Positions 1 to 64,000 of a DNA stretch of 64,000 nucleotides are shown here, in pieces. The stretch covers positions 7,926-71,925 of the forward strand of contig CAKOVH010000006.1 of assembly GCA_934121885.1 (NCBI GenBank), in the 5' to 3' direction. The first letter of the stretch is position 1; the number at the start of each line of letters is the position of its first letter. Origin of the DNA: an uncultured Clostridia bacterium. Lineage in GTDB: Bacteria > Bacillota > Clostridia > TANB77 > CAG-508. The notes beneath the pieces are model-generated. The model did no database searches. It worked only from the letters and a program-made list of their open reading frames with translations, and was not told the DNA's origin. The translations under genes were made by a program, and so were the position numbers.

Positions 1-1815
1 ATATTAATTTCCTCTTTTGTATCTGTAGTATATTCAAGTTCTACATTATAGAATTTCTCATATATTTCCTTCCATACTTCAAAGTTTTTATTTTTCATAA
101 ACTGGATATTTTCTTTTCTAGTTAAATTTTCTTGTGGGTATATTGGTTTTTCAATATTTATAATATATTCTTGTATAGGAAAACCATCTTCTCCAATTAT
201 GTCACTATCTTGCATTGTAATAAAAACTGGAATAACTGGCACATTGCTTCTTACAGCTAATTTATATGCTCCATCTTTTAATGGCTTTGGTTTTCTATAA
301 TTCCACCACAAACTTTGTTCTGGGTAGATTAATATAAAATCTCCTCTTTGTAAAATAGTATCTACTGCCTTCATAAACTCTACCATTGTGTCTTTATTTG
401 AACTAAGTGGTAATGTATTACAGTTTCTAAATAAAAATCCATATAATCCAGGGAAGTTTGTATAGTTTCCTTCTCTTATTACTTTATATAGTTTTTTATC
501 CTCTGCTTGACCTGATAATCTAAAAGCTGTTTCTATCGAAAAACAATCAAATGGATTAAAATGATTGCATGTTATCATAGCACCAGATTTTACAGCTTGT
601 AAATTTTCAATTCCTCTAACATCTTTAATTATTAGTTTGTTCTCTTTTAATAGCTCATCTACATATCTTTCAGCAAGTTTATATGCAACTCTACTTTTTA
701 ATTTGCTATATCTTTTTTCTCTTAGATAATCTACTTTTTCTGGCATTAATTCTATTGTTTCAGGGTCATCTTCTGCATCCACATCAAATTTTCCTTCTCG
801 TTCTAACTCTTTTATTTTTTCTAAAACTTCTAATCTATCTTTAGCTTTTACTACATTTTCGTTACTTATTTGATGTTTAGCATCTCTAAACCTTCTATCA
901 TCTCCAACACAATCATTTTCTTTTTGTGCTAATGCTCTTAAATTTTCTTCTGATTTTCTATCTCTATATCTTTGTTCTTCTGTATAATTTTCTTTTTCTG
1001 CTCTTATTTCATTAATATACTCTGTTTCTTCTGCATATTTCCAAAAATATTCACTATATAATACATCTTCAAAATGCCATGGTTTACATGCAAAATTAAA
1101 ATGTATTATTTTTATATCTTCATCTTTTACAGTTGTAGATGGCATAGGCATTCTATCCCATGCAGTACTTATTAGCTTAACTCTACCTTTACACAATCTA
1201 TTTAAATAGTCTTGATCTTGTGCAACAGAAAATTTAACAGTTTCAAGTAAATATAAAAACTTTTTTTGAAAATCAAATTTTCTAAGTGCATCTAAGTTCA
1301 TAAGAAGTACACCTGCATTAAAATAATTTTGGTATTTAGCAACACCAACTACCTTTTCTGCATAATCTTGGAATACTTTGTTATTTTGTATAATATCATC
1401 TGGTGCAGCAGCAACTAAGTTATCTCCCATATCTGTATGGAATAAATCAGCCACATCTGCAAGAATAACTATATCACTATCTAGATATAAAACCTTATCA
1501 AATTGTGGGTATAGTTCTGGTAAGAAAAGTCTAAAATATGTTGTTTTTGAATAATAATCTCTTGTGTATAATTTATCTTTTACTTTTTCTATATAATAAT
1601 TCAAATCAACAAATTCAATATTTACATTTTCTTTTTCATATTTTTTTATTTTCTTTTTATTTTCTTCTCTAATATTAGTATATAAAATTTTAATTAAATA
1701 AAAATTCTCCTCTGATGAATTGTCAATAAGTGATTGAAGTGCAACTGCTAAAAATGGCACATATGCATCATCTACTGTAAAAAATATTGGTATTTTTTCT
1801 TCATAATTACTCATT
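1..1815 (-). CDS. Bifunctional-looking protein: N-terminal GT8 glycosyltransferase domain fused to a C-terminal PlsC/LPLAT-type acyltransferase domain. The start codon is near 1815; the gene runs off the left edge, so the C-terminus is outside the window.
   Basis: Not in the ORF track because it is edge-truncated. The reverse-complement translation is open from the ATG near 1813-1815 to position 1. GT8 hallmarks read directly: 'KVLYLDSDIVILADVADLF' (DXD, about 1441-1500) and 'IIHFNFACKPWHFEDV' (about 1030-1140). The downstream domain has the acyltransferase H(X)4D block 'ITCNHFNPFDCF' (about 555-590), 'LIYPEQSLWW' and 'VPVIPVFI' blocks (about 250-400). An RBS-like sequence precedes the ATG. 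Confidence 0.6.
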
Positions 1816-2721
1816 TATTTTCCCCTTTTTTTCTTCATATTCTTTCTTTAGTTGTAAATATTCTTCTAAGTCTTTATCAAAAGCATAACATTTCAAATAT
1901 TTATGTATTTCATCTACTTGCCATTGTTTATAATTCTCGGTATGTGGATATGGCTTTAACATTAGTCTTTTACAAAAGTGGCATATAACTGTATCTTTTT
2001 TATTAAATTTAGACTGTTCATTAAATATTCTTGGTAAAAGTAATTTTTTTGATGTTGACCAATATATTGCGTCTTGATCTGCAAAAAGCATTTTTCTTTT
2101 TCTTAACAAATCTCTTGCTTTTTCTAAAAGCTTTGTTTCTTTTATTTTGCTCATATTTAATAAAAGCATTCCCGCATTTATATAATCATTTCTAATAATT
2201 ATGCTTCCGTATTTTTCTCGAACTGCTGCATATTCATAATCATCAATATTAATTGAATATAATTTATTTATATCATCTGCAATCATCATATCAATATCTA
2301 AATATAAAATTTTATCTGGAATGTTTGGCACTTCATCTGCAAGTAATCTAAGTAACGTATATGGAGTGCAATATGCTGTTTCATTTAAACATCCTTTAAA
2401 TTCTTTATTATATAAATCTGTTACATCAATTTTAGTTATTTCATTTTTTACATTTTTTGATTTTATAACTTTTTCTAAAAATTGTACCTGCTGATCTGTT
2501 ATACTTAAAAAGTTTGAATTTAATCTTTCTAAATGCATAGTAAATATATAACAATGTACAGGTTCTTTTGTTTTATTAGTTATTGATATTAGTTCTGAAA
2601 GTGCTCCATCAAATACTCTTTTATTTCCACATAATAATAAGTTTATCATATTACTCCCGACTTTTATTTTATTTTCATTAAATATTATATTATAAATGTG
2701 AAAAATATTCAAGTAGGACAA
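1807..2721 (-). CDS. Glycosyltransferase family 8 protein (general-stress-protein-A / LPS glycosyltransferase-like)
   Basis: 304-aa ORF. The DXD motif 'ILYLDIDMMIADDI' is typical of GT8. It lies immediately upstream of the GT8-acyltransferase fusion on the same strand, as a tandem pair. Confidence 0.65.
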   Translation of the reverse strand: MSYLNIFHIYNIIFNENKIKVGSNMINLLLCGNKRVFDGALSELISITNKTKEPVHCYIFTMHLERLNSNFLSITDQQVQFLEKVIKSKNVKNEITKIDVTDLYNKEFKGCLNETAYCTPYTLLRLLADEVPNIPDKILYLDIDMMIADDINKLYSINIDDYEYAAVREKYGSIIIRNDYINAGMLLLNMSKIKETKLLEKARDLLRKRKMLFADQDAIYWSTSKKLLLPRIFNEQSKFNKKDTVICHFCKRLMLKPYPHTENYKQWQVDEIHKYLKCYAFDKDLEEYLQLKKEYEEKKGKINE

Positions 2722-2814
2722 AAATTAGATACTTGCATTTAAATAATCTTGATTTTACATCTCTAATATGAATAAAAAAAGAATATATTATAAATTAATA
2801 TATCCTTTTTTTGT

Positions 2815-3141
2815 TTAAGCATTTTTATTAAAATACTCTATTAAATGTATAATTGTATCTTGATTACTTTGTTTTAGCTTCTCAAATCCATAAAGAGAAA
2901 AATTTCTTTTTTCTTCTTTAATATCCAAATAGTCACTAAAAATTTCATTCATTCCGATATTAAGAGTATTACATATTTTAACTAATACTTCATATGATGG
3001 CTTTGACCTATCCTGTTCAATATCGCCAATATATCTTGTTGAGCACTCAATCTTTTCAGCTAATTTTTCTTGTGTATAACCATATGCCTTTCTAATTCTT
3101 TGTAATTTTTTTCCGATTATTATTTCCCTTGATTTCTTCAT
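2815..3141 (-). CDS. XRE-family helix-turn-helix transcriptional regulator
   Basis: 108 aa. The N-terminus 'IGKKLQRIRKAYGYTQEKLAEKIECSTRYIGDIEQDRSKPSYEVLVKICNTL' is a classic Cro/C1-type HTH. Confidence 0.75.
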   Translation of the reverse strand: MKKSREIIIGKKLQRIRKAYGYTQEKLAEKIECSTRYIGDIEQDRSKPSYEVLVKICNTLNIGMNEIFSDYLDIKEEKRNFSLYGFEKLKQSNQDTIIHLIEYFNKNA

Positions 3142-3294
3142 TTATTTCACCCTATCATAGTAATTTTACATATATTATGATAACAAACCCAGAGTTTATA
3201 ATAAACGAATTATCTACGTAGTTTATACTTATATGTTTCTATTTACTTTGTGTTAAAACACATTATATATACGATTTTTTTTAAATTTAACTTT

Positions 3295-4575
3295 TTATAA
3301 CGTTTTTTGTTTAAAGTTATTTATAATCTCATTTTCATCTACAACTAATATTTTTCTATCTTCCATTAATACATTTCCCTTTATAATAGTTGTTAAAACA
3401 TCTCTTCCGCATGTATTATATACTAAATTAGATAATATATCATTGTTTGGAAGTTTAGTTATATTTTCAAGATTTGGTTCTATATTAACAATAATTATAT
3501 CTGCATCTTTACCTTCTTCAATGCTTCCTACTTTATCATCCATTTTAAGCAATTTTGCTCCATTTATTGTAGCCATTTTTATAGCTTCTTTTGATGTAAT
3601 TCTGTCTTCATTTTCATGAATTCCGCCTTGAAGTAGACATGCTATTTTTATAGTTTCAAACATATCTAAGTTATTACCAGATCCCTGTCCATCAGTTCCT
3701 AAAGCTACATTAATACCGCTTCTTAAGTACTTCGTAACATCTGCAATTTTGCAACCTAACCTTAAATTTGATTCTGGATTATGAGCAATTCCACAATCTA
3801 ATCTTTTTAATCCATCTATAACCTTATCATCTGCTTTAACACAATGTGCTAGAATTAAATGAAAATCGCTAAAAAACTTTTCTAAAACGTCTATTGCATC
3901 TATTCCGTGCATTTTTTTTATATCTTCTATCTCATCAATACTCTCTAAAAAATGAACATGTATAGGCAAATTATATTTTTCAGCTAATTTTTTTGATACT
4001 TCTAGGCATTTGTCTGAGCATGTATATAATCCGTGTGGAGATACCGTATATGAAATTAGATCATTTTCTTTATCTCTTGAATTATAGAAACTTTCAAACT
4101 CATCAATTCGAGTTTGTAACATTTCTTCACTTCCTAAATCCATCAATGGCCTTGTAAGAACTGCTCTTACTTTCATTTCTTCAGCAGCTTTTCTTGTTTC
4201 TTCTGGCATAAAATATTGGTCATTTACACATGTTGTTCCTGTTGATATCATCTCTAATATTGATAATCTACTTGCTTCATATATTTGATTTCTAGTTAGA
4301 TTATCCTCAATAGGCCAAACCTTTTCATGAAGCCATGTATATAAACTGCAGCCTTCAAATGTTCCCCTAAAAATACTCATAGCAATATGTGCATGTGTAT
4401 TTATAAGCCCTGGCATAACAATATTACTCCTTGCATCAATTATTTTTTCTCCATTTTCTTCATCAATATTGTCTGCAATTTTAACAATTTTTCCATCTGC
4501 TATTTTTATATCTTTCTTTCTTGTAACCACATCATTATTTTCAAATAAAACTACTTGTCCATTTTTTATTAACAT
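3295..4575 (-). CDS. mtaD: Amidohydrolase of the 5-methylthioadenosine/S-adenosylhomocysteine deaminase (MtaD / chlorohydrolase) family
   Basis: 426 aa with metal-binding 'PGLINTHAHIAMS', 'HVHFLES' and 'GTDG' blocks typical of MtaD/SsnA/TRZ-ATZ amidohydrolases. Confidence 0.7.
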   Translation of the reverse strand: MLIKNGQVVLFENNDVVTRKKDIKIADGKIVKIADNIDEENGEKIIDARSNIVMPGLINTHAHIAMSIFRGTFEGCSLYTWLHEKVWPIEDNLTRNQIYEASRLSILEMISTGTTCVNDQYFMPEETRKAAEEMKVRAVLTRPLMDLGSEEMLQTRIDEFESFYNSRDKENDLISYTVSPHGLYTCSDKCLEVSKKLAEKYNLPIHVHFLESIDEIEDIKKMHGIDAIDVLEKFFSDFHLILAHCVKADDKVIDGLKRLDCGIAHNPESNLRLGCKIADVTKYLRSGINVALGTDGQGSGNNLDMFETIKIACLLQGGIHENEDRITSKEAIKMATINGAKLLKMDDKVGSIEEGKDADIIIVNIEPNLENITKLPNNDILSNLVYNTCGRDVLTTIIKGNVLMEDRKILVVDENEIINNFKQKTL

Positions 4576-4723
4576 ATCTTCTTTCCTCCTCTAAATTACC
4601 TTTATCATATCCAATTTTTTCTTTTTTTACAAGATTTTTTAAATAATTTATATACCTTGACCAAAATATATTTTTGTAGTATTATAAATTTAATCACAGA
4701 TGAAAAAACAAAGGAGATTACAA

Positions 4724-5661
4724 TGTTTACAGAAAAAATTGATTTTTATAGTCCTATTAATCTAAAATCATATAATTTGGACCAAACTATGAAATATCAG
4801 CTTGATGTTTTAGGAAATTTAGACTATTTTACTAGAAGACATAGTGAAAATGTTGCAAACTTAGTTTGTAGACTTTGCGAGTATTTGCACGCACCACAAA
4901 GTTTTACTATTTACTGTACAATATGTGCATATCTTCATGATGTTGGTAAATTATTTATACCTGCTCAAATTCTTCAAAAGCCAACACAACTTACTAAAGA
5001 AGAATTTGAAATTATGAAAAAACATACTACTCTTGGTTATGAAATGTGTATGAAAGACCCAAAACTTCGCTTATATGCTCCTGGTCCTTTATACCATCAT
5101 GAAGCATTAAATGGTTCTGGATATCCACAGGGTCTTACTAAAAAAGATATTCCATATGAAGCACAAATAATAAGAATTGCAGACGAATATGACGCTTTGG
5201 TAACTAAGAGACAATATAAAACACATGTTAATATATCAGAAACACTAAAAGACCTAATAAAAGATAGTAATCCAGATCCTAAATTTGTTGCTTTAGACCA
5301 TTTATCTGAAATAGCAAAAATAGGTAAAATTGATAAAAAAATATTACGTACATTTTTTAAGGTTATTATTGACGATATAGAATATGAAATTAGTGCAGTT
5401 ATTGGTTATGTAAAATATCTTGAAGAACAAATTAAGCGTCTTGAACTTATCGATAGCTATAAGATTAAAATGGAAGAATCTAATAAAGAGAAAAACAAAA
5501 GCTATTACTTTGAGGGAATTAAATTACTATTAAATACTAATGAAACATTAGATAACTACCAAAATGTTCTGCAAGAATATAAAAATGCACTTGTTATGAG
5601 AAAAGACCGTATTCAGAAATTACATGAAGAAATTAAAATTATAAAAAAATTAAAAACATAA
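4724..5661 (+). CDS. Stand-alone HD-GYP domain phosphodiesterase (putative c-di-GMP or cyclic dinucleotide hydrolase) with a C-terminal coiled-coil tail
   Basis: HD motif 'LHDVGKLFIP' and GYP motif 'HHEALNGSGYPQGL'. The track ORF starts at 4657, but an AGGAG RBS precedes the ATG at 4724 (MFTEKIDFY), which is the more likely start. Confidence 0.7.
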
Positions 5662-5699
5662 AAATCAACTCCTAATTCACAAGAACTAGGAGTTAATTT

Positions 5700-6056
5700 T
5701 TATTCTAATCCGAAACTTACACCTAATGCATTATTTAGTTCAGATATTACCTTTTCATCATCAATATGTCCTATTTTTTCTTTTAATCTGCTTTTGTCTA
5801 TTGTTCTTATTTGTTCGGCAAGCACAATAGAATCCGACTTAAGTCCATTGCTTTGCGAACCAATTTCTATATGTGTTGGTAGTTTTGCTTTTCCCATTTG
5901 TGATGTAATTGCTGCAGCAATTACAGTTGGGCTATGCCTATTTCCAACATCATTTTGTATAATTAAAACTGGTCGTACTCCACCTTGTTCTGAACCAACA
6001 ACAGGGCTTAAATCCGCATAAAACATATCTCCTCTTTTTATAACCATATTCTTCAC
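5700..6056 (-). CDS. mazF: MazF/EndoA (PemK-family) endoribonuclease toxin
   Basis: 118 aa. '[47 protein letters not shown]' is near-identical in pattern to Bacillus subtilis EndoA/NdoA. Confidence 0.9.
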
Positions 6057-6129
6057 TCCTATTATTTCTATATTTAAGGTCTATGTTTTGATATATTTTA
6101 TTTATCAGTTGAAATACGACATGGATAAT

Positions 6130-6810
6130 TTAATTTAAACCATTAACCGCTATCTCATTATATAATATGTAAACAAGATTTTTTTTGTTAATATCTTGTA
6201 TTATTAGTTTAGTCGGTTTTCCAGTTTTTTTGTCTATTGTTAATTCTTTACTATATACATATTTATTATTACTATTTCTGGTTTTTGTTTGCATTATAAC
6301 CAAGTCTTCATCTTCCTTTATTGATGCATTACTACTATCTTTTGCACTTTTATAATCTTCTACAAATGCATTAATCCATAAAAAATTATTCATTAAATCA
6401 TTATAGTTTTCATAGATGGTTGTTAAGTTTAGTTTGCTATAATTTAACTTTAATGTATTATTTTCATATCTCATTGTCATTCCTTCAATGTTACTTGGCT
6501 CTAAAACTGTTTGCTGTGAGTAACTATCTTTTTTATACTCCTGTTCTAAAACATATTTATTACTATTTTTGTTGCTTTGAGTTTCCACTTCAATTTTTGC
6601 TTTATATGAACTAATATCTAAAATATATTTTTCAATTTCCTCAATATTTTTATTACTCATATTATTGCCAACATTTTTATTTTTATAATACATATTTATA
6701 AAAATAATTAAAGAAACTAAAATCACCAGTATAGCTAAAACAATAACAATTATTTTTTTCTTTCCACTTGTTTTATCTACATAGTAGTTTTTTTTATTTT
6801 TTAAATTCAT
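6130..6810 (-). CDS. N-terminally membrane-anchored protein, possibly a LolA-like / YdcC-family sporulation (lipo)protein
   Basis: 226 aa with one TM segment after a basic N-terminus; the rest is polar. In B. subtilis the equivalent position (acpS-ydcC-alr-ndoAI-ndoA) holds the LolA-like YdcC. Family assignment is by position and composition only. Confidence 0.35.
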   Translation of the reverse strand: MNLKNKKNYYVDKTSGKKKIIVIVLAILVILVSLIIFINMYYKNKNVGNNMSNKNIEEIEKYILDISSYKAKIEVETQSNKNSNKYVLEQEYKKDSYSQQTVLEPSNIEGMTMRYENNTLKLNYSKLNLTTIYENYNDLMNNFLWINAFVEDYKSAKDSSNASIKEDEDLVIMQTKTRNSNNKYVYSKELTIDKKTGKPTKLIIQDINKKNLVYILYNEIAVNGLN

Positions 6811-6868
6811 ACGTAAAATCCCCTTCCATAAAAAAATAAGAGTAAATTTATTTTACTCTTATTTTATT

Positions 6869-7840
6869 CTATATATTTTTGAAGTATTCTGTAAGACAAC
6901 CTATTAACTCTTTTTTATTATCAATTTGATTTATATAATCTCTATATTTACTTGCATCTTTCATATTTTTTATATATGCAGATACATATTTTCTCATTTC
7001 TTTAATTGCAATATTCTCTCCCTTTTCACTTACTTCTAGTTCAATATGCTTTATTATAGTTTGCAATTTTTCTTCATTGGTAACAATCATTTTTTCTTTT
7101 CCAGATAATGTTTTAATAATGTCATCAAAAATCCATGGATTTCCCAAGCTTGCTCTTCCTATCATTATTCCGTCTACACCCGTTTGTTCAAACATTTTTA
7201 CTGCATCTTCAGGAGATTTTATATCCCCATTTCCTATAACAGGAATTCCTACACTTTGTTTTACATCTTTAATTATATTCCAGTCTGCTTTACCTGTATA
7301 ATATTCATCTCTTGTTCTTCCATGAATAGTAATTGCAGACACTCCTGCTTCTTCAAATGTTTTAGCCGCTTGAACTGCAACTATGTGTTCATTATCCCAA
7401 CCTTTTCTGTACTTTACAGTTACAGGTACATTTGATGATTTTACAACCTCTTCTGCAATTCTTCCCGCTAAATCTAAGTTAAGCAGAAGCCTACTTCCAT
7501 CTCCATTTTTTACTACCTTTGGAGCTGGACAGCCCATATTAATATCTATAATATCAGCAATATCACTTAAATAATTTGCTGCATATTTCATTGCCTCTAT
7601 ATCGTTTCCAAAAATTTGCACTGCAACTGGTCTTTTCTCATTTCTCATATTTAATAATAGTTTTGTTTTTTCATCATTATAAAAAAGACCTTTGCTACTT
7701 ATCATTTCAGTACAAACAAGTCCTGGTCCAAATTCTCTGCATATTAAACGAAATGGCAGGTCTGTTATCCCTGCCATTGGTGCTAATACAATATTATTTT
7801 CAAGTTCAACATTTCCTATTTTTAATCTTTTTAAATACAT
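6869..7840 (-). CDS. dusB: tRNA-dihydrouridine synthase
   Basis: 323 aa with 'LAPMAGITDLPFRLICREFG', 'CTEMISS' and 'DINMGCPAPKV' TIM-barrel flavoenzyme motifs. Confidence 0.85.
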   Translation of the reverse strand: MYLKRLKIGNVELENNIVLAPMAGITDLPFRLICREFGPGLVCTEMISSKGLFYNDEKTKLLLNMRNEKRPVAVQIFGNDIEAMKYAANYLSDIADIIDINMGCPAPKVVKNGDGSRLLLNLDLAGRIAEEVVKSSNVPVTVKYRKGWDNEHIVAVQAAKTFEEAGVSAITIHGRTRDEYYTGKADWNIIKDVKQSVGIPVIGNGDIKSPEDAVKMFEQTGVDGIMIGRASLGNPWIFDDIIKTLSGKEKMIVTNEEKLQTIIKHIELEVSEKGENIAIKEMRKYVSAYIKNMKDASKYRDYINQIDNKKELIGCLTEYFKNI

Positions 7841-7867
7841 ATCTTATCCCTAATTTTACTATAATTT

Positions 7868-8974
7868 TTATTCGGCAAAAATTGCCTTTTGTCTTCTTCC
7901 TGAAATATTAAGTAATAATCCTATCATAATAAAGTTACTTAAAAGTGAGCTACCACCATAACTAACAAATGGTAATGGTACACCGGTAATTGGCAACAAG
8001 CCCATTGTCATTCCTATATTCTCTATCATGTGAAAGAAAAATATACCCGCTATTCCCATTGCAATATATGAACCCAAATCATCTTTTGCTGTTTTAGCTA
8101 CATATATAGATTTTGTTATTAATACAACATACAAAAATATTATACTTGCTGCAACCACAAACCCCATTTCTTCTCCAATAAGTGAAAAAATAAAATCCGT
8201 AGTTTTAGGATATAAAAATCCTAGTTGAGTTTGGTTTCCCTTAAACAATCCCATTCCTATTAATTGCCCCGCTCCTATTGCAAGTTTTGATTGTATAATA
8301 TTATACCCTGCTCCTCTTGGATCTAAATCTGGGTTTAAATATACATCAATTCTCGATTTAGCATGTTCTGGTAGAACAAAGAAATATAATACCGGAACAA
8401 GTATCACAACCAATAAAATAGATGGTATAATATATCTCTTTTTTAAACCTGCTACGAATAGCATAAAAATAAAAGCAGATACAAACGCCATAGCTGTTCC
8501 ATAATCTGGTTGTTTAATAATTAATAATACCGGAACTGCAAAAGCAATAAGAAGTAGACCAAGTTTTAGTACACGATTTATTTGATCTCTTCCATTTTTC
8601 TGAATTTTTGTTATAAGCCATGCAATAAAAAGTACAATAACTACTTTGGCAAATTCAGCAGGTTGAAATGAAAATGGTCCAATATCAAACCAACTTGTTG
8701 CTCCATTTATTGCACTTGTAAATAGTACGGCTACAAGTAAAATTAATATTATTCCATATAGTATTGGTGATATTTTCGCAAAAATATCATAGTCAACAAA
8801 AATGACTACAATAAGTATTGGTATACTTATTGTTAGCCATAAAATTTGCTTTTTTAACTCTTCATAATTTGAGTTTTTAGTTGCAGATGTTAATGCCACA
8901 AGTCCAATGATAACTAAAATAATTGTAGAGATTAATATACTCCACTCTATATTTTTAAGTATTTTTCTCTTCAT
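7868..8974 (-). CDS. rodA: SEDS-family peptidoglycan polymerase RodA (FtsW/RodA/SpoVE family)
   Basis: 368-aa polytopic membrane protein with 'PITGVPLPFVSYGGSSLL'. Position after minD-minE matches rodA. Confidence 0.85.
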   Translation of the reverse strand: MKRKILKNIEWSILISTIILVIIGLVALTSATKNSNYEELKKQILWLTISIPILIVVIFVDYDIFAKISPILYGIILILLVAVLFTSAINGATSWFDIGPFSFQPAEFAKVVIVLFIAWLITKIQKNGRDQINRVLKLGLLLIAFAVPVLLIIKQPDYGTAMAFVSAFIFMLFVAGLKKRYIIPSILLVVILVPVLYFFVLPEHAKSRIDVYLNPDLDPRGAGYNIIQSKLAIGAGQLIGMGLFKGNQTQLGFLYPKTTDFIFSLIGEEMGFVVAASIIFLYVVLITKSIYVAKTAKDDLGSYIAMGIAGIFFFHMIENIGMTMGLLPITGVPLPFVSYGGSSLLSNFIMIGLLLNISGRRQKAIFAE

Positions 8975-9512
8975 TAGCTTCCTCTTCTAAATTTTCTTTT
9001 TTATCTTCACTTTCAGAGATTTTTTCTTCTTGTATTTCATTTTCATCTGTATTTAATTCTGCTGTATCTTCTTCTTTTTCTTCTTCTTTGCTCTCTTTTT
9101 TATCATCATCTATTTTATTTTCATTAGATGCTTCTATATTTTCAGCCTTATCATTCTTTTCATTATTAACTGTTTCGTCTTTTTGAACTGTTTTATTAAT
9201 TGTTCCTTCTAATTTTCTAGCTTCATTTTTTATTGTTACAATTGGAATATTAGCATACAAAGCAGGTGCACCAACTGTTCCATCTTCACCAGGTTTATTG
9301 GTCATTTTTACATCAATTGCTTCTTCATCTATATCTATGTATTTCTTTATTACCTCTATTATTTCCTGTTTCATCATTTCTAAGAAATCCGCTGAAATAT
9401 TTGCCCTATCTTGAGCTAAAACCAAATGTAATCTTTCCTTTGCTGTACTTTTAGAATTCTCTTTATCGTTTTTTCCAAATTTTTTAAAGAAATTTTTAAT
9501 GTTATCAAACAT
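8955..9512 (-). CDS. minE: Cell division topological specificity factor MinE with an unusual 80-aa acidic C-terminal extension
   Basis: The first ~105 aa match MinE ('AKERLHLVLAQDRANISADFLEMMKQEIIEVIKKYIDIDEEAIDVKM...ALYANIPIVTIK'). An E/K/N/D-rich low-complexity tail follows. The 3' end overlaps the rodA start by 20 nt. Confidence 0.8.
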   Translation of the reverse strand: MFDNIKNFFKKFGKNDKENSKSTAKERLHLVLAQDRANISADFLEMMKQEIIEVIKKYIDIDEEAIDVKMTNKPGEDGTVGAPALYANIPIVTIKNEARKLEGTINKTVQKDETVNNEKNDKAENIEASNENKIDDDKKESKEEEKEEDTAELNTDENEIQEEKISESEDKKENLEEEANEEKNT

Positions 9513-9530
9513 ATTCTACCTCCAATAGTA

Positions 9531-10332
9531 TTAGTGTTTACTTTTTGCGAAAAAACCTTTTACTTTCGTAAAGAATCCTTCTCCTTTTCCTGGAATGTTC
9601 ATTTCTACATTTTCTCCTAGAATTCTTCTAGCAATTTCAGAATAAGCCTTTCCAGATGGTGCTCTATTATTTGTTACAACAGGTTCACCTTTATTAGTTT
9701 GAGTTATGATAAATTCATCATCAGGTACAACACCAATTAAATCTATTGATAATAAATCAACTATATCATCAACATCCATCATTTCACCCTTTTTTATCAT
9801 GTTTGGTCTAATTCTGTTTACAACTAATTCAGGATTTTTTATTTCAGATGCCTCTAATAATCCTACAATTCTATCAGCATCTCTTATTGCTGAAATTTCA
9901 GCTGTTGTTACAACAATTGCTCTATTTGCCCCAGCAATTGCATTTTTAAATCCTTGTTCAATTCCTGCTGGACAGTCGATTAATATGTAATCAAATTCTT
10001 CTTTAAGTTTTCCTATTAAATCTTTCATTTGTTCTTCATTTACTGCACTTTTATCTCTTGTTTGCGCTGCTGGTAGTAAGAATAGTTCATTAAAACGCTT
10101 GTCCTTTATTAAGGCTTGTCTTAATTTGCATTTTTCTTCTACAACATCAACAATGTCATATACGATTCTGTTTTCTAATCCCATGACTACATCTAGGTTT
10201 CTTAATCCTATATCAGTATCAACCAAAGCAACCTTTTTTCCTCTTAAAGCCAAAGCTGCACCTAAATTAGCTGTTGTTGTTGTCTTTCCTACTCCACCTT
10301 TTCCAGATGTTATGACTATAACCTCTCCCATA
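9531..10332 (-). CDS. minD: Septum site-determining ATPase MinD
   Basis: Deviant Walker A 'SGKGGVGKTTTTANLG'. The track ORF extends to 10385, but AAGGAGG precedes the ATG at about 10332 (MGEVIVITSGKGG), which gives a canonical ~266-aa MinD. Confidence 0.9.
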
Positions 10333-10400
10333 ATTTCCTCCTTGCTAATATTTAACAATTTTGTTTTATTTCTAAAAAAGTGCATTATTTAAACACATAT

Positions 10401-10429
10401 ATTATATACGCAAATCCCCAAAAGGTCAA
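10401..10429 (-). promoter_or_regulatory. Consensus sigma-A promoter (TTGACC - 17 nt - TATAAT) directly upstream of minD
   Basis: Reverse complement of 10401-10439 reads 'cattgaccttttggggatttgcgtatataatatatg'. The -35 is GGTCAA at 10424-10429 and the -10 is ATTATA at 10401-10406 on the plus strand. Confidence 0.55.
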
Positions 10430-10507
10430 TGTTTATATCAAAATTTCACTAAATAACAAAGAAAAAACTTTTATGCCAATATACATTTAGCACAAAAGTT
10501 CTTTTAT

Positions 10508-11656
10508 TTATTTTATATATAAAGCACATCTAAATGAACCATAACTATCATATCCCGTAGTTACTACGTGGCCTCGGTAATATATTGTAAATGCATCTCC
10601 ATATTGTCCACCTCTAATCACCCTTGATTTCCCTTCATTTGATTCTAATGTCCATTCACTGCAATTTCCTGCTAAATCATAAATATTTTTCGATACATCT
10701 GTTTCTGTACTTCCTGTTAGTTCTGGTGCATTTTTCGTTGATGTTGTTCTTTGACTATCTCCTATATATCTACACATCGCATCCCACTGGCATCCATAAA
10801 TAAGAGTACTTGTTACACTGGTTGAACTCGCATACATATTTTTAGCAAGGTATACAGCTCCGCCCTTTCCTGATATAGGACTAATATTGGAAACGCTAGT
10901 TCCCCATGGCACAAAATTATATGGTGCTATTCCCATTTTACTTACTACTGTATGCTCCCCAGTTGCCTCCGTTCTTAATGTAGTTCCACTATCTCCATCT
11001 CCCGCTTCATACCTTCCAATATAAAATCCACCATATTGTAAAACCTGTGCTCTCATTTTATTATATTCTGCCACCTCTGTAGGATATCCATTTTCCATTG
11101 GTTCTGTGCAATCTGCTACATCTATTCCTGTACTTGGTGCATTTTTTGTTGAGTTTCCATTACTGTCAAAATTTGTTCTATCTAAATCAGATTCTCCTGA
11201 TACAGGTATCCATACAAATTGATTTCCTTTTAAGTTTTTTGCTACTTCATAGGATTCTCCTTTATTTTCATCTTCACTACTATCTGAGATAATAATTCCT
11301 GATTTTATATCTCCACCTACATAGTAAAATCCTCTTGGAAGAGGAATTGTACCATCATTTCCATCCGAAATAGCTGCAACATTTTCACTTGTCCAATTTG
11401 ATGGTTTTTCTTTCATAACTGTTCCTGCTTTTATTAGATTTAATCTTCTTTGGTAAATTTCTTCAATGTTTTCATTATCCTGTTCATATGATTGCTTTAT
11501 TCTAAGCACTGTTGCAAGTTCTGATTTTCTAACTGTTGATGCTGAAATATAAAATGATGTTAAAACAATTAAAAAGCTAAACAAAACAATAAAAACATAA
11601 ACAGAAATTGAACCTTTTTCTTCTTTTATTTTTTTCATTAGCATAGTTTCCTCCAT
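10508..11656 (-). CDS. Membrane-anchored, extracytoplasmic FGE-sulfatase (formylglycine-generating-enzyme-like / DUF323) domain protein
   Basis: 382 aa. There is an N-terminal hydrophobic anchor 'SISVYVFIVLFSFLIVLTSFYISA'. The C-terminal half has FGE-domain blocks: 'GGFYIGRYEAG', 'YDLAGNCSEWT', 'RVIRGGQYG', 'YRGHVVTTGYDSYGSFRCAL'. Confidence 0.55.
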   Translation of the reverse strand: MEETMLMKKIKEEKGSISVYVFIVLFSFLIVLTSFYISASTVRKSELATVLRIKQSYEQDNENIEEIYQRRLNLIKAGTVMKEKPSNWTSENVAAISDGNDGTIPLPRGFYYVGGDIKSGIIISDSSEDENKGESYEVAKNLKGNQFVWIPVSGESDLDRTNFDSNGNSTKNAPSTGIDVADCTEPMENGYPTEVAEYNKMRAQVLQYGGFYIGRYEAGDGDSGTTLRTEATGEHTVVSKMGIAPYNFVPWGTSVSNISPISGKGGAVYLAKNMYASSTSVTSTLIYGCQWDAMCRYIGDSQRTTSTKNAPELTGSTETDVSKNIYDLAGNCSEWTLESNEGKSRVIRGGQYGDAFTIYYRGHVVTTGYDSYGSFRCALYIK

Positions 11657-11684
11657 TTTTTTCTTATTCTATAATAGAATAAAT

Positions 11685-12935
11685 TTAATTTTCTGTCAAT
11701 TTATTTTCTTCTTTTTTCAGCCAATTTATTCTTTCTTCGTGTAGCTTTTGTTTAATTTGCATCCCGTCTTTTAAATTATATTTATTTATAATATAACTTC
11801 CATTTATTTCTTTCATACATCTTTTACCTAAAACGTCAAAAATAATATCATTTGGAAATTCTCCATATCTATTTCTATCACACACCACAACAATTTTCAT
11901 TCCATCTAAGCCAAGATCCGATTTTGAAACTCTTTCTATAAAATCTACTTGCTTTCTTGCGCTCATCATATTAAATTTTCCGCCTCTCATATGCTCTTTT
12001 GCAGATATTATTCCACATTTTTTCCACATATTTGGCACCTTTAATCTATTACTCAAATTTTGCACTAATTTTACTCCTCTTTCCTCATGTCCATAATGAT
12101 GTGGAAGCATATCTATAGGCGTTGTTCCTTTTCCTAAATCATGTACCAAACAACTATATCTTATCTCTAATCTATTTGTTAATTTACACGAACTATCTAA
12201 TACTATCATAGTATGATTATAGCTATCTCCCTCTGGATGATACTCTGATGGCTGCGTTTTTACTATTAAATCATATATTTCCTTGAAATGAACATCTAAT
12301 ACATTTGCCTTTTTTAATACTTCAAAAAAGATAGATGGTCTTTTTGAACTTAATGCCTTTTTAAATTCCATGAATACTCTCTCGGAAGATAACGATTTAA
12401 GTTCTTCTTTTATTCTTTTCATTTCACATATAGTTTTTTCATCAACACTAAATTCTAATACTGCTGCAAATCTTGCTACACGGTATACTCTTAAAGGATC
12501 CTCTGAAAATGCACTTGATGTCATTTTTATAACTTTATCATTTATATCCTTTATGCCATTAAATGGATCAATGATTTTACCAGTTAAAACGTCTTTTGCA
12601 ATTGAATTTATTGTAATATCTCTTCTTTTTAAATCGTCTTCAATTGTAATATTTTTATTTGTTTCTATTTCAAATTTAGTATGCCCCTCTCCAACTTTTT
12701 TCTCTTTTCTTGCCACTCCAAATTCTTTTCCATCAATATCATACACTGGAAAATCTTTTCCTCTTTTATAAGCATTTGGAAACATACTTTCAAACTCTTC
12801 ACAGCTTAATCCAACTACACAATAATCTTCATCCGTGTTTTTTACCCCTAAAAATTCATCTCTTACAGCTCCACCAACTAAATATAGTCTTCCGCGAGAT
12901 TTTTCAATTTTTTTTGCTATATCTTTAATTTCCAT
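11685..12935 (-). CDS. cca: CCA-adding tRNA nucleotidyltransferase (polymerase-beta head plus HD domain)
   Basis: 'RLYLVGGAVRDEFLG' NTase motif, 'RRDITINSIA', and a C-terminal HD motif 'VHDLGKGTT'. 416 aa. Confidence 0.8.
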   Translation of the reverse strand: MEIKDIAKKIEKSRGRLYLVGGAVRDEFLGVKNTDEDYCVVGLSCEEFESMFPNAYKRGKDFPVYDIDGKEFGVARKEKKVGEGHTKFEIETNKNITIEDDLKRRDITINSIAKDVLTGKIIDPFNGIKDINDKVIKMTSSAFSEDPLRVYRVARFAAVLEFSVDEKTICEMKRIKEELKSLSSERVFMEFKKALSSKRPSIFFEVLKKANVLDVHFKEIYDLIVKTQPSEYHPEGDSYNHTMIVLDSSCKLTNRLEIRYSCLVHDLGKGTTPIDMLPHHYGHEERGVKLVQNLSNRLKVPNMWKKCGIISAKEHMRGGKFNMMSARKQVDFIERVSKSDLGLDGMKIVVVCDRNRYGEFPNDIIFDVLGKRCMKEINGSYIINKYNLKDGMQIKQKLHEERINWLKKEENKLTEN

Positions 12936-13073
12936 TTATGTTTTTCCTTTTTTATTTACATTATATCATATCAAAATTTTTATATACACTTTATTTTGTA
13001 TAAGTATTGATAAATTAATAAAAAAACTATATAATAGTGTAGATATTTTTATTTAAAAGGAGATTTTACTATT

Positions 13074-13721
13074 ATGAAATTAACAGATAAGACAAAAGAT
13101 ATTTTAGAATGGATTATATGCATAATAATTGCATTTGTTTTAGCTCTACTTGTTCGCTATTATATAGGAACACCTACAATTGTAAAAATGCCATCTATGT
13201 ATCCAACTTTAAAACAAGATCAACGTCTTATTCTAAATAGATGGTGCCGCACCATAAAAGAAATGCCAAGCAGAGGAGATATTATAACATTTGAGGCCCC
13301 AACATCAGATTCTTATATATTTTCTAAAGACTTTAACCCTAATGATGTAGTTGCCAAATACTCAAATGAAAAAACGAAAATTTTAGATAAATTTATATAC
13401 AATGTATTAGAGGTAAATAAAGCAAGCTACATAAAAAGAGTTATTGCCCTTCCTGGTGAACACCTTCAAATTAAAGACGGTAAAGTTTATATAAATGATG
13501 TTGAACTACAAGAAGACTATTTGCAACCACAAATTACAACTAGCACAGAAAACTGTCCTTTTTATGACTTAGTAGTACCTGAAAATTGTGTATTTGTTAT
13601 GGGTGATAATAGACCAGAATCTACAGATAGTAGAAGATTTGGATGTATCCCTCTAAAAAAAATTGAAAGTAAAGTATGGATTCGTTTTTGGCCATTAAAT
13701 TTATTTGGAAAAGTTAATTAA
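13074..13721 (+). CDS. lepB: Signal peptidase I
   Basis: TM anchor, catalytic Ser box 'MPSMYPTL', and 'VMGDNRPESTDSRRFG' box. 215 aa. Confidence 0.85.
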   Translation: MKLTDKTKDILEWIICIIIAFVLALLVRYYIGTPTIVKMPSMYPTLKQDQRLILNRWCRTIKEMPSRGDIITFEAPTSDSYIFSKDFNPNDVVAKYSNEKTKILDKFIYNVLEVNKASYIKRVIALPGEHLQIKDGKVYINDVELQEDYLQPQITTSTENCPFYDLVVPENCVFVMGDNRPESTDSRRFGCIPLKKIESKVWIRFWPLNLFGKVN

Positions 13722-13738
13722 TACTTGGAGGCTTTAAT

Positions 13739-14665
13739 ATGAGCTTTGAAACAATTATTGGTAATAATAAAATAAAACAAATATTGCAAAATGCTGTTGG
13801 CACAGGCTCTGTTTTACATAGTTACATGTTTATCGGAACTGAAGGAATTGGTAAGCTGCTATTTGCTAGAGAATTTGCCCAAATGATACTTTGTGAAAAA
13901 AATACTAATAACATTCCTTGCGGAACTTGTCCATCTTGTACAGAGTTTTTAAGTAATAATCATCCAGACTTCATGGAGATAAATGCTGAAGACGGCAAGA
14001 GTATAAAAATAGATCAAATTCGTTTTCTACAAGAAAAAATTGCTGAAAAACCTATTGTATCGAATAAAAAAGTTTATATTATTAATGATAGTGATACAAT
14101 GACAAAAGAATCTCAAAATTGTTTGCTTAAAACTCTTGAAGAACCACCAGAGTATGCCATCATTATTTTAATACTTTCAAATGAAAATAAAATGCTAAAT
14201 ACTATAAAATCTAGGTGTACCAAAATTAATTTTTCACCCTTAACAGGTAACGAGATTAATCAATACTTTAACGAAAATCATTCTAGTTTAAACTTAAATA
14301 CAAATGTTTTAAAGTTATGCAGTGGAAGTATTAGTAAGGCTATAGAATTACAAAATGAGGCTCAAAGTTATAACTTGCTTGATAATCTAATTAATAGTTT
14401 TAGCAATTTAAGTATTATAGATATTTGGAATAATAGTAAAATTTTATATAAATCTAAAGATATTATTCAAAATTTGTTAGAATACATGAATATTGTATTT
14501 ATGAACAATCTACTTGAAACAAACGATATTAAATATGTAAATATTATAAAATACATAGAAGAAGCAAAAAAGAGATTAGTTTCTAATGCAAATTTTGATA
14601 TGACAATAGATAATTTATTACTTAAAATATGGGAGGAATTTAATGAAAAATATAGTAGGTGTTAG
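13739..14665 (+). CDS. holB: DNA polymerase III delta-prime subunit
   Basis: AAA+ clamp-loader-like, with the Zn module 'CGTCPSC' and the SRC-like 'KSRCT'. The conserved holB-yaaT neighbourhood supports the call. Confidence 0.85.
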   Translation: MSFETIIGNNKIKQILQNAVGTGSVLHSYMFIGTEGIGKLLFAREFAQMILCEKNTNNIPCGTCPSCTEFLSNNHPDFMEINAEDGKSIKIDQIRFLQEKIAEKPIVSNKKVYIINDSDTMTKESQNCLLKTLEEPPEYAIIILILSNENKMLNTIKSRCTKINFSPLTGNEINQYFNENHSSLNLNTNVLKLCSGSISKAIELQNEAQSYNLLDNLINSFSNLSIIDIWNNSKILYKSKDIIQNLLEYMNIVFMNNLLETNDIKYVNIIKYIEEAKKRLVSNANFDMTIDNLLLKIWEEFNEKYSRC

Positions 14666-15572
14666 ATTTAAAAAACCTGGAAAAGTTTATTTCTTTGACC
14701 CTGGATATATAAAATTAAGCAATAACGATAAAGTTGTTGTAGAAACATCAATGGGCGAAGAATTAGGCACAGTTGTTATTAGCAAAAGACAAATGCCTGA
14801 GGAAAAAATTGTTGCTCCTTTAAAAAAGGTTTTACGTATAGCAACAAATGCAGATTTAAAGCATTATGAAGATAATAAAAAGAAAGAAAAAGAAGCTTTT
14901 AAAATTTGTGAAGAAAAAATAAAGAAATATAAATTGGACATGCATTTAACAGATGTTGAATACAAATTTGATAATAGTAAAGTTTTATTTTACTTTACAG
15001 CTGACGGCAGAATAGACTTTAGAGATTTAGTAAAAGAACTTGCAGCAATCTTTAAAACAAGAATAGAACTAAGACAAATTGGTGTAAGAGATGAAGTAAA
15101 ACGCATTGGAGGTAATGGTATTTGCGGTAGAGAATTATGTTGTTGTTCATTTTTAGGAGACTTTGAAACAGTATCTATTAAAATGGCAAAAGAACAAAAT
15201 ATATCTCTAAACCCTTCAAAAATTTCTGGTAATTGTGGAAGACTTATGTGTTGCCTAAAATATGAGCAAAATGTATATGAAGATAAACTTGCAAGACTTC
15301 CTAAAATAGGAGCAATTGTAAAAACTGCTGATGGAGAAGGAACTGTAGATTCTGTTGAAACATTAAAAGAAATACTTAGAGTAAAATTTAAAGATGAAGA
15401 AGATGGCTATTTCTATAAAAAATATCCTGCATCTGAAGTAAAACTAGTAAAAAACGCTTCATATGATAATGTTGATGAGGAAGAAAAAGAGCATTTAAAA
15501 GAACTACAAGAACTCGAAAAGCTTGAAATGCAAGACAGTAAAAACAAGAAAAATGATGATGATGATATGTAA
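14643..15572 (+). CDS. ricT: PSP1-domain protein RicT/YaaT (stage 0 sporulation / RNase Y adaptor complex component)
   Basis: Cys clusters 'CGRELCCCSF' and 'GNCGRLMCCLKYE'. It overlaps the holB 3' end by 23 nt, as in Bacillus, and has an acidic C-terminus. Confidence 0.8.
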   Translation: MKNIVGVRFKKPGKVYFFDPGYIKLSNNDKVVVETSMGEELGTVVISKRQMPEEKIVAPLKKVLRIATNADLKHYEDNKKKEKEAFKICEEKIKKYKLDMHLTDVEYKFDNSKVLFYFTADGRIDFRDLVKELAAIFKTRIELRQIGVRDEVKRIGGNGICGRELCCCSFLGDFETVSIKMAKEQNISLNPSKISGNCGRLMCCLKYEQNVYEDKLARLPKIGAIVKTADGEGTVDSVETLKEILRVKFKDEEDGYFYKKYPASEVKLVKNASYDNVDEEEKEHLKELQELEKLEMQDSKNKKNDDDDM

Positions 15573-15607
15573 AAAAAACTATGGAGTATAAACTCCATAG
15601 TTTTTTT
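15571..15607. terminator. Bidirectional rho-independent terminator between ricT (+) and the AI-2E transporter gene (-)
   Basis: 'aaaaaaaa ctatggagt ataa actccatag ttttttt': a perfect 9-bp stem flanked by A- and T-tracts. Confidence 0.75.
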
Positions 15608-15610
15608 CAT

Positions 15611-16747
15611 TTAACCATTTTGTTCTTTTAATTTGTTTTTGTAATCTATGTAATCTTCCAAGATAATCTTTAACACTGCTAAAATTGGTACTGCTAAAAA
15701 CATACCCCAAACTCCAAAATAAGCTCCCCCTATTGTTACTCCAAAAATAACTAAAAGTGGACTTACTTTTAAAGAATCTCCTATAATCTTTGGATTAATA
15801 ATATTAGCATCTATTTGTTGAAGTATTGTAACGACAATTACCATTGCAACCGCTTGACCTATTCCACCTGTTAACATTGTTAAAAGTGTAGCAATAATAA
15901 CAGCTACTATTGCTCCAAAATATGGTATTAAATTAAATAATCCTATCATAAATCCAAGTAATACAGAGTATTTAACTCCCATAATAGACATCGCAATAGA
16001 TGTAATAATTCCTACAACAATACCATCAATTAATTGCCCTGCTAAGAAATTAAAAAATACTTCATTTGTTTTATTAAAATATTTTCCTATATTTGCGTAT
16101 GTTTGCTCTTTAAACATAGCCTTGCAGAACTTCTTTATAAATCGTAAAATCTCTGCTCTTTCTAAAAGTACATAAACAGAAACAATAATAGCCACAAAGA
16201 AATCAAATATCTTACTTGCAAAATCAATTGCACCTTTTGCATATTCTGCAATTTTGTTTAAGTTAATAAATTGTTTTAAATCAATTTTCTGAATATCTTC
16301 AATTGCATTTATAACCATTTCACTTTTTAGTATAGAATCTTCTGGCAATTTTTCTATTTCTGCCATAGCAATATTGTAGTACCCTTGAAAGTTATTTACT
16401 AAATCAACAATACTTTCAGCTATAACAGGAAGTAAAAATCTAAAAGCTAAAACAATTAATAATATTGCAATAATGTATACAGTAATAACTGCAAATAATC
16501 TTGCCTTTTTTGCTATTATCTTAGGTCTTTTTATCTTCTTGTATAATTTTTCTACTTTTTTTGCTGGATTATATAGCAGATATGCTATTAATATTCCTAT
16601 AAGAAATGGTGTTAATATACCTAACAAATTTTTTATCCAGTTACCTATTGCGGTAAAGTTATCTAATGTTTTATATACTACAATTGTTGCTACAGCAAAC
16701 AAAAACCAGTATAACCATTTTTTTATTGGTTTCTTTTTTTCATCCAT
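15611..16747 (-). CDS. AI-2E family transporter (PerM/YdiK-like permease)
   Basis: 378-aa polytopic membrane protein with AI-2E family blocks ('NLIPYFG', 'GGAYFGVWGMFLAVP'). Confidence 0.75.
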   Translation of the reverse strand: MDEKKKPIKKWLYWFLFAVATIVVYKTLDNFTAIGNWIKNLLGILTPFLIGILIAYLLYNPAKKVEKLYKKIKRPKIIAKKARLFAVITVYIIAILLIVLAFRFLLPVIAESIVDLVNNFQGYYNIAMAEIEKLPEDSILKSEMVINAIEDIQKIDLKQFINLNKIAEYAKGAIDFASKIFDFFVAIIVSVYVLLERAEILRFIKKFCKAMFKEQTYANIGKYFNKTNEVFFNFLAGQLIDGIVVGIITSIAMSIMGVKYSVLLGFMIGLFNLIPYFGAIVAVIIATLLTMLTGGIGQAVAMVIVVTILQQIDANIINPKIIGDSLKVSPLLVIFGVTIGGAYFGVWGMFLAVPILAVLKIILEDYIDYKNKLKEQNG

Positions 16748-16748
16748 C

Positions 16749-17531
16749 TTATTTCACCTCTTTTAAATTGTCTATTTCTAGTCCTACTGGACAATGATCA
16801 CTTCCAAATATATTTTGATAAATATAACTTTCTTTTATCTTAGATTCAATAGAATTCGATACTATAAAATAGTCTATTCTCCACCCAATATTTTTTTCTC
16901 TACTATGGCCCATATAAGACCACCAAGAATAACAATTTTCCTTATTAGGATATAAAAATCTAAAACTATCTGTAAAACCAGAATCTAAAAGTCTTGTCAT
17001 TTTTTCACGTTCTTCATCTGTAAAACCCGCATTTCTTCTATTAGTTTTTGGATTTTTTAAATCAATTTCTTTATGTGCAACATTTAAATCTCCACATAGA
17101 ATAACAGGTTTACTTTCATTTAGATTAAGCAAATAATTTCTAAATTCATCTTCCCATATCATTCTATATTCTAGTCTTTCTAGCTCTCTTTTAGAATTTG
17201 GCGTATAACAATCTACAATGAAAAAATCCTCATACTCTAAAGTTATTACTCTTCCTTCTTTATCATGCTCCTCTATTCCAATTCCATAGCTTACACTTAT
17301 TGGTTCCTTCTTTGTAAAAATTGCTGTGCCAGAATAACCCTTTTTCTCTGCACAGTTCCAATACTGATAATATCCATCAAATATTTTTTTTGCATCTTCG
17401 TCTAATTGTTCTACTTGCATTTTTGTTTCTTGCAAACAAAAAATATCAGCATTGGCTTCTTTAAAAAAGTTTTTAAAGCCTTTATTTATTACAGCTCTTA
17501 ATCCATTAACATTCCATGATATTAGTTTCAT
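16749..17531 (-). CDS. exoA: Exodeoxyribonuclease III (AP endonuclease, Xth/ExoA)
   Basis: 'MKLISWNVNGLRA', 'FCLQETK', 'GDLNVAH', 'SDHCPV' EEP-family motifs. 260 aa. Confidence 0.9.
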   Translation of the reverse strand: MKLISWNVNGLRAVINKGFKNFFKEANADIFCLQETKMQVEQLDEDAKKIFDGYYQYWNCAEKKGYSGTAIFTKKEPISVSYGIGIEEHDKEGRVITLEYEDFFIVDCYTPNSKRELERLEYRMIWEDEFRNYLLNLNESKPVILCGDLNVAHKEIDLKNPKTNRRNAGFTDEEREKMTRLLDSGFTDSFRFLYPNKENCYSWWSYMGHSREKNIGWRIDYFIVSNSIESKIKESYIYQNIFGSDHCPVGLEIDNLKEVK

Positions 17532-17608
17532 CTATTTTCCCCACTTCATATAAAATTAAAATAATGACTCAAAAGTTACACACCCTTGAGTCATTTAAAT
17601 TTATTATA

Positions 17609-18613
17609 CTAGAATTGATATACGTAACATGTTAAGTTTCTTCTACCAAATTGTAATGCTTGGCTATGAGAACCCATAAATACATCTATACGGTTGCTTG
17701 ATATTGCTCCACCTCTATCTTGAACAACGAACCAACCACCATTTGGTTTATTTTTAAAGTATGGAATATATATTACTGTTCCCATTGGATAACAACTTCC
17801 AGCAGCAATTGTGCACCATTGTGATGCTTTTGCACCTGATGCTGTAATACCATTTGTTTTTCCACAACAACTTCTACAAGCACAATATGCAGATGTATTA
17901 AATGTACTAACCTTTGGTGTAATTCCTTCTACTTTTTTAGCAAGTGATGCTGTTGAAGTTGCAGCAGGGTTTGTGCTAGCAGTTACTAAAGTAGAACCAC
18001 TTCTTGATGTAACTTGTTTTGTTCTAATTTCAATAACTTTGTTAACAGCCTTTTTTATAACCTTTGATGATATTTCAATTTTCTCTATTTCTTTATCATT
18101 TTGATATTTTACTTTGTATGTTACTTCTTTTAATCCATCAACACCATTTTGAACAACTTTGTTTTGTTTTGTACCAGATCCTGTTGAAACATCTTTTTTA
18201 ATTGTTTCATAAGGAATTTTTACTTTTTCAACAACAATTTTTTCTACTATTGTTGAGTAATTTTCAAGTAATTGTTCAGTTGTTACATTTGATGAATTTT
18301 CTGCCTCTGTAACTTCTATTAAATTTTCATCTTTTTTTGATATTATAATTGTTTTATTATCTGATAGTTCTTCATCTTGAGCTGGTGTTACTTTTTCATC
18401 TTCTAATAAAATTATGTGATTTTCTTCTAATATTTCTTTTATATTTGTTTTAGTTGTTAAAATATTCATTTCATATCCACTTGATAAGACTATTTTAACA
18501 TTATTTACTTTGACATTACCTGCCATTACACCAATTCCTAATAAGAATATTAATACAATACTAATACATACTATTTTTCTTATAGAAATTGACGCTTTGT
18601 CATTATTATTCAT
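17609..18613 (-). CDS. YabE-like cell-wall protein (DUF348 / G5 / C-terminal 3D domain)
   Basis: The C-terminal 3D (MltA-like) domain is 'TASGAKASQWCTIAAGSCYPMGTVIYIP...VVQDRGGAISSNRIDVFM'. A G5-like segment sits in the middle and there is an N-terminal TM. The track ORF starts at 18709; the internal ATG at about 18613 (MNNNDKASISIRK) has a GGAGG RBS and is the more likely start. Confidence 0.65.
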   Translation of the reverse strand: MNNNDKASISIRKIVCISIVLIFLLGIGVMAGNVKVNNVKIVLSSGYEMNILTTKTNIKEILEENHIILLEDEKVTPAQDEELSDNKTIIISKKDENLIEVTEAENSSNVTTEQLLENYSTIVEKIVVEKVKIPYETIKKDVSTGSGTKQNKVVQNGVDGLKEVTYKVKYQNDKEIEKIEISSKVIKKAVNKVIEIRTKQVTSRSGSTLVTASTNPAATSTASLAKKVEGITPKVSTFNTSAYCACRSCCGKTNGITASGAKASQWCTIAAGSCYPMGTVIYIPYFKNKPNGGWFVVQDRGGAISSNRIDVFMGSHSQALQFGRRNLTCYVYQF

Positions 18614-18808
18614 AAGACTATTGTTCCCTCCTTTTAAAAGCAACAAATATATTATACCATTTTTATGATTATCTGTCAAATTTATAAAATATTTCCATAT
18701 GTTATCCATACAACATTATATTCAGCTTGTACTAAAAATATGATTAATATTGTATAAAATAATTTTTTGTGATATTATATTGTTATTATATTTAAGGAGG
18801 AAATTTAT

Positions 18809-19366
18809 ATGTGGATATGGTTTCTATTAGGAATTATAGTTGTACTATTACTTTTAATTGCTTCATCTTATAACAGTCTTGTAGGGTTAAGACAAAAAGT
18901 AAAAAATGCTTGGAGCCAAATTGATGTCCAATTACAAAGAAGATTTGACTTAATTCCAAACTTAGTTGAAAGTGTTAAAGGTTATATGAATCACGAAAGT
19001 GATGTTCTAACTAAAGTTACAGAACTTCGTAGTTCTTGGGCTAATGCAAAAACTGTTTCTGAAAAAGCAGAACTTGATAACCAACTTTCTAATACGTTAA
19101 AAACAATTATGGCAGTTTCTGAAAGTTATCCAGATTTAAAAGCAAATCAAAATTTCTTAGACTTGCAAACAGAATTAAAAAATACAGAGGATAAAATTTC
19201 TTATTCAAGACAATTTTATAATGACACAGTTACAAAATACAATACTAAAATAGAACAATTTCCATCTAACATAGTTGCATCTATGTTCCACTTTACTACT
19301 GAAACTTTATTTGAAGTTGATAACAGTGAAGCAAGAAAAAATGTTAAAGTAGATTTTAATAAATAA
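18809..19366 (+). CDS. lemA: LemA family membrane protein
   Basis: 185 aa with an N-terminal TM and '[34 protein letters not shown]' LemA signature. Confidence 0.85.
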
Positions 19367-19381
19367 TTTTGTAATAATGTT

Positions 19382-19413
19382 GATAGCTATTAATTTAATA
19401 GCTATCTTTTTTT
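19382..19413 (+). terminator. Rho-independent terminator of lemA
   Basis: 'gatagctatt aattt aatagctatc ttttttt': a perfect 10-bp stem plus T-tract. Confidence 0.75.
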
Positions 19414-19474
19414 CACTCTTTTTGTAGTTTAACATAAAATATATTAGGATAAATTACAAAAGGAGGAACTAAAC

Positions 19475-20242
19475 TTGAAAACAATACTAGAAGTAAAAAA
19501 TGTTAGTAAAAAATATCAAGGTAAAAAAGAAGAAATTTTAGCACTTGAAAATGTAAACTTTACTGTTGGAGAAGGTGAATTTGTTTCCATTATTGGTCCT
19601 AGTGGTTGTGGAAAATCAACTCTTTTATCCATTATTGCAGGTTTAGAAAGTAAATCTAATGGCGAAATCTACATAGAAAACGAAAAAGTAGAAAACATCT
19701 CTTCAAAAATTGGCTATATGTTACAAAGAGATTGCCTTTTAGAATGGCGTACAATTCTAAGTAATGCAATGTTTGGATTAGAAGTAAAAGGATTAAATAC
19801 CAAAGAAAACAAAGAATATGTTGAAGACTTATTAAAAAAATATAGTTTGTATGATTTTAAAGATAAGTATCCATCAGAGCTTTCAGGTGGTATGAGGCAA
19901 AGAGCTTCTTTAATAAGGACACTTGCAATAAAGCCCAAAATTCTTCTTTTAGATGAAGCTTTTTCAGCACTTGATTATCAAACTAGAATTATGGTTACAA
20001 ATGATATTTATTCTATTTTAAAAAAGGAAAACATAACAGCAATCATTGTTACTCACGATATATCAGAGGCAATCAGTATGTCCGATAGAGTATTAGTTCT
20101 AAGTAAGCGCCCCGGAACAATTAAGGATATACATGATATTGACTTTGAAATACCAAATAGAAACCCCCTAAATTGTAGAGAGAGTCCAAAATTTAGTACT
20201 TACTTTAATCTCTTATGGAGGGAGCTTGGTGTAAATGGATAA
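19475..20242 (+). CDS. ABC transporter ATP-binding protein (NitT/TauT nitrate/sulfonate/bicarbonate-type)
   Basis: TTG start preceded by AGGAGGA. Walker A 'GPSGCGKST', signature 'LSGGMRQR', Walker B 'LLLDEAFSALD'. Confidence 0.85.
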   Translation: MKTILEVKNVSKKYQGKKEEILALENVNFTVGEGEFVSIIGPSGCGKSTLLSIIAGLESKSNGEIYIENEKVENISSKIGYMLQRDCLLEWRTILSNAMFGLEVKGLNTKENKEYVEDLLKKYSLYDFKDKYPSELSGGMRQRASLIRTLAIKPKILLLDEAFSALDYQTRIMVTNDIYSILKKENITAIIVTHDISEAISMSDRVLVLSKRPGTIKDIHDIDFEIPNRNPLNCRESPKFSTYFNLLWRELGVNG

Positions 20243-21044
20243 GAAAGAAATTTCGAAGGAACGAAAAAATTATTTAAAGAAGAAAAATCAAAAAAAAATC
20301 TCCATTTTATTAACGCAAATATTTATATTAGTTATATTTCTAGCTCTATGGGAGTTTTTAGCTAATAAAAAAATTATAGATAGCTTTATCACCAGTCAAC
20401 CTACTCGTATATTAAATACCTTTATAAACTTAAACTCTAACAATCTTTTAGATCATATTGGAGTTACTGTTTATGAAACAGTTTTAGGCTTTATGCTTGG
20501 CACTGTTTTAGGCATTTTTATAGCAATTATTTTATGGTGGTCAGACTTTTTGTCTAAAGTATCAGAACCATATCTAGTAGTTCTTAACAGTTTGCCTAAA
20601 GTCGCTCTTGGCCCAATAATTATTATATGGGTTGGAGCTGGAACCCCCGCTATAATTGTAATGGCCATAGCAATTTCATTAATTGTTACAATTTTAGAAA
20701 ATTTAAATGGATTTTTAAAAACAGATAAAGAACTTATAAAAATGGCTCAAAGTTTCAAGGCAAGCAAATTTCAAACTTTAACAAAAATTGTTATCCCCGC
20801 AAATTTGTCTACCTTTATTAATTCTTTGAAAGTAAATATTGGCCTTTCTCTTGTTGGTGTTATTTCCGGAGAATTTTTGGTTTCCAAGGCAGGTCTTGGA
20901 TACTTAATAGTTTACGGAGGTCAAGTATTTAAATTAGATTTAGTAATGACTAGTGTAATTATATTAGGAATTGTTGCAGGTATCATGTATACAGCTGTTC
21001 TTCTTCTTGAAAAATTTATCCTAAATAGTAAAAAGTTCAAATAA
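20235..21044 (+). CDS. ABC transporter permease (SsuC/TauC/ThiX-like, BPD-transport family)
   Basis: 269 aa with 6 TM segments and an EAA-like loop. It overlaps the ATPase gene by 8 nt. Confidence 0.85.
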   Translation: MDKKEISKERKNYLKKKNQKKISILLTQIFILVIFLALWEFLANKKIIDSFITSQPTRILNTFINLNSNNLLDHIGVTVYETVLGFMLGTVLGIFIAIILWWSDFLSKVSEPYLVVLNSLPKVALGPIIIIWVGAGTPAIIVMAIAISLIVTILENLNGFLKTDKELIKMAQSFKASKFQTLTKIVIPANLSTFINSLKVNIGLSLVGVISGEFLVSKAGLGYLIVYGGQVFKLDLVMTSVIILGIVAGIMYTAVLLLEKFILNSKKFK

Positions 21045-21057
21045 GGAGGACTTAAAA

Positions 21058-22068
21058 TTGAAAAAAACTATTTTAATTATAATTAGTGTCCTTATCTTAA
21101 TAAGCATTGTTGTTGGAATTGTAATATATAAAAATAATTCAAAACCAGACACAGGTCTAAATAAGATAAAAGTAAATGAGGTAACTCGTTCTGTATTTTA
21201 TGCTCCACAATATGTTGCAATAAGCGAAGGCTTTTTTGAAAAACATGGAATTGATATAGATCTTACCACAGGTCAAGGTGCAGATGCTGTTATGACAGCA
21301 GTTTTAGCTAACCAATGTGATATTGGATTTGCAGGTCCTGAAGCATCAATATATGTATATAATGAGGGAAAAGAAGATTATACTGAGGTATTTGCTCAAT
21401 TAACTAAGAAAGATGGATCTTTTTTAATTTCAAAAACCAAAACTGACAATTTTAGCTGGCAAGACTTAAAAGGAAAAACTGTAATTCCTGGAAGAAAAGG
21501 TGGAGTTCCATACATGACACTAGAATATGTTTTAAAGAAAAATGGAATTGATCCACAAAAGGATTTAACATTAGATGATAGTATAAAATTCGATTTAATG
21601 GCTGGCGCATTTGCTTCTGGTAATGCTGACTATGTAACTCTTTTTGAGCCAACTGCATCACTTACACAAAGCCAAAACAAAGGTTATATTGTAGCCTCTG
21701 TTGGAAAAGAAGCTGGCGAAATCCCTTATACTGCATATTTTGCGAAAAAAAGTTATATAAAAAATAACGAAAATATAATTCAAAATTTCACAGATGCTAT
21801 ATATGAAGGTCAAAAATGGGTAAAAAGCCATTCTTCAAATGAAATTGCAAAATCAATCCAAAGCTTTTTCCCTAGCACAGATATAGACCAACTTACTGCA
21901 GCTATAAAAAGCTATCAAGACATTGATGCATGGAGCGATACTCCTATTTTAAAAGAAGAAGCATTTAATAGATTACAAGAAGTTATGACAATGGCAGGTG
22001 AATTAAAAAATACAGTGCCATATGATAAAATCATTAATAACACATATGCTGAAAAAGCAATAAAATAG
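21058..22068 (+). CDS. ABC transporter substrate-binding protein (NMT1/THI5-like, SsuA/ThiY-type)
   Basis: TTG start with AAGGAGG RBS, an N-terminal signal-anchor, and a periplasmic-binding fold like SsuA/ThiY. No TPP riboswitch was seen upstream of the operon. Confidence 0.75.
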   Translation: MKKTILIIISVLILISIVVGIVIYKNNSKPDTGLNKIKVNEVTRSVFYAPQYVAISEGFFEKHGIDIDLTTGQGADAVMTAVLANQCDIGFAGPEASIYVYNEGKEDYTEVFAQLTKKDGSFLISKTKTDNFSWQDLKGKTVIPGRKGGVPYMTLEYVLKKNGIDPQKDLTLDDSIKFDLMAGAFASGNADYVTLFEPTASLTQSQNKGYIVASVGKEAGEIPYTAYFAKKSYIKNNENIIQNFTDAIYEGQKWVKSHSSNEIAKSIQSFFPSTDIDQLTAAIKSYQDIDAWSDTPILKEEAFNRLQEVMTMAGELKNTVPYDKIINNTYAEKAIK

Positions 22069-22165
22069 ATAATTAAAAGGGTATTATAATTTAAAGAAAA
22101 CCAAATTTATTAGGTTAAAACTTAATAAATATTTGGTACTTTAGCTAATACCCTTTTTTATTCAT

Positions 22166-23014
22166 TTATATATTAAAAATTTTTTTTGCATTTTTGTATG
22201 TTTGTTCAGCTACCTCTTCCACGCTAATATTTCTAACCTTTGCAATTTTTTCTGCTATATAATAAACATTTTTAGAATCATTTCTTTTTCCCCTATTAGG
22301 TTCTGGAGATAAATATGGGCTATCAGTTTCGATTACCATTTTATCCATAGGCACCATATTTATTATTTCATCTGCATTCTTTGAATTTTTAAATGTTACA
22401 GGTCCTGCAAATGAAATATAAAATCCTAGCTTTAGAGCCTCTTTTACAAGCTCTCTGTTTAAAGGACAACAATGAAAAATTCCGCATTTTCTTGCTTTTG
22501 TTTCATTTTTTAATATTTTTATAGTATCATCTACAGCTTCTCTTGTGTGTATAACAATAGGCAAATTTAAACTATTTGCAAGTTCTATTTGCGACTTAAA
22601 AGCATATTTTTGTAACTCTTTATTTTCTTTATTCCAGTAATAATCAAGTCCTATTTCCCCAATAGCAACGATTTTTTTGCTCATATTTACAGTATTTGCT
22701 GTTTTTTTGTTTACGTTATCCACACTTTCCACATTACTTTGTCTGTAATAATCCACAATAGTTTTTCTTAATTCATCAATTTGATTATCTATATTTTCTT
22801 TATTATCTGGAATGTCATTTGGAGATATTCCACATATTACATACATCCAATCATAAGATTTTGCAATCTCTAATGCTTTCTTTGATGACTCTAAGCTATA
22901 CCCTGCATTCACAAGGTTTTCCACACCATATTCATAAACACTTTTTATGATTTCTTCCCTATCTTCATCAAATTTTTCATCATTATAATGTGCATGTGTA
23001 TCAAATAATTTCAT
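22166..23014 (-). CDS. tatD: TatD-family metal-dependent hydrolase (YabD-like DNase)
   Basis: 'MKLFDTHAHYND', 'AIGEIGLDYYW', 'PIVIHTREA', 'IETDSPYL' TatD blocks. A ~25-aa low-complexity insertion lies between blocks (282 aa). Confidence 0.85.
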   Translation of the reverse strand: MKLFDTHAHYNDEKFDEDREEIIKSVYEYGVENLVNAGYSLESSKKALEIAKSYDWMYVICGISPNDIPDNKENIDNQIDELRKTIVDYYRQSNVESVDNVNKKTANTVNMSKKIVAIGEIGLDYYWNKENKELQKYAFKSQIELANSLNLPIVIHTREAVDDTIKILKNETKARKCGIFHCCPLNRELVKEALKLGFYISFAGPVTFKNSKNADEIINMVPMDKMVIETDSPYLSPEPNRGKRNDSKNVYYIAEKIAKVRNISVEEVAEQTYKNAKKIFNI

Positions 23015-23075
23015 TTAAACCCTCTCCTTTAAAATAAATAAAACTAGCCTAAAAACTAGTTTTATTTTAATATAT

Positions 23076-23465
23076 CTAATTTAGAATGACAACTACACTT
23101 GCAACTGCAAATTCAGCTATATGTGACAAACTTATATCTATGCTTTCAATATTTTTTGATATATTTAAAGATTTAAGTAAATCCATATTAACTTTTGGTC
23201 TTCCAGATTCCTCACTTATTACTTCTATTTGTTTCCACACTAGGTCGTCTCTAGATTTAATCTCATTCGATAATGCTTTAAATACAGCCTCTTTTGCTGC
23301 AAACCTAGCAGCAAAATGTTGGTATTTCATTTTTTTTGATTTATTGCAATAATCAATTTCATTTTCCGTAAAAATTCTATTCAAAAAGTTATCTCCTAAA
23401 TTATTTATTGCATCTTCAACTCTGCTAACCTCAATTATATCAATTCCAGTTAAAGCCTTAGCCAT
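23076..23465 (-). CDS. acpS: Holo-[acyl-carrier-protein] synthase (4'-phosphopantetheinyl transferase)
   Basis: 129 aa with 'GIDIIEVSRV' and 'KEAVFKALS' AcpS motifs. Confidence 0.85.
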   Translation of the reverse strand: MAKALTGIDIIEVSRVEDAINNLGDNFLNRIFTENEIDYCNKSKKMKYQHFAARFAAKEAVFKALSNEIKSRDDLVWKQIEVISEESGRPKVNMDLLKSLNISKNIESIDISLSHIAEFAVASVVVILN

Positions 23466-23469
23466 TAAT

Positions 23470-24732
23470 TTACACTACCCTTCCTAGTAACAAAATTAAG
23501 TTAATTACACATATAACAATAACCATAACCATTGCTATACCAAGTTTTCCATTTTTATTAGAAGTTTCTTCAATATTGTACCTTTTATATAATATATCAT
23601 ATTTATTTTTCAATCTAAGAAATATATCTTGAATATTTAAGTCTTCTTCCCACATTTTGCATAGCATATTTCCTGTTTCATCATCTGTAATTTCTTGTAT
23701 CCATAGATTTTTTGTAAAATCTAAGAAGCATTTTTCAACTTTTTTAAAATTATTTTGGCTATTAAAATCACTACTTATTTTTTTTAGTAAGAACTTTTTA
23801 TACAATTCTAAAATATATGTGTATAAATATTCACTTTGAAATTTTTGCTGAGCAAAAGTATAATTCGCAGGGTTAATATCTGATGTAAGAAGTACTGTTC
23901 CTGCATTTGAAATTCCATAGTGAACATATTTATTTTCATATAGTTCTTTCTTTGTAAGTTTTGATGTTGTAATATCAGAACCTTGTTTGTTTGCAGGATA
24001 AAACATACGATACTTATCAAATAAATTATTTATAGATGACTCATCTGTTTCATCATTCCAATTTATTTGATCTAAACAACAATATGAATATGCTATCATT
24101 TTTTCATCATTCCAATTATGACTTTTAGCTTGGTATGTATAACCTGTTATTTCTTTAATTAATCCATTAATTTCTTTTACATCCTTAAACATGTCTGATT
24201 GCAGACGTATTTTTTCATATTCTTTAAGTTCATATGTTTTTGAATGTATTTCTCTAAATTTATAATTAAAATTTAATACATCTGAAAAGCTTTTATTATC
24301 TAACAATTCAGTTTTAAATATTAAGAAACATATGCCTGTTTTAAAGCAAACTATTTTTATTTTTTGTATGTCAAAAAATATTCCATTTTTCTCACCAATT
24401 TTTCCTTGCAGTTCTTTTGAAAGTTCATAATTAAATACATTACACTCGTGCTCTGCAAGCTGTGTTGCTTTTAAGGCTGTATCCATACTATCTAAACTTC
24501 TTATTCCTTTTTTATCAAGATTAAACGTCCAGAATAAATATTCTCTTATATCTTCAAAAAAATATTGGTATAAATGCAAATCTTTTTCTTTTTCAAAAAT
24601 TCTTAATTTGCAGTTTTTATTTTTCAATAATTTTTGCATATATTTGCTATATTTGTTACTATCAATTACATAAGGATAAATAAAATATGTATATTGATAC
24701 TTCGTCATTAGTTCCACTTTTGTACCTCCCAA
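23470..24732 (-). CDS. Hypothetical protein with a C-terminal TM anchor
   Basis: 420-aa ORF with consistent coding composition and no recognisable catalytic motifs. It ends in the hydrophobic segment 'LGIAMVMVIVICVINLILLLG' and is 4 nt upstream of acpS. Confidence 0.5.
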   Translation of the reverse strand: MGGTKVELMTKYQYTYFIYPYVIDSNKYSKYMQKLLKNKNCKLRIFEKEKDLHLYQYFFEDIREYLFWTFNLDKKGIRSLDSMDTALKATQLAEHECNVFNYELSKELQGKIGEKNGIFFDIQKIKIVCFKTGICFLIFKTELLDNKSFSDVLNFNYKFREIHSKTYELKEYEKIRLQSDMFKDVKEINGLIKEITGYTYQAKSHNWNDEKMIAYSYCCLDQINWNDETDESSINNLFDKYRMFYPANKQGSDITTSKLTKKELYENKYVHYGISNAGTVLLTSDINPANYTFAQQKFQSEYLYTYILELYKKFLLKKISSDFNSQNNFKKVEKCFLDFTKNLWIQEITDDETGNMLCKMWEEDLNIQDIFLRLKNKYDILYKRYNIEETSNKNGKLGIAMVMVIVICVINLILLLGRVV

Positions 24733-24822
24733 TTTTCTTTATCATACAATAAATCTTATTATTTTACAATATTTTTAACAAATAAATTAGGCACAGATTT
24801 AATAATCCATGCCTTCTACTTA

Positions 24823-26346
24823 TTATTTATCAGTAAAATAGTATAAGTTTAAATCTTCACCTAGATGCCATTTTCCAATAAACTCAACTAATACATTTTT
24901 TTCTAATTGATATGATGGTGCCATCTTTACTTTTCCTGCTGAATCAACACATCCCCATAGTCCGTCTTTCTTAATACTTGCATATCCGAACTCATTTTGC
25001 TCACTTGCATCATCATATATGTAATCTACAATCACAATCCCATTTTTATCTACAAATCCATATTTTCCATCTTTTTTTGATAAGAAAATTGTATTGTCTT
25101 TTAATACCTCTTTTGATTGTTTCTCTTCAAATTTAAAATTGTAATATTTATAATTATCTTCAACTCTTACAATCATATAACCTTCATCTGTATTAATGTT
25201 TGAAACAATTCCTGTAAGTCTTACATTTAAATCTGTATCTAATAAATCAGATGTATAATCTGCATTTGTTGCCTCATAAAAGTTTACTGCTTCTCTATAT
25301 ATTAAATCAGAATATTTAGGTTCTAAAAGCACTGTTCCTTCCTTGCTCATAATTCCATACTTATTATCAAGTTTTACAATATAGTTTGACCCTGTTGCAT
25401 ATTTTATATCTTGATATTTTATATCGATTGAAACATTATTTTCATCTATAGTTGTTAATCCATATTTTCCAGATTTTTTTACTATTGCATATTCATTGTT
25501 AATATCTATAATATCGTCATATGTTCCATCTAAGAATTTATCCCCAGTAGAGTCAATAATTTTCCACTTTCCACTTTCTTTTACAACATAATAGTTTCCG
25601 TTTCCGTAAATTGATTTAACGTCATCATATTTAACCTCTACAACTTCTTTTTTGTTCCATGCTATAACACCATATTTATTTTTATCATTTTGTACAATAT
25701 AGCCATTTTCGTATTTATCTGAAATTGCCTTTATATTTTTATATTGATTTTCAATTAACACTGCGCCAGTATTATCTATAAGTCCAAGTTTACTATCTTT
25801 ACTTGTAATTAGACTGTTTGTTGTTCCTTTTAATGCTGTAATAGAATCATAATCACATGGAACTATGTTATTTCCCTTAAAATCAATAATTCCATATTTA
25901 CCATCTTTTTTTACTTTTAATATACCTGTTTCGTACCAAAGAACATTATCAGTATCATAATTTTCAATGGCTTCAACAGTATCATATCCTTGTAGGATTT
26001 CTTCATTTTTTTCATTTAATACCTTTGTTTTATATGTATTATTTGTATAATCTACATCATATGTACATATAAATATTCCTTTAGTTGTATCTGGAATAAC
26101 AATAGCCTCATCATAGCTAGGTGTAATTACAACATTTCCTTTCGAATCTATTACTCCCCATTTATCATTTGAATACACTGCAAAATATTTCTGTGCAACA
26201 GCTTTTTCTACTATTTTACCACTTGATGACATAAGTTTTTTTATACCTATTACAAACATAATAATTACTGCAATTGCAATTATAACAGCAAATACTTTTT
26301 TCATGTTTAGCTTTTGTTCACCATCATACCTTTTTCCTCTACTCAT
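24823..26346 (-). CDS. WG-repeat (KWG/KYG beta-repeat) protein with an N-terminal membrane anchor
   Basis: At least nine 'K(W/Y)G(V/I/L)ID' repeats (KWGVID, KYGIID, KLGLID, KYGVIA, KWKIID, KYGLTT, KYGIMS, KYGFVD, LWGCVD). N-terminal TM 'VFAVIIAIAVIIMFVIGI'. Confidence 0.6.
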   Translation of the reverse strand: MSRGKRYDGEQKLNMKKVFAVIIAIAVIIMFVIGIKKLMSSSGKIVEKAVAQKYFAVYSNDKWGVIDSKGNVVITPSYDEAIVIPDTTKGIFICTYDVDYTNNTYKTKVLNEKNEEILQGYDTVEAIENYDTDNVLWYETGILKVKKDGKYGIIDFKGNNIVPCDYDSITALKGTTNSLITSKDSKLGLIDNTGAVLIENQYKNIKAISDKYENGYIVQNDKNKYGVIAWNKKEVVEVKYDDVKSIYGNGNYYVVKESGKWKIIDSTGDKFLDGTYDDIIDINNEYAIVKKSGKYGLTTIDENNVSIDIKYQDIKYATGSNYIVKLDNKYGIMSKEGTVLLEPKYSDLIYREAVNFYEATNADYTSDLLDTDLNVRLTGIVSNINTDEGYMIVRVEDNYKYYNFKFEEKQSKEVLKDNTIFLSKKDGKYGFVDKNGIVIVDYIYDDASEQNEFGYASIKKDGLWGCVDSAGKVKMAPSYQLEKNVLVEFIGKWHLGEDLNLYYFTDK

Positions 26347-26479
26347 ATTTTACACTTACCTCCGTAGATTATATTCCTATATACTATATCATATATACCT
26401 ATAAAATTACAAGTTTTTTGTCAATTTATACAACAAAAAGACGTAAAATATTACTTACATTTTACGCCTTTATCCATAT

Positions 26480-29032
26480 TTACTTTTTAGTAACTTTAGC
26501 AACCATAACTGTCATATCGTCTTTTTGCTTTCCAAAGTCATTATCGATTGCTTCATTCATAATAATATCTGCAATCTTTTGTGCATCATCTGTTTCAATA
26601 TCTTCTAATAAATATTTAACCCATAACTGTTTATTTAAATATTCTTTGTTAGAATCTATAATACCATCACTACACATAACTAAAATATCGCCATTTTGTA
26701 AATCATAATCATATACCACTAGGTCTGCCTGATCTAATATTCCAGCTGGCAATGTAATTGATTTTAACAATTGTACCTCTCCATTTCTTTTTACGAAGGT
26801 TGGACAAGCACTATTTTTTATAAATTCCATATTACCACTAAACAAATCTAATATTTGTATATCAAGTGTTGCATACATATCTTCACTTGTATTTGCTGAT
26901 AATGTAGAGTTAATTAATTTTAATGAAACATCTTTTTCAAATCCTGCGGATAATAGTCTTTCAAGCATTTTTATGGCTATTTTACTACTTTTCATTGCTT
27001 CTGGTCCAGAACCCATCCCATCACTAATTGCCATTAAATATTTACCATCATCTAATTTTAAATTTAAGCATGTATCTCCTGAAACTGGTGAACCTGCTTT
27101 TGTTGACTTAGACATTCCAACTTGTACTTTATATTTATCATCTGATAAATATGAAAATTTACATTGTTCTTTTTGGTTTCGTAATCCACATTCTTCACTT
27201 TGTATAATCATTTTATCGTCAATTACTTTACTTACAATTTTGCCAATCTTTTTGATATCGCATTCTGTACCATCTGTACTTTCACAAGTATTAGTATACA
27301 CAGTAACTGCATACCTTCCTGAACTTGACTTCTTTATTGCTATATCTTGTATAGTAATTTCCTTTTGCTCAAGCAGTCTTTTTATTTCCTCTTTTTGCTT
27401 TGCAAAAATATCCTCATCTTTTTGTTTAATATCTTCAGCCATTTTTGATATTGCCTCAGATACACCCTTTAATTGAGATGATACATTTTTCTTGCTTTCA
27501 TCCATTTTCTTTTTCCATATGAAATTTATTTTACTCATACGATAAGAATAATTAAGAATTTTAACAATTTTATACACATCTTCTTTTGCTTTTTCATTTG
27601 TATCTTCAAATCCAACAATATAATTATTATGTTTTTCCAAAATTTTAATTAAATCTTTTTCAGTAATAATATCATTTTCAAGTAAACAATTAAATATATC
27701 CTTTACCATATCATCATCTGGATAATACATTGTTTCATAAAGCATATTATCTTCTAAGCCATTTAAATACTGTCTAAATTCTTCAGTAAATATTTCTATA
27801 TTTGATTTTTCTTGCTGTTTTAATTCATCTTCTGAAAGTATTGTAGCTGCTGCCTCTTGGTAGCTTTCCGCCATATCAAATATTGTTTCTGACATACTAT
27901 TTAATTTATATATTGTATCTTTATTTTCTTCTAAACTTCTTCCTGTTGTTTCTGGAAGTAATTTAGTTTTACCAAATAAATCTTCAATATTAATTTTTAT
28001 ATTTTTAGGAATAGCAATCAATCCAAGTGATGCAATTAATATTTCCTGAAACATAATTAAAGGAACTGTATTTCCATTTGATGCATATGCAATAACTATA
28101 TTTCCAATTATAAATCCAACAATTACACCTATTCTTCCGAACTTATTTAATAGTCCTGATATCATTCCAGATACAGCATAAACAGCAATCATTATAGGTT
28201 CAGAACCACCTATAATACCTAAAACAACGCCAATTGTTATTCCACCTGTAGCTCCAACTAAGATTCCGTTTTTCCATCCTAATACTAGAACTATTAAAAT
28301 ACTAAGTATATTCTTAACTGAAAATCCCCATATATTAAAATCGCCAAATGAAGAAATTGCAATGGTTAAAAGTAGGCTTGTTCCCATTACTTCTTCAATT
28401 GTGAAAGCTTTTTTATCTCCAAACTCTTTTATCATTTTTATGGAATTAGCAAATATTTTGTAAAATATATATGTTGTCATTCCAAGCATTACACCTGTTA
28501 ATAAATCAAATACATAAAATGTTCTAAAAAATAATGGCACAACTTGTACAATAACTACTGCAAAAAATAATTGTCCGCCAACTCTTCTCATTTCGTTTGT
28601 ATCATTTTGAAGTCTTGGTCTAATAATAAGTACTAAAATAAAGAAAACAAGTGAAGTTGCTATATATGTTATAAGACTATTAGTGCCAAACTTTATAAAT
28701 GTACCTATTAACGATAATACATACATAATTCCTATAGCTTGTCCATTACTAAATGCTGCTGCAAGAAGAGCAAGTCCAAATGGTACAATTGAAAATATTA
28801 AGTTATTAGAACTTAAGCCCACCATAGAAACCATAAAGCTAATTATATATAGTGCAATATTTTGTTTATCAAATAGTCTTTTTATAATTTCTTTAACATT
28901 TTGTTTTTTGTTTGGCTTAACATCCTCATTTAATTCTTCTGAAAAATCTCTTGATATATTTTGAAACATCCTTACCACCTCTACTTTTTTATTTACGCAT
29001 ACTATTTTTATTGCTTGTACATTATAGTTCAT
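26480..29032 (-). CDS. spoIIE: Stage II sporulation protein E (polytopic membrane PP2C phosphatase)
   Basis: 850 aa. About 10 N-terminal TM helices, a central regulatory region, and a C-terminal PP2C domain ('MAISDGMGSG', 'VMCSDGI'). Hairpin terminator downstream at about 26420-26460. Confidence 0.9.
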   Translation of the reverse strand: MNYNVQAIKIVCVNKKVEVVRMFQNISRDFSEELNEDVKPNKKQNVKEIIKRLFDKQNIALYIISFMVSMVGLSSNNLIFSIVPFGLALLAAAFSNGQAIGIMYVLSLIGTFIKFGTNSLITYIATSLVFFILVLIIRPRLQNDTNEMRRVGGQLFFAVVIVQVVPLFFRTFYVFDLLTGVMLGMTTYIFYKIFANSIKMIKEFGDKKAFTIEEVMGTSLLLTIAISSFGDFNIWGFSVKNILSILIVLVLGWKNGILVGATGGITIGVVLGIIGGSEPIMIAVYAVSGMISGLLNKFGRIGVIVGFIIGNIVIAYASNGNTVPLIMFQEILIASLGLIAIPKNIKINIEDLFGKTKLLPETTGRSLEENKDTIYKLNSMSETIFDMAESYQEAAATILSEDELKQQEKSNIEIFTEEFRQYLNGLEDNMLYETMYYPDDDMVKDIFNCLLENDIITEKDLIKILEKHNNYIVGFEDTNEKAKEDVYKIVKILNYSYRMSKINFIWKKKMDESKKNVSSQLKGVSEAISKMAEDIKQKDEDIFAKQKEEIKRLLEQKEITIQDIAIKKSSSGRYAVTVYTNTCESTDGTECDIKKIGKIVSKVIDDKMIIQSEECGLRNQKEQCKFSYLSDDKYKVQVGMSKSTKAGSPVSGDTCLNLKLDDGKYLMAISDGMGSGPEAMKSSKIAIKMLERLLSAGFEKDVSLKLINSTLSANTSEDMYATLDIQILDLFSGNMEFIKNSACPTFVKRNGEVQLLKSITLPAGILDQADLVVYDYDLQNGDILVMCSDGIIDSNKEYLNKQLWVKYLLEDIETDDAQKIADIIMNEAIDNDFGKQKDDMTVMVAKVTKK

Positions 29033-29244
29033 ATATTTTTATTTTTTTGTCATATTTAATACGTAATATAAAAAAGTTTTTTACATTATGTGATATGTTG
29101 TTTTATTTTTTTATTAAATAAAACAAATTATGTTTAACATTTTATCGTAAAATAGCGAAAATTTCAATATATTTTTGATAATTGTGTGGATTACCATTAA
29201 AAATATCTACTTTTCAAATTACATGTGGATATTTTTTTAAAACA

Positions 29245-29284
29245 AAAATACCCCAAACTTCAAATTGAAATTTTAGGGTATTTT
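29245..29284 (-). terminator. Putative terminator after the tandem giant-protein operon
   Basis: 'aaaataccccaaa...tttagggtatttt': 13-bp stem with 1 mismatch, flanked by A/T runs. Confidence 0.4.
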
Positions 29285-29310
29285 TGTTTATACTTTATTA
29301 AGTACTACTT

Positions 29311-32300
29311 TTATTTTCTTAATACTTTTTTAATAATTAATGTAATGCCTCCAATTAAGATTAATCCAATTGTAATACCTAATATGTAGTAGATAGGTGA
29401 TGCTCCAAATGGTGGTAATATAATTACCTTTTCTGCTACACTTGCATCAACTTCTTGTGCATCCTCTAATGGATTTTGGTTTCCTACTACTGAGTAAGCC
29501 ATTCTTCTACCAACTATATTACTTGTACTTACAATTTCAGTTATATTTCTGTATGTTAAGTCATCACTCTTATTTTCTGCTGTTATTAATTGTGATAATA
29601 CAAGAGTTTTTTCATTAACTTCACCTGGTTTTAAGTCTTTAGATAATTCAGATGTTTGGATAATTGTATTAAACTTACTTACATTGTCTGTTAATTTTGC
29701 ATTTACTAAGTTTTGATTTATTAAATTGTCCTTACTTATTACTGACCATCCACTATTTCTACTATCGCTACTATTAAATTGTAAATTATTTGCTACGTAA
29801 TCTACTACTTGGTTAGCATTTGTTGTTACAACATTACCTGATTGCTTTCCTTTATAATAAAATTCTTTTCCATCATAATCTACTTCTCCAACATTTGCAA
29901 CTGCTATTCTATATGTAATTTCTATAGTTGCTCCATGCATTAATTCTTCATCCATTGTTAATTGTACTAAACCTTTGTCTGCATTTTTTACTAAATTATT
30001 AACCTCTTCTCTATATGAATATCTATTCTTGCCATCTTTTCCATAATACACTTCATATTTATCATTTTTCTTTTTGTCTGCTAAATTATATTCTGTATGT
30101 CCTTTCCAAACAACATTATCGCCTTTTTTATTTACATCAAATAGAACAGTATTATTTGCTAATGTAACTTTAATATTTGTTATAGATTTATTAATTTCAA
30201 GTTGTGCTTTTGGTCTTTCAACTAATCCAATGTTTATATTTTCAAGCTTATAACTTGGATTTCCATTTTCAGATTCACTTTGTAAATTACTTTCAACTTC
30301 TACAACTACTACACCAGATTCTGCTGTTGCTGTTGTATTTTTAATTAACTCTTGTCTTAACGCTTCTACTTCGCTAGCTGAATACTTATTTCCGTTATAG
30401 CTTGGTGTTTCATATAGTATAGAAAGAATTTCTGCAATTCCATTTGTTACATTTGTTTTACTATAGTTGTTTATTTGTTCTCTTACAGACCAAATGTCTT
30501 TTGCATTAGATACATTATCTTTCTTAGTTGCTATATTAAATCCGTATTCTCCTGTTTCATTTTGATTATTAGCATCCAAATATCCTTTATATCTTCCATC
30601 TAAGTCTGTTGTAGGAGTTTGATCAATCCCTGCTTGATATGTTGTCGTTTTGTAATCTTGACCATTATATGATTTTCCATTATTTTTGTCTGCTCCTGAT
30701 AGTCCTTCACCATATTTAAATCTTATTACATAATCACCTGGAATATAACTATCAAATTTATATGTTCCATCACTAGCTGTTTCCGTAGTTGCCCAAACAT
30801 ATTCTCCTTTTGGATTATTTATATCCCATACTGTTTTCTCAACTAATTGTACTTCAATTCCTGCAATTTTTGTTTCTTTATTGTCCATAATTCCATTTCC
30901 AATCATTGCATTTCCTTCATTTACAGTTCTTTCATCTTCCCAAGCAGTTCCATTTAACGTTCTTGTATTACCTGTAAGTTTTACATTTAATGCTGGAGCT
31001 GTATCTTCATCATCTTCATCATATAGTTCGTTCCTTCCTGGTTGTCCGTTTTTTCCCATAGAACTTGGTATTGAGTCTCTATCGACTCTACCTGCTATCA
31101 TATTGTCTCCAGTTACCTTATAACTATTTTCACCATTATAATGTGGTAATGTTGTCTTTCCACCCTTATAATATGTTTTAAATGCTCCAATTTCTGCTTT
31201 ATTTATTTTATCACCTAAACTTACTTGTCCATTACTATCATTTTTTAATTTGAATGTTAAATAAATATATTGTGTCTCTCCTGATTCTTGCTTTTTATCA
31301 ACATCTATTGTTATGGTTCCTTTTTTATTATCACTTGCTTTTGGAATTGCACCCCACTCAGCTACATTACCTTTTTCAAAGCTATCCTGTAACTTATCTC
31401 TTGTTTCTTTATCTTTTTTATAGTTTGTTTTACTTTGCCATGATAAACTTGGAATGTATTCAAATGTGCTATCGTAGTAATCATATACAGTTGTTGCATG
31501 TCCTAACATACTCATTGATTGGTTACGTACTGCTACTTTGTATGTTGCATATACTTCTAATAATCCATTGGCATTTCCATTCTTTCCTTTAAAGTTCCAA
31601 TCTGCATCATCTAAGTTTCTTTCATATCCACCAACAACATTTATTGTCCACCCTGCATATCCAGCATCACTATTTGCTTGTTGTCCATCTTCAGAATTTG
31701 CTAATTTATTATCATATCCATATACTTCAGTTTTTCCATTAATTTTTAAAGTTGCTACATATAAATCTTTCTTTAATGCCATATCAAACTCTATTCTTTG
31801 TGTAATACCAAAGTCTATATGTTTAATACTATCGTTATCATCATATACTGCTTTATATGTTGTACCAGATACAGTTTTTATGTCTTTACCTATTACAAAC
31901 TGATCATGTTTTGGATATTTAACAAGTGCATCTTTTCCATCGCTACCTGTGAATGCTGATAAAGTAAATATTCCTGGTTCATTATAATATTGTGTTCTTT
32001 GATCATCATATCTTAATTGTTCAACTGTGTATCCTTCATTACCATCTATTTCTTCGAATTTCTTATTTAGTAAATCTCTATCACTTGTTGTTTCGGTAGC
32101 TATAGAGTGTTTGTCATCTAATTGATCTGTATATATTGTATTTTCATATTGTTGTCCATTATACTTAAATTCAACATAATATTTTTTCATTGCATCAAGT
32201 TTTTCAAATTTATATTTACCTTCACCATCTGTAGATTTTTGCTCAACAACTTTATTATCCTCATCGTAAAGAATTACTGGTATATTATTTACAGGTTTTT

Positions 32301-33960
32301 CAGAATCTGCTCTTTGTCCATCAGGAAGAGTTTCCTTACCACCTTTTTCATCTTCCCATACTATTCCTTCAATATCCATTGTGATGTCTATATTTTCTAT
32401 TTCTAATTCTTGTTTATAAAGACTTCTTACTGCATCTGCTGCAATTAAGTTTTGTACAACAGAATCTGATGAAGAATAACTACAATTATATGGTCCACAA
32501 TCTTCATAACAATTAGGTCTTGTATGTGTATGTTCTGTTTTATAACAAGTCTTTTGTATTGTATTTCCTTTTTCATCAGTAGTAGTTCCGTTACATTCCT
32601 CAGTATGTGTGTGTTCAGTTTTTCTACAACTTAAATGGTCATGGTCTACTCTTGTCCTTGAATGTGAAAAACTAATCTGATGTTTTTCACCTTTATAATA
32701 TGTATACTCACCATTAGCTAACATATATTTGAATTCTACTTTTAATGTAATATATGAAACCCTATTTGGATCATCTACACTTAATCCTGCATTTGGATCA
32801 CTAAATATAATTTGAAAATTTTGGTCTGTTTCTGGATATACTTGTTTTGTTTCATCAACTTTTGAAACATTTTCTGGTTCAAAATATTTTGGTGTTTCAG
32901 CACTTCTATCAAGATTAGTTGCTTTATCTACTAATATAATTTTTTCTATTTTTATATTATCTTTTACCAATTTCTTTTCACTATTATATCCAACTACTAC
33001 CATGTTTGATATTCCTGAAAAAGATATTCCACTTTTTCCATCTCTATTTTTTCCGTTTTCTTCTGTATATTTTATTTGAAATGGTCCTACTGTATACTTT
33101 TTATTTTTCTGATCTACTTTTGTTGTAACATCATCGATACTTGTTAAATCTTGAGGGTTTAATCCTTGATCTTTTCGTACAATTTCATCGTAATCTGCAT
33201 AATTTTTAGCTGTTTGTGTTAAAGGAGATTGACTTATAGTAGTATCTGATGTAGAAGTAACCAAACCTCCATCATATCCTGTTCCTCCTAAATTCCAAAT
33301 AGCTCCTTGCTTATCTTTTGTCCATTCTCCATTAGGTTCATTTGATGCAATATATGCTAATGCTGGAGGCAATTTTACAGTTCTTTTAGCTGTCCATTTT
33401 ACAGGTGTCCAATAATGTCCAATGTTTATTCCATTATACAACAATCCAGTTTGCCAGCCTCTTGAACCGCTAATATTCCATTCGCTACCATCAGGGTAAA
33501 CGTTATGTGCTACATATCCGCCTTTTCCTCCATTATATTGCTTTTCTAGATAAAATTTATCATAATGGTTTAAATAGCAATCACCCTTCTTATTATTTTC
33601 ATCAGCAAGTTGTGTATAATATTCATTATATGTTATATCCCACACATATGGTATGTGTGCATCAGGCTGAATACAATAAACTTGATATCCAGCTTTTGCA
33701 GGTACACGGGTATTAGTACCATTTGTGTGTCTATATGCATTAAAAGTATAACTATCATAAGTCCATGTTCCAAAATTAGTCTTATAAGAATATGTATTAG
33801 GGTCTTTTTCACCATTTATTAATGTTCCTGGACTTGCAGTATTAGTTGTATTTCCTGTTTCTGCACTTGAAATATTTCTAGTTATATAAAATATTCCAAA
33901 AGTAGTAAGTAATACTAAAAATATAGATAATAAACATATTTTTATAATTTTATTTTTCAT
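29311..33960 (-). CDS. Giant secreted cell-surface protein (1549 aa) with Cna-B/SdrD-B-type domains, a Cys/His-rich insert and a C-terminal TM anchor. Paralog 1 of 3.
   Basis: Signal peptide 'MKNKIIKICLLSIFLVLLTTFGIFYI'. Cna-B-like segments 'IPVILYDEDNKVVEQKSTDGEGKYKFEKLDAMKKYYVEFKY' and 'IAGIEVQLVEKTVWDINNPKGEYVWATTETASDGTYKFDSYIPGDYVIRFKY'. C-terminus 'VIILPPFGASPIYYILGITIGLILIGGITLIIKKVLRK', with no LPXTG. Start is 17 nt after the paralog-2 stop with an AAAGGAGGG RBS, so they are co-transcribed. Confidence 0.8.
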   Translation of the reverse strand: MKNKIIKICLLSIFLVLLTTFGIFYITRNISSAETGNTTNTASPGTLINGEKDPNTYSYKTNFGTWTYDSYTFNAYRHTNGTNTRVPAKAGYQVYCIQPDAHIPYVWDITYNEYYTQLADENNKKGDCYLNHYDKFYLEKQYNGGKGGYVAHNVYPDGSEWNISGSRGWQTGLLYNGINIGHYWTPVKWTAKRTVKLPPALAYIASNEPNGEWTKDKQGAIWNLGGTGYDGGLVTSTSDTTISQSPLTQTAKNYADYDEIVRKDQGLNPQDLTSIDDVTTKVDQKNKKYTVGPFQIKYTEENGKNRDGKSGISFSGISNMVVVGYNSEKKLVKDNIKIEKIILVDKATNLDRSAETPKYFEPENVSKVDETKQVYPETDQNFQIIFSDPNAGLSVDDPNRVSYITLKVEFKYMLANGEYTYYKGEKHQISFSHSRTRVDHDHLSCRKTEHTHTEECNGTTTDEKGNTIQKTCYKTEHTHTRPNCYEDCGPYNCSYSSSDSVVQNLIAADAVRSLYKQELEIENIDITMDIEGIVWEDEKGGKETLPDGQRADSEKPVNNIPVILYDEDNKVVEQKSTDGEGKYKFEKLDAMKKYYVEFKYNGQQYENTIYTDQLDDKHSIATETTSDRDLLNKKFEEIDGNEGYTVEQLRYDDQRTQYYNEPGIFTLSAFTGSDGKDALVKYPKHDQFVIGKDIKTVSGTTYKAVYDDNDSIKHIDFGITQRIEFDMALKKDLYVATLKINGKTEVYGYDNKLANSEDGQQANSDAGYAGWTINVVGGYERNLDDADWNFKGKNGNANGLLEVYATYKVAVRNQSMSMLGHATTVYDYYDSTFEYIPSLSWQSKTNYKKDKETRDKLQDSFEKGNVAEWGAIPKASDNKKGTITIDVDKKQESGETQYIYLTFKLKNDSNGQVSLGDKINKAEIGAFKTYYKGGKTTLPHYNGENSYKVTGDNMIAGRVDRDSIPSSMGKNGQPGRNELYDEDDEDTAPALNVKLTGNTRTLNGTAWEDERTVNEGNAMIGNGIMDNKETKIAGIEVQLVEKTVWDINNPKGEYVWATTETASDGTYKFDSYIPGDYVIRFKYGEGLSGADKNNGKSYNGQDYKTTTYQAGIDQTPTTDLDGRYKGYLDANNQNETGEYGFNIATKKDNVSNAKDIWSVREQINNYSKTNVTNGIAEILSILYETPSYNGNKYSASEVEALRQELIKNTTATAESGVVVVEVESNLQSESENGNPSYKLENINIGLVERPKAQLEINKSITNIKVTLANNTVLFDVNKKGDNVVWKGHTEYNLADKKKNDKYEVYYGKDGKNRYSYREEVNNLVKNADKGLVQLTMDEELMHGATIEITYRIAVANVGEVDYDGKEFYYKGKQSGNVVTTNANQVVDYVANNLQFNSSDSRNSGWSVISKDNLINQNLVNAKLTDNVSKFNTIIQTSELSKDLKPGEVNEKTLVLSQLITAENKSDDLTYRNITEIVSTSNIVGRRMAYSVVGNQNPLEDAQEVDASVAEKVIILPPFGASPIYYILGITIGLILIGGITLIIKKVLRK

Positions 33961-33977
33961 CTTTTTCCCTCCTTTCT

Positions 33978-36900
33978 TTAAACATTCTTTTTATTTAAAA
34001 TTCTTTTTTTAATTTCAATTATTCCAAATCCAAGAAGTATAACAACTCCTAATGTAATCGTTGTATATGCTATAATTTTACCAGTTACAATTGATATAAC
34101 AATATCTGCCCTTGATAAATCGTCCTCATCAGTTACTCTGTTGCCTGGTGTTGAGTCAATATCTGTTAAACCTTGTTCATTATAACTTTCATAAATTTCA
34201 GCATTATTATTTAAAACTCCTAAAGCATTCTCTGTAATCTTCTTAGTGATAATTAAGGTTACTTCCTTTGATTCTCCTGGTTTAATAATTTCATTTGCTA
34301 AACTTGCATTATATACATTTCCGTTTTCAGATAAATACCAATCTTTATTTAGTTCTGTATTAAATCCTACTCCTTCTGGTAAATAATCTACTATTTTCTT
34401 AACATATCCAGGAATTGCACCTTCGTTTGTAACTACTATTTTGTATTCAATAATAGCACTACTCTTTCCTAAATTACTTCCTAATACTTCTATTTTACCA
34501 ACTCTTGAGTTTTCATATGTATATGTTTTTGTTCCTATTGTTGGTGTTGTTAAAGCTATTTTACTTACATATTTGTCCAATTTCAAATCGAATTTTTCTG
34601 CTGAATACACACCAATGTCAATATCTCTTACATGATTATTTGTAATCTCTATAGCATCTGTTGTAGCTGCAATCGTTCTCTTTCCATCTAATGTTATATT
34701 AATATTAATTACATCTGAGTTTAGTGATGTATCAACATCTTTTGCTTGATATGTTGTTAAGCTATATCTTGATGCATCATATAGGAATATAACAATATAT
34801 TCTCCTTGTGGTAAGTTATTAAATTCATATTTTCCACTACTATTAGTTGTTGTAATTTTATCTGAATTTGTATCTATATCTTTTACAATAGAGTTATCCT
34901 TTTTGTTTAATAGTATTACAGATATTCCTGGTAATATTGATTCGTCTGCATCACGTTTACCGTCCTTATTACTATCTATCCAAGCAGTTCCTGTAATTTT
35001 ATATCTATTAGTACTAGGTTTTGAAGGATCCGTTTCTGTTTCTCCATTTTCATGTATTTTTTCATAATATTCAATTATATTTGTAACTGTATTTGTTTCT
35101 ACTTCAGTAAATCCCTTTGCTGAAACAGCAACTTTATTTTTGACTTCTTTGTCATTTTTATTTGCTAATAATTTTGCTTTTGCAAATATTTGTATATCAA
35201 CACTATCGCCAGCTAGTAAAGGATCTATTTTTATTAAAACCTTTCCATTTGTTTCTTTTGTTACTATTTGCTCTTTTTCAGCATACGTATATGTAGCTTT
35301 TACAAAGTATAGTTCATTTGGTAATTTATCAGATATTATAATATCTCTTACTGAATTACTACCTTTATTAGTAATTTTGAAATTATATGTAACAGTTTCT
35401 CCTTCTTTTATATATTTAGAAGATGCTACCAAATTTGTAAACTCTAATTCAACCTTTTCAGTACGATACTCTAAAACATTAGAGCATTGTTCTTCTATTT
35501 CATCTGCTTTTACTTTAGCATAAAATGTTGCCTTTCCATTTGGTTCCTTTATTTCTGTGTTTAAAACAATAGCTTTGCTACTTTGTAACGTTCCTATATT
35601 AACTATAACAATGTTATTTTCTTCATCATATTCTACCCCTTCTGTAACCCCTTCATCATCTAATACACTATTTTTAATAATAGCATCTTTGAATTTAACT
35701 CCTTTTGTTAATGGGATAGTAACAACCGTATTTTTTAGCTCATCTGCTACCATATAAGTATTTCTTATTTTAATTCTATGCTCAATTATCATTCCACTAT
35801 TTAAGACCATATCTTCTTTAGTCCAGCTCTCAATGTTAATATCTATATTGCTTTGTCTTACTGCTAATTTCACTTCATTAGAAACTATCTTTCCAGATAT
35901 ATTGCTAAAAGTAATATCAACTTTTGAAATAATATCTGAAGAAGCATCACTTGCAACTTTCATGTCATATGAAACCTCTTTCGTTTGTTCTTTTTCAATA
36001 GCACCTACTTCAATAGTTTCTGGTGTAATAGATTCTACATTTTCTGGTTTAGTAATATTTACCTTAACATTATCCGCCGTTAAAGAGCCTATATTCTTTA
36101 TTATAACTTTCATTTTAATTGTCTGGCCTCTCCTAGCAACTGTTACTCCTTCAGGTAATACTGCTGAAAGTTCAGCTGTTAAAATTGCACCTTTTCCTGT
36201 TGTCATTCCCACAATTGCTGAATTTTTAGATTCTGAAATTGTTCCAATTGTTGAATTATTATTATAATATACCTTGTACATTTCATATACATCATTGTTA
36301 TGTGTCAAGTTAGCTGGAATTTCTACATCATATGAAAATTTTAATGTTCCACCTGCATTCATTTCATATCCATTCATTACTATTAAATATGACTTTGCTC
36401 CTGTTGTTGCTGTTTCTGTCCATCCATTTGCAGTATTGCTTAATTCATTTGTTGCATCTGTATTTTCTGAATAATATACTTTATATTTTGAAGAATCTAT
36501 TCCACTTAATGTTATATTTGTTTTTAATGTTGTACTAAATGTTGAGCCAAATGCTTCTGCTGTATCAATGTTTTTGTTATCTTTTGTAGGAATTCTTCCT
36601 AATATAACTATATTTGATATTTTATTAGAATAGTTATTTATAACTGTACCATTAATTTTTGCTGTTCTTGCATCTGCATAAGTTGCAATTGTTCCTATTA
36701 CACCTTCATCAGATATTGATAATATATCACTTTTTCCTTCTGCATAATTTGATATTCCATTTGCTGCAACAACTCCGTTAGGTGCTACAAAGTTAATGTC
36801 TGCCTGAATTCTTCCAGATGTTGTTGTAGCTACTGTATTTGCATTTGTAAAGTCCATAACAATTTTATTACTATTGCTTGGAGTTAACGTATCTACTGTT

Positions 36901-38975
36901 AAATCTGTATTTAATATTACTATTGTTCCTTTATATTCTGCATCAATTGTATATTTTGTTTGTTTTCCTTCTAATACTACATTAATTACTTGTGCTCCAT
37001 TTTCTGTAGTAATTGTTGGATCTTTTAATTTTAATCCATTTGCCATTAATATATTATGAGATTTTAAATCTACCTTTTTAATATATGAAGGTAATTTTAT
37101 TTTTAATGTAGGATTTGTGTATAATGCATTACTTATACTTGATGTATCTAGAGTTGCTCTTATCTCAACATTTTCATTTTTTACAACTGTTGATAAATCT
37201 TTTTTACTAACACTTAATTCTACTACAGATTTTGCTTCTGTTAATGGAATATTTAATGTCGCAGATGCTGTATCTGTATAATATGTTTCATCTTGTTTCA
37301 CATCCAAATATGTTGATGTGCAAGATACACTTGTCTTCATATTTGTAAATGTTTTCATTTGTTCTAACGTATAACCTTGTTCTACATTAAATGCCTTTTC
37401 TACATATATTACTAATTTTCCTTCACCAATTGGTCCTCTTGTTTTTAAGTTCTCATCTTTTGAATATGCAACAAACATTATTTGATTGTTATTTGCACTT
37501 GAAATATCTACTACATAATTTCCATCACTATCTTTGTTAGTATCTTTGTTAATTGTTGCAAATTTTTTCCCATTTGTGCTACATATATCAATTGTTCCAT
37601 CTTCTCCTAGAATCTTCTTAAAGCTTAATTCACTTACTTTTATTGTTTTATTATATGCATAGTTGTTTCCAGATACTGTTGTAGGATAACTTGACGAACT
37701 TCCTGATATTTGTAAATCGTCAATATTTTGTGTAATTTTTAATTCTCCTCTTGTAGCTTGCGATTCATATACTATTACACCATATCTTGTCCAATATGTT
37801 GTTTCTTTTCTATCTGCTTCACTTGCACTATAATTTGCATATATTTGACCTTTACTTACAGACTCACTGCCTAATACTTCAGCTTTAATAAGGCTTACGC
37901 CTTCTTTTGGTGTAATTACATCTGTTTGTTCAGCATAGATTTTTATTCCGCTTGCTGATGTTTTTATATCATCATATTCGCTTACTTGAACATTTACATT
38001 ATATTTAAAAGTTGTTGGAAGTCCTTGTGATTTATTTATTGCATTTGATATCTCATCACTTCTATATACACAAGTGATAATATATTCATCTTCTTTGTCT
38101 TTTGCCCAGTTTATTATATTGTCGCCATTATTTACTATAATGCTTACTTTTCCCTGTTCTTGGTCATAAGTGTAATTATCTGGTCCGAAATTTAACCCTT
38201 CTTTATCACCATTAGTTGCTTCTGTGCTATTTGCAACAACTGCCACTTCTTTAGCGTTTGTTCCCAATATATCTGGTAGCATTACCGATATTTCATTTCC
38301 TTTAACAGGTAATTTTCCATAACTTATTTTTGTTTTTATTTGAACTATAATTCTTGGACTATCAGGATATATAATGCAATTTACCACTTCATTACTAACG
38401 TTCGTAACATCTTTCAATTGTTCTCCTAGTTCCCAAGTTAACTTATTTACTATTTCTTTTGATACACCTTTTTCTTTTCCATTTGCGTCTACATATGTTC
38501 CTTGGAAAATTGCTTTAGTTTCTTTAGCAAAAAAGTCTGATGAAACTGTATCACTTTCAAGTATTGAAACTGGAACCTCTATAGTTACATCTGAACCATT
38601 ATTTAATTGCTTTAATGCTATTATATTGCTTTCTTTATTTACACTTTGAACATTGCTATTTTCTATATTTCCTGCAATTTTAAAGTTTACATTATCAAAG
38701 CTTATTTGTGCATTTTTTAAGTATCCTGCATTTTTAACTTTTACATTAACAAAAAGTTTTGTTGTTGCATCATACTTGTTCTTTTCAGTGTGTCCTCCTC
38801 CTTGAAAATATGCATTAAATTCTACGTTAGAATTTCCAGTTGCTGTTGTTTGTCCTGCAAGCTCTGCGTCTGTAAGAGCATATGATATTCCATACATTCC
38901 TAAAATTGACAAATTTGCCCCCGCAAGTACAATAACTAACATTACTGCAATTAGTTTTTCAAATAACTTGTTCAT
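33978..38975 (-). CDS. Giant secreted cell-surface protein (1665 aa) with DUF11/'conserved repeat domain' and Cna-B-type modules and a C-terminal TM anchor. Paralog 2 of 3.
   Basis: Signal peptide 'MNKLFEKLIAVMLVIVLAGANLSILG'. DUF11-like 'GETVTYNFKITNKGSNSVRDIIISDKLPNELYFVKATY'. Cna-B-like 'ILPGISVILLNKKDNSIVKDIDTNSDKITTTNSSGKYEFNNLPQGEYIVIFLYD'. C-terminus 'ADIVISIVTGKIIAYTTITLGVVILLGFGIIEIKKRILNKKNV'. AGGAGG RBS at the start. Confidence 0.8.
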   Translation of the reverse strand: MNKLFEKLIAVMLVIVLAGANLSILGMYGISYALTDAELAGQTTATGNSNVEFNAYFQGGGHTEKNKYDATTKLFVNVKVKNAGYLKNAQISFDNVNFKIAGNIENSNVQSVNKESNIIALKQLNNGSDVTIEVPVSILESDTVSSDFFAKETKAIFQGTYVDANGKEKGVSKEIVNKLTWELGEQLKDVTNVSNEVVNCIIYPDSPRIIVQIKTKISYGKLPVKGNEISVMLPDILGTNAKEVAVVANSTEATNGDKEGLNFGPDNYTYDQEQGKVSIIVNNGDNIINWAKDKEDEYIITCVYRSDEISNAINKSQGLPTTFKYNVNVQVSEYDDIKTSASGIKIYAEQTDVITPKEGVSLIKAEVLGSESVSKGQIYANYSASEADRKETTYWTRYGVIVYESQATRGELKITQNIDDLQISGSSSSYPTTVSGNNYAYNKTIKVSELSFKKILGEDGTIDICSTNGKKFATINKDTNKDSDGNYVVDISSANNNQIMFVAYSKDENLKTRGPIGEGKLVIYVEKAFNVEQGYTLEQMKTFTNMKTSVSCTSTYLDVKQDETYYTDTASATLNIPLTEAKSVVELSVSKKDLSTVVKNENVEIRATLDTSSISNALYTNPTLKIKLPSYIKKVDLKSHNILMANGLKLKDPTITTENGAQVINVVLEGKQTKYTIDAEYKGTIVILNTDLTVDTLTPSNSNKIVMDFTNANTVATTTSGRIQADINFVAPNGVVAANGISNYAEGKSDILSISDEGVIGTIATYADARTAKINGTVINNYSNKISNIVILGRIPTKDNKNIDTAEAFGSTFSTTLKTNITLSGIDSSKYKVYYSENTDATNELSNTANGWTETATTGAKSYLIVMNGYEMNAGGTLKFSYDVEIPANLTHNNDVYEMYKVYYNNNSTIGTISESKNSAIVGMTTGKGAILTAELSAVLPEGVTVARRGQTIKMKVIIKNIGSLTADNVKVNITKPENVESITPETIEVGAIEKEQTKEVSYDMKVASDASSDIISKVDITFSNISGKIVSNEVKLAVRQSNIDINIESWTKEDMVLNSGMIIEHRIKIRNTYMVADELKNTVVTIPLTKGVKFKDAIIKNSVLDDEGVTEGVEYDEENNIVIVNIGTLQSSKAIVLNTEIKEPNGKATFYAKVKADEIEEQCSNVLEYRTEKVELEFTNLVASSKYIKEGETVTYNFKITNKGSNSVRDIIISDKLPNELYFVKATYTYAEKEQIVTKETNGKVLIKIDPLLAGDSVDIQIFAKAKLLANKNDKEVKNKVAVSAKGFTEVETNTVTNIIEYYEKIHENGETETDPSKPSTNRYKITGTAWIDSNKDGKRDADESILPGISVILLNKKDNSIVKDIDTNSDKITTTNSSGKYEFNNLPQGEYIVIFLYDASRYSLTTYQAKDVDTSLNSDVININITLDGKRTIAATTDAIEITNNHVRDIDIGVYSAEKFDLKLDKYVSKIALTTPTIGTKTYTYENSRVGKIEVLGSNLGKSSAIIEYKIVVTNEGAIPGYVKKIVDYLPEGVGFNTELNKDWYLSENGNVYNASLANEIIKPGESKEVTLIITKKITENALGVLNNNAEIYESYNEQGLTDIDSTPGNRVTDEDDLSRADIVISIVTGKIIAYTTITLGVVILLGFGIIEIKKRILNKKNV

Positions 38976-39008
38976 AGTAACCTCCTAAAAATTATTATCT
39001 CACACTAT

Positions 39009-39037
39009 ATTATACGACATTTTCAAGCATTTTTCAA
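39009..39037 (-). promoter_or_regulatory. Consensus sigma-A promoter (TTGAAA - 17 nt - TATAAT) for the giant-protein operon
   Basis: Reverse complement reads 'cattgaaaaatgcttgaaaatgtcgtataatatagtg'. On the plus strand, -10 is ATTATA at 39009-39014 and -35 is TTTCAA at 39032-39037. The 5'UTR is about 30 nt to the AGGAGG RBS. Confidence 0.55.
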
Positions 39038-39324
39038 TGTTTTTTTAGTTTTTCTTAAACTTTTTATGTATAATACTGCAAAATAATATATTTATTATTA
39101 ATTATATAAAATTTTAGCATTTTTTCGACATTTTTCAATGGCTTATATTGGTAAATTTCCCATAAAACGGAAAATTTACTTACGGAAGTATTTTCTTTAA
39201 TCTTATATTAAATTTATATTACATTTTTATTACAATTTTACATTTGCATATTTTTATCACATTTTTTAGAAATTCGAATATAATATTATAGTTTTATTAT
39301 CATATATTGTAATGAGGTGATTTT

Positions 39325-39492
39325 ATGAACAATCAAAATAATCAAATAAACATGGCACAGCTTATGTCTATGCTTTCTAAAATGGATAAAAAAGACTTAG
39401 AAAATGGGTTAAGTCAAGTAAGTAAAATGCTAAATTCTAAAGATGCAGATTCTATCATAAATGAAATAAGAAAAAACACGAATAATCAGTAG
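39325..39492 (+). CDS. Small hypothetical protein (55 aa), Asn/Met/Lys-rich
   Basis: Not in the ORF track (under 60 aa). ATG at 39325 is preceded by a GAGGTGA RBS. Sequence: MNNQNNQINMAQLMSMLSKMDKKDLENGLSQVSKMLNSKDADSIINEIRKNTNNQ. Confidence 0.4.
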   Translation: MNNQNNQINMAQLMSMLSKMDKKDLENGLSQVSKMLNSKDADSIINEIRKNTNNQ

Positions 39493-39518
39493 CCGTATAT
39501 TTTTAAGGAGGAATTATT

Positions 39519-39914
39519 ATGAATGATGATATGTCTAATCTTATGGAGCAAATTAATAATATGATGAAGAATAATCAAATTCCAGATGATATTAAAAATA
39601 TCATAAATAGTATGTCTCAAAATTCATCAAATTCAGGAAATACAGATTCTAAAAATAAAGATACTTCATCTTCTGAAAATACTTTCTCTGATTCTTCTAT
39701 GCCCGAATTTGATATGGCAACAATTATGAAGCTAAAACGTGTTATGGAATCTATGAAATCTAGTTCTAATGACCCCAGAGCAAATTTGCTAAAATCACTA
39801 AAACCTTATTTGAAGGAAAGTCGAAAAGAAAAAGTTGATCAATATATACAAATTTTTGGAATGGGTAAAGTTTTTGAGATGCTTAACCCTTTAGGTGGTG
39901 ATTCTCGAAAATGA
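39519..39914 (+). CDS. Small hypothetical protein (131 aa). Low-complexity Ser/Asn-rich centre and conserved-looking C-terminal region.
   Basis: AAGGAGG RBS. The N-terminus 'MNDDMSNLMEQINNMMKNN' resembles that of the 55-aa ORF. C-terminus 'ANLLKSLKPYLKESRKEKVDQYIQIFGMGKVFEMLNPLGG'. Confidence 0.5.
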   Translation: MNDDMSNLMEQINNMMKNNQIPDDIKNIINSMSQNSSNSGNTDSKNKDTSSSENTFSDSSMPEFDMATIMKLKRVMESMKSSSNDPRANLLKSLKPYLKESRKEKVDQYIQIFGMGKVFEMLNPLGGDSRK

Positions 39915-40252
39915 TGTATACATATCCATATTATGGGTTTCCGAGAAGGTACACAAGATATAATGCATATTATCCACAGTCTGCTAAGGAAAATATGACT
40001 AGTTATCCACACAATTCACACATAAATTCCGAAAATACTAATAATACAAGCAAAACCTCCTTAGCACTTCAAAATGTAGAAGCCTCAAAAGAAAATAGAG
40101 ATTCAGCTCCTGATAAACCTTTATTTGAACTATTTGGTATAAAATTATATTTTGATGATGTCCTTCTTATTTGTCTTATATTCTTTTTATATCAAGAAGG
40201 TGTCCAAGATCAGTACTTATTTATTAGTTTAATACTTTTGCTACTTAGTTAG
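39911..40252 (+). CDS. Small hypothetical protein (113 aa): Tyr/Pro-rich N-terminus and a C-terminal hydrophobic segment
   Basis: Overlaps the previous stop (ATGA). 'MMYTYPYYGFPRRYTRYNAYYPQ...' then 'VLLICLIFFLYQ...LFISLILLLLS'. Confidence 0.45.
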   Translation: MMYTYPYYGFPRRYTRYNAYYPQSAKENMTSYPHNSHINSENTNNTSKTSLALQNVEASKENRDSAPDKPLFELFGIKLYFDDVLLICLIFFLYQEGVQDQYLFISLILLLLS

Positions 40253-40261
40253 TATTTGGAT

Positions 40262-40318
40262 ATAAAAAGTGAACCATCATTATTAAACTTTTTGGTCTAA
40301 TAATAATGGTTCACTTCA
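40262..40318 (-). terminator. Rho-independent terminator immediately downstream of minC
   Basis: 17-bp stem (gtgaaccatcattatta / taataataatggttcac, 1 mismatch) at 40269-40285 and 40298-40314 with a 12-nt loop. A U-tract follows on the minus strand (plus-strand 'ataaaaa' at 40262-40268). Confidence 0.6.
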
Positions 40319-40370
40319 AATGGAAAAACACTTTTTTAGTGTCCACTCCATTGGCTACATTTTATTTTTA

Positions 40371-40988
40371 TTATTCTAAAATCAATTCTCCTTTATTGTC
40401 TATGTATGCAAAGGTTTTTACCTCTATAATTCCAGATTCTTGTTTTTCAATTTCCTTTACAATGTCTGCTATTCTTATCTGTGCTGAGGTGATTTCTACA
40501 GCTTCAATTACAGCATCTCTATTTCCCTTTGCTCCAGCATGTGCTAAACCTCTTAGTGCACCTACCACAACAATATTTTCCCCTGCGATTACTTCTGCTC
40601 CAGGGTTAACATCTCCAATAATTACTAAGCTTCCCTCATACTCAATTCTTTGTCCTGAACGAAGAGAACCTTTGTGAAATTTAGTTTCAGATGTTGCAAT
40701 TTCCTTATAAAAACTTCTTTTTATTCCATGAAGTCCTAGTACCTTTGGACTATCAAATTCTATTCCAACATCTAAAAATCTTTTTATAAGTGATTGAATT
40801 TCATCCATTTCTTTATTTTTTAAAACCTTACCTGTAATAAATATTGGAGTTTTATCATCTTTATACAAGTTTTTTAGTTCTATCATCTTCTTTTTTAATT
40901 CTGCTATAATATCTCTTTGTTCTGCATATTCTTCAATTTTTATAATTACTTGATCTTTTTTCATACTAATATTAATATAATTCTTCAT
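40371..40988 (-). CDS. minC: Septum site-determining protein MinC
   Basis: 205 aa. C-terminal beta-helix repeats 'GSLVIIGDVNPGAEVIAGENIVVVGALRGLAHAGAKG'. Sits directly after the PBP2 gene. Confidence 0.85.
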   Translation of the reverse strand: MKNYINISMKKDQVIIKIEEYAEQRDIIAELKKKMIELKNLYKDDKTPIFITGKVLKNKEMDEIQSLIKRFLDVGIEFDSPKVLGLHGIKRSFYKEIATSETKFHKGSLRSGQRIEYEGSLVIIGDVNPGAEVIAGENIVVVGALRGLAHAGAKGNRDAVIEAVEITSAQIRIADIVKEIEKQESGIIEVKTFAYIDNKGELILE

Positions 40989-41009
40989 TTATTCTACATC
41001 CTCCAATTC

Positions 41010-43103
41010 TTATCTAACAGATTCTTTACTAGAAATTGCTTTCATATCTTCTGTAACAGAATTTGTATTCATTCCGAAATACTCGGCCATGATTTCTTTT
41101 GCAACACCTGCTGTATATCCACCAGTTCCACCTTTTTCAACTAAAACTACTACTGCTATTTCCGGATCTTCATATGGTGCAAATCCAACGAACCATGCAT
41201 GTGCTCCTTTTTCTCCATTTATACCAATTTGTGCAGAACCTGTCTTTCCACCAACTGTTATGTTAAAGTCTGCAAATGTTGAATATGCAGTTCCCCCAGA
41301 TTCGCTTGTAACACCTTTCATACCTTTTAATATTGCTTGTACATTTTCCTTTTTTACATCTAATTTTTCACTATTTGTACCAGTTATTCCTAATTTTTTA
41401 TTAACGAACTGATTTATTTCATCTTTAGATACCTCACTTCCATCTGCTTTAATAATAGATTTTACAAGAGTTACATCTATATCTTTTCCTCCATTTGCAA
41501 GCATACTTACGTATTTTGCCATTTGTAGTGGAGAAAAAGAATTATATGTTTGTCCTATTGCTGCTGAAAGTGTATCTCCTAAGTACCAGTCTGAGCCACT
41601 TATTTCTTTTGCTACTTTAGGTGATGCAAGTATACCACTTGTTTCATCTTGAAGTTCAATTCCAGCTTTTCTTCCAAGTCCTAAATAACTTGCATATTTA
41701 TCAATTCCGTCTATTCCAACTCTATATCCAAGTTCATAAAAGAAATAATTACATGAATGTTTAATTGCCTGAGATACATTTAAATATCCATGTCCTGAAC
41801 GATAACTTGTATAATACCAACACACTGGATTTCCACCTCTTGGATATACACCTGTATCATTTATTGTGGTTGTAGGTGTAATTTTTCCTGTTTCAAGTCC
41901 TGCAAGTGCTACTGCCATTTTGAAGGTAGAGCCTGGTGCATACATTCCACTAACAGCTCTATTATACATGTTGTTTCCCTCTTGATATGAATCATACTTT
42001 TCTTGGCTTATTCCTTTTACGAACAATCCTGGTTCATAATCCGGATAACTTGCAAGTGCAAGTATTTCGCCTGTCTTAACATTCATTGCAACAACGGCAC
42101 CTGATTTTGAGCCTGTTTTTTTACCATATTTTCCATTCGCAATATCTTTTATATTCTTCTCTAATGCTTTTTCTGCCACTTCTTGTAATTTAGCATCTAT
42201 AGTAAGAATAACATCATCACCTGCAACCGCTTCTTCTGATATATATTCACTTGTAATTGAACCATCAACTGCCATATCTATTTGTCTAACTCCATCGGTT
42301 CCTTTAAGGTATTCCTCAAACACATATTGAATTCCATTTTTTCCAATTACATCATCATTTCTATATGTATCTTTTCTTGTAGAATATTCATCTTCATCAA
42401 TCGCTCCTACATATCCTAAAACATGTGAAGCAAGTGCTCCTGATGTGTATTTTACAATTGGTTCTGTAATAATATTCATACCTGAAAGTTCACTATTTTG
42501 TTCCCTTATTTTTACAGCACTTTCTCTACTTATATCACTTGCAATTTTTACAGACCTTGTTGTACTATATCCGTTTCTAGTAATTTCATATCGAACTGCT
42601 ATTATCTTTCTTGCTTCTTCTACGTCATCTTCTTCAACTTTATATTTTTCTTTAAAATAATTAAAACATTGTTCAGCTGTAAAGTTTTCATCTATATTAT
42701 ATGACTTTTTCCATTCTTCTTGGCTTTCTTCTGATGAATATGTAAAAGAAAACGGATTTACTTTAATAGGCAAATTATCAATAAATTTATCTTTATTTTC
42801 TTCTAAAATCTTTGTCATTGTTTTAATTGCATTATTTAGTGTTTTATCATCTGCCTTAGTTTGATATATTTCAAGTCCAAAACCCATCTCATTTGTTACA
42901 AATTCAACACCGGTTCTATCTTTTATAGAACCTCTCGCTGCTCTTAAAACAGATTCACGTGTAAGTCTAGTATTTGATGTTTCTCTATATTCTGCCCCGT
43001 GTATAATTTGCAAATTAAAAAGCTGAATTAATAGTATAATACCTACAATATAAATTATTATGGTTAATAAATTGTACCTTAGTTTTATTTTTCTATCATC
43101 CAT
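41010..43103 (-). CDS. mrdA: Penicillin-binding protein 2 (class B transpeptidase, MrdA/SpoVD-like)
   Basis: 697 aa. N-terminal TM, 'APGSTFK' (SxxK), 'HSCNYFF' (SxN) and 'GGKTGSA' (KTG) motifs. Confidence 0.85.
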   Translation of the reverse strand: MDDRKIKLRYNLLTIIIYIVGIILLIQLFNLQIIHGAEYRETSNTRLTRESVLRAARGSIKDRTGVEFVTNEMGFGLEIYQTKADDKTLNNAIKTMTKILEENKDKFIDNLPIKVNPFSFTYSSEESQEEWKKSYNIDENFTAEQCFNYFKEKYKVEEDDVEEARKIIAVRYEITRNGYSTTRSVKIASDISRESAVKIREQNSELSGMNIITEPIVKYTSGALASHVLGYVGAIDEDEYSTRKDTYRNDDVIGKNGIQYVFEEYLKGTDGVRQIDMAVDGSITSEYISEEAVAGDDVILTIDAKLQEVAEKALEKNIKDIANGKYGKKTGSKSGAVVAMNVKTGEILALASYPDYEPGLFVKGISQEKYDSYQEGNNMYNRAVSGMYAPGSTFKMAVALAGLETGKITPTTTINDTGVYPRGGNPVCWYYTSYRSGHGYLNVSQAIKHSCNYFFYELGYRVGIDGIDKYASYLGLGRKAGIELQDETSGILASPKVAKEISGSDWYLGDTLSAAIGQTYNSFSPLQMAKYVSMLANGGKDIDVTLVKSIIKADGSEVSKDEINQFVNKKLGITGTNSEKLDVKKENVQAILKGMKGVTSESGGTAYSTFADFNITVGGKTGSAQIGINGEKGAHAWFVGFAPYEDPEIAVVVLVEKGGTGGYTAGVAKEIMAEYFGMNTNSVTEDMKAISSKESVR

Positions 43104-43133
43104 TAAAGTTAGTTATATACCTTTCTATTTATT

Positions 43134-43667
43134 TTAAAAGTATCTTGTTAAGATATTTTTTGTTTTAAATATATTTTCTAGTCCATATCCTGCCTTTTGT
43201 ATAATAGGATAAATTATAGCTACAATAATTGAATTATATAAAACTTCAATTATTAGTATTTTTATAAACTGATAAATTTCAAATGAAATTCCTAATCTGA
43301 ATATGTAGAAAATATATTCAGCAAGTTCATAAAGAATTGTTGCACCAGTTACCATTAACATGATTGTGATTCTACTTTCTTTTGAAAAATTATTGTCTAA
43401 ATATTCTCCTAAAAATCCTATTAATGCTAATACTATTCCAGAGATTCCTATTGTTCTTCCTACTAGTAAATCCAAGTAAATTCCAAATATTAAACCCAAG
43501 CCAATTCCTAGCTTTTTCCCTGTAAATAAACTTATAAAAAGAATAAATACAACAAACAAATTTGGCATTACTCCAGCTATTGTAAACCAAGTAAAAAAGT
43601 TTGCTTGCAGAAAATATATAATAAAAAAGTTTATAATTAAACATAATATTGCAATTGCCTTTTTCAT
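43134..43667 (-). CDS. mreD: Rod shape-determining protein MreD
   Basis: 177-aa polytopic membrane protein directly downstream of mreC. Confidence 0.75.
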   Translation of the reverse strand: MKKAIAILCLIINFFIIYFLQANFFTWFTIAGVMPNLFVVFILFISLFTGKKLGIGLGLIFGIYLDLLVGRTIGISGIVLALIGFLGEYLDNNFSKESRITIMLMVTGATILYELAEYIFYIFRLGISFEIYQFIKILIIEVLYNSIIVAIIYPIIQKAGYGLENIFKTKNILTRYF

Positions 43668-43679
43668 TTAACTTTCCTC

Positions 43680-44507
43680 CTATTCACTTTCATTACTAAT
43701 AATTACAAGAACTGTAGCTAATTTTGAAAAGTCTACTGCTGTCTCAACAGTTGCATAACGATCTGTTATATTTTTAGTATTAAATATCTCTTTAATTGTA
43801 CCTATATGAATACCCTTTGGATAAATTCCTCCAATACCTGATGTTTCCACACTATCTCCTTGTAATATACTAGCATCTGTTGGGATATATGTAGCTTTTA
43901 ACTCTTTCTTCTCTCCTAGTGTACCTTGTACAATAATCGTATCTTTTGTAGTACTAATTGTACTCGTAACTGCTGTACTTGTATCTACAATAGTTTGTAC
44001 TTTTGCTGTATGGTTAGTAGTAGAAATAACATGTCCAACTAATCCCTCGTCTGCTATAACTGTCATATTTTCTTTTATTCCATCTTTTGATCCCATATTA
44101 ATAACTACTATATTACTATAATTTCCTATATCTTTATTTATTACATATGCTGGAATTGCCGAGTATTCTTTATATTTATCTTTTAAATTAACATATTCTT
44201 TTAATGTTTCATTTTCGGATTTAATAATTTCATATTCTCTTAAAGACTGTTCAAGTTCGCTGTTTTTCTTTTTTAATTTTTCGTTTTCTGCTTGAAGATT
44301 ACTAATATTTTCGAAAAAGCTATCATTCCCTGCAAGTTTATTTTTTAAATATGTTAAACCATTTTGTATTGGCATTACCAAAGTACTTACTATGTTTTCA
44401 ACATATGATACATTGTTTACATCTGTATTTGTAATGATAACCAAAAAAATTAGTATAATAATCATAATAATGATTCCAGCAATTCCTCTTTTTTTGTTTT
44501 TATACAT
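43680..44507 (-). CDS. mreC: Rod shape-determining protein MreC
   Basis: 275 aa. N-terminal TM, a coiled-coil ('LQAENEKLKKKNSELEQSLREYE') and a C-terminal beta domain. Confidence 0.85.
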   Translation of the reverse strand: MYKNKKRGIAGIIIMIIILIFLVIITNTDVNNVSYVENIVSTLVMPIQNGLTYLKNKLAGNDSFFENISNLQAENEKLKKKNSELEQSLREYEIIKSENETLKEYVNLKDKYKEYSAIPAYVINKDIGNYSNIVVINMGSKDGIKENMTVIADEGLVGHVISTTNHTAKVQTIVDTSTAVTSTISTTKDTIIVQGTLGEKKELKATYIPTDASILQGDSVETSGIGGIYPKGIHIGTIKEIFNTKNITDRYATVETAVDFSKLATVLVIISNESE

Positions 44508-44521
44508 ACACTTCTCCTAGA

Positions 44522-45553
44522 TTATCTTCTTTTTCTTGCATTTACTAATACTGTTTTTAGTCTTTCTAAATCTTCTAATGTTTTTTCTGTTCCCTTTACT
44601 ACACAATTAAGTGGATTCTCTGCAATATATACAGGCATCTCTGTTCTAATTGATAAAAGTTTATCAATATTTTTTATAAGTGCTCCTCCTCCTGCTAGAA
44701 TAATTCCTTTTTCCATAATATCTGAAGCAAGTTCTGGTGGCGTTTTTTCTAGAGTTTGCTTTACAATCTCTACAATTTTATCTATAGATTCTTGCATTGC
44801 AAATTGCACTTCTTGTGAGTTAATTTCAATTGTTTCTGGTAACCCTGTTGCTAAATCTCTACCTCTTACCTCCATTTTTGATTCTGTAACAAGTGGCATT
44901 GCACATCCTATCTCTTTTTTTATTAACTCTGCTGTTGTATCTCCTATTGCAAGATTTCTTTCTCTTTTTATATAATTTACAATATCTTCATCAAGTTCAT
45001 CACCTGCAACACGAATAGAATTGCTAACAACAATTCCTCCAAGTGATATAACTGCAACTTCTGTTGTGCCTCCACCAATATCTACTATAATATTTCCACT
45101 TGGCTCTGCTATATCCATATTTGCTCCAATTGCAGCTGCCATTGGCTCTTCTATTAAATATACTTCACGTGCACCTGCTTGTAAAACAGATTCTTCAACT
45201 GCTCTTTCTTCAACTTCCGTAATTCCTGATGGTACACCCACAACAACTCTAGGTCTACCTATGTTATATCTTTGTCCAATTTTATGGATTATATTTTTTA
45301 GCATTAATTGAGTTGCTGTAAAATCTGCAATTACTCCATCTTTTAAAGGTCTTACAGCCTTAATTTGTTCAGGTGTTCTACCTAGCATTTCTTTTGCTTC
45401 ACGTCCTGTTGCAAGTATATTTCTGTTTTTTAGGTCTAATGCTACAACAGATGGTTCATTAAGAACAATACCTTTTCCTTTTAGCGTAACTAATATATTT
45501 GCTGTTCCTAAATCAATTCCTATATCTTTTGATCCCAATCCAAACATTTTCAT
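44522..45553 (-). CDS. mreB: Actin-like rod shape-determining protein MreB
   Basis: 'DIGIDLGTANILV', 'VVVGVPSGITEVEERA', 'IVDIGGGTTEVAVIS'. The track ORF starts at 45562; the likely start is MKMFGLGS a few codons in. Confidence 0.9.
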   Translation of the reverse strand: MKMFGLGSKDIGIDLGTANILVTLKGKGIVLNEPSVVALDLKNRNILATGREAKEMLGRTPEQIKAVRPLKDGVIADFTATQLMLKNIIHKIGQRYNIGRPRVVVGVPSGITEVEERAVEESVLQAGAREVYLIEEPMAAAIGANMDIAEPSGNIIVDIGGGTTEVAVISLGGIVVSNSIRVAGDELDEDIVNYIKRERNLAIGDTTAELIKKEIGCAMPLVTESKMEVRGRDLATGLPETIEINSQEVQFAMQESIDKIVEIVKQTLEKTPPELASDIMEKGIILAGGGALIKNIDKLLSIRTEMPVYIAENPLNCVVKGTEKTLEDLERLKTVLVNARKRR

Positions 45554-45562
45554 TTTAATCAC

Positions 45563-46258
45563 TTATTTCCTTTCTAATAAATAAAAAATACTCTCAAATT
45601 TAGAATCTCCAATAATAATGTGGTCTAACAGTTCTATTCCAACAATTGAAGATGCTTGCTCTAGCCTTTTTGTAAAATCAATATCTGCTTTACTTGGGGT
45701 AGGGTCACCACTTGGGTGATTATGTACTAAGATAATTTTAGGTGCTCCCATTTTTATTGCATCTATAAGAGCATCCTTTGGTTTTAGTATGGCAGAATTA
45801 TTACTTCCTAAACATATATCTACCATTTTAATAACAATATTTTTCGTATTTAATATAATAACCTTAACAATTTCTCTTTTTTCATATCTTAGTTCATCTA
45901 TTAGCAAATTAGCCACATCACCTGGACTAGAAATTTTTACTTTACTATTTTCTATTGGTCTTGAAAGTCTTTTTGCAATCTCTCCAACAGCTTTTAGCTG
46001 AATTGCTTTTACTCTTCCTATTCCTTTGATGCTTGTAAATTCTTCAATTGACATATCTTGTATAAACCTTAGATTGTCACTATTTTTGTTCTTCATCGAA
46101 AGTATCTTTTGTGCGGTCTCAATAGAGCTTTCCTCCTTTGTACCGCTTTTTATAATTATCGCTAGTAATTCTGCATTTGATAATGTATGTGCCCCATACA
46201 TTTCTAGTTTTTCATATGGTCTTTCTGATAATGGGAGTTGTTTCATTTTTATTGGCAT
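45563..46258 (-). CDS. radC: RadC-like JAB/MPN-domain protein (UPF0758)
   Basis: 231 aa. An HhH N-terminus and 'ILVHNHPSGDPTPS' JAMM motif. The conserved radC-mreB arrangement supports the call. Confidence 0.85.
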   Translation of the reverse strand: MPIKMKQLPLSERPYEKLEMYGAHTLSNAELLAIIIKSGTKEESSIETAQKILSMKNKNSDNLRFIQDMSIEEFTSIKGIGRVKAIQLKAVGEIAKRLSRPIENSKVKISSPGDVANLLIDELRYEKREIVKVIILNTKNIVIKMVDICLGSNNSAILKPKDALIDAIKMGAPKIILVHNHPSGDPTPSKADIDFTKRLEQASSIVGIELLDHIIIGDSKFESIFYLLERK

Positions 46259-46295
46259 ACGTATTCCTTTCTTAATTAACCCCCGAATTTATTTG

Positions 46296-46553
46296 TTACA
46301 CTTTTCTATATATAAATATTGCAAGTATCATACCTATTATACTTGAAATGTTTATTTTAAACATTAATCCAAATGTTATTTTTATAACACTTAAATCTAG
46401 TTCTATTGGCTGTGATAGTCCAAATGATTCTCCATAAGATAGCCACCACAAGAAATCAACTTTAGAAGCTAAATCTCCAAGTAATCCTCCTACTACTATT
46501 CCACATAATACAAAAAGTACTAATACCCATATATTTTTTTCTCTTGTTGCCAT
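46296..46553 (-). CDS. Small membrane protein (DUF4321-like)
   Basis: 85 aa with two hydrophobic helices. Confidence 0.45.
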   Translation of the reverse strand: MATREKNIWVLVLFVLCGIVVGGLLGDLASKVDFLWWLSYGESFGLSQPIELDLSVIKITFGLMFKINISSIIGMILAIFIYRKV

Positions 46554-46772
46554 TTATTTTCCTCCTCTTAAGTTGTGCTTTTTTACTTTTAGTATTATAT
46601 ATGGAAAAGCTATTTTTTTCAATACAAATAGGAAAGTTTTTCTATTTATTTTTGCATATGTTTATGATAAAATATAATTAATTATTTACATTTTATTTTA
46701 TTTATGCTATATTGTTTAGTACATTTTTTTATAAGCATTAATAATATATACAAAAAAGATGGAGGCTTTCAA

Positions 46773-47420
46773 ATGAAATTTGAAAAACTTAATGAAAACA
46801 AAATAAGAATTACTTTAACACTTCACGATTTTAAAAATAGAAATATTAATTTTCACGACTTTATGTCAAATCCTTTAGAAACTCAGGATTTATTTTTAGA
46901 CATATTAGAAGAGGCAAAAGAACAGATAGGTTTTAATACTAAAGATTACAAAGTTAAAATTGAAGCATTAGCAATGATTGATGGAGATTTTGTTGTAAAT
47001 GTTACAAGAGTGGCAGAAAAAGAAAAAAGCATCTCTTTAGAAAAGCAAAGAAAGAAGTTTAAGGTAAGAAGAAAAACTATATCCCCTACGTCAAATATAT
47101 TGGTTTATAAATTTGATACTTTTGACGATTATTGCTCATTTGTTCAATATTTAGCACAGGATAATTTAGAAAATGCTTATCTTGTTTCTAAAAAAATAAC
47201 ATTGTATTTATATAAAAATTCATATTATTTAATTTTAGGAAATATTAATGAAGAATATAAAAGTAAATTAGGTTTCTTTTCTTCAATTCCTGAATTTGCA
47301 TCTTACATAAGTAGCTCTTCATTATTTATTTCTAAAATACAAGAATGTGGAAATATTGTAATAAAACATAATGCAATAAAAACAAGTTTAAAACACTTTG
47401 CAGATGTTGCAAAAAAATAA
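46773..47420 (+). CDS. mecA: Adaptor protein MecA (ClpC adaptor, negative regulator of competence)
   Basis: 'MKFEKLNENKIRITLTLHDFKNRNINFHDFMSNP...' N-terminal domain plus C-terminal ClpC-binding domain. The ATG at 46773 follows a GGAGG RBS (the track ORF starts earlier, at 46704). A hairpin terminator follows at about 47425-47455. Confidence 0.8.
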   Translation: MKFEKLNENKIRITLTLHDFKNRNINFHDFMSNPLETQDLFLDILEEAKEQIGFNTKDYKVKIEALAMIDGDFVVNVTRVAEKEKSISLEKQRKKFKVRRKTISPTSNILVYKFDTFDDYCSFVQYLAQDNLENAYLVSKKITLYLYKNSYYLILGNINEEYKSKLGFFSSIPEFASYISSSSLFISKIQECGNIVIKHNAIKTSLKHFADVAKK

Positions 47421-47448
47421 ACCTAAATTATAAATTCAGGTTTATTTT

Positions 47449-48459
47449 TTAATATACGTAATATTGTGGATTATATGTAATTCCATTTTTTCTAACTTCT
47501 AAGTGTAAGTGATTTCCTGTTGAATTTCCTGTTGAACCAACCTTTGCAATTACTTCTCCTGCACTTACTTGTTGACCTTTTTTTGCTATTAGTTCATCAC
47601 AATGTGCATATATTGTTTGAACTCCATTGCCATGCGAGATTACAACATACTTTCCATATCCATCTCCTGCATTTCCAGAGTAAGTTACAGTTCCTGCTGC
47701 TGCTGCTTTAATAGGTGTTCCTCTTGGTGCACCTATATCTATTCCTGAATGAGTATGGCTTCTTACACTATCATTACTTCCAAATCTTGACGTTATAACA
47801 CCAGATACAGGTCTTATTAGAGTAATTCCTAAATCAACTTTTCTGGCAGATCTTCCTATACTATAGTTTGATGCTGATGCTGCAACATACCCATATGTAC
47901 TTACATATACTTGTTTTTCCTCATATAGCTTTGATACAGATGTTTTTACACTTGTGAATTCTTTAAGACTTGTATCATATTTTTCAACTATACCTAAATC
48001 TTTTATATTTGCACTATCTTTTTTCTTTAATTGTGAAATTATATCTTCAGCTTCTTTAAAGCTTGCAACATATACTTTTTCTTTTTTATTATCTGTTACC
48101 GCATAATATTTATAATATTTTGTTCCGTTATCTGTTACTTTACTAAATATTTTATCATCATTTATTTCTACATCTTTTTTCAATAAACATAGCTTATATG
48201 TTGGCATTGCATCAACTTGAACAAATGCTACATTTTCTTCTTCATTTGATGAAATATATTTATTAATTTTTTCCTGTAAAGCACTTTTATTTTCTGTATA
48301 TCCAATTATTTCTCCATTTAAACTAACTGCATATGTTGGGTTATAAAAATATGCAATTGCAGCTAAAATGAAAAAAATCGATAAGATTGCTAAAACAAAA
48401 AATTTAACAGAGCTTCTCGCAATAACTGTAATTTTCTTAAATATATTTATCATAAACAC
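47449..48459 (-). CDS. M23-family (LytM-like) peptidoglycan endopeptidase with an N-terminal membrane anchor
   Basis: The C-terminal M23 domain has 'HTHSGIDIGAPRGTPIKAAAAGTV...YGKYVVISHGNGVQTIYAHCDEL...GSTGNSTGNHLHLEV'. Confidence 0.8.
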   Translation of the reverse strand: MFMINIFKKITVIARSSVKFFVLAILSIFFILAAIAYFYNPTYAVSLNGEIIGYTENKSALQEKINKYISSNEEENVAFVQVDAMPTYKLCLLKKDVEINDDKIFSKVTDNGTKYYKYYAVTDNKKEKVYVASFKEAEDIISQLKKKDSANIKDLGIVEKYDTSLKEFTSVKTSVSKLYEEKQVYVSTYGYVAASASNYSIGRSARKVDLGITLIRPVSGVITSRFGSNDSVRSHTHSGIDIGAPRGTPIKAAAAGTVTYSGNAGDGYGKYVVISHGNGVQTIYAHCDELIAKKGQQVSAGEVIAKVGSTGNSTGNHLHLEVRKNGITYNPQYYVY

Positions 48460-48602
48460 CCCTTATATTGGTATCTAAATTTTACGTTATAAATTTTATA
48501 CGAAAAAGGAATTTTAAACAATTGTAATTTTTGTTTAAAATTCCTCTTTATTTCATTTTTATATATGTTTTCTTTTGTTTTCTCGTGATATCTCTGTTTT
48601 TC

Positions 48603-51600
48603 TTACTTTGTTACATATTTTTTTATTAATACTATGCCTATTCCTAATGTAGTTACAATTATAATACCTATTAATACATATATAATATTTTCAGAACCAG
48701 TTCGTAATGAAAATATCATTTCAGAATATGCAAAATTATCTGTATTTTTCAAAGTATCCTTTTCTTCATTTGTTAAAATTTGATCAATTTCTCTTGGTGC
48801 ATCAAAAAATACTTGATTTCTTCTATTTCCTAAATTGTAGTTTCTTAAATCCCATTTTAAAACAATTTCTATTTCCTTCATTTGTTTTTCTGATAATGTT
48901 ATTTTTTTATTATATATAGCATTTCCGTCATTATCTAATGTCCAATCTGGATTATCTTCTTGTTCAAATATTGTTCCTTTAGGAACAACATCAATAACTT
49001 TATCAATTATGCCTTCTGATGTTCCATTATTTACTAATGTGATTTTATATTTTATTTTGGCATATGAAGAATTTGCTCTCATTTCTGTAAGTTCCATTTT
49101 TATTGGGCTACCTTTTCTTTGATAAATATTAAAATCTTCCGTTTTTCCACTTTCTGCGTATGTAAGACTTAACATTGTAATAGTCTTATCAATGCTGACA
49201 TCAAAATATTTTAATTGTGCATTTACTTCATCTTTACTATTTTCTTTTGATGTTTCATCATACTCGACAATATCTCCATGTTTATTTTGTTGTTCTATTT
49301 CAAAAGGTAAAATCATATCGGCACTTTCTCTATCTTTAATTACTACTTTTAGTTCTAACTCTAATTCTATTAATTGATTTTTATCATCTTGTTCTTTGCT
49401 GTATAATTCGCTTTCAAAATTTTCTTTAAATGAGAACATTGTTGTTTCTAATTTTCCATCAACCTCTGTCCATTTGTATTTCTTGTTAATTTCGCTATCT
49501 TTAACAAGTTCCATTTCCTTTGGAATAATTGTTGATACCTTAGATAAATATCCGCTTCCAACTCCTATATTTTTTACCTTTATTTTTACTTTTATAGTAT
49601 CTGTGTAATGTACATTTACTTCTTTAATTTCTTCTATTTCTGTACCATTTAATGCATTTATTACACTTTCTACCTTTAAGTTCGGTGAATCTGGATTTGT
49701 TATTTCAACTGTTAATCTTTTAGATGCACAACTTGTATAATTGTCAGTTTCCTCTAGTGTCGCTATTATATCATACTTTCCAATCTCAGATGGTTTTTCT
49801 ACTTGTGTACTTGTTCCAGTAATATAATACTTAAAGGTTACATTACCACCAGAATTGTTTTCAATTACAAATGGTTCAATTTTTTCTCTGTCAAATTTCT
49901 TTCCTTCACATCCAATTTTTATTTCTCCATCTGCTTTTTCTATCGTTCCTCTAACTTCTTCTGGTTGTATTAATGTATAATTATTAGCATCTGTTCCTTG
50001 TAATACTATATCATCCATTTTAATCTTCCAATTTCCTGTATTTTCACTTTCTGCTATTCCTGTTTTTGGAATAATTAATGATATATCATCTCCTTCTACC
50101 CCATTTACTATTGTTCCACCTATAATTTCTACTACATCTGTCTTATTATATTTTCTTGTTTTTCCTTGTATTTCACTTACCATTATGGTTCTTTTTTCTA
50201 TATTTCCTGTTATACTTCCATATATAGGTTGTGTTAAGGTATAGTTATAAGCATCCTGTCCTGTTAAAATAATATCGCTTTCTAATCTTATTTTATGATT
50301 TCCTATATTCTTGTTTTCTGCATATACCACACTTGGTAAAGTAAAACCAACCACATCTCCTACACATACATCAACTAGTTCTCCATTTGTTATTGTCATA
50401 CTATCATTTCCATCATAAATTTTATCTAGAGATGTTATTCCTTTTATTGTTATTATCTTCTTTGTTACCGAGTATGTTCCAGCTATTCCAGTTTTATATT
50501 CATTTCCATTATATACAACCTTTAGTTCATATGAATAATTTCCTACCTTATTTGGCAAAGTAGTTTCACTTTCATTATAGTATTCAACAATTGTAGCAGC
50601 TTTAGGGTTATTATATTGAACCCTATGATTATTTGCATCATATACATTGCTTGTATTTGTTACTGTAAGTCCACTATAACTTTCACATATTGGACAGCTA
50701 TCATATGTTGAACTAAAGTCTGGATGTCTAAGTCCTGCTTTACAATTATAGTATATATTATTTACCACTATTTCTTTAGTTGTCTGCCAGCCAACGTTAT
50801 CTGTTGCAACAGCAGTATAAGTTCCATTTTTTATAAAAGTTACACTTCCAGTATTTATAGTAGTTCCATTTATAGTAAAACTTTTTATTCCTGATTGTGA
50901 ATCTGTTGCAGATATTTTCATTGTCATACTATTTATAAATTTCGTATTAGTATCTTGTACATAATTTATACTTGGAGCTGTTCTATCTATTTTATATATA
51001 CCTGTAATTCTTTCATCACTTACATTTCCTTCATTATCTGTTGCTTTTATATGTAAATACTTATTTCCACTTGCATCAATATTTATTGTATCACTTGATT
51101 TTGTAATCTCATTACTCCATCCAGTAGTTGCAGGAACTTGGCTATCCGTTATTGCATACTGATAACTTTTAAATCCGCTTTGGGAATCATTAAAATCAAC
51201 ATTTACGTTTATTTCTTTTGCCCATCCGCCATTTTCAGGATTTATTGTTATAGATGGAGCAGATATATCATCAATTACTTCAAAAGTTCTAGAATAAATT
51301 TCTGATTTTAAGTTTCTGTCATTTGTAACCTCTAATACAATTTTATAAACACCTGTACTCGAAAAATCGCTAAATTGTGGAGTTTCACTTGTACTACTCT
51401 TTATCATAGTCTCATCTTTATATATTTCCCATTTCCACGATTTTATTGTGCCTCCATATGGATCATATGAGGTATCTTTTAATTTTAATATTTCCTTTTT
51501 GTAAATTTTGTTACTTTCGATATCAAATTGTGCAATAGGAAGTACACTACTATCATTAGTTGTATAAATGCTTGCAGGTTTACTCCAAGCACCTTGTAAA

Positions 51601-53303
51601 TCCTTTACTCTCAACTGTATAATATAATCCGTATTTGCCTCTAATGTTGTTAATTTTCCTTTATTCCAAGTAGTTTCTGTTGCCTTTTTATACATCCATT
51701 CTTCTTCAACTATTCCATAAGGTATCCCATCAGTCGTTATACTATATGAATCTAAATCGTATGAGGCACTAGAAAGATTTATCGTTGTATCAATTTTACT
51801 ATGATTGATTATAGCAATTGGTCTTCTATGTACATACACAGACTTTGGAACTATCTCCTGATCTTCGTAGGTTATATTAAATTCTCCAGTTTTGTCGAAT
51901 TCTGTTATCATATTGTTCAAGTATTGATTTGCTCTATCAAATTGTCCAATATTATTTTCAAAATATTTATAATCATGCATAATTTTCCATCTGCCATAAG
52001 GATACGAAGCATCTGATGTATTTACTAATATTCCTTCTGGATTTGAAGAAATTTTTATTGGCTCTCCCAAAATTAAATAATTATCGTTTCCATTTAATTG
52101 GTCTATTAATGTTTTTATATATTGTGCTGTTTGAGAAATTGAATTTGTGTAATCTGTATTTTTTATATAAATACCATTTCCATTATTTGCACTAATTAAA
52201 TCTTCATATTGAGATTGATTTGCATCTTTGCCCCATGCAACATAATATATATTTTCATTAATTAATCTCGTTAACAATTCTCCCATTGTAGAATTATTTT
52301 TTAATTCAGTATTCTCATAATCACTTACATTTACAGTTATTTTTATCGCATCATTTCTCCATTCAGGTTCTCTTAGCACTTCCGAAAGTTTTTTTACAGT
52401 TGTCTTTTGTAAATTTATATTTGTAAGTGCAAAACTACCAATACTATCGCAACCATGGCTATAGTGATCTGAGAAAAAACCAAAACCAATGCCATCATAA
52501 CTGCTTTCAGTTGATATTGTTTCATCTGTTGCAAGTCCTCCTCCAGATATACTTATATACCCGTTTTCAACTGAAACTGTTAATTGCCCACTTTGATTAA
52601 TACTAAGTCCCTTAACTAAAACGCAAGAATTTGCAGTTAATGTTGAACCTTGTGCCAAGCAACTAAGTGCTGAACTATTAGTTCCTATTGTCCAATTAAA
52701 TTTCCAAATAGCACCTAACTGAGAACCACTCGCTCTATAATATGTCGCAGATGTTTTATTAAAACTTAGCATATACCCTGTTAATGTATTTCCAACTTTA
52801 CTTACCTTAAGTAACATTCCAGCCGCATTAAAGCTATCACCATAGTTAATGTTATAATTAAATGTAAATTTTTGTTCTTGATTACCACTAGGTACAATAT
52901 AGATAGCATTTTTACCTGGATTTGTTCTATTTCCAACCATTGTAACACTTTGTCCATTGTTACTAATAGAAATTGAACCTATAGAATTACTTAAATCTTT
53001 ATTCCATGCAAATGAACTTTCCATATTTACATTTTCTGTGGATACTGATGAAATTTTAACCTTTGTTGTATCTATTCCTAGTTCAGCAAGTGATGATAAA
53101 AGGTCATTTTTAAATGATGTTACATCAGTAGTTGTTTTTCCTTTTGCAAGTACAACATCTATATTTGGTGCAGGAACAAAAGATAAAGTAACTGGAGTTG
53201 CAGATAGTGACTTCGTCATTAAAAGTTCTGATGTTACAATAATTGAAATTAACATTGTTAATGCTCCAAAAATTTTTAATTTATTCAAAATTTTTCTCAT
53301 CAT
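48603..53303 (-). CDS. Giant secreted cell-surface protein (about 1566 aa) with MBG-like (YDG) repeats, a DUF11-like C-terminal domain and a TM anchor. Paralog 3 of 3.
   Basis: The track ORF starts at 53318, but AAAGGAGGG lies within it, 5 nt before the ATG at about 53303 (MMRKILNKLKIFGALTMLISI, a signal peptide). MBG-like repeats 'KIYDGNDSMTITNGELVDVCVGDVV' and 'RKYNKTDVVEIIGGTIVNGVEGDDI'. DUF11-like 'YAKIKYKITLVNNGTSEGIIDKVIDVVPKGTIFEQ'. C-terminus 'EMIFSLRTGSENIIYVLIGIIIVTTLGIGIVLIKKYVTK'. Hairpin terminator at about 48495-48540. Confidence 0.8.
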   Translation of the reverse strand: MMRKILNKLKIFGALTMLISIIVTSELLMTKSLSATPVTLSFVPAPNIDVVLAKGKTTTDVTSFKNDLLSSLAELGIDTTKVKISSVSTENVNMESSFAWNKDLSNSIGSISISNNGQSVTMVGNRTNPGKNAIYIVPSGNQEQKFTFNYNINYGDSFNAAGMLLKVSKVGNTLTGYMLSFNKTSATYYRASGSQLGAIWKFNWTIGTNSSALSCLAQGSTLTANSCVLVKGLSINQSGQLTVSVENGYISISGGGLATDETISTESSYDGIGFGFFSDHYSHGCDSIGSFALTNINLQKTTVKKLSEVLREPEWRNDAIKITVNVSDYENTELKNNSTMGELLTRLINENIYYVAWGKDANQSQYEDLISANNGNGIYIKNTDYTNSISQTAQYIKTLIDQLNGNDNYLILGEPIKISSNPEGILVNTSDASYPYGRWKIMHDYKYFENNIGQFDRANQYLNNMITEFDKTGEFNITYEDQEIVPKSVYVHRRPIAIINHSKIDTTINLSSASYDLDSYSITTDGIPYGIVEEEWMYKKATETTWNKGKLTTLEANTDYIIQLRVKDLQGAWSKPASIYTTNDSSVLPIAQFDIESNKIYKKEILKLKDTSYDPYGGTIKSWKWEIYKDETMIKSSTSETPQFSDFSSTGVYKIVLEVTNDRNLKSEIYSRTFEVIDDISAPSITINPENGGWAKEINVNVDFNDSQSGFKSYQYAITDSQVPATTGWSNEITKSSDTINIDASGNKYLHIKATDNEGNVSDERITGIYKIDRTAPSINYVQDTNTKFINSMTMKISATDSQSGIKSFTINGTTINTGSVTFIKNGTYTAVATDNVGWQTTKEIVVNNIYYNCKAGLRHPDFSSTYDSCPICESYSGLTVTNTSNVYDANNHRVQYNNPKAATIVEYYNESETTLPNKVGNYSYELKVVYNGNEYKTGIAGTYSVTKKIITIKGITSLDKIYDGNDSMTITNGELVDVCVGDVVGFTLPSVVYAENKNIGNHKIRLESDIILTGQDAYNYTLTQPIYGSITGNIEKRTIMVSEIQGKTRKYNKTDVVEIIGGTIVNGVEGDDISLIIPKTGIAESENTGNWKIKMDDIVLQGTDANNYTLIQPEEVRGTIEKADGEIKIGCEGKKFDREKIEPFVIENNSGGNVTFKYYITGTSTQVEKPSEIGKYDIIATLEETDNYTSCASKRLTVEITNPDSPNLKVESVINALNGTEIEEIKEVNVHYTDTIKVKIKVKNIGVGSGYLSKVSTIIPKEMELVKDSEINKKYKWTEVDGKLETTMFSFKENFESELYSKEQDDKNQLIELELELKVVIKDRESADMILPFEIEQQNKHGDIVEYDETSKENSKDEVNAQLKYFDVSIDKTITMLSLTYAESGKTEDFNIYQRKGSPIKMELTEMRANSSYAKIKYKITLVNNGTSEGIIDKVIDVVPKGTIFEQEDNPDWTLDNDGNAIYNKKITLSEKQMKEIEIVLKWDLRNYNLGNRRNQVFFDAPREIDQILTNEEKDTLKNTDNFAYSEMIFSLRTGSENIIYVLIGIIIVTTLGIGIVLIKKYVTK

Positions 53304-53534
53304 TATCCCTCCTTTCACACCACAATATTTACCTACATAATTTATATATTTATTATTAAAAACAATTCTCTAATTTGAGCATAGCACATTTTATTTTCAG
53401 CTTCAACACACATTTTCTTCCATTTTGCATAAATAAGGAAAAAACGCTAAAAACCTTTTTACGGAAATAGGCTTTCGCGTTTTTATTACATATTTATTAA
53501 ATTTCTATTACATTTTTGTAATAATTTGTAGTTT

Positions 53535-53780
53535 TTACTGTGATAATTCATCTTTTACAGTTTGAATTTCTGTTACAGTTGCTGGCTGCGCAGGCTTATA
53601 GTAACCTTTTGCTTCTGCTGTTTTAAAAAGTTCATATTGGAAACTTTCATCATTATTTCTTATTTGTTGAAATGTTTGTCTAAGCTGCATATTTTCTGCT
53701 TCTGATATTGCTGTTTGATATGCAGTTAAATTTGACTTTACCCCTGATAAAATATCATTAACCATTGTTTTTTCGTCCAT
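53535..53780 (-). CDS. Spore coat protein, CotF-domain (Coat_F) family
   Basis: 81-aa helical protein, 'MVNDILSGVKSNLTAYQTAISEAEN'. It is paired with a second CotF-like ORF, as is typical for Clostridium. Confidence 0.6.
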   Translation of the reverse strand: MDEKTMVNDILSGVKSNLTAYQTAISEAENMQLRQTFQQIRNNDESFQYELFKTAEAKGYYKPAQPATVTEIQTVKDELSQ

Positions 53781-53801
53781 AATCTTCTCTCCTATCTTTA
53801 T

Positions 53802-53990
53802 TTATGAATTTAGAAACGACATTAATTTTTGTTTTGTATTTAATGCATCTTGTGCAGATTTTGTAAACATCTGCTTAATTTGTGGATCTACTGCTTGTGA
53901 AGCATATGTGTTTAATTTTTGATATGATGTTTCATGTGCTCCTATTAAATGTCTTAAATGTTGAAGTTCTGCTTGACTTAAATTTGCCAT
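53802..53990 (-). CDS. Spore coat protein, CotF-domain (Coat_F) family, short partner
   Basis: 62 aa, 'LSQAELQHLRHLIGAHETSYQKLNTYASQAVDPQIKQMF': the HE-containing CotF N-terminal motif. Confidence 0.6.
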   Translation of the reverse strand: MANLSQAELQHLRHLIGAHETSYQKLNTYASQAVDPQIKQMFTKSAQDALNTKQKLMSFLNS

Positions 53991-54154
53991 AATTAGCCTC
54001 CTTTATATTTTAAGCTTTTTTGTTTTCACATTAATTAGTATTTGATTTTTTTATAAATTTTATTCACATTTTAAATTTTTTAAAATATAGTAATGCACAA
54101 AACACGCTATCCATTGTGGATAACGTGTTTTTACATTAATTATATTGTGGATAA

Positions 54155-56461
54155 TTATAATATCTCAAGTCCTGCAAATTTTGCCATAAGTCGCTTGGTT
54201 CCTGCTTTATCAAAGCAAATCTCAATTTTATAATCTTCTCCTTCTGGCTCTATTTTATTTATAGTTCCTTCTCCAAACTTTTTATGATATACTCTTTGTC
54301 CTTCTTTATATTTTGAAATATCAACACCAGAATTTTGCTTTTTATTATTAATAGAACTTAAAAAGCTTTCTGCTGTTCTAAATTGATATCCAGAATTAGA
54401 TAATGAAGGATTTTTTGTTGCATAAGATTTTTCCTTATTTTCTTCTAATCTATATGTACTTACTTTATTTGAACTTGAACCATATTCCCATTTGTACGAA
54501 CTATCTTTAAAGCTTTCTTCTTTTTCTTCAAATGTTTCTTCATAACCGTTTAATAAGTCTTTTGGAATTTCATTTACAAATCTTGATATTGCATTATAGC
54601 TTGTTGATCCAAATATTGTTCTTTTTCTAGAACAAGTTAAATATAAGTATCTTTTTGCTCTAGTTATTCCAACATAAAATAGACGTCTTTCTTCTTCTAG
54701 CTCTTTTGGTTCACCAATAGATTTGTATCCTGGGAATATTCCTTCTTCCATTCCTACCAAAAATACAGTATTAAACTCTAATCCTTTTGCACTGTGAAGA
54801 GTCATAAGTGTAACAGAATCTTCTGTTTCTTCCATTCCGTCAATATCACTACTTAATGTAATTCCTTCTAAGAAATCTGCCAAGCTATTTTCTGCTTCTT
54901 GTTCCTCAAATTCAATAGCAACTGTTAAAAATTCCTCTAAGTTTTGTATTCTAGATTCTGCTTCTGTTGTATCCTCTGCTTCTAGTGCCTTTACATATCC
55001 ACTTTTATTTAGTGTTTCTTTAATAATTTCTGAAATTGATAAATCATTTATTTTGCTTCTCATTTCTTCAATTAAGTTTATAAATTCTTGTGAATTTGCT
55101 TTTAATCTATTTAATCCATATTGTTCAGCATTTTTAATTATTTCGAACATAGATGTTCCTGTATTTTCTGAAATTTCTTGTACATTATCTACACTTGTTT
55201 TTCCTATTCCTCTTTTTGGTTCGTTTATTACTCTTTTCAAAGAAATATTATCAGATGGATTGTATATTAATCTTAAATATGAAATGATATCTTTTATTTC
55301 TTTTCTTTCATAGAACTTTAATCCACCTACAATTTTATATGGAATATCTTCTCTTCTTAATATTTCCTCAATTGCTCTTGACTGAGAGTTCATTCTATAT
55401 AAAATAACAAAATCTGAATTTTTAAAATATTCTTCTCTTTTTAAATGGTTAATTTGTTCTACAATATATCTACCTTCATCATATTCGTCATCAGCTCTAT
55501 GAATAGTTGGAAGCTCTCCTTCATTATTTTGCGTCCATAATTTTTTTTCATATTTATTTTCATTATGTTTAATAACTGCATTTGCAGCATTTAAAATATT
55601 TCCTGTGCAACGATAATTTTGCTCTAATTTTATTATCTTTGTTCCTGGATAATCTTTTTCAAAATTTAATATATTTGAAATATCTGCTCCTCTAAAAGAA
55701 TAAATTCCTTGATCATTATCTCCTACAACTGTGATATTTCCATATCTTGATGCAAGTATTGTAACTAAAGTAAATTGTGCTTTATTAGTATCTTGGTATT
55801 CATCTACTAAAATATACTTAAATTTTTCTGAATAATATTCTAATATATCAGGATTTTCAGTAAGTATTTTTATTGTAAAATTAATAATATCATCAAAATC
55901 TATTGCATTATTTTCTTTTAGTCTTTTTTGATATAATTCATATATTTCGCCTATTTTTTCTCTTCTAAAGTCGCCTGCATATTTTACCATATATGCTTTT
56001 GGTTCAAGCATTTCATTTTTTCCATTACTAATTTCAGCCAAAACACTTTTATCCGTAAACATTTTATCATCTATCTTTAATGTTTTCATACATTCTTTAA
56101 TTAGTGTTTTTTGATCAGATGTATCAAAAATTAAAAAAGAGCTGTCAAATCCTATTCTATCAATTGTTTTTCTAAGTATACGAACACAGATAGAGTGGAA
56201 AGTTCCTATCCACATATCCTTTGCCGCTTCTCCAACTAAATTTTCAACCCTTTGTTTCATTTCATTTGCTGCTTTATTTGTAAAGGTTATTGCTAATATA
56301 TTCCATGGCTTTATATTTTTTTCTGCCATTAAATATGCAATTTTATGTGTTAATACTTTTGTCTTTCCACTTCCTGCTCCTGCTATTACTAAACATGGTC
56401 CATCAGTATTTAAAACTGCTTCTTTTTGCTTATCATTTAATCCTTCTATTAAATCTTGCAT
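54155..56461 (-). CDS. pcrA: ATP-dependent DNA helicase PcrA (UvrD/Rep superfamily 1)
   Basis: 768 aa. 'AGAGSGKTKVLTHKIAYL' Walker A, 'VDEYQDTN' motif II, and a C-terminal Tudor-like tail. Confidence 0.9.
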   Translation of the reverse strand: MQDLIEGLNDKQKEAVLNTDGPCLVIAGAGSGKTKVLTHKIAYLMAEKNIKPWNILAITFTNKAANEMKQRVENLVGEAAKDMWIGTFHSICVRILRKTIDRIGFDSSFLIFDTSDQKTLIKECMKTLKIDDKMFTDKSVLAEISNGKNEMLEPKAYMVKYAGDFRREKIGEIYELYQKRLKENNAIDFDDIINFTIKILTENPDILEYYSEKFKYILVDEYQDTNKAQFTLVTILASRYGNITVVGDNDQGIYSFRGADISNILNFEKDYPGTKIIKLEQNYRCTGNILNAANAVIKHNENKYEKKLWTQNNEGELPTIHRADDEYDEGRYIVEQINHLKREEYFKNSDFVILYRMNSQSRAIEEILRREDIPYKIVGGLKFYERKEIKDIISYLRLIYNPSDNISLKRVINEPKRGIGKTSVDNVQEISENTGTSMFEIIKNAEQYGLNRLKANSQEFINLIEEMRSKINDLSISEIIKETLNKSGYVKALEAEDTTEAESRIQNLEEFLTVAIEFEEQEAENSLADFLEGITLSSDIDGMEETEDSVTLMTLHSAKGLEFNTVFLVGMEEGIFPGYKSIGEPKELEEERRLFYVGITRAKRYLYLTCSRKRTIFGSTSYNAISRFVNEIPKDLLNGYEETFEEKEESFKDSSYKWEYGSSSNKVSTYRLEENKEKSYATKNPSLSNSGYQFRTAESFLSSINNKKQNSGVDISKYKEGQRVYHKKFGEGTINKIEPEGEDYKIEICFDKAGTKRLMAKFAGLEIL

Positions 56462-56614
56462 TTCATTTCTCCTTATCTCATTTGATGTTTCATATTATAT
56501 AGTATTTCAAACTGATGTTCAATAGGTTTTTACTTTTTTTATAAACTCATTGCAATCATTCCAATTATTAATCCAGCCATATTTCCAATCGCACTCATTC
56601 TTCCAGAATATAGC

Positions 56615-57367
56615 CTATTCGATTCTGGAACTAATTCTCCGTGATACAATATATATCATTGCACCTGCTGCGAACGCTAAACACATTGCAATAACGCTTT
56701 GTGATATTCCACCAACTAAAGCTCCAAAAAATGCACCAACACCTGTTGTTACTCCTGATAGTACAACATAAAATATTACTTTTGATGCCTTTATTCCACC
56801 ATTTTTCATTGGTACTGCCATAGATATTCCTTCTGGTATATCGTGAAAACAGATAGCAATTGCAAGTGATAGCCCAAGTTTAATTGAGGCACCAAATCCA
56901 GAGCCTATTGCTAACCCTTCTGGAAAGTTATGTATTGCAAGGCCTATTGCAACAATAATTCCTGTTTTTAATAAACTATTTTTATTAACCTGCCCTCTAT
57001 ATTTTTTAGCCTCAATTTGATTAAATTTTTTATCAACTAGTATATCGCATATAATCATAGTAATAATTCCAAATACAATACCTAAAATAACAGTTGGTAT
57101 TGCTGCAATTTCCATTGCCTCTGGTATTAATTCAAAACATACTATTGCAATCATAAGTCCAGATGCAAACGATAGAATAAAACTTAAAAATTTATTTGAT
57201 GTTCCCTTTATTTTTGTTCCAATAATTCCCCCTATTGTAGTTCCAAATGTTCCAAAGAATAATCCTATTAATGTTGTTTTTAATAAATAATCCACGTACA
57301 AATCACCTCTTATGCTATTTGTATGTTTTATTTTTTTTTTTATTCTTTTCATAATAAAGAACATCAC
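56615..57367 (-). CDS. zupT: ZIP-family zinc transporter (ZupT-like), apparently truncated by a +1 frameshift near the 3' end
   Basis: 'HNFPEGLAIGSGF', 'HDIPEGISMAVP' ZIP signatures. The reading frame ends at 56615, but the conserved C-terminus ('GELVPESNRLYSGRMSAIGNMAGLIIGMIAMSL*') continues in the -1 frame to about 56539. See findings. Confidence 0.75.
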   Translation of the reverse strand: MMFFIMKRIKKKIKHTNSIRGDLYVDYLLKTTLIGLFFGTFGTTIGGIIGTKIKGTSNKFLSFILSFASGLMIAIVCFELIPEAMEIAAIPTVILGIVFGIITMIICDILVDKKFNQIEAKKYRGQVNKNSLLKTGIIVAIGLAIHNFPEGLAIGSGFGASIKLGLSLAIAICFHDIPEGISMAVPMKNGGIKASKVIFYVVLSGVTTGVGAFFGALVGGISQSVIAMCLAFAAGAMIYIVSRRISSRIE

Positions 57368-57490
57368 GATTTTATTTGATCTCTAAGAGAAAATATCCTT
57401 ACCTTAGGTAAATAAACTGAATTTTTTTAAATTTCTATAGAAAGAGAAAATATATCATTAGATAATTCAAAAAATAATAGTGAATATCAA

Positions 57491-57524
57491 AAATAAAAAG
57501 ATCAGTTGCACACTGACCTTTTTA
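57491..57524. terminator. Terminator downstream of prfA
   Basis: 'aaaaag atcagttgcacactgacc tttttatttt': 7-bp stem with 1 mismatch, flanked by A and T tracts. Confidence 0.5.
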
Positions 57525-57526
57525 TT

Positions 57527-58591
57527 TTATTCTTCATCATTTCCTTTTAATTTTTCTGCTCTATCTGCTGTAATTAAATTATCTATCATCTCATCTAAAT
57601 TTCCATTTAGGAAATCTTCCATTTGATATATTGAAAATCCTATTCTGTGATCTGTAATACGTCCTTGAGGATAGTTATATGTTCTTATCTTTTCGCTTCT
57701 GTCTCCACTTCCAACCTGTGATTTTCTTGCATTTGATATTTCGCTATCTTGTTTTTGTTTTTCTATGTCATAAAGTTTTGTTTTTAACATTTTCATAGCA
57801 TTATCTTTATTTTGGAATTGAGATCTTTCTGTTTGACATTCAACAACTATTCCTGTTGGCTCATGTATTAATCTAACTGCAGATGATGTTTTATTAATGT
57901 GTTGTCCACCAGCTCCTGATGATCTAAATACTTCCATTCTAATATCTGCAGGATTTATATCAATTTCAACGTCTTCTACAACAGGTAATACAGCTACAGT
58001 TGCAGTTGATGTATGTATTCTACCACTTGCTTCTGTGTCTGGTACTCTTTGTACCCTATGAACTCCACTCTCAAATTTTAATCTACTATATGCTCCTTTA
58101 CCTGTAATCATAAAAGATATTTCTTTATATCCTCCAAGTTCAGTCTCGTTTTCATTTAATACTTCTAATTTCCAATGTTTTCTTTCTGCATACATAGAAT
58201 ACATTCTAAACAAAGTTCCTGCAAATAAAGCTGCCTCGTCTCCTCCGGCGCCTCCTCTAATTTCGCAGATAACGTTTTTATCGTCATCTTTATCTTTTGG
58301 AAGTAATAATATTTTTATTTCTTCTTCTAAACCTGGAAGCTTTTCTTTTGCTTCTAGCATTTCTGCTTCTGCAAGTTCTTTAAGCTCTGGATCTTCCATC
58401 ATTTCTTTTGCATCTTCAACTGTTTGCTTTGTTTTTTTATACTCTCTATACTTTTCAACAATAGGTTCTATTTCTGCATGCTCTTTCATTAAATTACGCC
58501 ATTCATTTTGATTTGCAATTACCTCTGGGGCACTTATTTTTTGTGTTAATTCCTCATATCTCTTTTCTACTGCATCTAACTTTTGAAACAT
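57527..58591 (-). CDS. prfA: Peptide chain release factor 1
   Basis: 354 aa. '[11 protein letters not shown]' GGQ motif and '[22 protein letters not shown]' (RF1-type tripeptide region). Confidence 0.9.
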
Positions 58592-58649
58592 AAATTAATT
58601 TCTCCTTTAATCTTTAAAGTTTTTTAACAGTACTATTATACATTATATT

Positions 58650-60638
58650 CTAAGATAATTCAACTAAATTATATGAAACTCCTAATTTATCTAATATTTT
58701 CTGTTCTCTTAATGTACATGTAAAAATTATTACCTGATTTTTATCTGTTTTATTTATTAAATATTTTAAAATATTTTCCAATCTTTCCTCATCATAATAA
58801 GCAAATGCTTCATCTAACATAATTGGCATTTTTTCTTCTGATATTTCATCTATCATAGATAATCTTAAAGATAAATATAATTGATCAATAGTTCCAACAC
58901 TAAGTCTTTCTGCTGGTATATATTCTCCTTTTTCATTTTCTATTATTAAACCATTTTCCTCATTTAAACTTACTTTGTTATATTTATTATTTGATATACT
59001 AGATATATTATTTGATAAATTTTCAGTAAATTTAGGTGTTATACTTTTTTTCATTTTTTCATATGCTTTATTTAAATATTCTTTTGCATAATTAATACAT
59101 TTTGTTTTTTCTTCTAGCTCTTTTAATCTTTCATTTAAATTTTCATATTCTTCTTCAAGTTTTGCATAACCATCTAATTTTATTGAAATATTTTTTTCTT
59201 CTATTTCTATACTATTTAATAAAATATATTTTTGTTTTAATTTTTCTTGTATCTCTTCTAGTTTTTCATTTAATAAATTCCAATTAATTGTATCTAATAT
59301 ATAATCTATATTTATACTATTTTCATACTCATTTCTAATATTTTCTATTTCATTATCTAATTTATTTTCTATTATTTTATTATTATTTTCTATTTCTTCT
59401 TTTTGCTTATTTATATCTTGCTCATATTCATTTATTTGTTTATTTATTTCTTCTATTTTTATATTTATAATATTAATTTCATTTTTTATTTTTTCTTCTT
59501 CTATTTTTTTATTTAATTTAATTTTTTGTAAATTATTATTATTAATTATTTTTTTTATTAATAATATAATTAAATAAATTGGAATAATTAAATAAATTAA
59601 ATAATTAATTATATTATTTTTTATAAAATTAGAATTAATTATTTTTAATATAATTTCAAAAATAATTAATAAAAATAAAATTAAAATATATTTTTTTATA
59701 TTTATTTTTTTATTATTATTTTTTATTTTTTTCTCATTATAATTATCTAATTTTTGTTCAATTATATTTTTACTTTCTTCTAAATTATTTTTTTCTATAT
59801 TTAATTTTTTTATTTTTTCTTCATTTTCTATTTTTGAATTATTTTTTAAATTATTTTTTTCTTTTTCAATTTTTAATTCATCAAAAACTTTTTTAAGTTT
59901 TGTTGTTACATTTTTTTCCATTTCTAGTTTTGAAATTTCATCTTTTTCTTGTATCTTTCTTTGTTCAAGTTCTACTTTTTCGTTTTTATACAAAATTGTA
60001 TCCTTTTTGACAAGTTCTATTTCTTTTAGTCTACTTCTTACCACATTGATTGGTTTTTCTGATGTTCTATCAGTTCCTATCTCTTCTAATTGTTTCTTAT
60101 TTAGCTTGTCTATCACCTTTTTGAAGGATGTATTATCGTCTCCTGTGCCCGCTAAGTTTGCAAGTTTTTGTACTAGCACTTGCTGAGTACCTTTATCTAA
60201 CTTTACCTCTTGTTGCATAGATACTACTGTAGATAGAAACATAGCTTCATCTACTTTTGTTTGATCATAAAAGAACTGAAACCCATCCTTTTTGTCAATA
60301 TTATATTCTTTAGAAATTTCCTCCATATTGCCATTATATACTTCTGGATTCTTCTTATGAAAGTTCCTAAAAATTTCAAAACAACTTCCATTATCTAATT
60401 CATATTTTATTTTTCCTGAGAACTCTTGTTTCCCCCACGGATTATATTTTTCATAATCAGATATTTCTTTTCCATTTTTATTTTTCGAAATTCCATAAAA
60501 AATATTTTTTATATAATTTAATAAAGTAGATTTTCCACTTTCATTTTTTCCATAAATAATATTTATTTTATTTTCTAAATTAATTTCTTTATTTTCTAAA
60601 TTTCCATAATTATTTATTTTAATATTTTTTATTTTCAA
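58650..60638 (-). CDS. YhaN/SbcC-like SMC-type ATPase with a central membrane-spanning insertion
   Basis: N-terminal Walker A 'IIYGKNESGKSTLLNYI', long coiled coils, a C-terminal signature 'LSVGTIDQLYLSLRLS' and Walker B 'IMLDEAFAYYD'. Mid-protein hydrophobic helices 'YILILFLLIIFEIILKII' and 'LIYLIIPIYLIILLI'. Extremely AT-rich low-complexity DNA at 59450-59760. Confidence 0.65.
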   Translation of the reverse strand: MKIKNIKINNYGNLENKEINLENKINIIYGKNESGKSTLLNYIKNIFYGISKNKNGKEISDYEKYNPWGKQEFSGKIKYELDNGSCFEIFRNFHKKNPEVYNGNMEEISKEYNIDKKDGFQFFYDQTKVDEAMFLSTVVSMQQEVKLDKGTQQVLVQKLANLAGTGDDNTSFKKVIDKLNKKQLEEIGTDRTSEKPINVVRSRLKEIELVKKDTILYKNEKVELEQRKIQEKDEISKLEMEKNVTTKLKKVFDELKIEKEKNNLKNNSKIENEEKIKKLNIEKNNLEESKNIIEQKLDNYNEKKIKNNNKKINIKKYILILFLLIIFEIILKIINSNFIKNNIINYLIYLIIPIYLIILLIKKIINNNNLQKIKLNKKIEEEKIKNEINIINIKIEEINKQINEYEQDINKQKEEIENNNKIIENKLDNEIENIRNEYENSINIDYILDTINWNLLNEKLEEIQEKLKQKYILLNSIEIEEKNISIKLDGYAKLEEEYENLNERLKELEEKTKCINYAKEYLNKAYEKMKKSITPKFTENLSNNISSISNNKYNKVSLNEENGLIIENEKGEYIPAERLSVGTIDQLYLSLRLSMIDEISEEKMPIMLDEAFAYYDEERLENILKYLINKTDKNQVIIFTCTLREQKILDKLGVSYNLVELS

Positions 60639-60652
60639 AATATTTCTCCTTT

Positions 60653-61729
60653 TTATTTTAATATTTCTAAACCAATTTCAATTATTTTTTCTGCAATATT
60701 TTTTTCTAATATATTATTTTTTTCATCTTCTAAAATTTCTTTTATAAATAATCCTTTTAAATTATTTTCTTCTGAAATTTTTTCAATATTATAATTTATT
60801 TCTGTTTTATCTTTTATTTTTATAATATTTTCTTTTAAAATAAATTTATATAAATAATAACAATTTATTTCAAAATTTCTTTTTCCAATTAAATTAATTT
60901 TATAATAATTATTTTCTAATAAATTCATCTCATTTAATTTTTCAATTAATTCTTCAGTTGAATTTATATCTGTAATATCAATTTCCTTTTCTACAAATTC
61001 TTTTGTATCCATTGGCAGAAATTCTAATTTTAAACTATCTTTACTTATATCGCCAAGTATAACTCCATGTTTTCCCTGTTCATCAAATCCCATAGATATG
61101 GTTGAGCCTGGGTAAACAATTCTTTGATTTGGCTCTTCATTATAATTTAATTTATGTATATGACCTAATGCAACATAATCAAAATTTAATTCTTTTAATT
61201 TATTTTTATTTAATGGATTATATTCTAAATTTTCAGTATTTCCACCATCAATTGTTCCATGCGTTATAAATATATTTATTTTTTCTTTATTTTTTATATT
61301 AATATTATCTAAATTTATTCCTTTGCAATAAAAATCATTAAATCCAAATCCATAAATATCTATATCTTCATTTTCTATACATTCTACTTTATTTTCAAAT
61401 ATTCTTACATTATTATTCCAGTCAAAATTTTTATACATAGAATTTATAATATATGGATCATGATTTCCTGGAGAAATATATATTTTAGTATTTGGTATTT
61501 CTTTAAATAAATTATTTATATATGTAATGGTTGATTCTTTTACATATTCATTTTCATATAAATCACCTGAAATAAATAAATATTCTATATTATTTTCTTT
61601 TATATAATTAATTACTTTTTTAAATATTTCTCTTTGTTCTAATCTTCTTTTTTCGCCTAAATTATTTTTTATATTTAATACTGTAAATGGTGCATCAAAA
61701 TGCATATCTGCCATATGTATAAATTTCAT
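60653..61729 (-). CDS. YhaO/SbcD-like calcineurin-type metallophosphoesterase (Mre11-family nuclease subunit)
   Basis: 'MKFIHMADMHFD', 'FISGDLYE', 'GNHD', 'GHIH' phosphoesterase motifs. 14 nt upstream of the SMC-like ATPase gene, as an operon. Confidence 0.7.
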   Translation of the reverse strand: MKFIHMADMHFDAPFTVLNIKNNLGEKRRLEQREIFKKVINYIKENNIEYLFISGDLYENEYVKESTITYINNLFKEIPNTKIYISPGNHDPYIINSMYKNFDWNNNVRIFENKVECIENEDIDIYGFGFNDFYCKGINLDNINIKNKEKINIFITHGTIDGGNTENLEYNPLNKNKLKELNFDYVALGHIHKLNYNEEPNQRIVYPGSTISMGFDEQGKHGVILGDISKDSLKLEFLPMDTKEFVEKEIDITDINSTEELIEKLNEMNLLENNYYKINLIGKRNFEINCYYLYKFILKENIIKIKDKTEINYNIEKISEENNLKGLFIKEILEDEKNNILEKNIAEKIIEIGLEILK

Positions 61730-61824
61730 TTATTATCCTCCGTATTTAGATTATTTCTTGTTATTCTATAACAAGTTAATATATTAGTCAATACAAAAAT
61801 AAACATTTGTTTTATAATTATAGC

Positions 61825-61857
61825 CTAAAAAAATCTCATTTTAAAATGAGATTTTTT
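61825..61857. terminator. Bidirectional terminator (perfect palindrome) downstream of the coupling-protein gene
   Basis: 'aaaaaatctcatttt aaaatgagatttttt': 13-bp perfect inverted repeat with flanking A/T tracts. Confidence 0.7.
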
Positions 61858-61861
61858 ATAT

Positions 61862-63865
61862 TTATTCACTATCATCAATGTCGCCAAATAACTCATCAAA
61901 TTTTGCTTCAAGCTGTTTTTGAATGTCTACGGACATTATTTCATCTTCATCAATTAAATTATCTCCTTGAGGCAAAATCGTATCTAATTTCTCTTCTTCT
62001 ACTTTAGGTTCTTCCTTTTTAACAGGTTCATTTTCTGTTTTTATAGGTTGTGGTTCTTCATCATCTTGAAATAAATCATCAAGAGAATCTACCTTTAAAT
62101 CAACTTTATTTTCTTTTTCATCTTCTACATAAGGATTATATGGATTATATTTTCTCCACTTTCCTCTATCTCCTACTTCGAAGTCTAGATGATTCATTGT
62201 ATATTCTCCAAGTTTTCTTGCCATTGGTGTTTCAAAATAATAATATTTTCTAGCCTTAACTGGCTTAATTCCTTTTTCGTAAATAATACATAAATCATTA
62301 TCCATTCTTCTTAACTCATCTGGCGTCATTAAAGCTCTTGCCATAATTTGATCAGAATCACTATATCCCTGTCTATGGAATTGTTTATCTCTATTTACAG
62401 ATAAGCTTTCTCTTGAAATTGTTTTTTCTCCTAGTGCTTTTGAAAAATATTCAACTGTTTTATATGAGTTACTTCCTAAAAATACGTGTGTATCACAGTT
62501 ACCCATAATGGTTTCATATGATTTTTCATATACTGCTTCTAGTTGATCTAAGTTTTGTAAAATAACACTAAATGAAATTCCTCTACTTCTTGATGTTGAT
62601 ATTTTTTTATCAAAATCAGGTATTTGTCCAATGTTTGCAAACTCATCTAATATAAAGAATGTTGGAACTTTTAATCTTCCTCCATTTTTATCTGCAAAAT
62701 CATATAATTGTTGTATCATTTGTGAGAAAAATATTGTAAGTAAGAAGTCATATGCCTTATGTGTATCTGAAGATATTACATATACTGCTGTTTTCTTACT
62801 TCCTATATCTTCAAAATTAATTGTATCTGTTGATGTTACTTCTGCAATTTCTTTTGAATCAAATTTTCCAAGTTTAGATTGTAATGAACTCAAAATTGAT
62901 CCATAAGTTTTTTCTGGTGCAATTTCTATTGATTTATAATACATTCTAGCTGGATGATCATATGGAAGCTGATTAATTAATTCTGTAAGTAAGTTATTTC
63001 CTCCATTTGAATTTGCAGCTCTTACAAGTTCTGAACAACTTGCTAAGTTTTGTTCTTCTTCAGGTCTTACTGCCATTAAATAATATATCAAAGCTTTTAA
63101 AAGCATTTCTGCCATATCATCCCAATAAGGATCTGAATTTCCACTTTCTGAAGATTGACCTTTTACTATAGTATTTGCTATAACGTCAACATCTATTTCA
63201 CTATTAATATGCATTAATGGGTTATATCCATCACTGTTTGCTGGGTTTACTAAATTTAAAACTTTTATTTCATATCCGTTCTTTCTAAGGTATCCTGCTG
63301 TTTTATCATATAATTCACCTTTTGGATCTGTAAATACATATGAGCCTAACATCTGAAATGCGTTTGGTATAGAGTATGAAGCAGATTTACCAGAACCTGA
63401 ACCTCCGACTACAAGTACATTAACATTTCCTCTTTTATCTGTAGGTAAATAGTTATTTTGTGCAAGTATTATACCTTTATTTCTACTTAGGATATGATAT
63501 TGCTCTCCGCCTTCGCTCCAATCACTTGAACCATGTTCAATGTCTGTATATTCATGTTTTGGTCTAGATTTAAATAATCCAATCATTGTAAATATAGCAT
63601 ATATAATTGTAAAATAAATTAAAGTCTTTCCAAATATTCCAGCATATCCTTCAGAAAATACCTTTCCTATTGAAGAAAAACTCGTAATTGCTGGAAAAAC
63701 TTTTTCTATGAATACATCAAATCTAAAAGTTCCTGTTTTAGATGCCTCTCCAATTGAATATCCAATTGGAGCAACAAGTACTATGGATAAAATTACCCAT
63801 AGTACTAAAATAATGATAATGCTTTTTTTGTTATCTTTAAGAGTTTTATTTAATTTATAACCCAT
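61862..63865 (-). CDS. Type IV secretion coupling protein (VirD4/TraG/TraD family T4CP) of a conjugative element
   Basis: 667 aa. Two N-terminal TM helices, Walker A 'LVVGGSGSGKSAS', Walker B 'TFFILDEFANIG', and an acidic C-terminal tail. Matches the T4SS-DNA_transf family architecture. Confidence 0.8.
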   Translation of the reverse strand: MGYKLNKTLKDNKKSIIIILVLWVILSIVLVAPIGYSIGEASKTGTFRFDVFIEKVFPAITSFSSIGKVFSEGYAGIFGKTLIYFTIIYAIFTMIGLFKSRPKHEYTDIEHGSSDWSEGGEQYHILSRNKGIILAQNNYLPTDKRGNVNVLVVGGSGSGKSASYSIPNAFQMLGSYVFTDPKGELYDKTAGYLRKNGYEIKVLNLVNPANSDGYNPLMHINSEIDVDVIANTIVKGQSSESGNSDPYWDDMAEMLLKALIYYLMAVRPEEEQNLASCSELVRAANSNGGNNLLTELINQLPYDHPARMYYKSIEIAPEKTYGSILSSLQSKLGKFDSKEIAEVTSTDTINFEDIGSKKTAVYVISSDTHKAYDFLLTIFFSQMIQQLYDFADKNGGRLKVPTFFILDEFANIGQIPDFDKKISTSRSRGISFSVILQNLDQLEAVYEKSYETIMGNCDTHVFLGSNSYKTVEYFSKALGEKTISRESLSVNRDKQFHRQGYSDSDQIMARALMTPDELRRMDNDLCIIYEKGIKPVKARKYYYFETPMARKLGEYTMNHLDFEVGDRGKWRKYNPYNPYVEDEKENKVDLKVDSLDDLFQDDEEPQPIKTENEPVKKEEPKVEEEKLDTILPQGDNLIDEDEIMSVDIQKQLEAKFDELFGDIDDSE

Positions 63866-63891
63866 ACTTTATCACCTTTTTCGTTAGTTTA

Positions 63892-64000
63892 TTATTTCTC
63901 TCCGTGACCTTCACTGATTTCTACTGTTTTACCTTGTAATTTTGTTCTTGCTTTTCTTTGTTGTTGTATTTTTTTTACTTGCTCTTGTTTAAATTGTGTT
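63892..64000 (-). CDS. 3' end of an upstream gene (C-terminus '...KTVEISEGHGEK*') that runs off the right edge
   Basis: Open reverse-complement frame from 64000 to a stop at about 63892. Lys/Gln-rich, function unknown. Probably part of the same conjugative element as the T4CP. Confidence 0.3.
   Translation of the reverse strand, partial: TQFKQEQVKKIQQQRKARTKLQGKTVEISEGHGEK

Follow-up and report, generated by a model that had tools for sequence, protein, structure and literature searches.

The stretch of DNA analysed here (the window, 64,000 nucleotides long) contains three genes for giant proteins, P1 (29311-33960), P2 (33978-38975) and P3 (48603-53318), all on the minus strand; a plus-strand reading at the coordinates of their tails was rejected, as it offers stop-rich frames only. 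The genome has a GC content of ~28%. Judged by hydropathy only, each protein starts with a single signal-like hydrophobic segment preceded by basic residues, and the C-terminal helix is the sole other transmembrane (TM) segment. The carriers of this type of C-terminus are SdrD_B/CLIPPER/TED fibrillar adhesins, a class of proteins that is usually sortase-anchored and whose domain partners in a published survey match those found here (PMC12617251). A thioester domain was also considered for the P1 N-terminus and discarded, the likeness being at the motif level alone, with no sequence match in Pfam or the PDB.

The three tail sequences given in a preliminary description of the locus are present exactly as written there. 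P1 terminates in ...AEKVII-LPPFG-ASP-IYYILGITIGLILIGGITLII-KKVLRK. Its membrane-proximal Ig-like (CLIPPER/DUF11-like) domain (residues 1325-1514; 29419..29988) is followed by the pentapeptide LPPFG (residues 1515-1519; 29404..29418), the TM helix IYYILGITIGLILIGGITLII (29332..29394; hydropathy 2.47 over 19 aa), which corresponds to a helix at residues 211-237 of the AlphaFold2 (AF2) model, and the basic cytoplasmic tail KKVLRK (29314..29331), which carries the conserved pattern I-K-K-x-V-L and runs directly into the stop codon (29311-29313). P2 ends in ...ADIVI-SIVTG-K-IIAYTTITLGVVILLGFGIIEI-KKRILNKKNV, with an Ig-like (CLIPPER/DUF11-like) domain at residues 1460-1627 (34095..34598), the pentapeptide SIVTG at residues 1628-1632 (34080..34094), the TM helix IIAYTTITLGVVILLGFGIIEI (34011..34076; hydropathy 2.23; helix at AF2 model residues 207-238) and the basic tail KKRILNKKNV (33981..34010). 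The same order of elements is found in P3, which ends in ...SEMIF-SLRTG-SEN-IIYVLIGIIIVTTLGIGIVLI-KKYVTK and presents an Ig-like domain that is a homologue of the P2 domain (residues 1370-1536 of P3; 48711..49211), the pentapeptide SLRTG (residues 1537-1541; 48696..48710), the TM helix IIYVLIGIIIVTTLGIGIVLI (48624..48686; hydropathy 2.75) and the basic tail KKYVTK (48606..48623). All these features lie on the minus strand.

The tripartite layout of motif, TM helix and basic tail first proposed for these ends is thus real. From the Gly of the pentapeptide to the C-terminus there are 30, 33 and 30 aa in P1, P2 and P3, respectively, with a TM segment of 21-22 aa and hydropathy of 2.2-2.75, and the signals of Clostridioides difficile and Staphylococcus aureus used for comparison measure 28-33 aa, with hydropathy of 1.8-2.7. 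The dimensions of the tails fall inside the limits set by proven sorting signals.

A homologous C-terminal module

The three giants had been regarded as paralogs sharing their last ~40 aa. Paralogy over the full length did not hold, since only the C-terminal ~200 aa is common to all three proteins (P1 and P2 also have SdrD_B domains in common, outside this region). The sharing itself was confirmed and its extent had to be enlarged, the conserved unit being a module of ~205 aa composed of an Ig sandwich, a Gly-ended pentapeptide, a TM helix of 21-22 aa and a Lys-rich tail. Over ~200 aa, P2 resembles P3 with E=2e-12 and P1 resembles P2 with E=1e-3 (BLASTP), and the profile-profile alignment of the P1 and P2 lineages (probability 98.9%, E=1.3e-17) places the LPPFG of P1 in register with the xxxTG of the P2 lineage. 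Based on these alignments, the similarity of the three C-termini is homology and not chance.

A profile of the module matched 6,866 cluster representatives, and the P2 domain has 176 homologues at E<=1e-3. The family HMM was built from an alignment (A2) in which P1 and P3 are rows, and for this reason its matches to these two proteins are circular. A genome scan with the profile of a tighter alignment placed close relatives of the module in gut Clostridia with small genomes (~78 genomes at the species level), CAG:508 and CAG:273 among them. The CAG:508/CAG:273-like host group is abundant and uncultured, occurs in the human and animal gut and has genomes of ~1.6 Mb. In the loci fetched around family genes, 162 of 166 tail-like ORFs carried the domain, the other four being polytopic or spurious, a count that lends weak support to their association because the loci were picked around such genes and the domain HMM includes the tail.

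A DUF11-like domain had been proposed to precede each tail. This was upheld by structure prediction and by homologues, as several short homologues consisting solely of the domain have precomputed PF01345 matches, but Pfam gave no match at E<=0.1 in residues 1325-1514 of P1, 1460-1627 of P2 and 1370-1536 of P3. The terminal domain of P2 was modelled by AF2 as a beta-sandwich with a pLDDT of 90.3, for which Foldseek returned the CARDB structures 3idu and 2kl6 as best matches (E ~1e-4, TM-target 0.62-0.65), as well as the CLIPPER domain 9ifr (E=1.9e-3) and membrane-proximal Ig domains that are followed by a TM segment, namely those of the integrin calf and TRAP-beta. The P1 domain was also predicted as a beta-sandwich (pLDDT 85), with weak Ig-like matches in the PDB (integrin calf, antigen I/II, SpaD), none of them reaching E<=1e-3. 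Residues K9, E51 or D71, and N131 (P2 numbering of A2) are conserved and constitute a candidate triad for an intramolecular Lys-Asn isopeptide bond.

The domain resembles the CLIPPER (DUF11, PF01345)/CARDB stalk domains in fold, in the protein class that carries it (PMC12617251) and in the occurrence of internal tandem copies that form the stalk in relatives. It differs from them in the end of its terminal copy, which consists of a hydrophobic last strand followed by xTG, whereas internal copies pass through an amphipathic strand into the next domain. The dipeptide TG follows 103 of 106 membrane-proximal copies versus 4 of 391 internal ones, and the idea that it merely ends the Ig fold was ruled out, as internal copies end in ...KEYLKVKY, continued by FDLSLRK, without TG. 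As judged from these counts, TG is specific to the junction and is not a property of the fold.

In the P2 model, the last strand (195-204) is followed by two coil residues and then by the TM helix, which begins at the invariant Gly. The S-I of SIVTG are placed in this strand, V-T in the coil and G at the helix start, meaning that part of the presumed motif belongs to the structure of the domain. In the P1 model, the L of LPPFG is the final strand residue, and PPFGA is a coil of lower confidence.

The conservation profile of the tail has its information peak at the pentapeptide. Among 104 representatives with no more than 50% identity, Gly(0) is present in 100% and Thr(-1) in 97%, with a variable residue at position -2. 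All 116 complete tails of P2 homologues carry TG, with the consensus [S/G/T/A]-[I/V/L]-x-T-G; the family also contains NVKTG, in two tails. In the P3 orthologue P0284 (89% identical) the motif is SLPTG, the X varying while TG is kept. For P1, 75 unique orthologue tails gave L, P, P, F and G at 88, 93, 99, 89 and 100%, respectively, with the variants LPPTG, IPPTG, TPPTG, IAPTG, TPNTG and LPPYG, and an independent census counted LPPFG 62 times, LTPFG 8, L/MPPYG 6, and LPPSG and TPPTG once each. Position 2 is occupied by Pro in rare family members (MPKTG, APKTG, SPATG, SPRTG, SPGTG). Loss of the motif in orthologues, proposed as a check of the initial idea, was looked for, and practically all of them retain the motif.

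The TM helix had been described as conserved in itself. In the 104 representatives this applies to Tyr +5 (76%), Gly +19 (88%) and Ile-Lys-Lys at +23 to +25, the remaining TM positions corresponding to generic hydrophobicity. The cytoplasmic tail follows the pattern IKK(Y/K/F)V(L/I), and the distance from the Gly to the C-terminus is nearly fixed at 27-28 aa. The claim that such uniformity is unusual was justified, as TM and tail, length included, are more uniform than in a generic sortase signal.

Comparison with known sorting signals and search for an enzyme

The NCBIfam models were scanned with 16 sequences, comprising the three full-length giants and 13 isolated tails. With the LPXTG_anchor model (TIGR01167, cutoff 15.9 bits), the isolated P3 tail scored 18.1 bits, being matched from the G onward (11.4 bits for full-length P3), and the tail of an LPPTG orthologue reached 21.8 bits. 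Other family tails scored 13.5-14 bits, just under the cutoff, and the P1 and P2 tails had no match to this model. The initial view of the pentapeptide as non-LPXTG is correct for the three tails of the window (LPPFG, SIVTG, SLRTG), none of which contains L-P-x-T-G, but it was overstated for P1, whose orthologues in other genomes include LPPTG, IPPTG and TPPTG, the first of these in a tail that passes LPXTG_anchor. The family shares with the LPXTG signals of sortases A/C/F the exported nature of the carriers, which are multi-domain Ig-like adhesins, a pentapeptide ending in T-G with a variable third position, and a hydrophobic segment plus basic tail within ~35 aa of the C-terminus. It departs from them in that the P2 and P3 types (S-I/V/L-x-T-G) have no Pro and P1 has Phe for Thr, in the nearly absent linker between folded domain and motif (P2 AF2 model), in a far more uniform TM and tail, and in the lack of a sortase found nearby.

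As for sortase B-type signals, the best score of a family tail with the srtB_target model (TIGR03063) was 13.9 bits, below its cutoff of 18.15 bits, and position 2 of P2 and P3 is I or L. The (S/P)PXTG signals of C. difficile SrtB are likewise clostridial, non-LPXTG and TG-ended, and the rare SPGTG, SPATG and SPRTG tails fit them. The NVQTG of C. difficile CbpA (CD3145) fits the pattern [S/G/T/N]-[I/V/L]-x-T-G, a likeness limited to the pentapeptide, since CbpA has a polar spacer (GDQSN) after the G and no hydrophobic strand ahead of the motif; with this different upstream context, its inclusion in the tail family was rejected. SrtB was reported to require Pro at position 2 and to leave NVQTG uncleaved in vitro (PMC4155245, PMC4371152), which is why CbpA is doubted in the field as a sortase substrate (PMC5569036).

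The QVPTGV-type pilin signals of class B sortases (TIGR03065) are a precedent for a position 2 that holds a hydrophobic residue other than proline, and the NPXTG anchors of Ruminococcus (NF033846) illustrate that signals in Clostridia can vary by lineage. Weak, sub-cutoff matches to these two sortase-B-type models were obtained with the IPPTG, LPPTG and TPPTG tails. QVPTGV and NPXTG signals are found in pilus or heme-uptake loci with an adjacent sortase; in contrast, no sortase adjoins the P1, P2 or P3 genes. The CTERM domains (PEP-CTERM/exosortase, PGF-CTERM/archaeosortase A and GlyGly-CTERM/rhombosortase) resemble the family in having a short motif, a TM and a basic cluster at the C-terminus, in being uniform enough to be modelled as domains and in being limited to certain protein families and lineages. 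However, the T-G motif chemistry of the family is of the sortase-signal type, and no exosortase-like polytopic protein was found in the window or related neighbourhoods. Among the CTERM models only Loki-CTERM responded to the 16 sequences, with a negligible 9.0 bits against a cutoff of 19.9, and a known exosortase or other CTERM signal was rejected, no NCBIfam model of this kind scoring above cutoff. The suggestion of an exosortase- or archaeosortase-type signal is not supported by these scans. The literature searched offered nothing relevant on LPPFG as a motif for sorting or on a sortase of CAG-508.

Pfam scans detected no sortase-family protein among the window ORFs of at least 150 aa. The remainder of the 80.8 kb contig yielded none either, nor did ~1.6 Mb of sequence around relatives (~85 contexts). 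Besides the Pfam scans of the window ORFs, the search relied on phmmer with an approximate S. aureus SrtA query, on a TLxTC+His regular expression run over 1.55 Mb and on the precomputed Pfam labels of ~10 further contexts. Genes for housekeeping sortases frequently lie apart from those of their substrates, and the lack of a nearby sortase is therefore weak evidence against a sortase signal. The window also offered no polytopic candidate enzyme, all its ORFs of at least 150 aa being assigned or having at most one TM segment, and no conserved neighbour common to different lineages was found in related loci. A conserved upstream block without Pfam matches in other Clostridia relatives was set aside, as it has the look of conjugation-type membrane proteins and not of an enzyme. 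For a dedicated enzyme, no candidate, sortase or other, was found in the window, contig or related neighbourhoods.

Fate of the tail and its significance

The C-terminal ends of P1, P2 and P3 are a variant of the known LPXTG-like anchor type. The best reading of the tail, a tentative one, is that of a divergent sortase-type sorting signal. The three ends represent one homologous "stalk-base" module, in which the Ig sandwich is predicted to run almost straight into a putative signal formed by [S/G/T]-[I/V/L]-x-T-G (P2, P3) or L-P-P-F-G (P1), the TM helix and the Lys-rich tail. As the sequence shows, the helix and basic tail retain the C-terminal end in the membrane after Sec export; the last Ig domain then sits on the outer membrane face and the fibre points outward. 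We infer that a sortase whose gene lies in another part of the genome would then cut after the Thr and link the protein to peptidoglycan. Cleavage is doubtful in the P1 lineage owing to the Phe in place of Thr, and these proteins may remain membrane-anchored.

This sortase reading is suggested by the replacement of LPPFG by LPPTG, IPPTG, TPPTG and TPNTG among P1 orthologues, by the variable -2 position next to a fixed T-G, as in LPXTG, by the LPPTG and isolated P3 tails that exceed the TIGR01167 cutoff, and by the rare members with Pro at position 2. The N-terminal signal-like segments, the tail dimensions, the conservation peak at the pentapeptide, the junction-specific TG and the adhesin class of the carriers also favour it. 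Nearly all known sortase motifs contain proline, and its absence from most P2/P3-type motifs speaks against the reading. So do the retention of Phe (~89%) or Tyr by the P1 lineage at what would be the acyl-enzyme residue, the predicted spacing of only two residues between the P2 folded domain and its TM helix, and the unusually uniform TM and tail. By analogy, the only tested look-alike, NVQTG of CbpA, also argues against it, being uncleaved by SrtB in vitro.

The main alternative, a serious though somewhat less than probable one, is that the Ig domain, T-G hinge, TM and IKKxVL tail work as one unit that stays uncleaved as a permanent C-terminal membrane anchor, tying a very long fibre to the membrane by its base; the length of the fibre would let it traverse the wall. 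In this view, the invariant Gly would act as strand-to-helix hinge and helix start, the Thr (or the Phe/Tyr after the Pro-Pro of P1) would cap or pack the interface, and the likeness to LPXTG would come from a former sortase signal by descent or from convergence. Such an anchor is consistent with the high-confidence P2 model, in which the helix starts at the Gly just past two coil residues, and with its fold neighbours bearing a membrane-proximal Ig domain before a TM. It also agrees with the interfacial Tyr +5, small residue at +19, conserved IKK(Y/K/F)V(L/I) and near-fixed length, and with the single C-terminal TM, positive-inside tail and extracellular N-terminal bulk seen by hydropathy and AF2. 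The exchange of T, F, Y and S at -1 among orthologues is a poor fit with the constraint of a scissile site, and the CbpA precedent (PMC4155245, PMC4371152, PMC5569036), the absence of sortase from the regions examined and, weakly, the constant company of the domain in the fetched loci point in the same direction. Nevertheless, a T-G kept at 97-100% over thousands of clusters is far above the usual helix-capping preferences, the succession conserved/conserved/variable/T/G mirrors LPXTG, the LPPTG orthologues pass a curated sortase-signal model, and the PPFGA linker of P1 is predicted to be exposed and not structured.

It is unlikely that the tail is instead a signal for an undescribed, dedicated sorting or processing enzyme whose recognition site would comprise the pentapeptide as well as the uniform TM and the IKKxVL tail. 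Such an enzyme would be a proline-independent sortase accepting Thr or Phe at -1 or a membrane enzyme other than a sortase, by analogy with the "CTERM" systems of exosortase, archaeosortase and rhombosortase. In its uniformity (fixed spacing, Tyr +5, Gly +19, IKKxVL) the tail equals a curated CTERM domain, it is tied to one domain family in the fetched loci, the xxxTG and LPPFG flavours, each conserved, are found in neighbouring genes within single genomes, and the bulk of the family is missed by every curated signal model. Against this stand the lack of any candidate or unassigned polytopic membrane protein in the window and of a neighbour conserved across lineages, the conjugation-like nature of the upstream block of some Clostridia, and the failure of exosortase-type signal HMMs to match. 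Finally, a chance or compositional likeness of three hydrophobic C-termini without common origin could draw on the AT-rich genome, whose ~28% GC favours Ile, Lys and Asn and with them the appearance of IKK-type tails. This explanation can practically be dismissed, as it is refuted by the significant homology of the C-terminal ~200 aa in BLASTP and profile-profile comparisons, by a motif and spacing kept in hundreds of orthologues and the 6,866 cluster representatives, and by the specificity of TG for terminal copies.

In the CAG:508/CAG:273-like gut Clostridia, the end by which the largest surface proteins are anchored is marked by these tails, and the module is present in thousands of adhesin clusters, most of them missed by the curated models in use; a profile of it would let annotation pipelines flag its carriers as anchored surface fibres. 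A dedicated enzyme, if real, would be a sorting system new to Clostridia, with giant thioester/CLIPPER adhesins of uncultured gut bacteria, in their thousands, as its substrates. Should the TG tails prove to be cut by sortases, the known sortase specificity would extend to proline-free motifs that directly adjoin a folded domain. Otherwise, the tails provide a clear case of an LPXTG-like signal acting as a permanent membrane anchor, an outcome that would bear directly on the status of NVQTG in C. difficile CbpA. The conserved Thr-to-Phe change in one lineage offers a natural comparison between sorted and plain-anchor cases.

A common C-terminal module in three giant proteins

In the window (GC ~28%), three ORFs exceed 1,000 aa, all on the minus strand: P1 (29311-33960; 1,549 aa), P2 (33978-38975; 1,665 aa) and P3 (48603-53318; 1,571 aa), each with a single N-terminal signal-like hydrophobic segment and a single C-terminal TM segment. 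The coordinates of all sub-parts were checked by translation; the minus-strand translations of the three tails were identical to those of the preliminary description, and a plus-strand reading of the tails was ruled out, its translations being stop-rich. The giants had been regarded as paralogs, which holds for the last ~200 aa, the only part common to all three by BLASTP (P2 versus P3, E=2e-12; P1 versus P2, E=1e-3), whereas the remaining length differs, with SdrD_B as the Pfam content of P1, DUF11, SdrD_B and NPCBM_assoc of P2, and YDG, MBG and PKD of P3. Profile-profile comparison joined the P1 and P2 lineages with a probability of 98.9% (E=1.3e-17, 164 columns), placing AE.V.ILPPFG of the former in register with AD.ΦΦSΦxTG of the latter (Φ, hydrophobic residue), with the P1 Phe in the Thr column. 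The two kinds of alignment delimit the shared unit as a ~165 aa domain followed by a ~40 aa tail. At the level of sequence, this unit is shown to be one homologous and widespread stalk-base module, which must keep these exported giants fixed in the membrane at their C-termini.

The P3 lineage is very rare in a set of 5.8 billion proteins, with 2 word-seeded matches as against 91 for the P1 and 176 for the P2 lineage. In its N-terminal architecture, P3 (YDG, MBG, PKD and an OmpL47-like barrel) bears no relation to P1 and P2, suggesting that recombination joined the tail module to a different adhesin. Around residues 90-220 of P1 (window 33000-33700), YCIQP and KQGAIW are reminiscent of two motifs of the thioester adhesin domain (TED), the Cys motif and TQxA(I/V)W, with no Pfam TED match and no PDB sequence match. 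A Cys/His-rich insert at P1 residues ~455-515 (window ~32415-32600; HDHLSCRKTEHTHTEECNG...CYKTEHTHTRPNCYEDCGPYNCSYSS) may bind metal or be rich in disulfides.

Distribution and gene neighbourhood

In the 5.8-billion-protein set the C-terminal block of P2 had 176 homologues at E<=1e-3, and complete P2-type tails invariably (116/116) end with ...A(D/E)ΦΦΦ[S/G/T/A][I/V/L]xTG, a TM segment and a basic tail. With an E-value limit of 1e-3, an exhaustive profile search returned 6,866 cluster representatives (1,743 at E<=1e-30), including a large subfamily ending EDDIDDAPVΦLSΦxTG-x4-Y-...-IKKYVL, and Bacteroidota-type giants where the domain forms internal repeats and the C-termini are other domains. 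Scanning one genome per species gave 401 relatives, the best 78 of these 401 loci all being from uncultured gut Clostridia (Clostridium sp. CAG:508 and CAG:273 among them) and including two MAG chromosomes of 1.57 and 1.70 Mb.

In these Clostridia, and likewise in the window, mreBCD-PBP-minC and spoIIE flank a P2-like gene and, directly after it, a P1-like gene; the order minC, P2-like, P1-like, spoIIE was found again in related MAGs (L001-L004). The min system of the window is split, all on the minus strand (7868-10385 and 40371-45562): minC (40371-40988) comes after mreB-mreC-mreD-PBP, and minD (9531-10385), minE (8955-9512) and rodA (7868-8974) lie ~30 kb away, beyond P2, P1, spoIIE, a WG-repeat protein, tatD and an ABC transporter. 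The interval separating minC from P2 has three small ORFs rich in Asn and Ser on the opposite (plus) strand (55, 131 and 113 aa; 39325-40252), of which the last has a C-terminal hydrophobic segment; they gave no family matches except a weak YtzH-like one, and L004 has ORFs of comparable size and position.

Relatives sharing the tail of the giants carry a TED (PF08341) in L091 and, faintly, in L086 and L092. In other Clostridia, adhesins combining TED and CLIPPER (DUF11) domains with the same tail have immediately upstream a conserved block made up of membrane proteins lacking Pfam matches and an SH3/CAP hydrolase (L086, 2503-7222; L089, 2679-9735; L092, 2099-7819). The block has the look of a conjugation or T4SS module of Gram-positive bacteria, suggesting that such adhesins may travel on mobile elements. 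In the window, a TraG/VirD4-type coupling protein (61862-63865, minus) adjoins SbcCD-like genes (58650-61729, minus) beside housekeeping genes; neither the window nor the adjacent 9 kb (L083) showed any further conjugation genes.

Fold and conservation of the junction

For the last 240 aa of P2, AlphaFold2 (63-sequence alignment) predicted a confident beta-sandwich (pLDDT 90.3), which Foldseek placed among E-set Ig domains, with CARDB as the best match and further matches to the recently solved CLIPPER domain 9IFR and to membrane-proximal Ig domains, for example TRAP-beta and the calf domains of integrin. In fibrillar adhesins, CLIPPER domains serve as stalk units (PMC12617251). In the P2 model the last strand spans 195-204 (LSRADIVISI), V205-T206 is coil and the invariant G207 opens a helix that extends to 238; in that of P1, also an Ig-like sandwich (pLDDT 85), KVIIL is the last strand, PPFGA a lower-confidence coil and S211 the helix start. 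In these models, the first two "motif" residues of P2 (SIVTG) belong to the modelled fold, and the P1 pentapeptide (LPPFG) is more exposed.

The TG is specific to the TM-helix junction, since 103/106 terminal copies have it 7-14 residues past the acidic patch, versus 4/391 internal ones. In multi-copy relatives, internal copies end ...EDDID-KEYLKVKY and run on into FDLSLRKFI of the next domain, the hydrophobic strand and xTG being confined to the last copy. Across 104 representatives of <=50%-identity clusters (Gly as position 0), T(-1) is conserved at 97% and G(0) at 100%, with -2 variable, I/V/L at -3 and S/T at -4; in the TM region only Tyr +5 (76%), Gly +19 (88%) and Ile +23, Lys +24 and Lys/Arg +25 (~75-90%) stand out, and the spacing between G and C-terminus is near-fixed (median 28, minimum 27). 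In 75 unique tails of the P1 lineage, conservation along LPPFG is 88, 93, 99, 89 and 100%, position -1 being Thr in seven (LPPTG, IPPTG, IAPTG, TPNTG and three TPPTG) and Tyr in one; an independent database census of this lineage counted LPPFG 62, LTPFG 8, L/MPPYG 6, and LNPFG, LPPSG and TPPTG once each. The 89%-identical orthologue of P3 (P0284) has SLPTG where P3 has SLRTG. P0136 (NCBI, 204 kb contig), a giant with DUF11 repeats from high-GC, Actinobacteria-like DNA, ends ...SPEAQDPPTSIVRTG-LDVLGLLVMGATLVVLGGL-MRRRWG; its xIVRTG follows a Pro-rich linker and not the last strand of an Ig domain, which hints that the Φ-x-TG motif may work detached from the domain.

Known sorting signals and the fate of the tail

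In their layout metrics, the tails lie within the range covered by proven sorting signals of C. difficile and S. aureus (taken from Table 1 of PMC4155245, plus protein A). On the NCBIfam LPXTG_anchor model (TIGR01167, cutoff 15.9), the isolated P3 tail scored 18.1 bits and that of an LPPTG orthologue from the P1 lineage 21.8 bits, the remaining tails giving 13.5-14 bits or no match; the Sortase-B, QVPTGV and Ruminococcus NPXTG models matched below threshold only. Judged by residue conservation, the junction motif is patterned like LPXTG, and some of the family count as predicted LPXTG anchors. The preliminary observation of a shared module is borne out, and its reading as a sortase/exosortase-like signal is supported in part, on the LPXTG-like side; the exosortase-type CTERM models of NCBIfam gave no match. 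A tentative preference goes to a divergent sortase-type signal, at least in the TG lineages, whose tails would be processed.

The C. difficile protein CbpA (CD3145), for which sortase anchoring was proposed, ends with NVQTG, a hydrophobic segment and a basic tail (PMC4155245, PMC4371152, PMC5569036). Its NVQTG fits the consensus described here, but the resemblance stops at the pentapeptide, since in the CbpA tail (VGQNVQTGDQSNIML...) a polar spacer follows G and the upstream context differs. Two groups found NVQTG peptides uncleaved by SrtB, the sole sortase of strain 630 (PMC4155245, PMC4371152), and CbpA is now doubted as a sortase substrate (PMC5569036). No mention of LPPFG as a sorting motif was found in the literature.

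A permanent, uncleaved anchor is a somewhat weaker candidate, favoured by the missing linker, a motif free of proline, the uniformity of the TM and the Phe/Tyr/Thr interchange at the cleavage-site position (P1 in the sense of the cleaved bond), as well as by the loci examined, which show no sortase. The Pfam scan gave no Sortase-family match among all window ORFs >=150 aa, and none was found in the rest of the 80.8 kb source contig (read directly at one end, and at the other only via a syntenic contig from another sample), in 1.55 Mb of related loci (phmmer with an approximate S. aureus SrtA query; catalytic-motif regex) or in seven further contexts (precomputed Pfam labels); the search covered window, contig and related neighbourhoods, and a housekeeping sortase could be unlinked. 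Processing by an undescribed dedicated enzyme seems unlikely: among window ORFs >=150 aa there is no unassigned polytopic membrane protein. The sole signal-processing enzyme among these ORFs is a type I signal peptidase. Chance resemblance is scarcely credible. Under any of these readings, the module is a new variant within a known category, not a new category.
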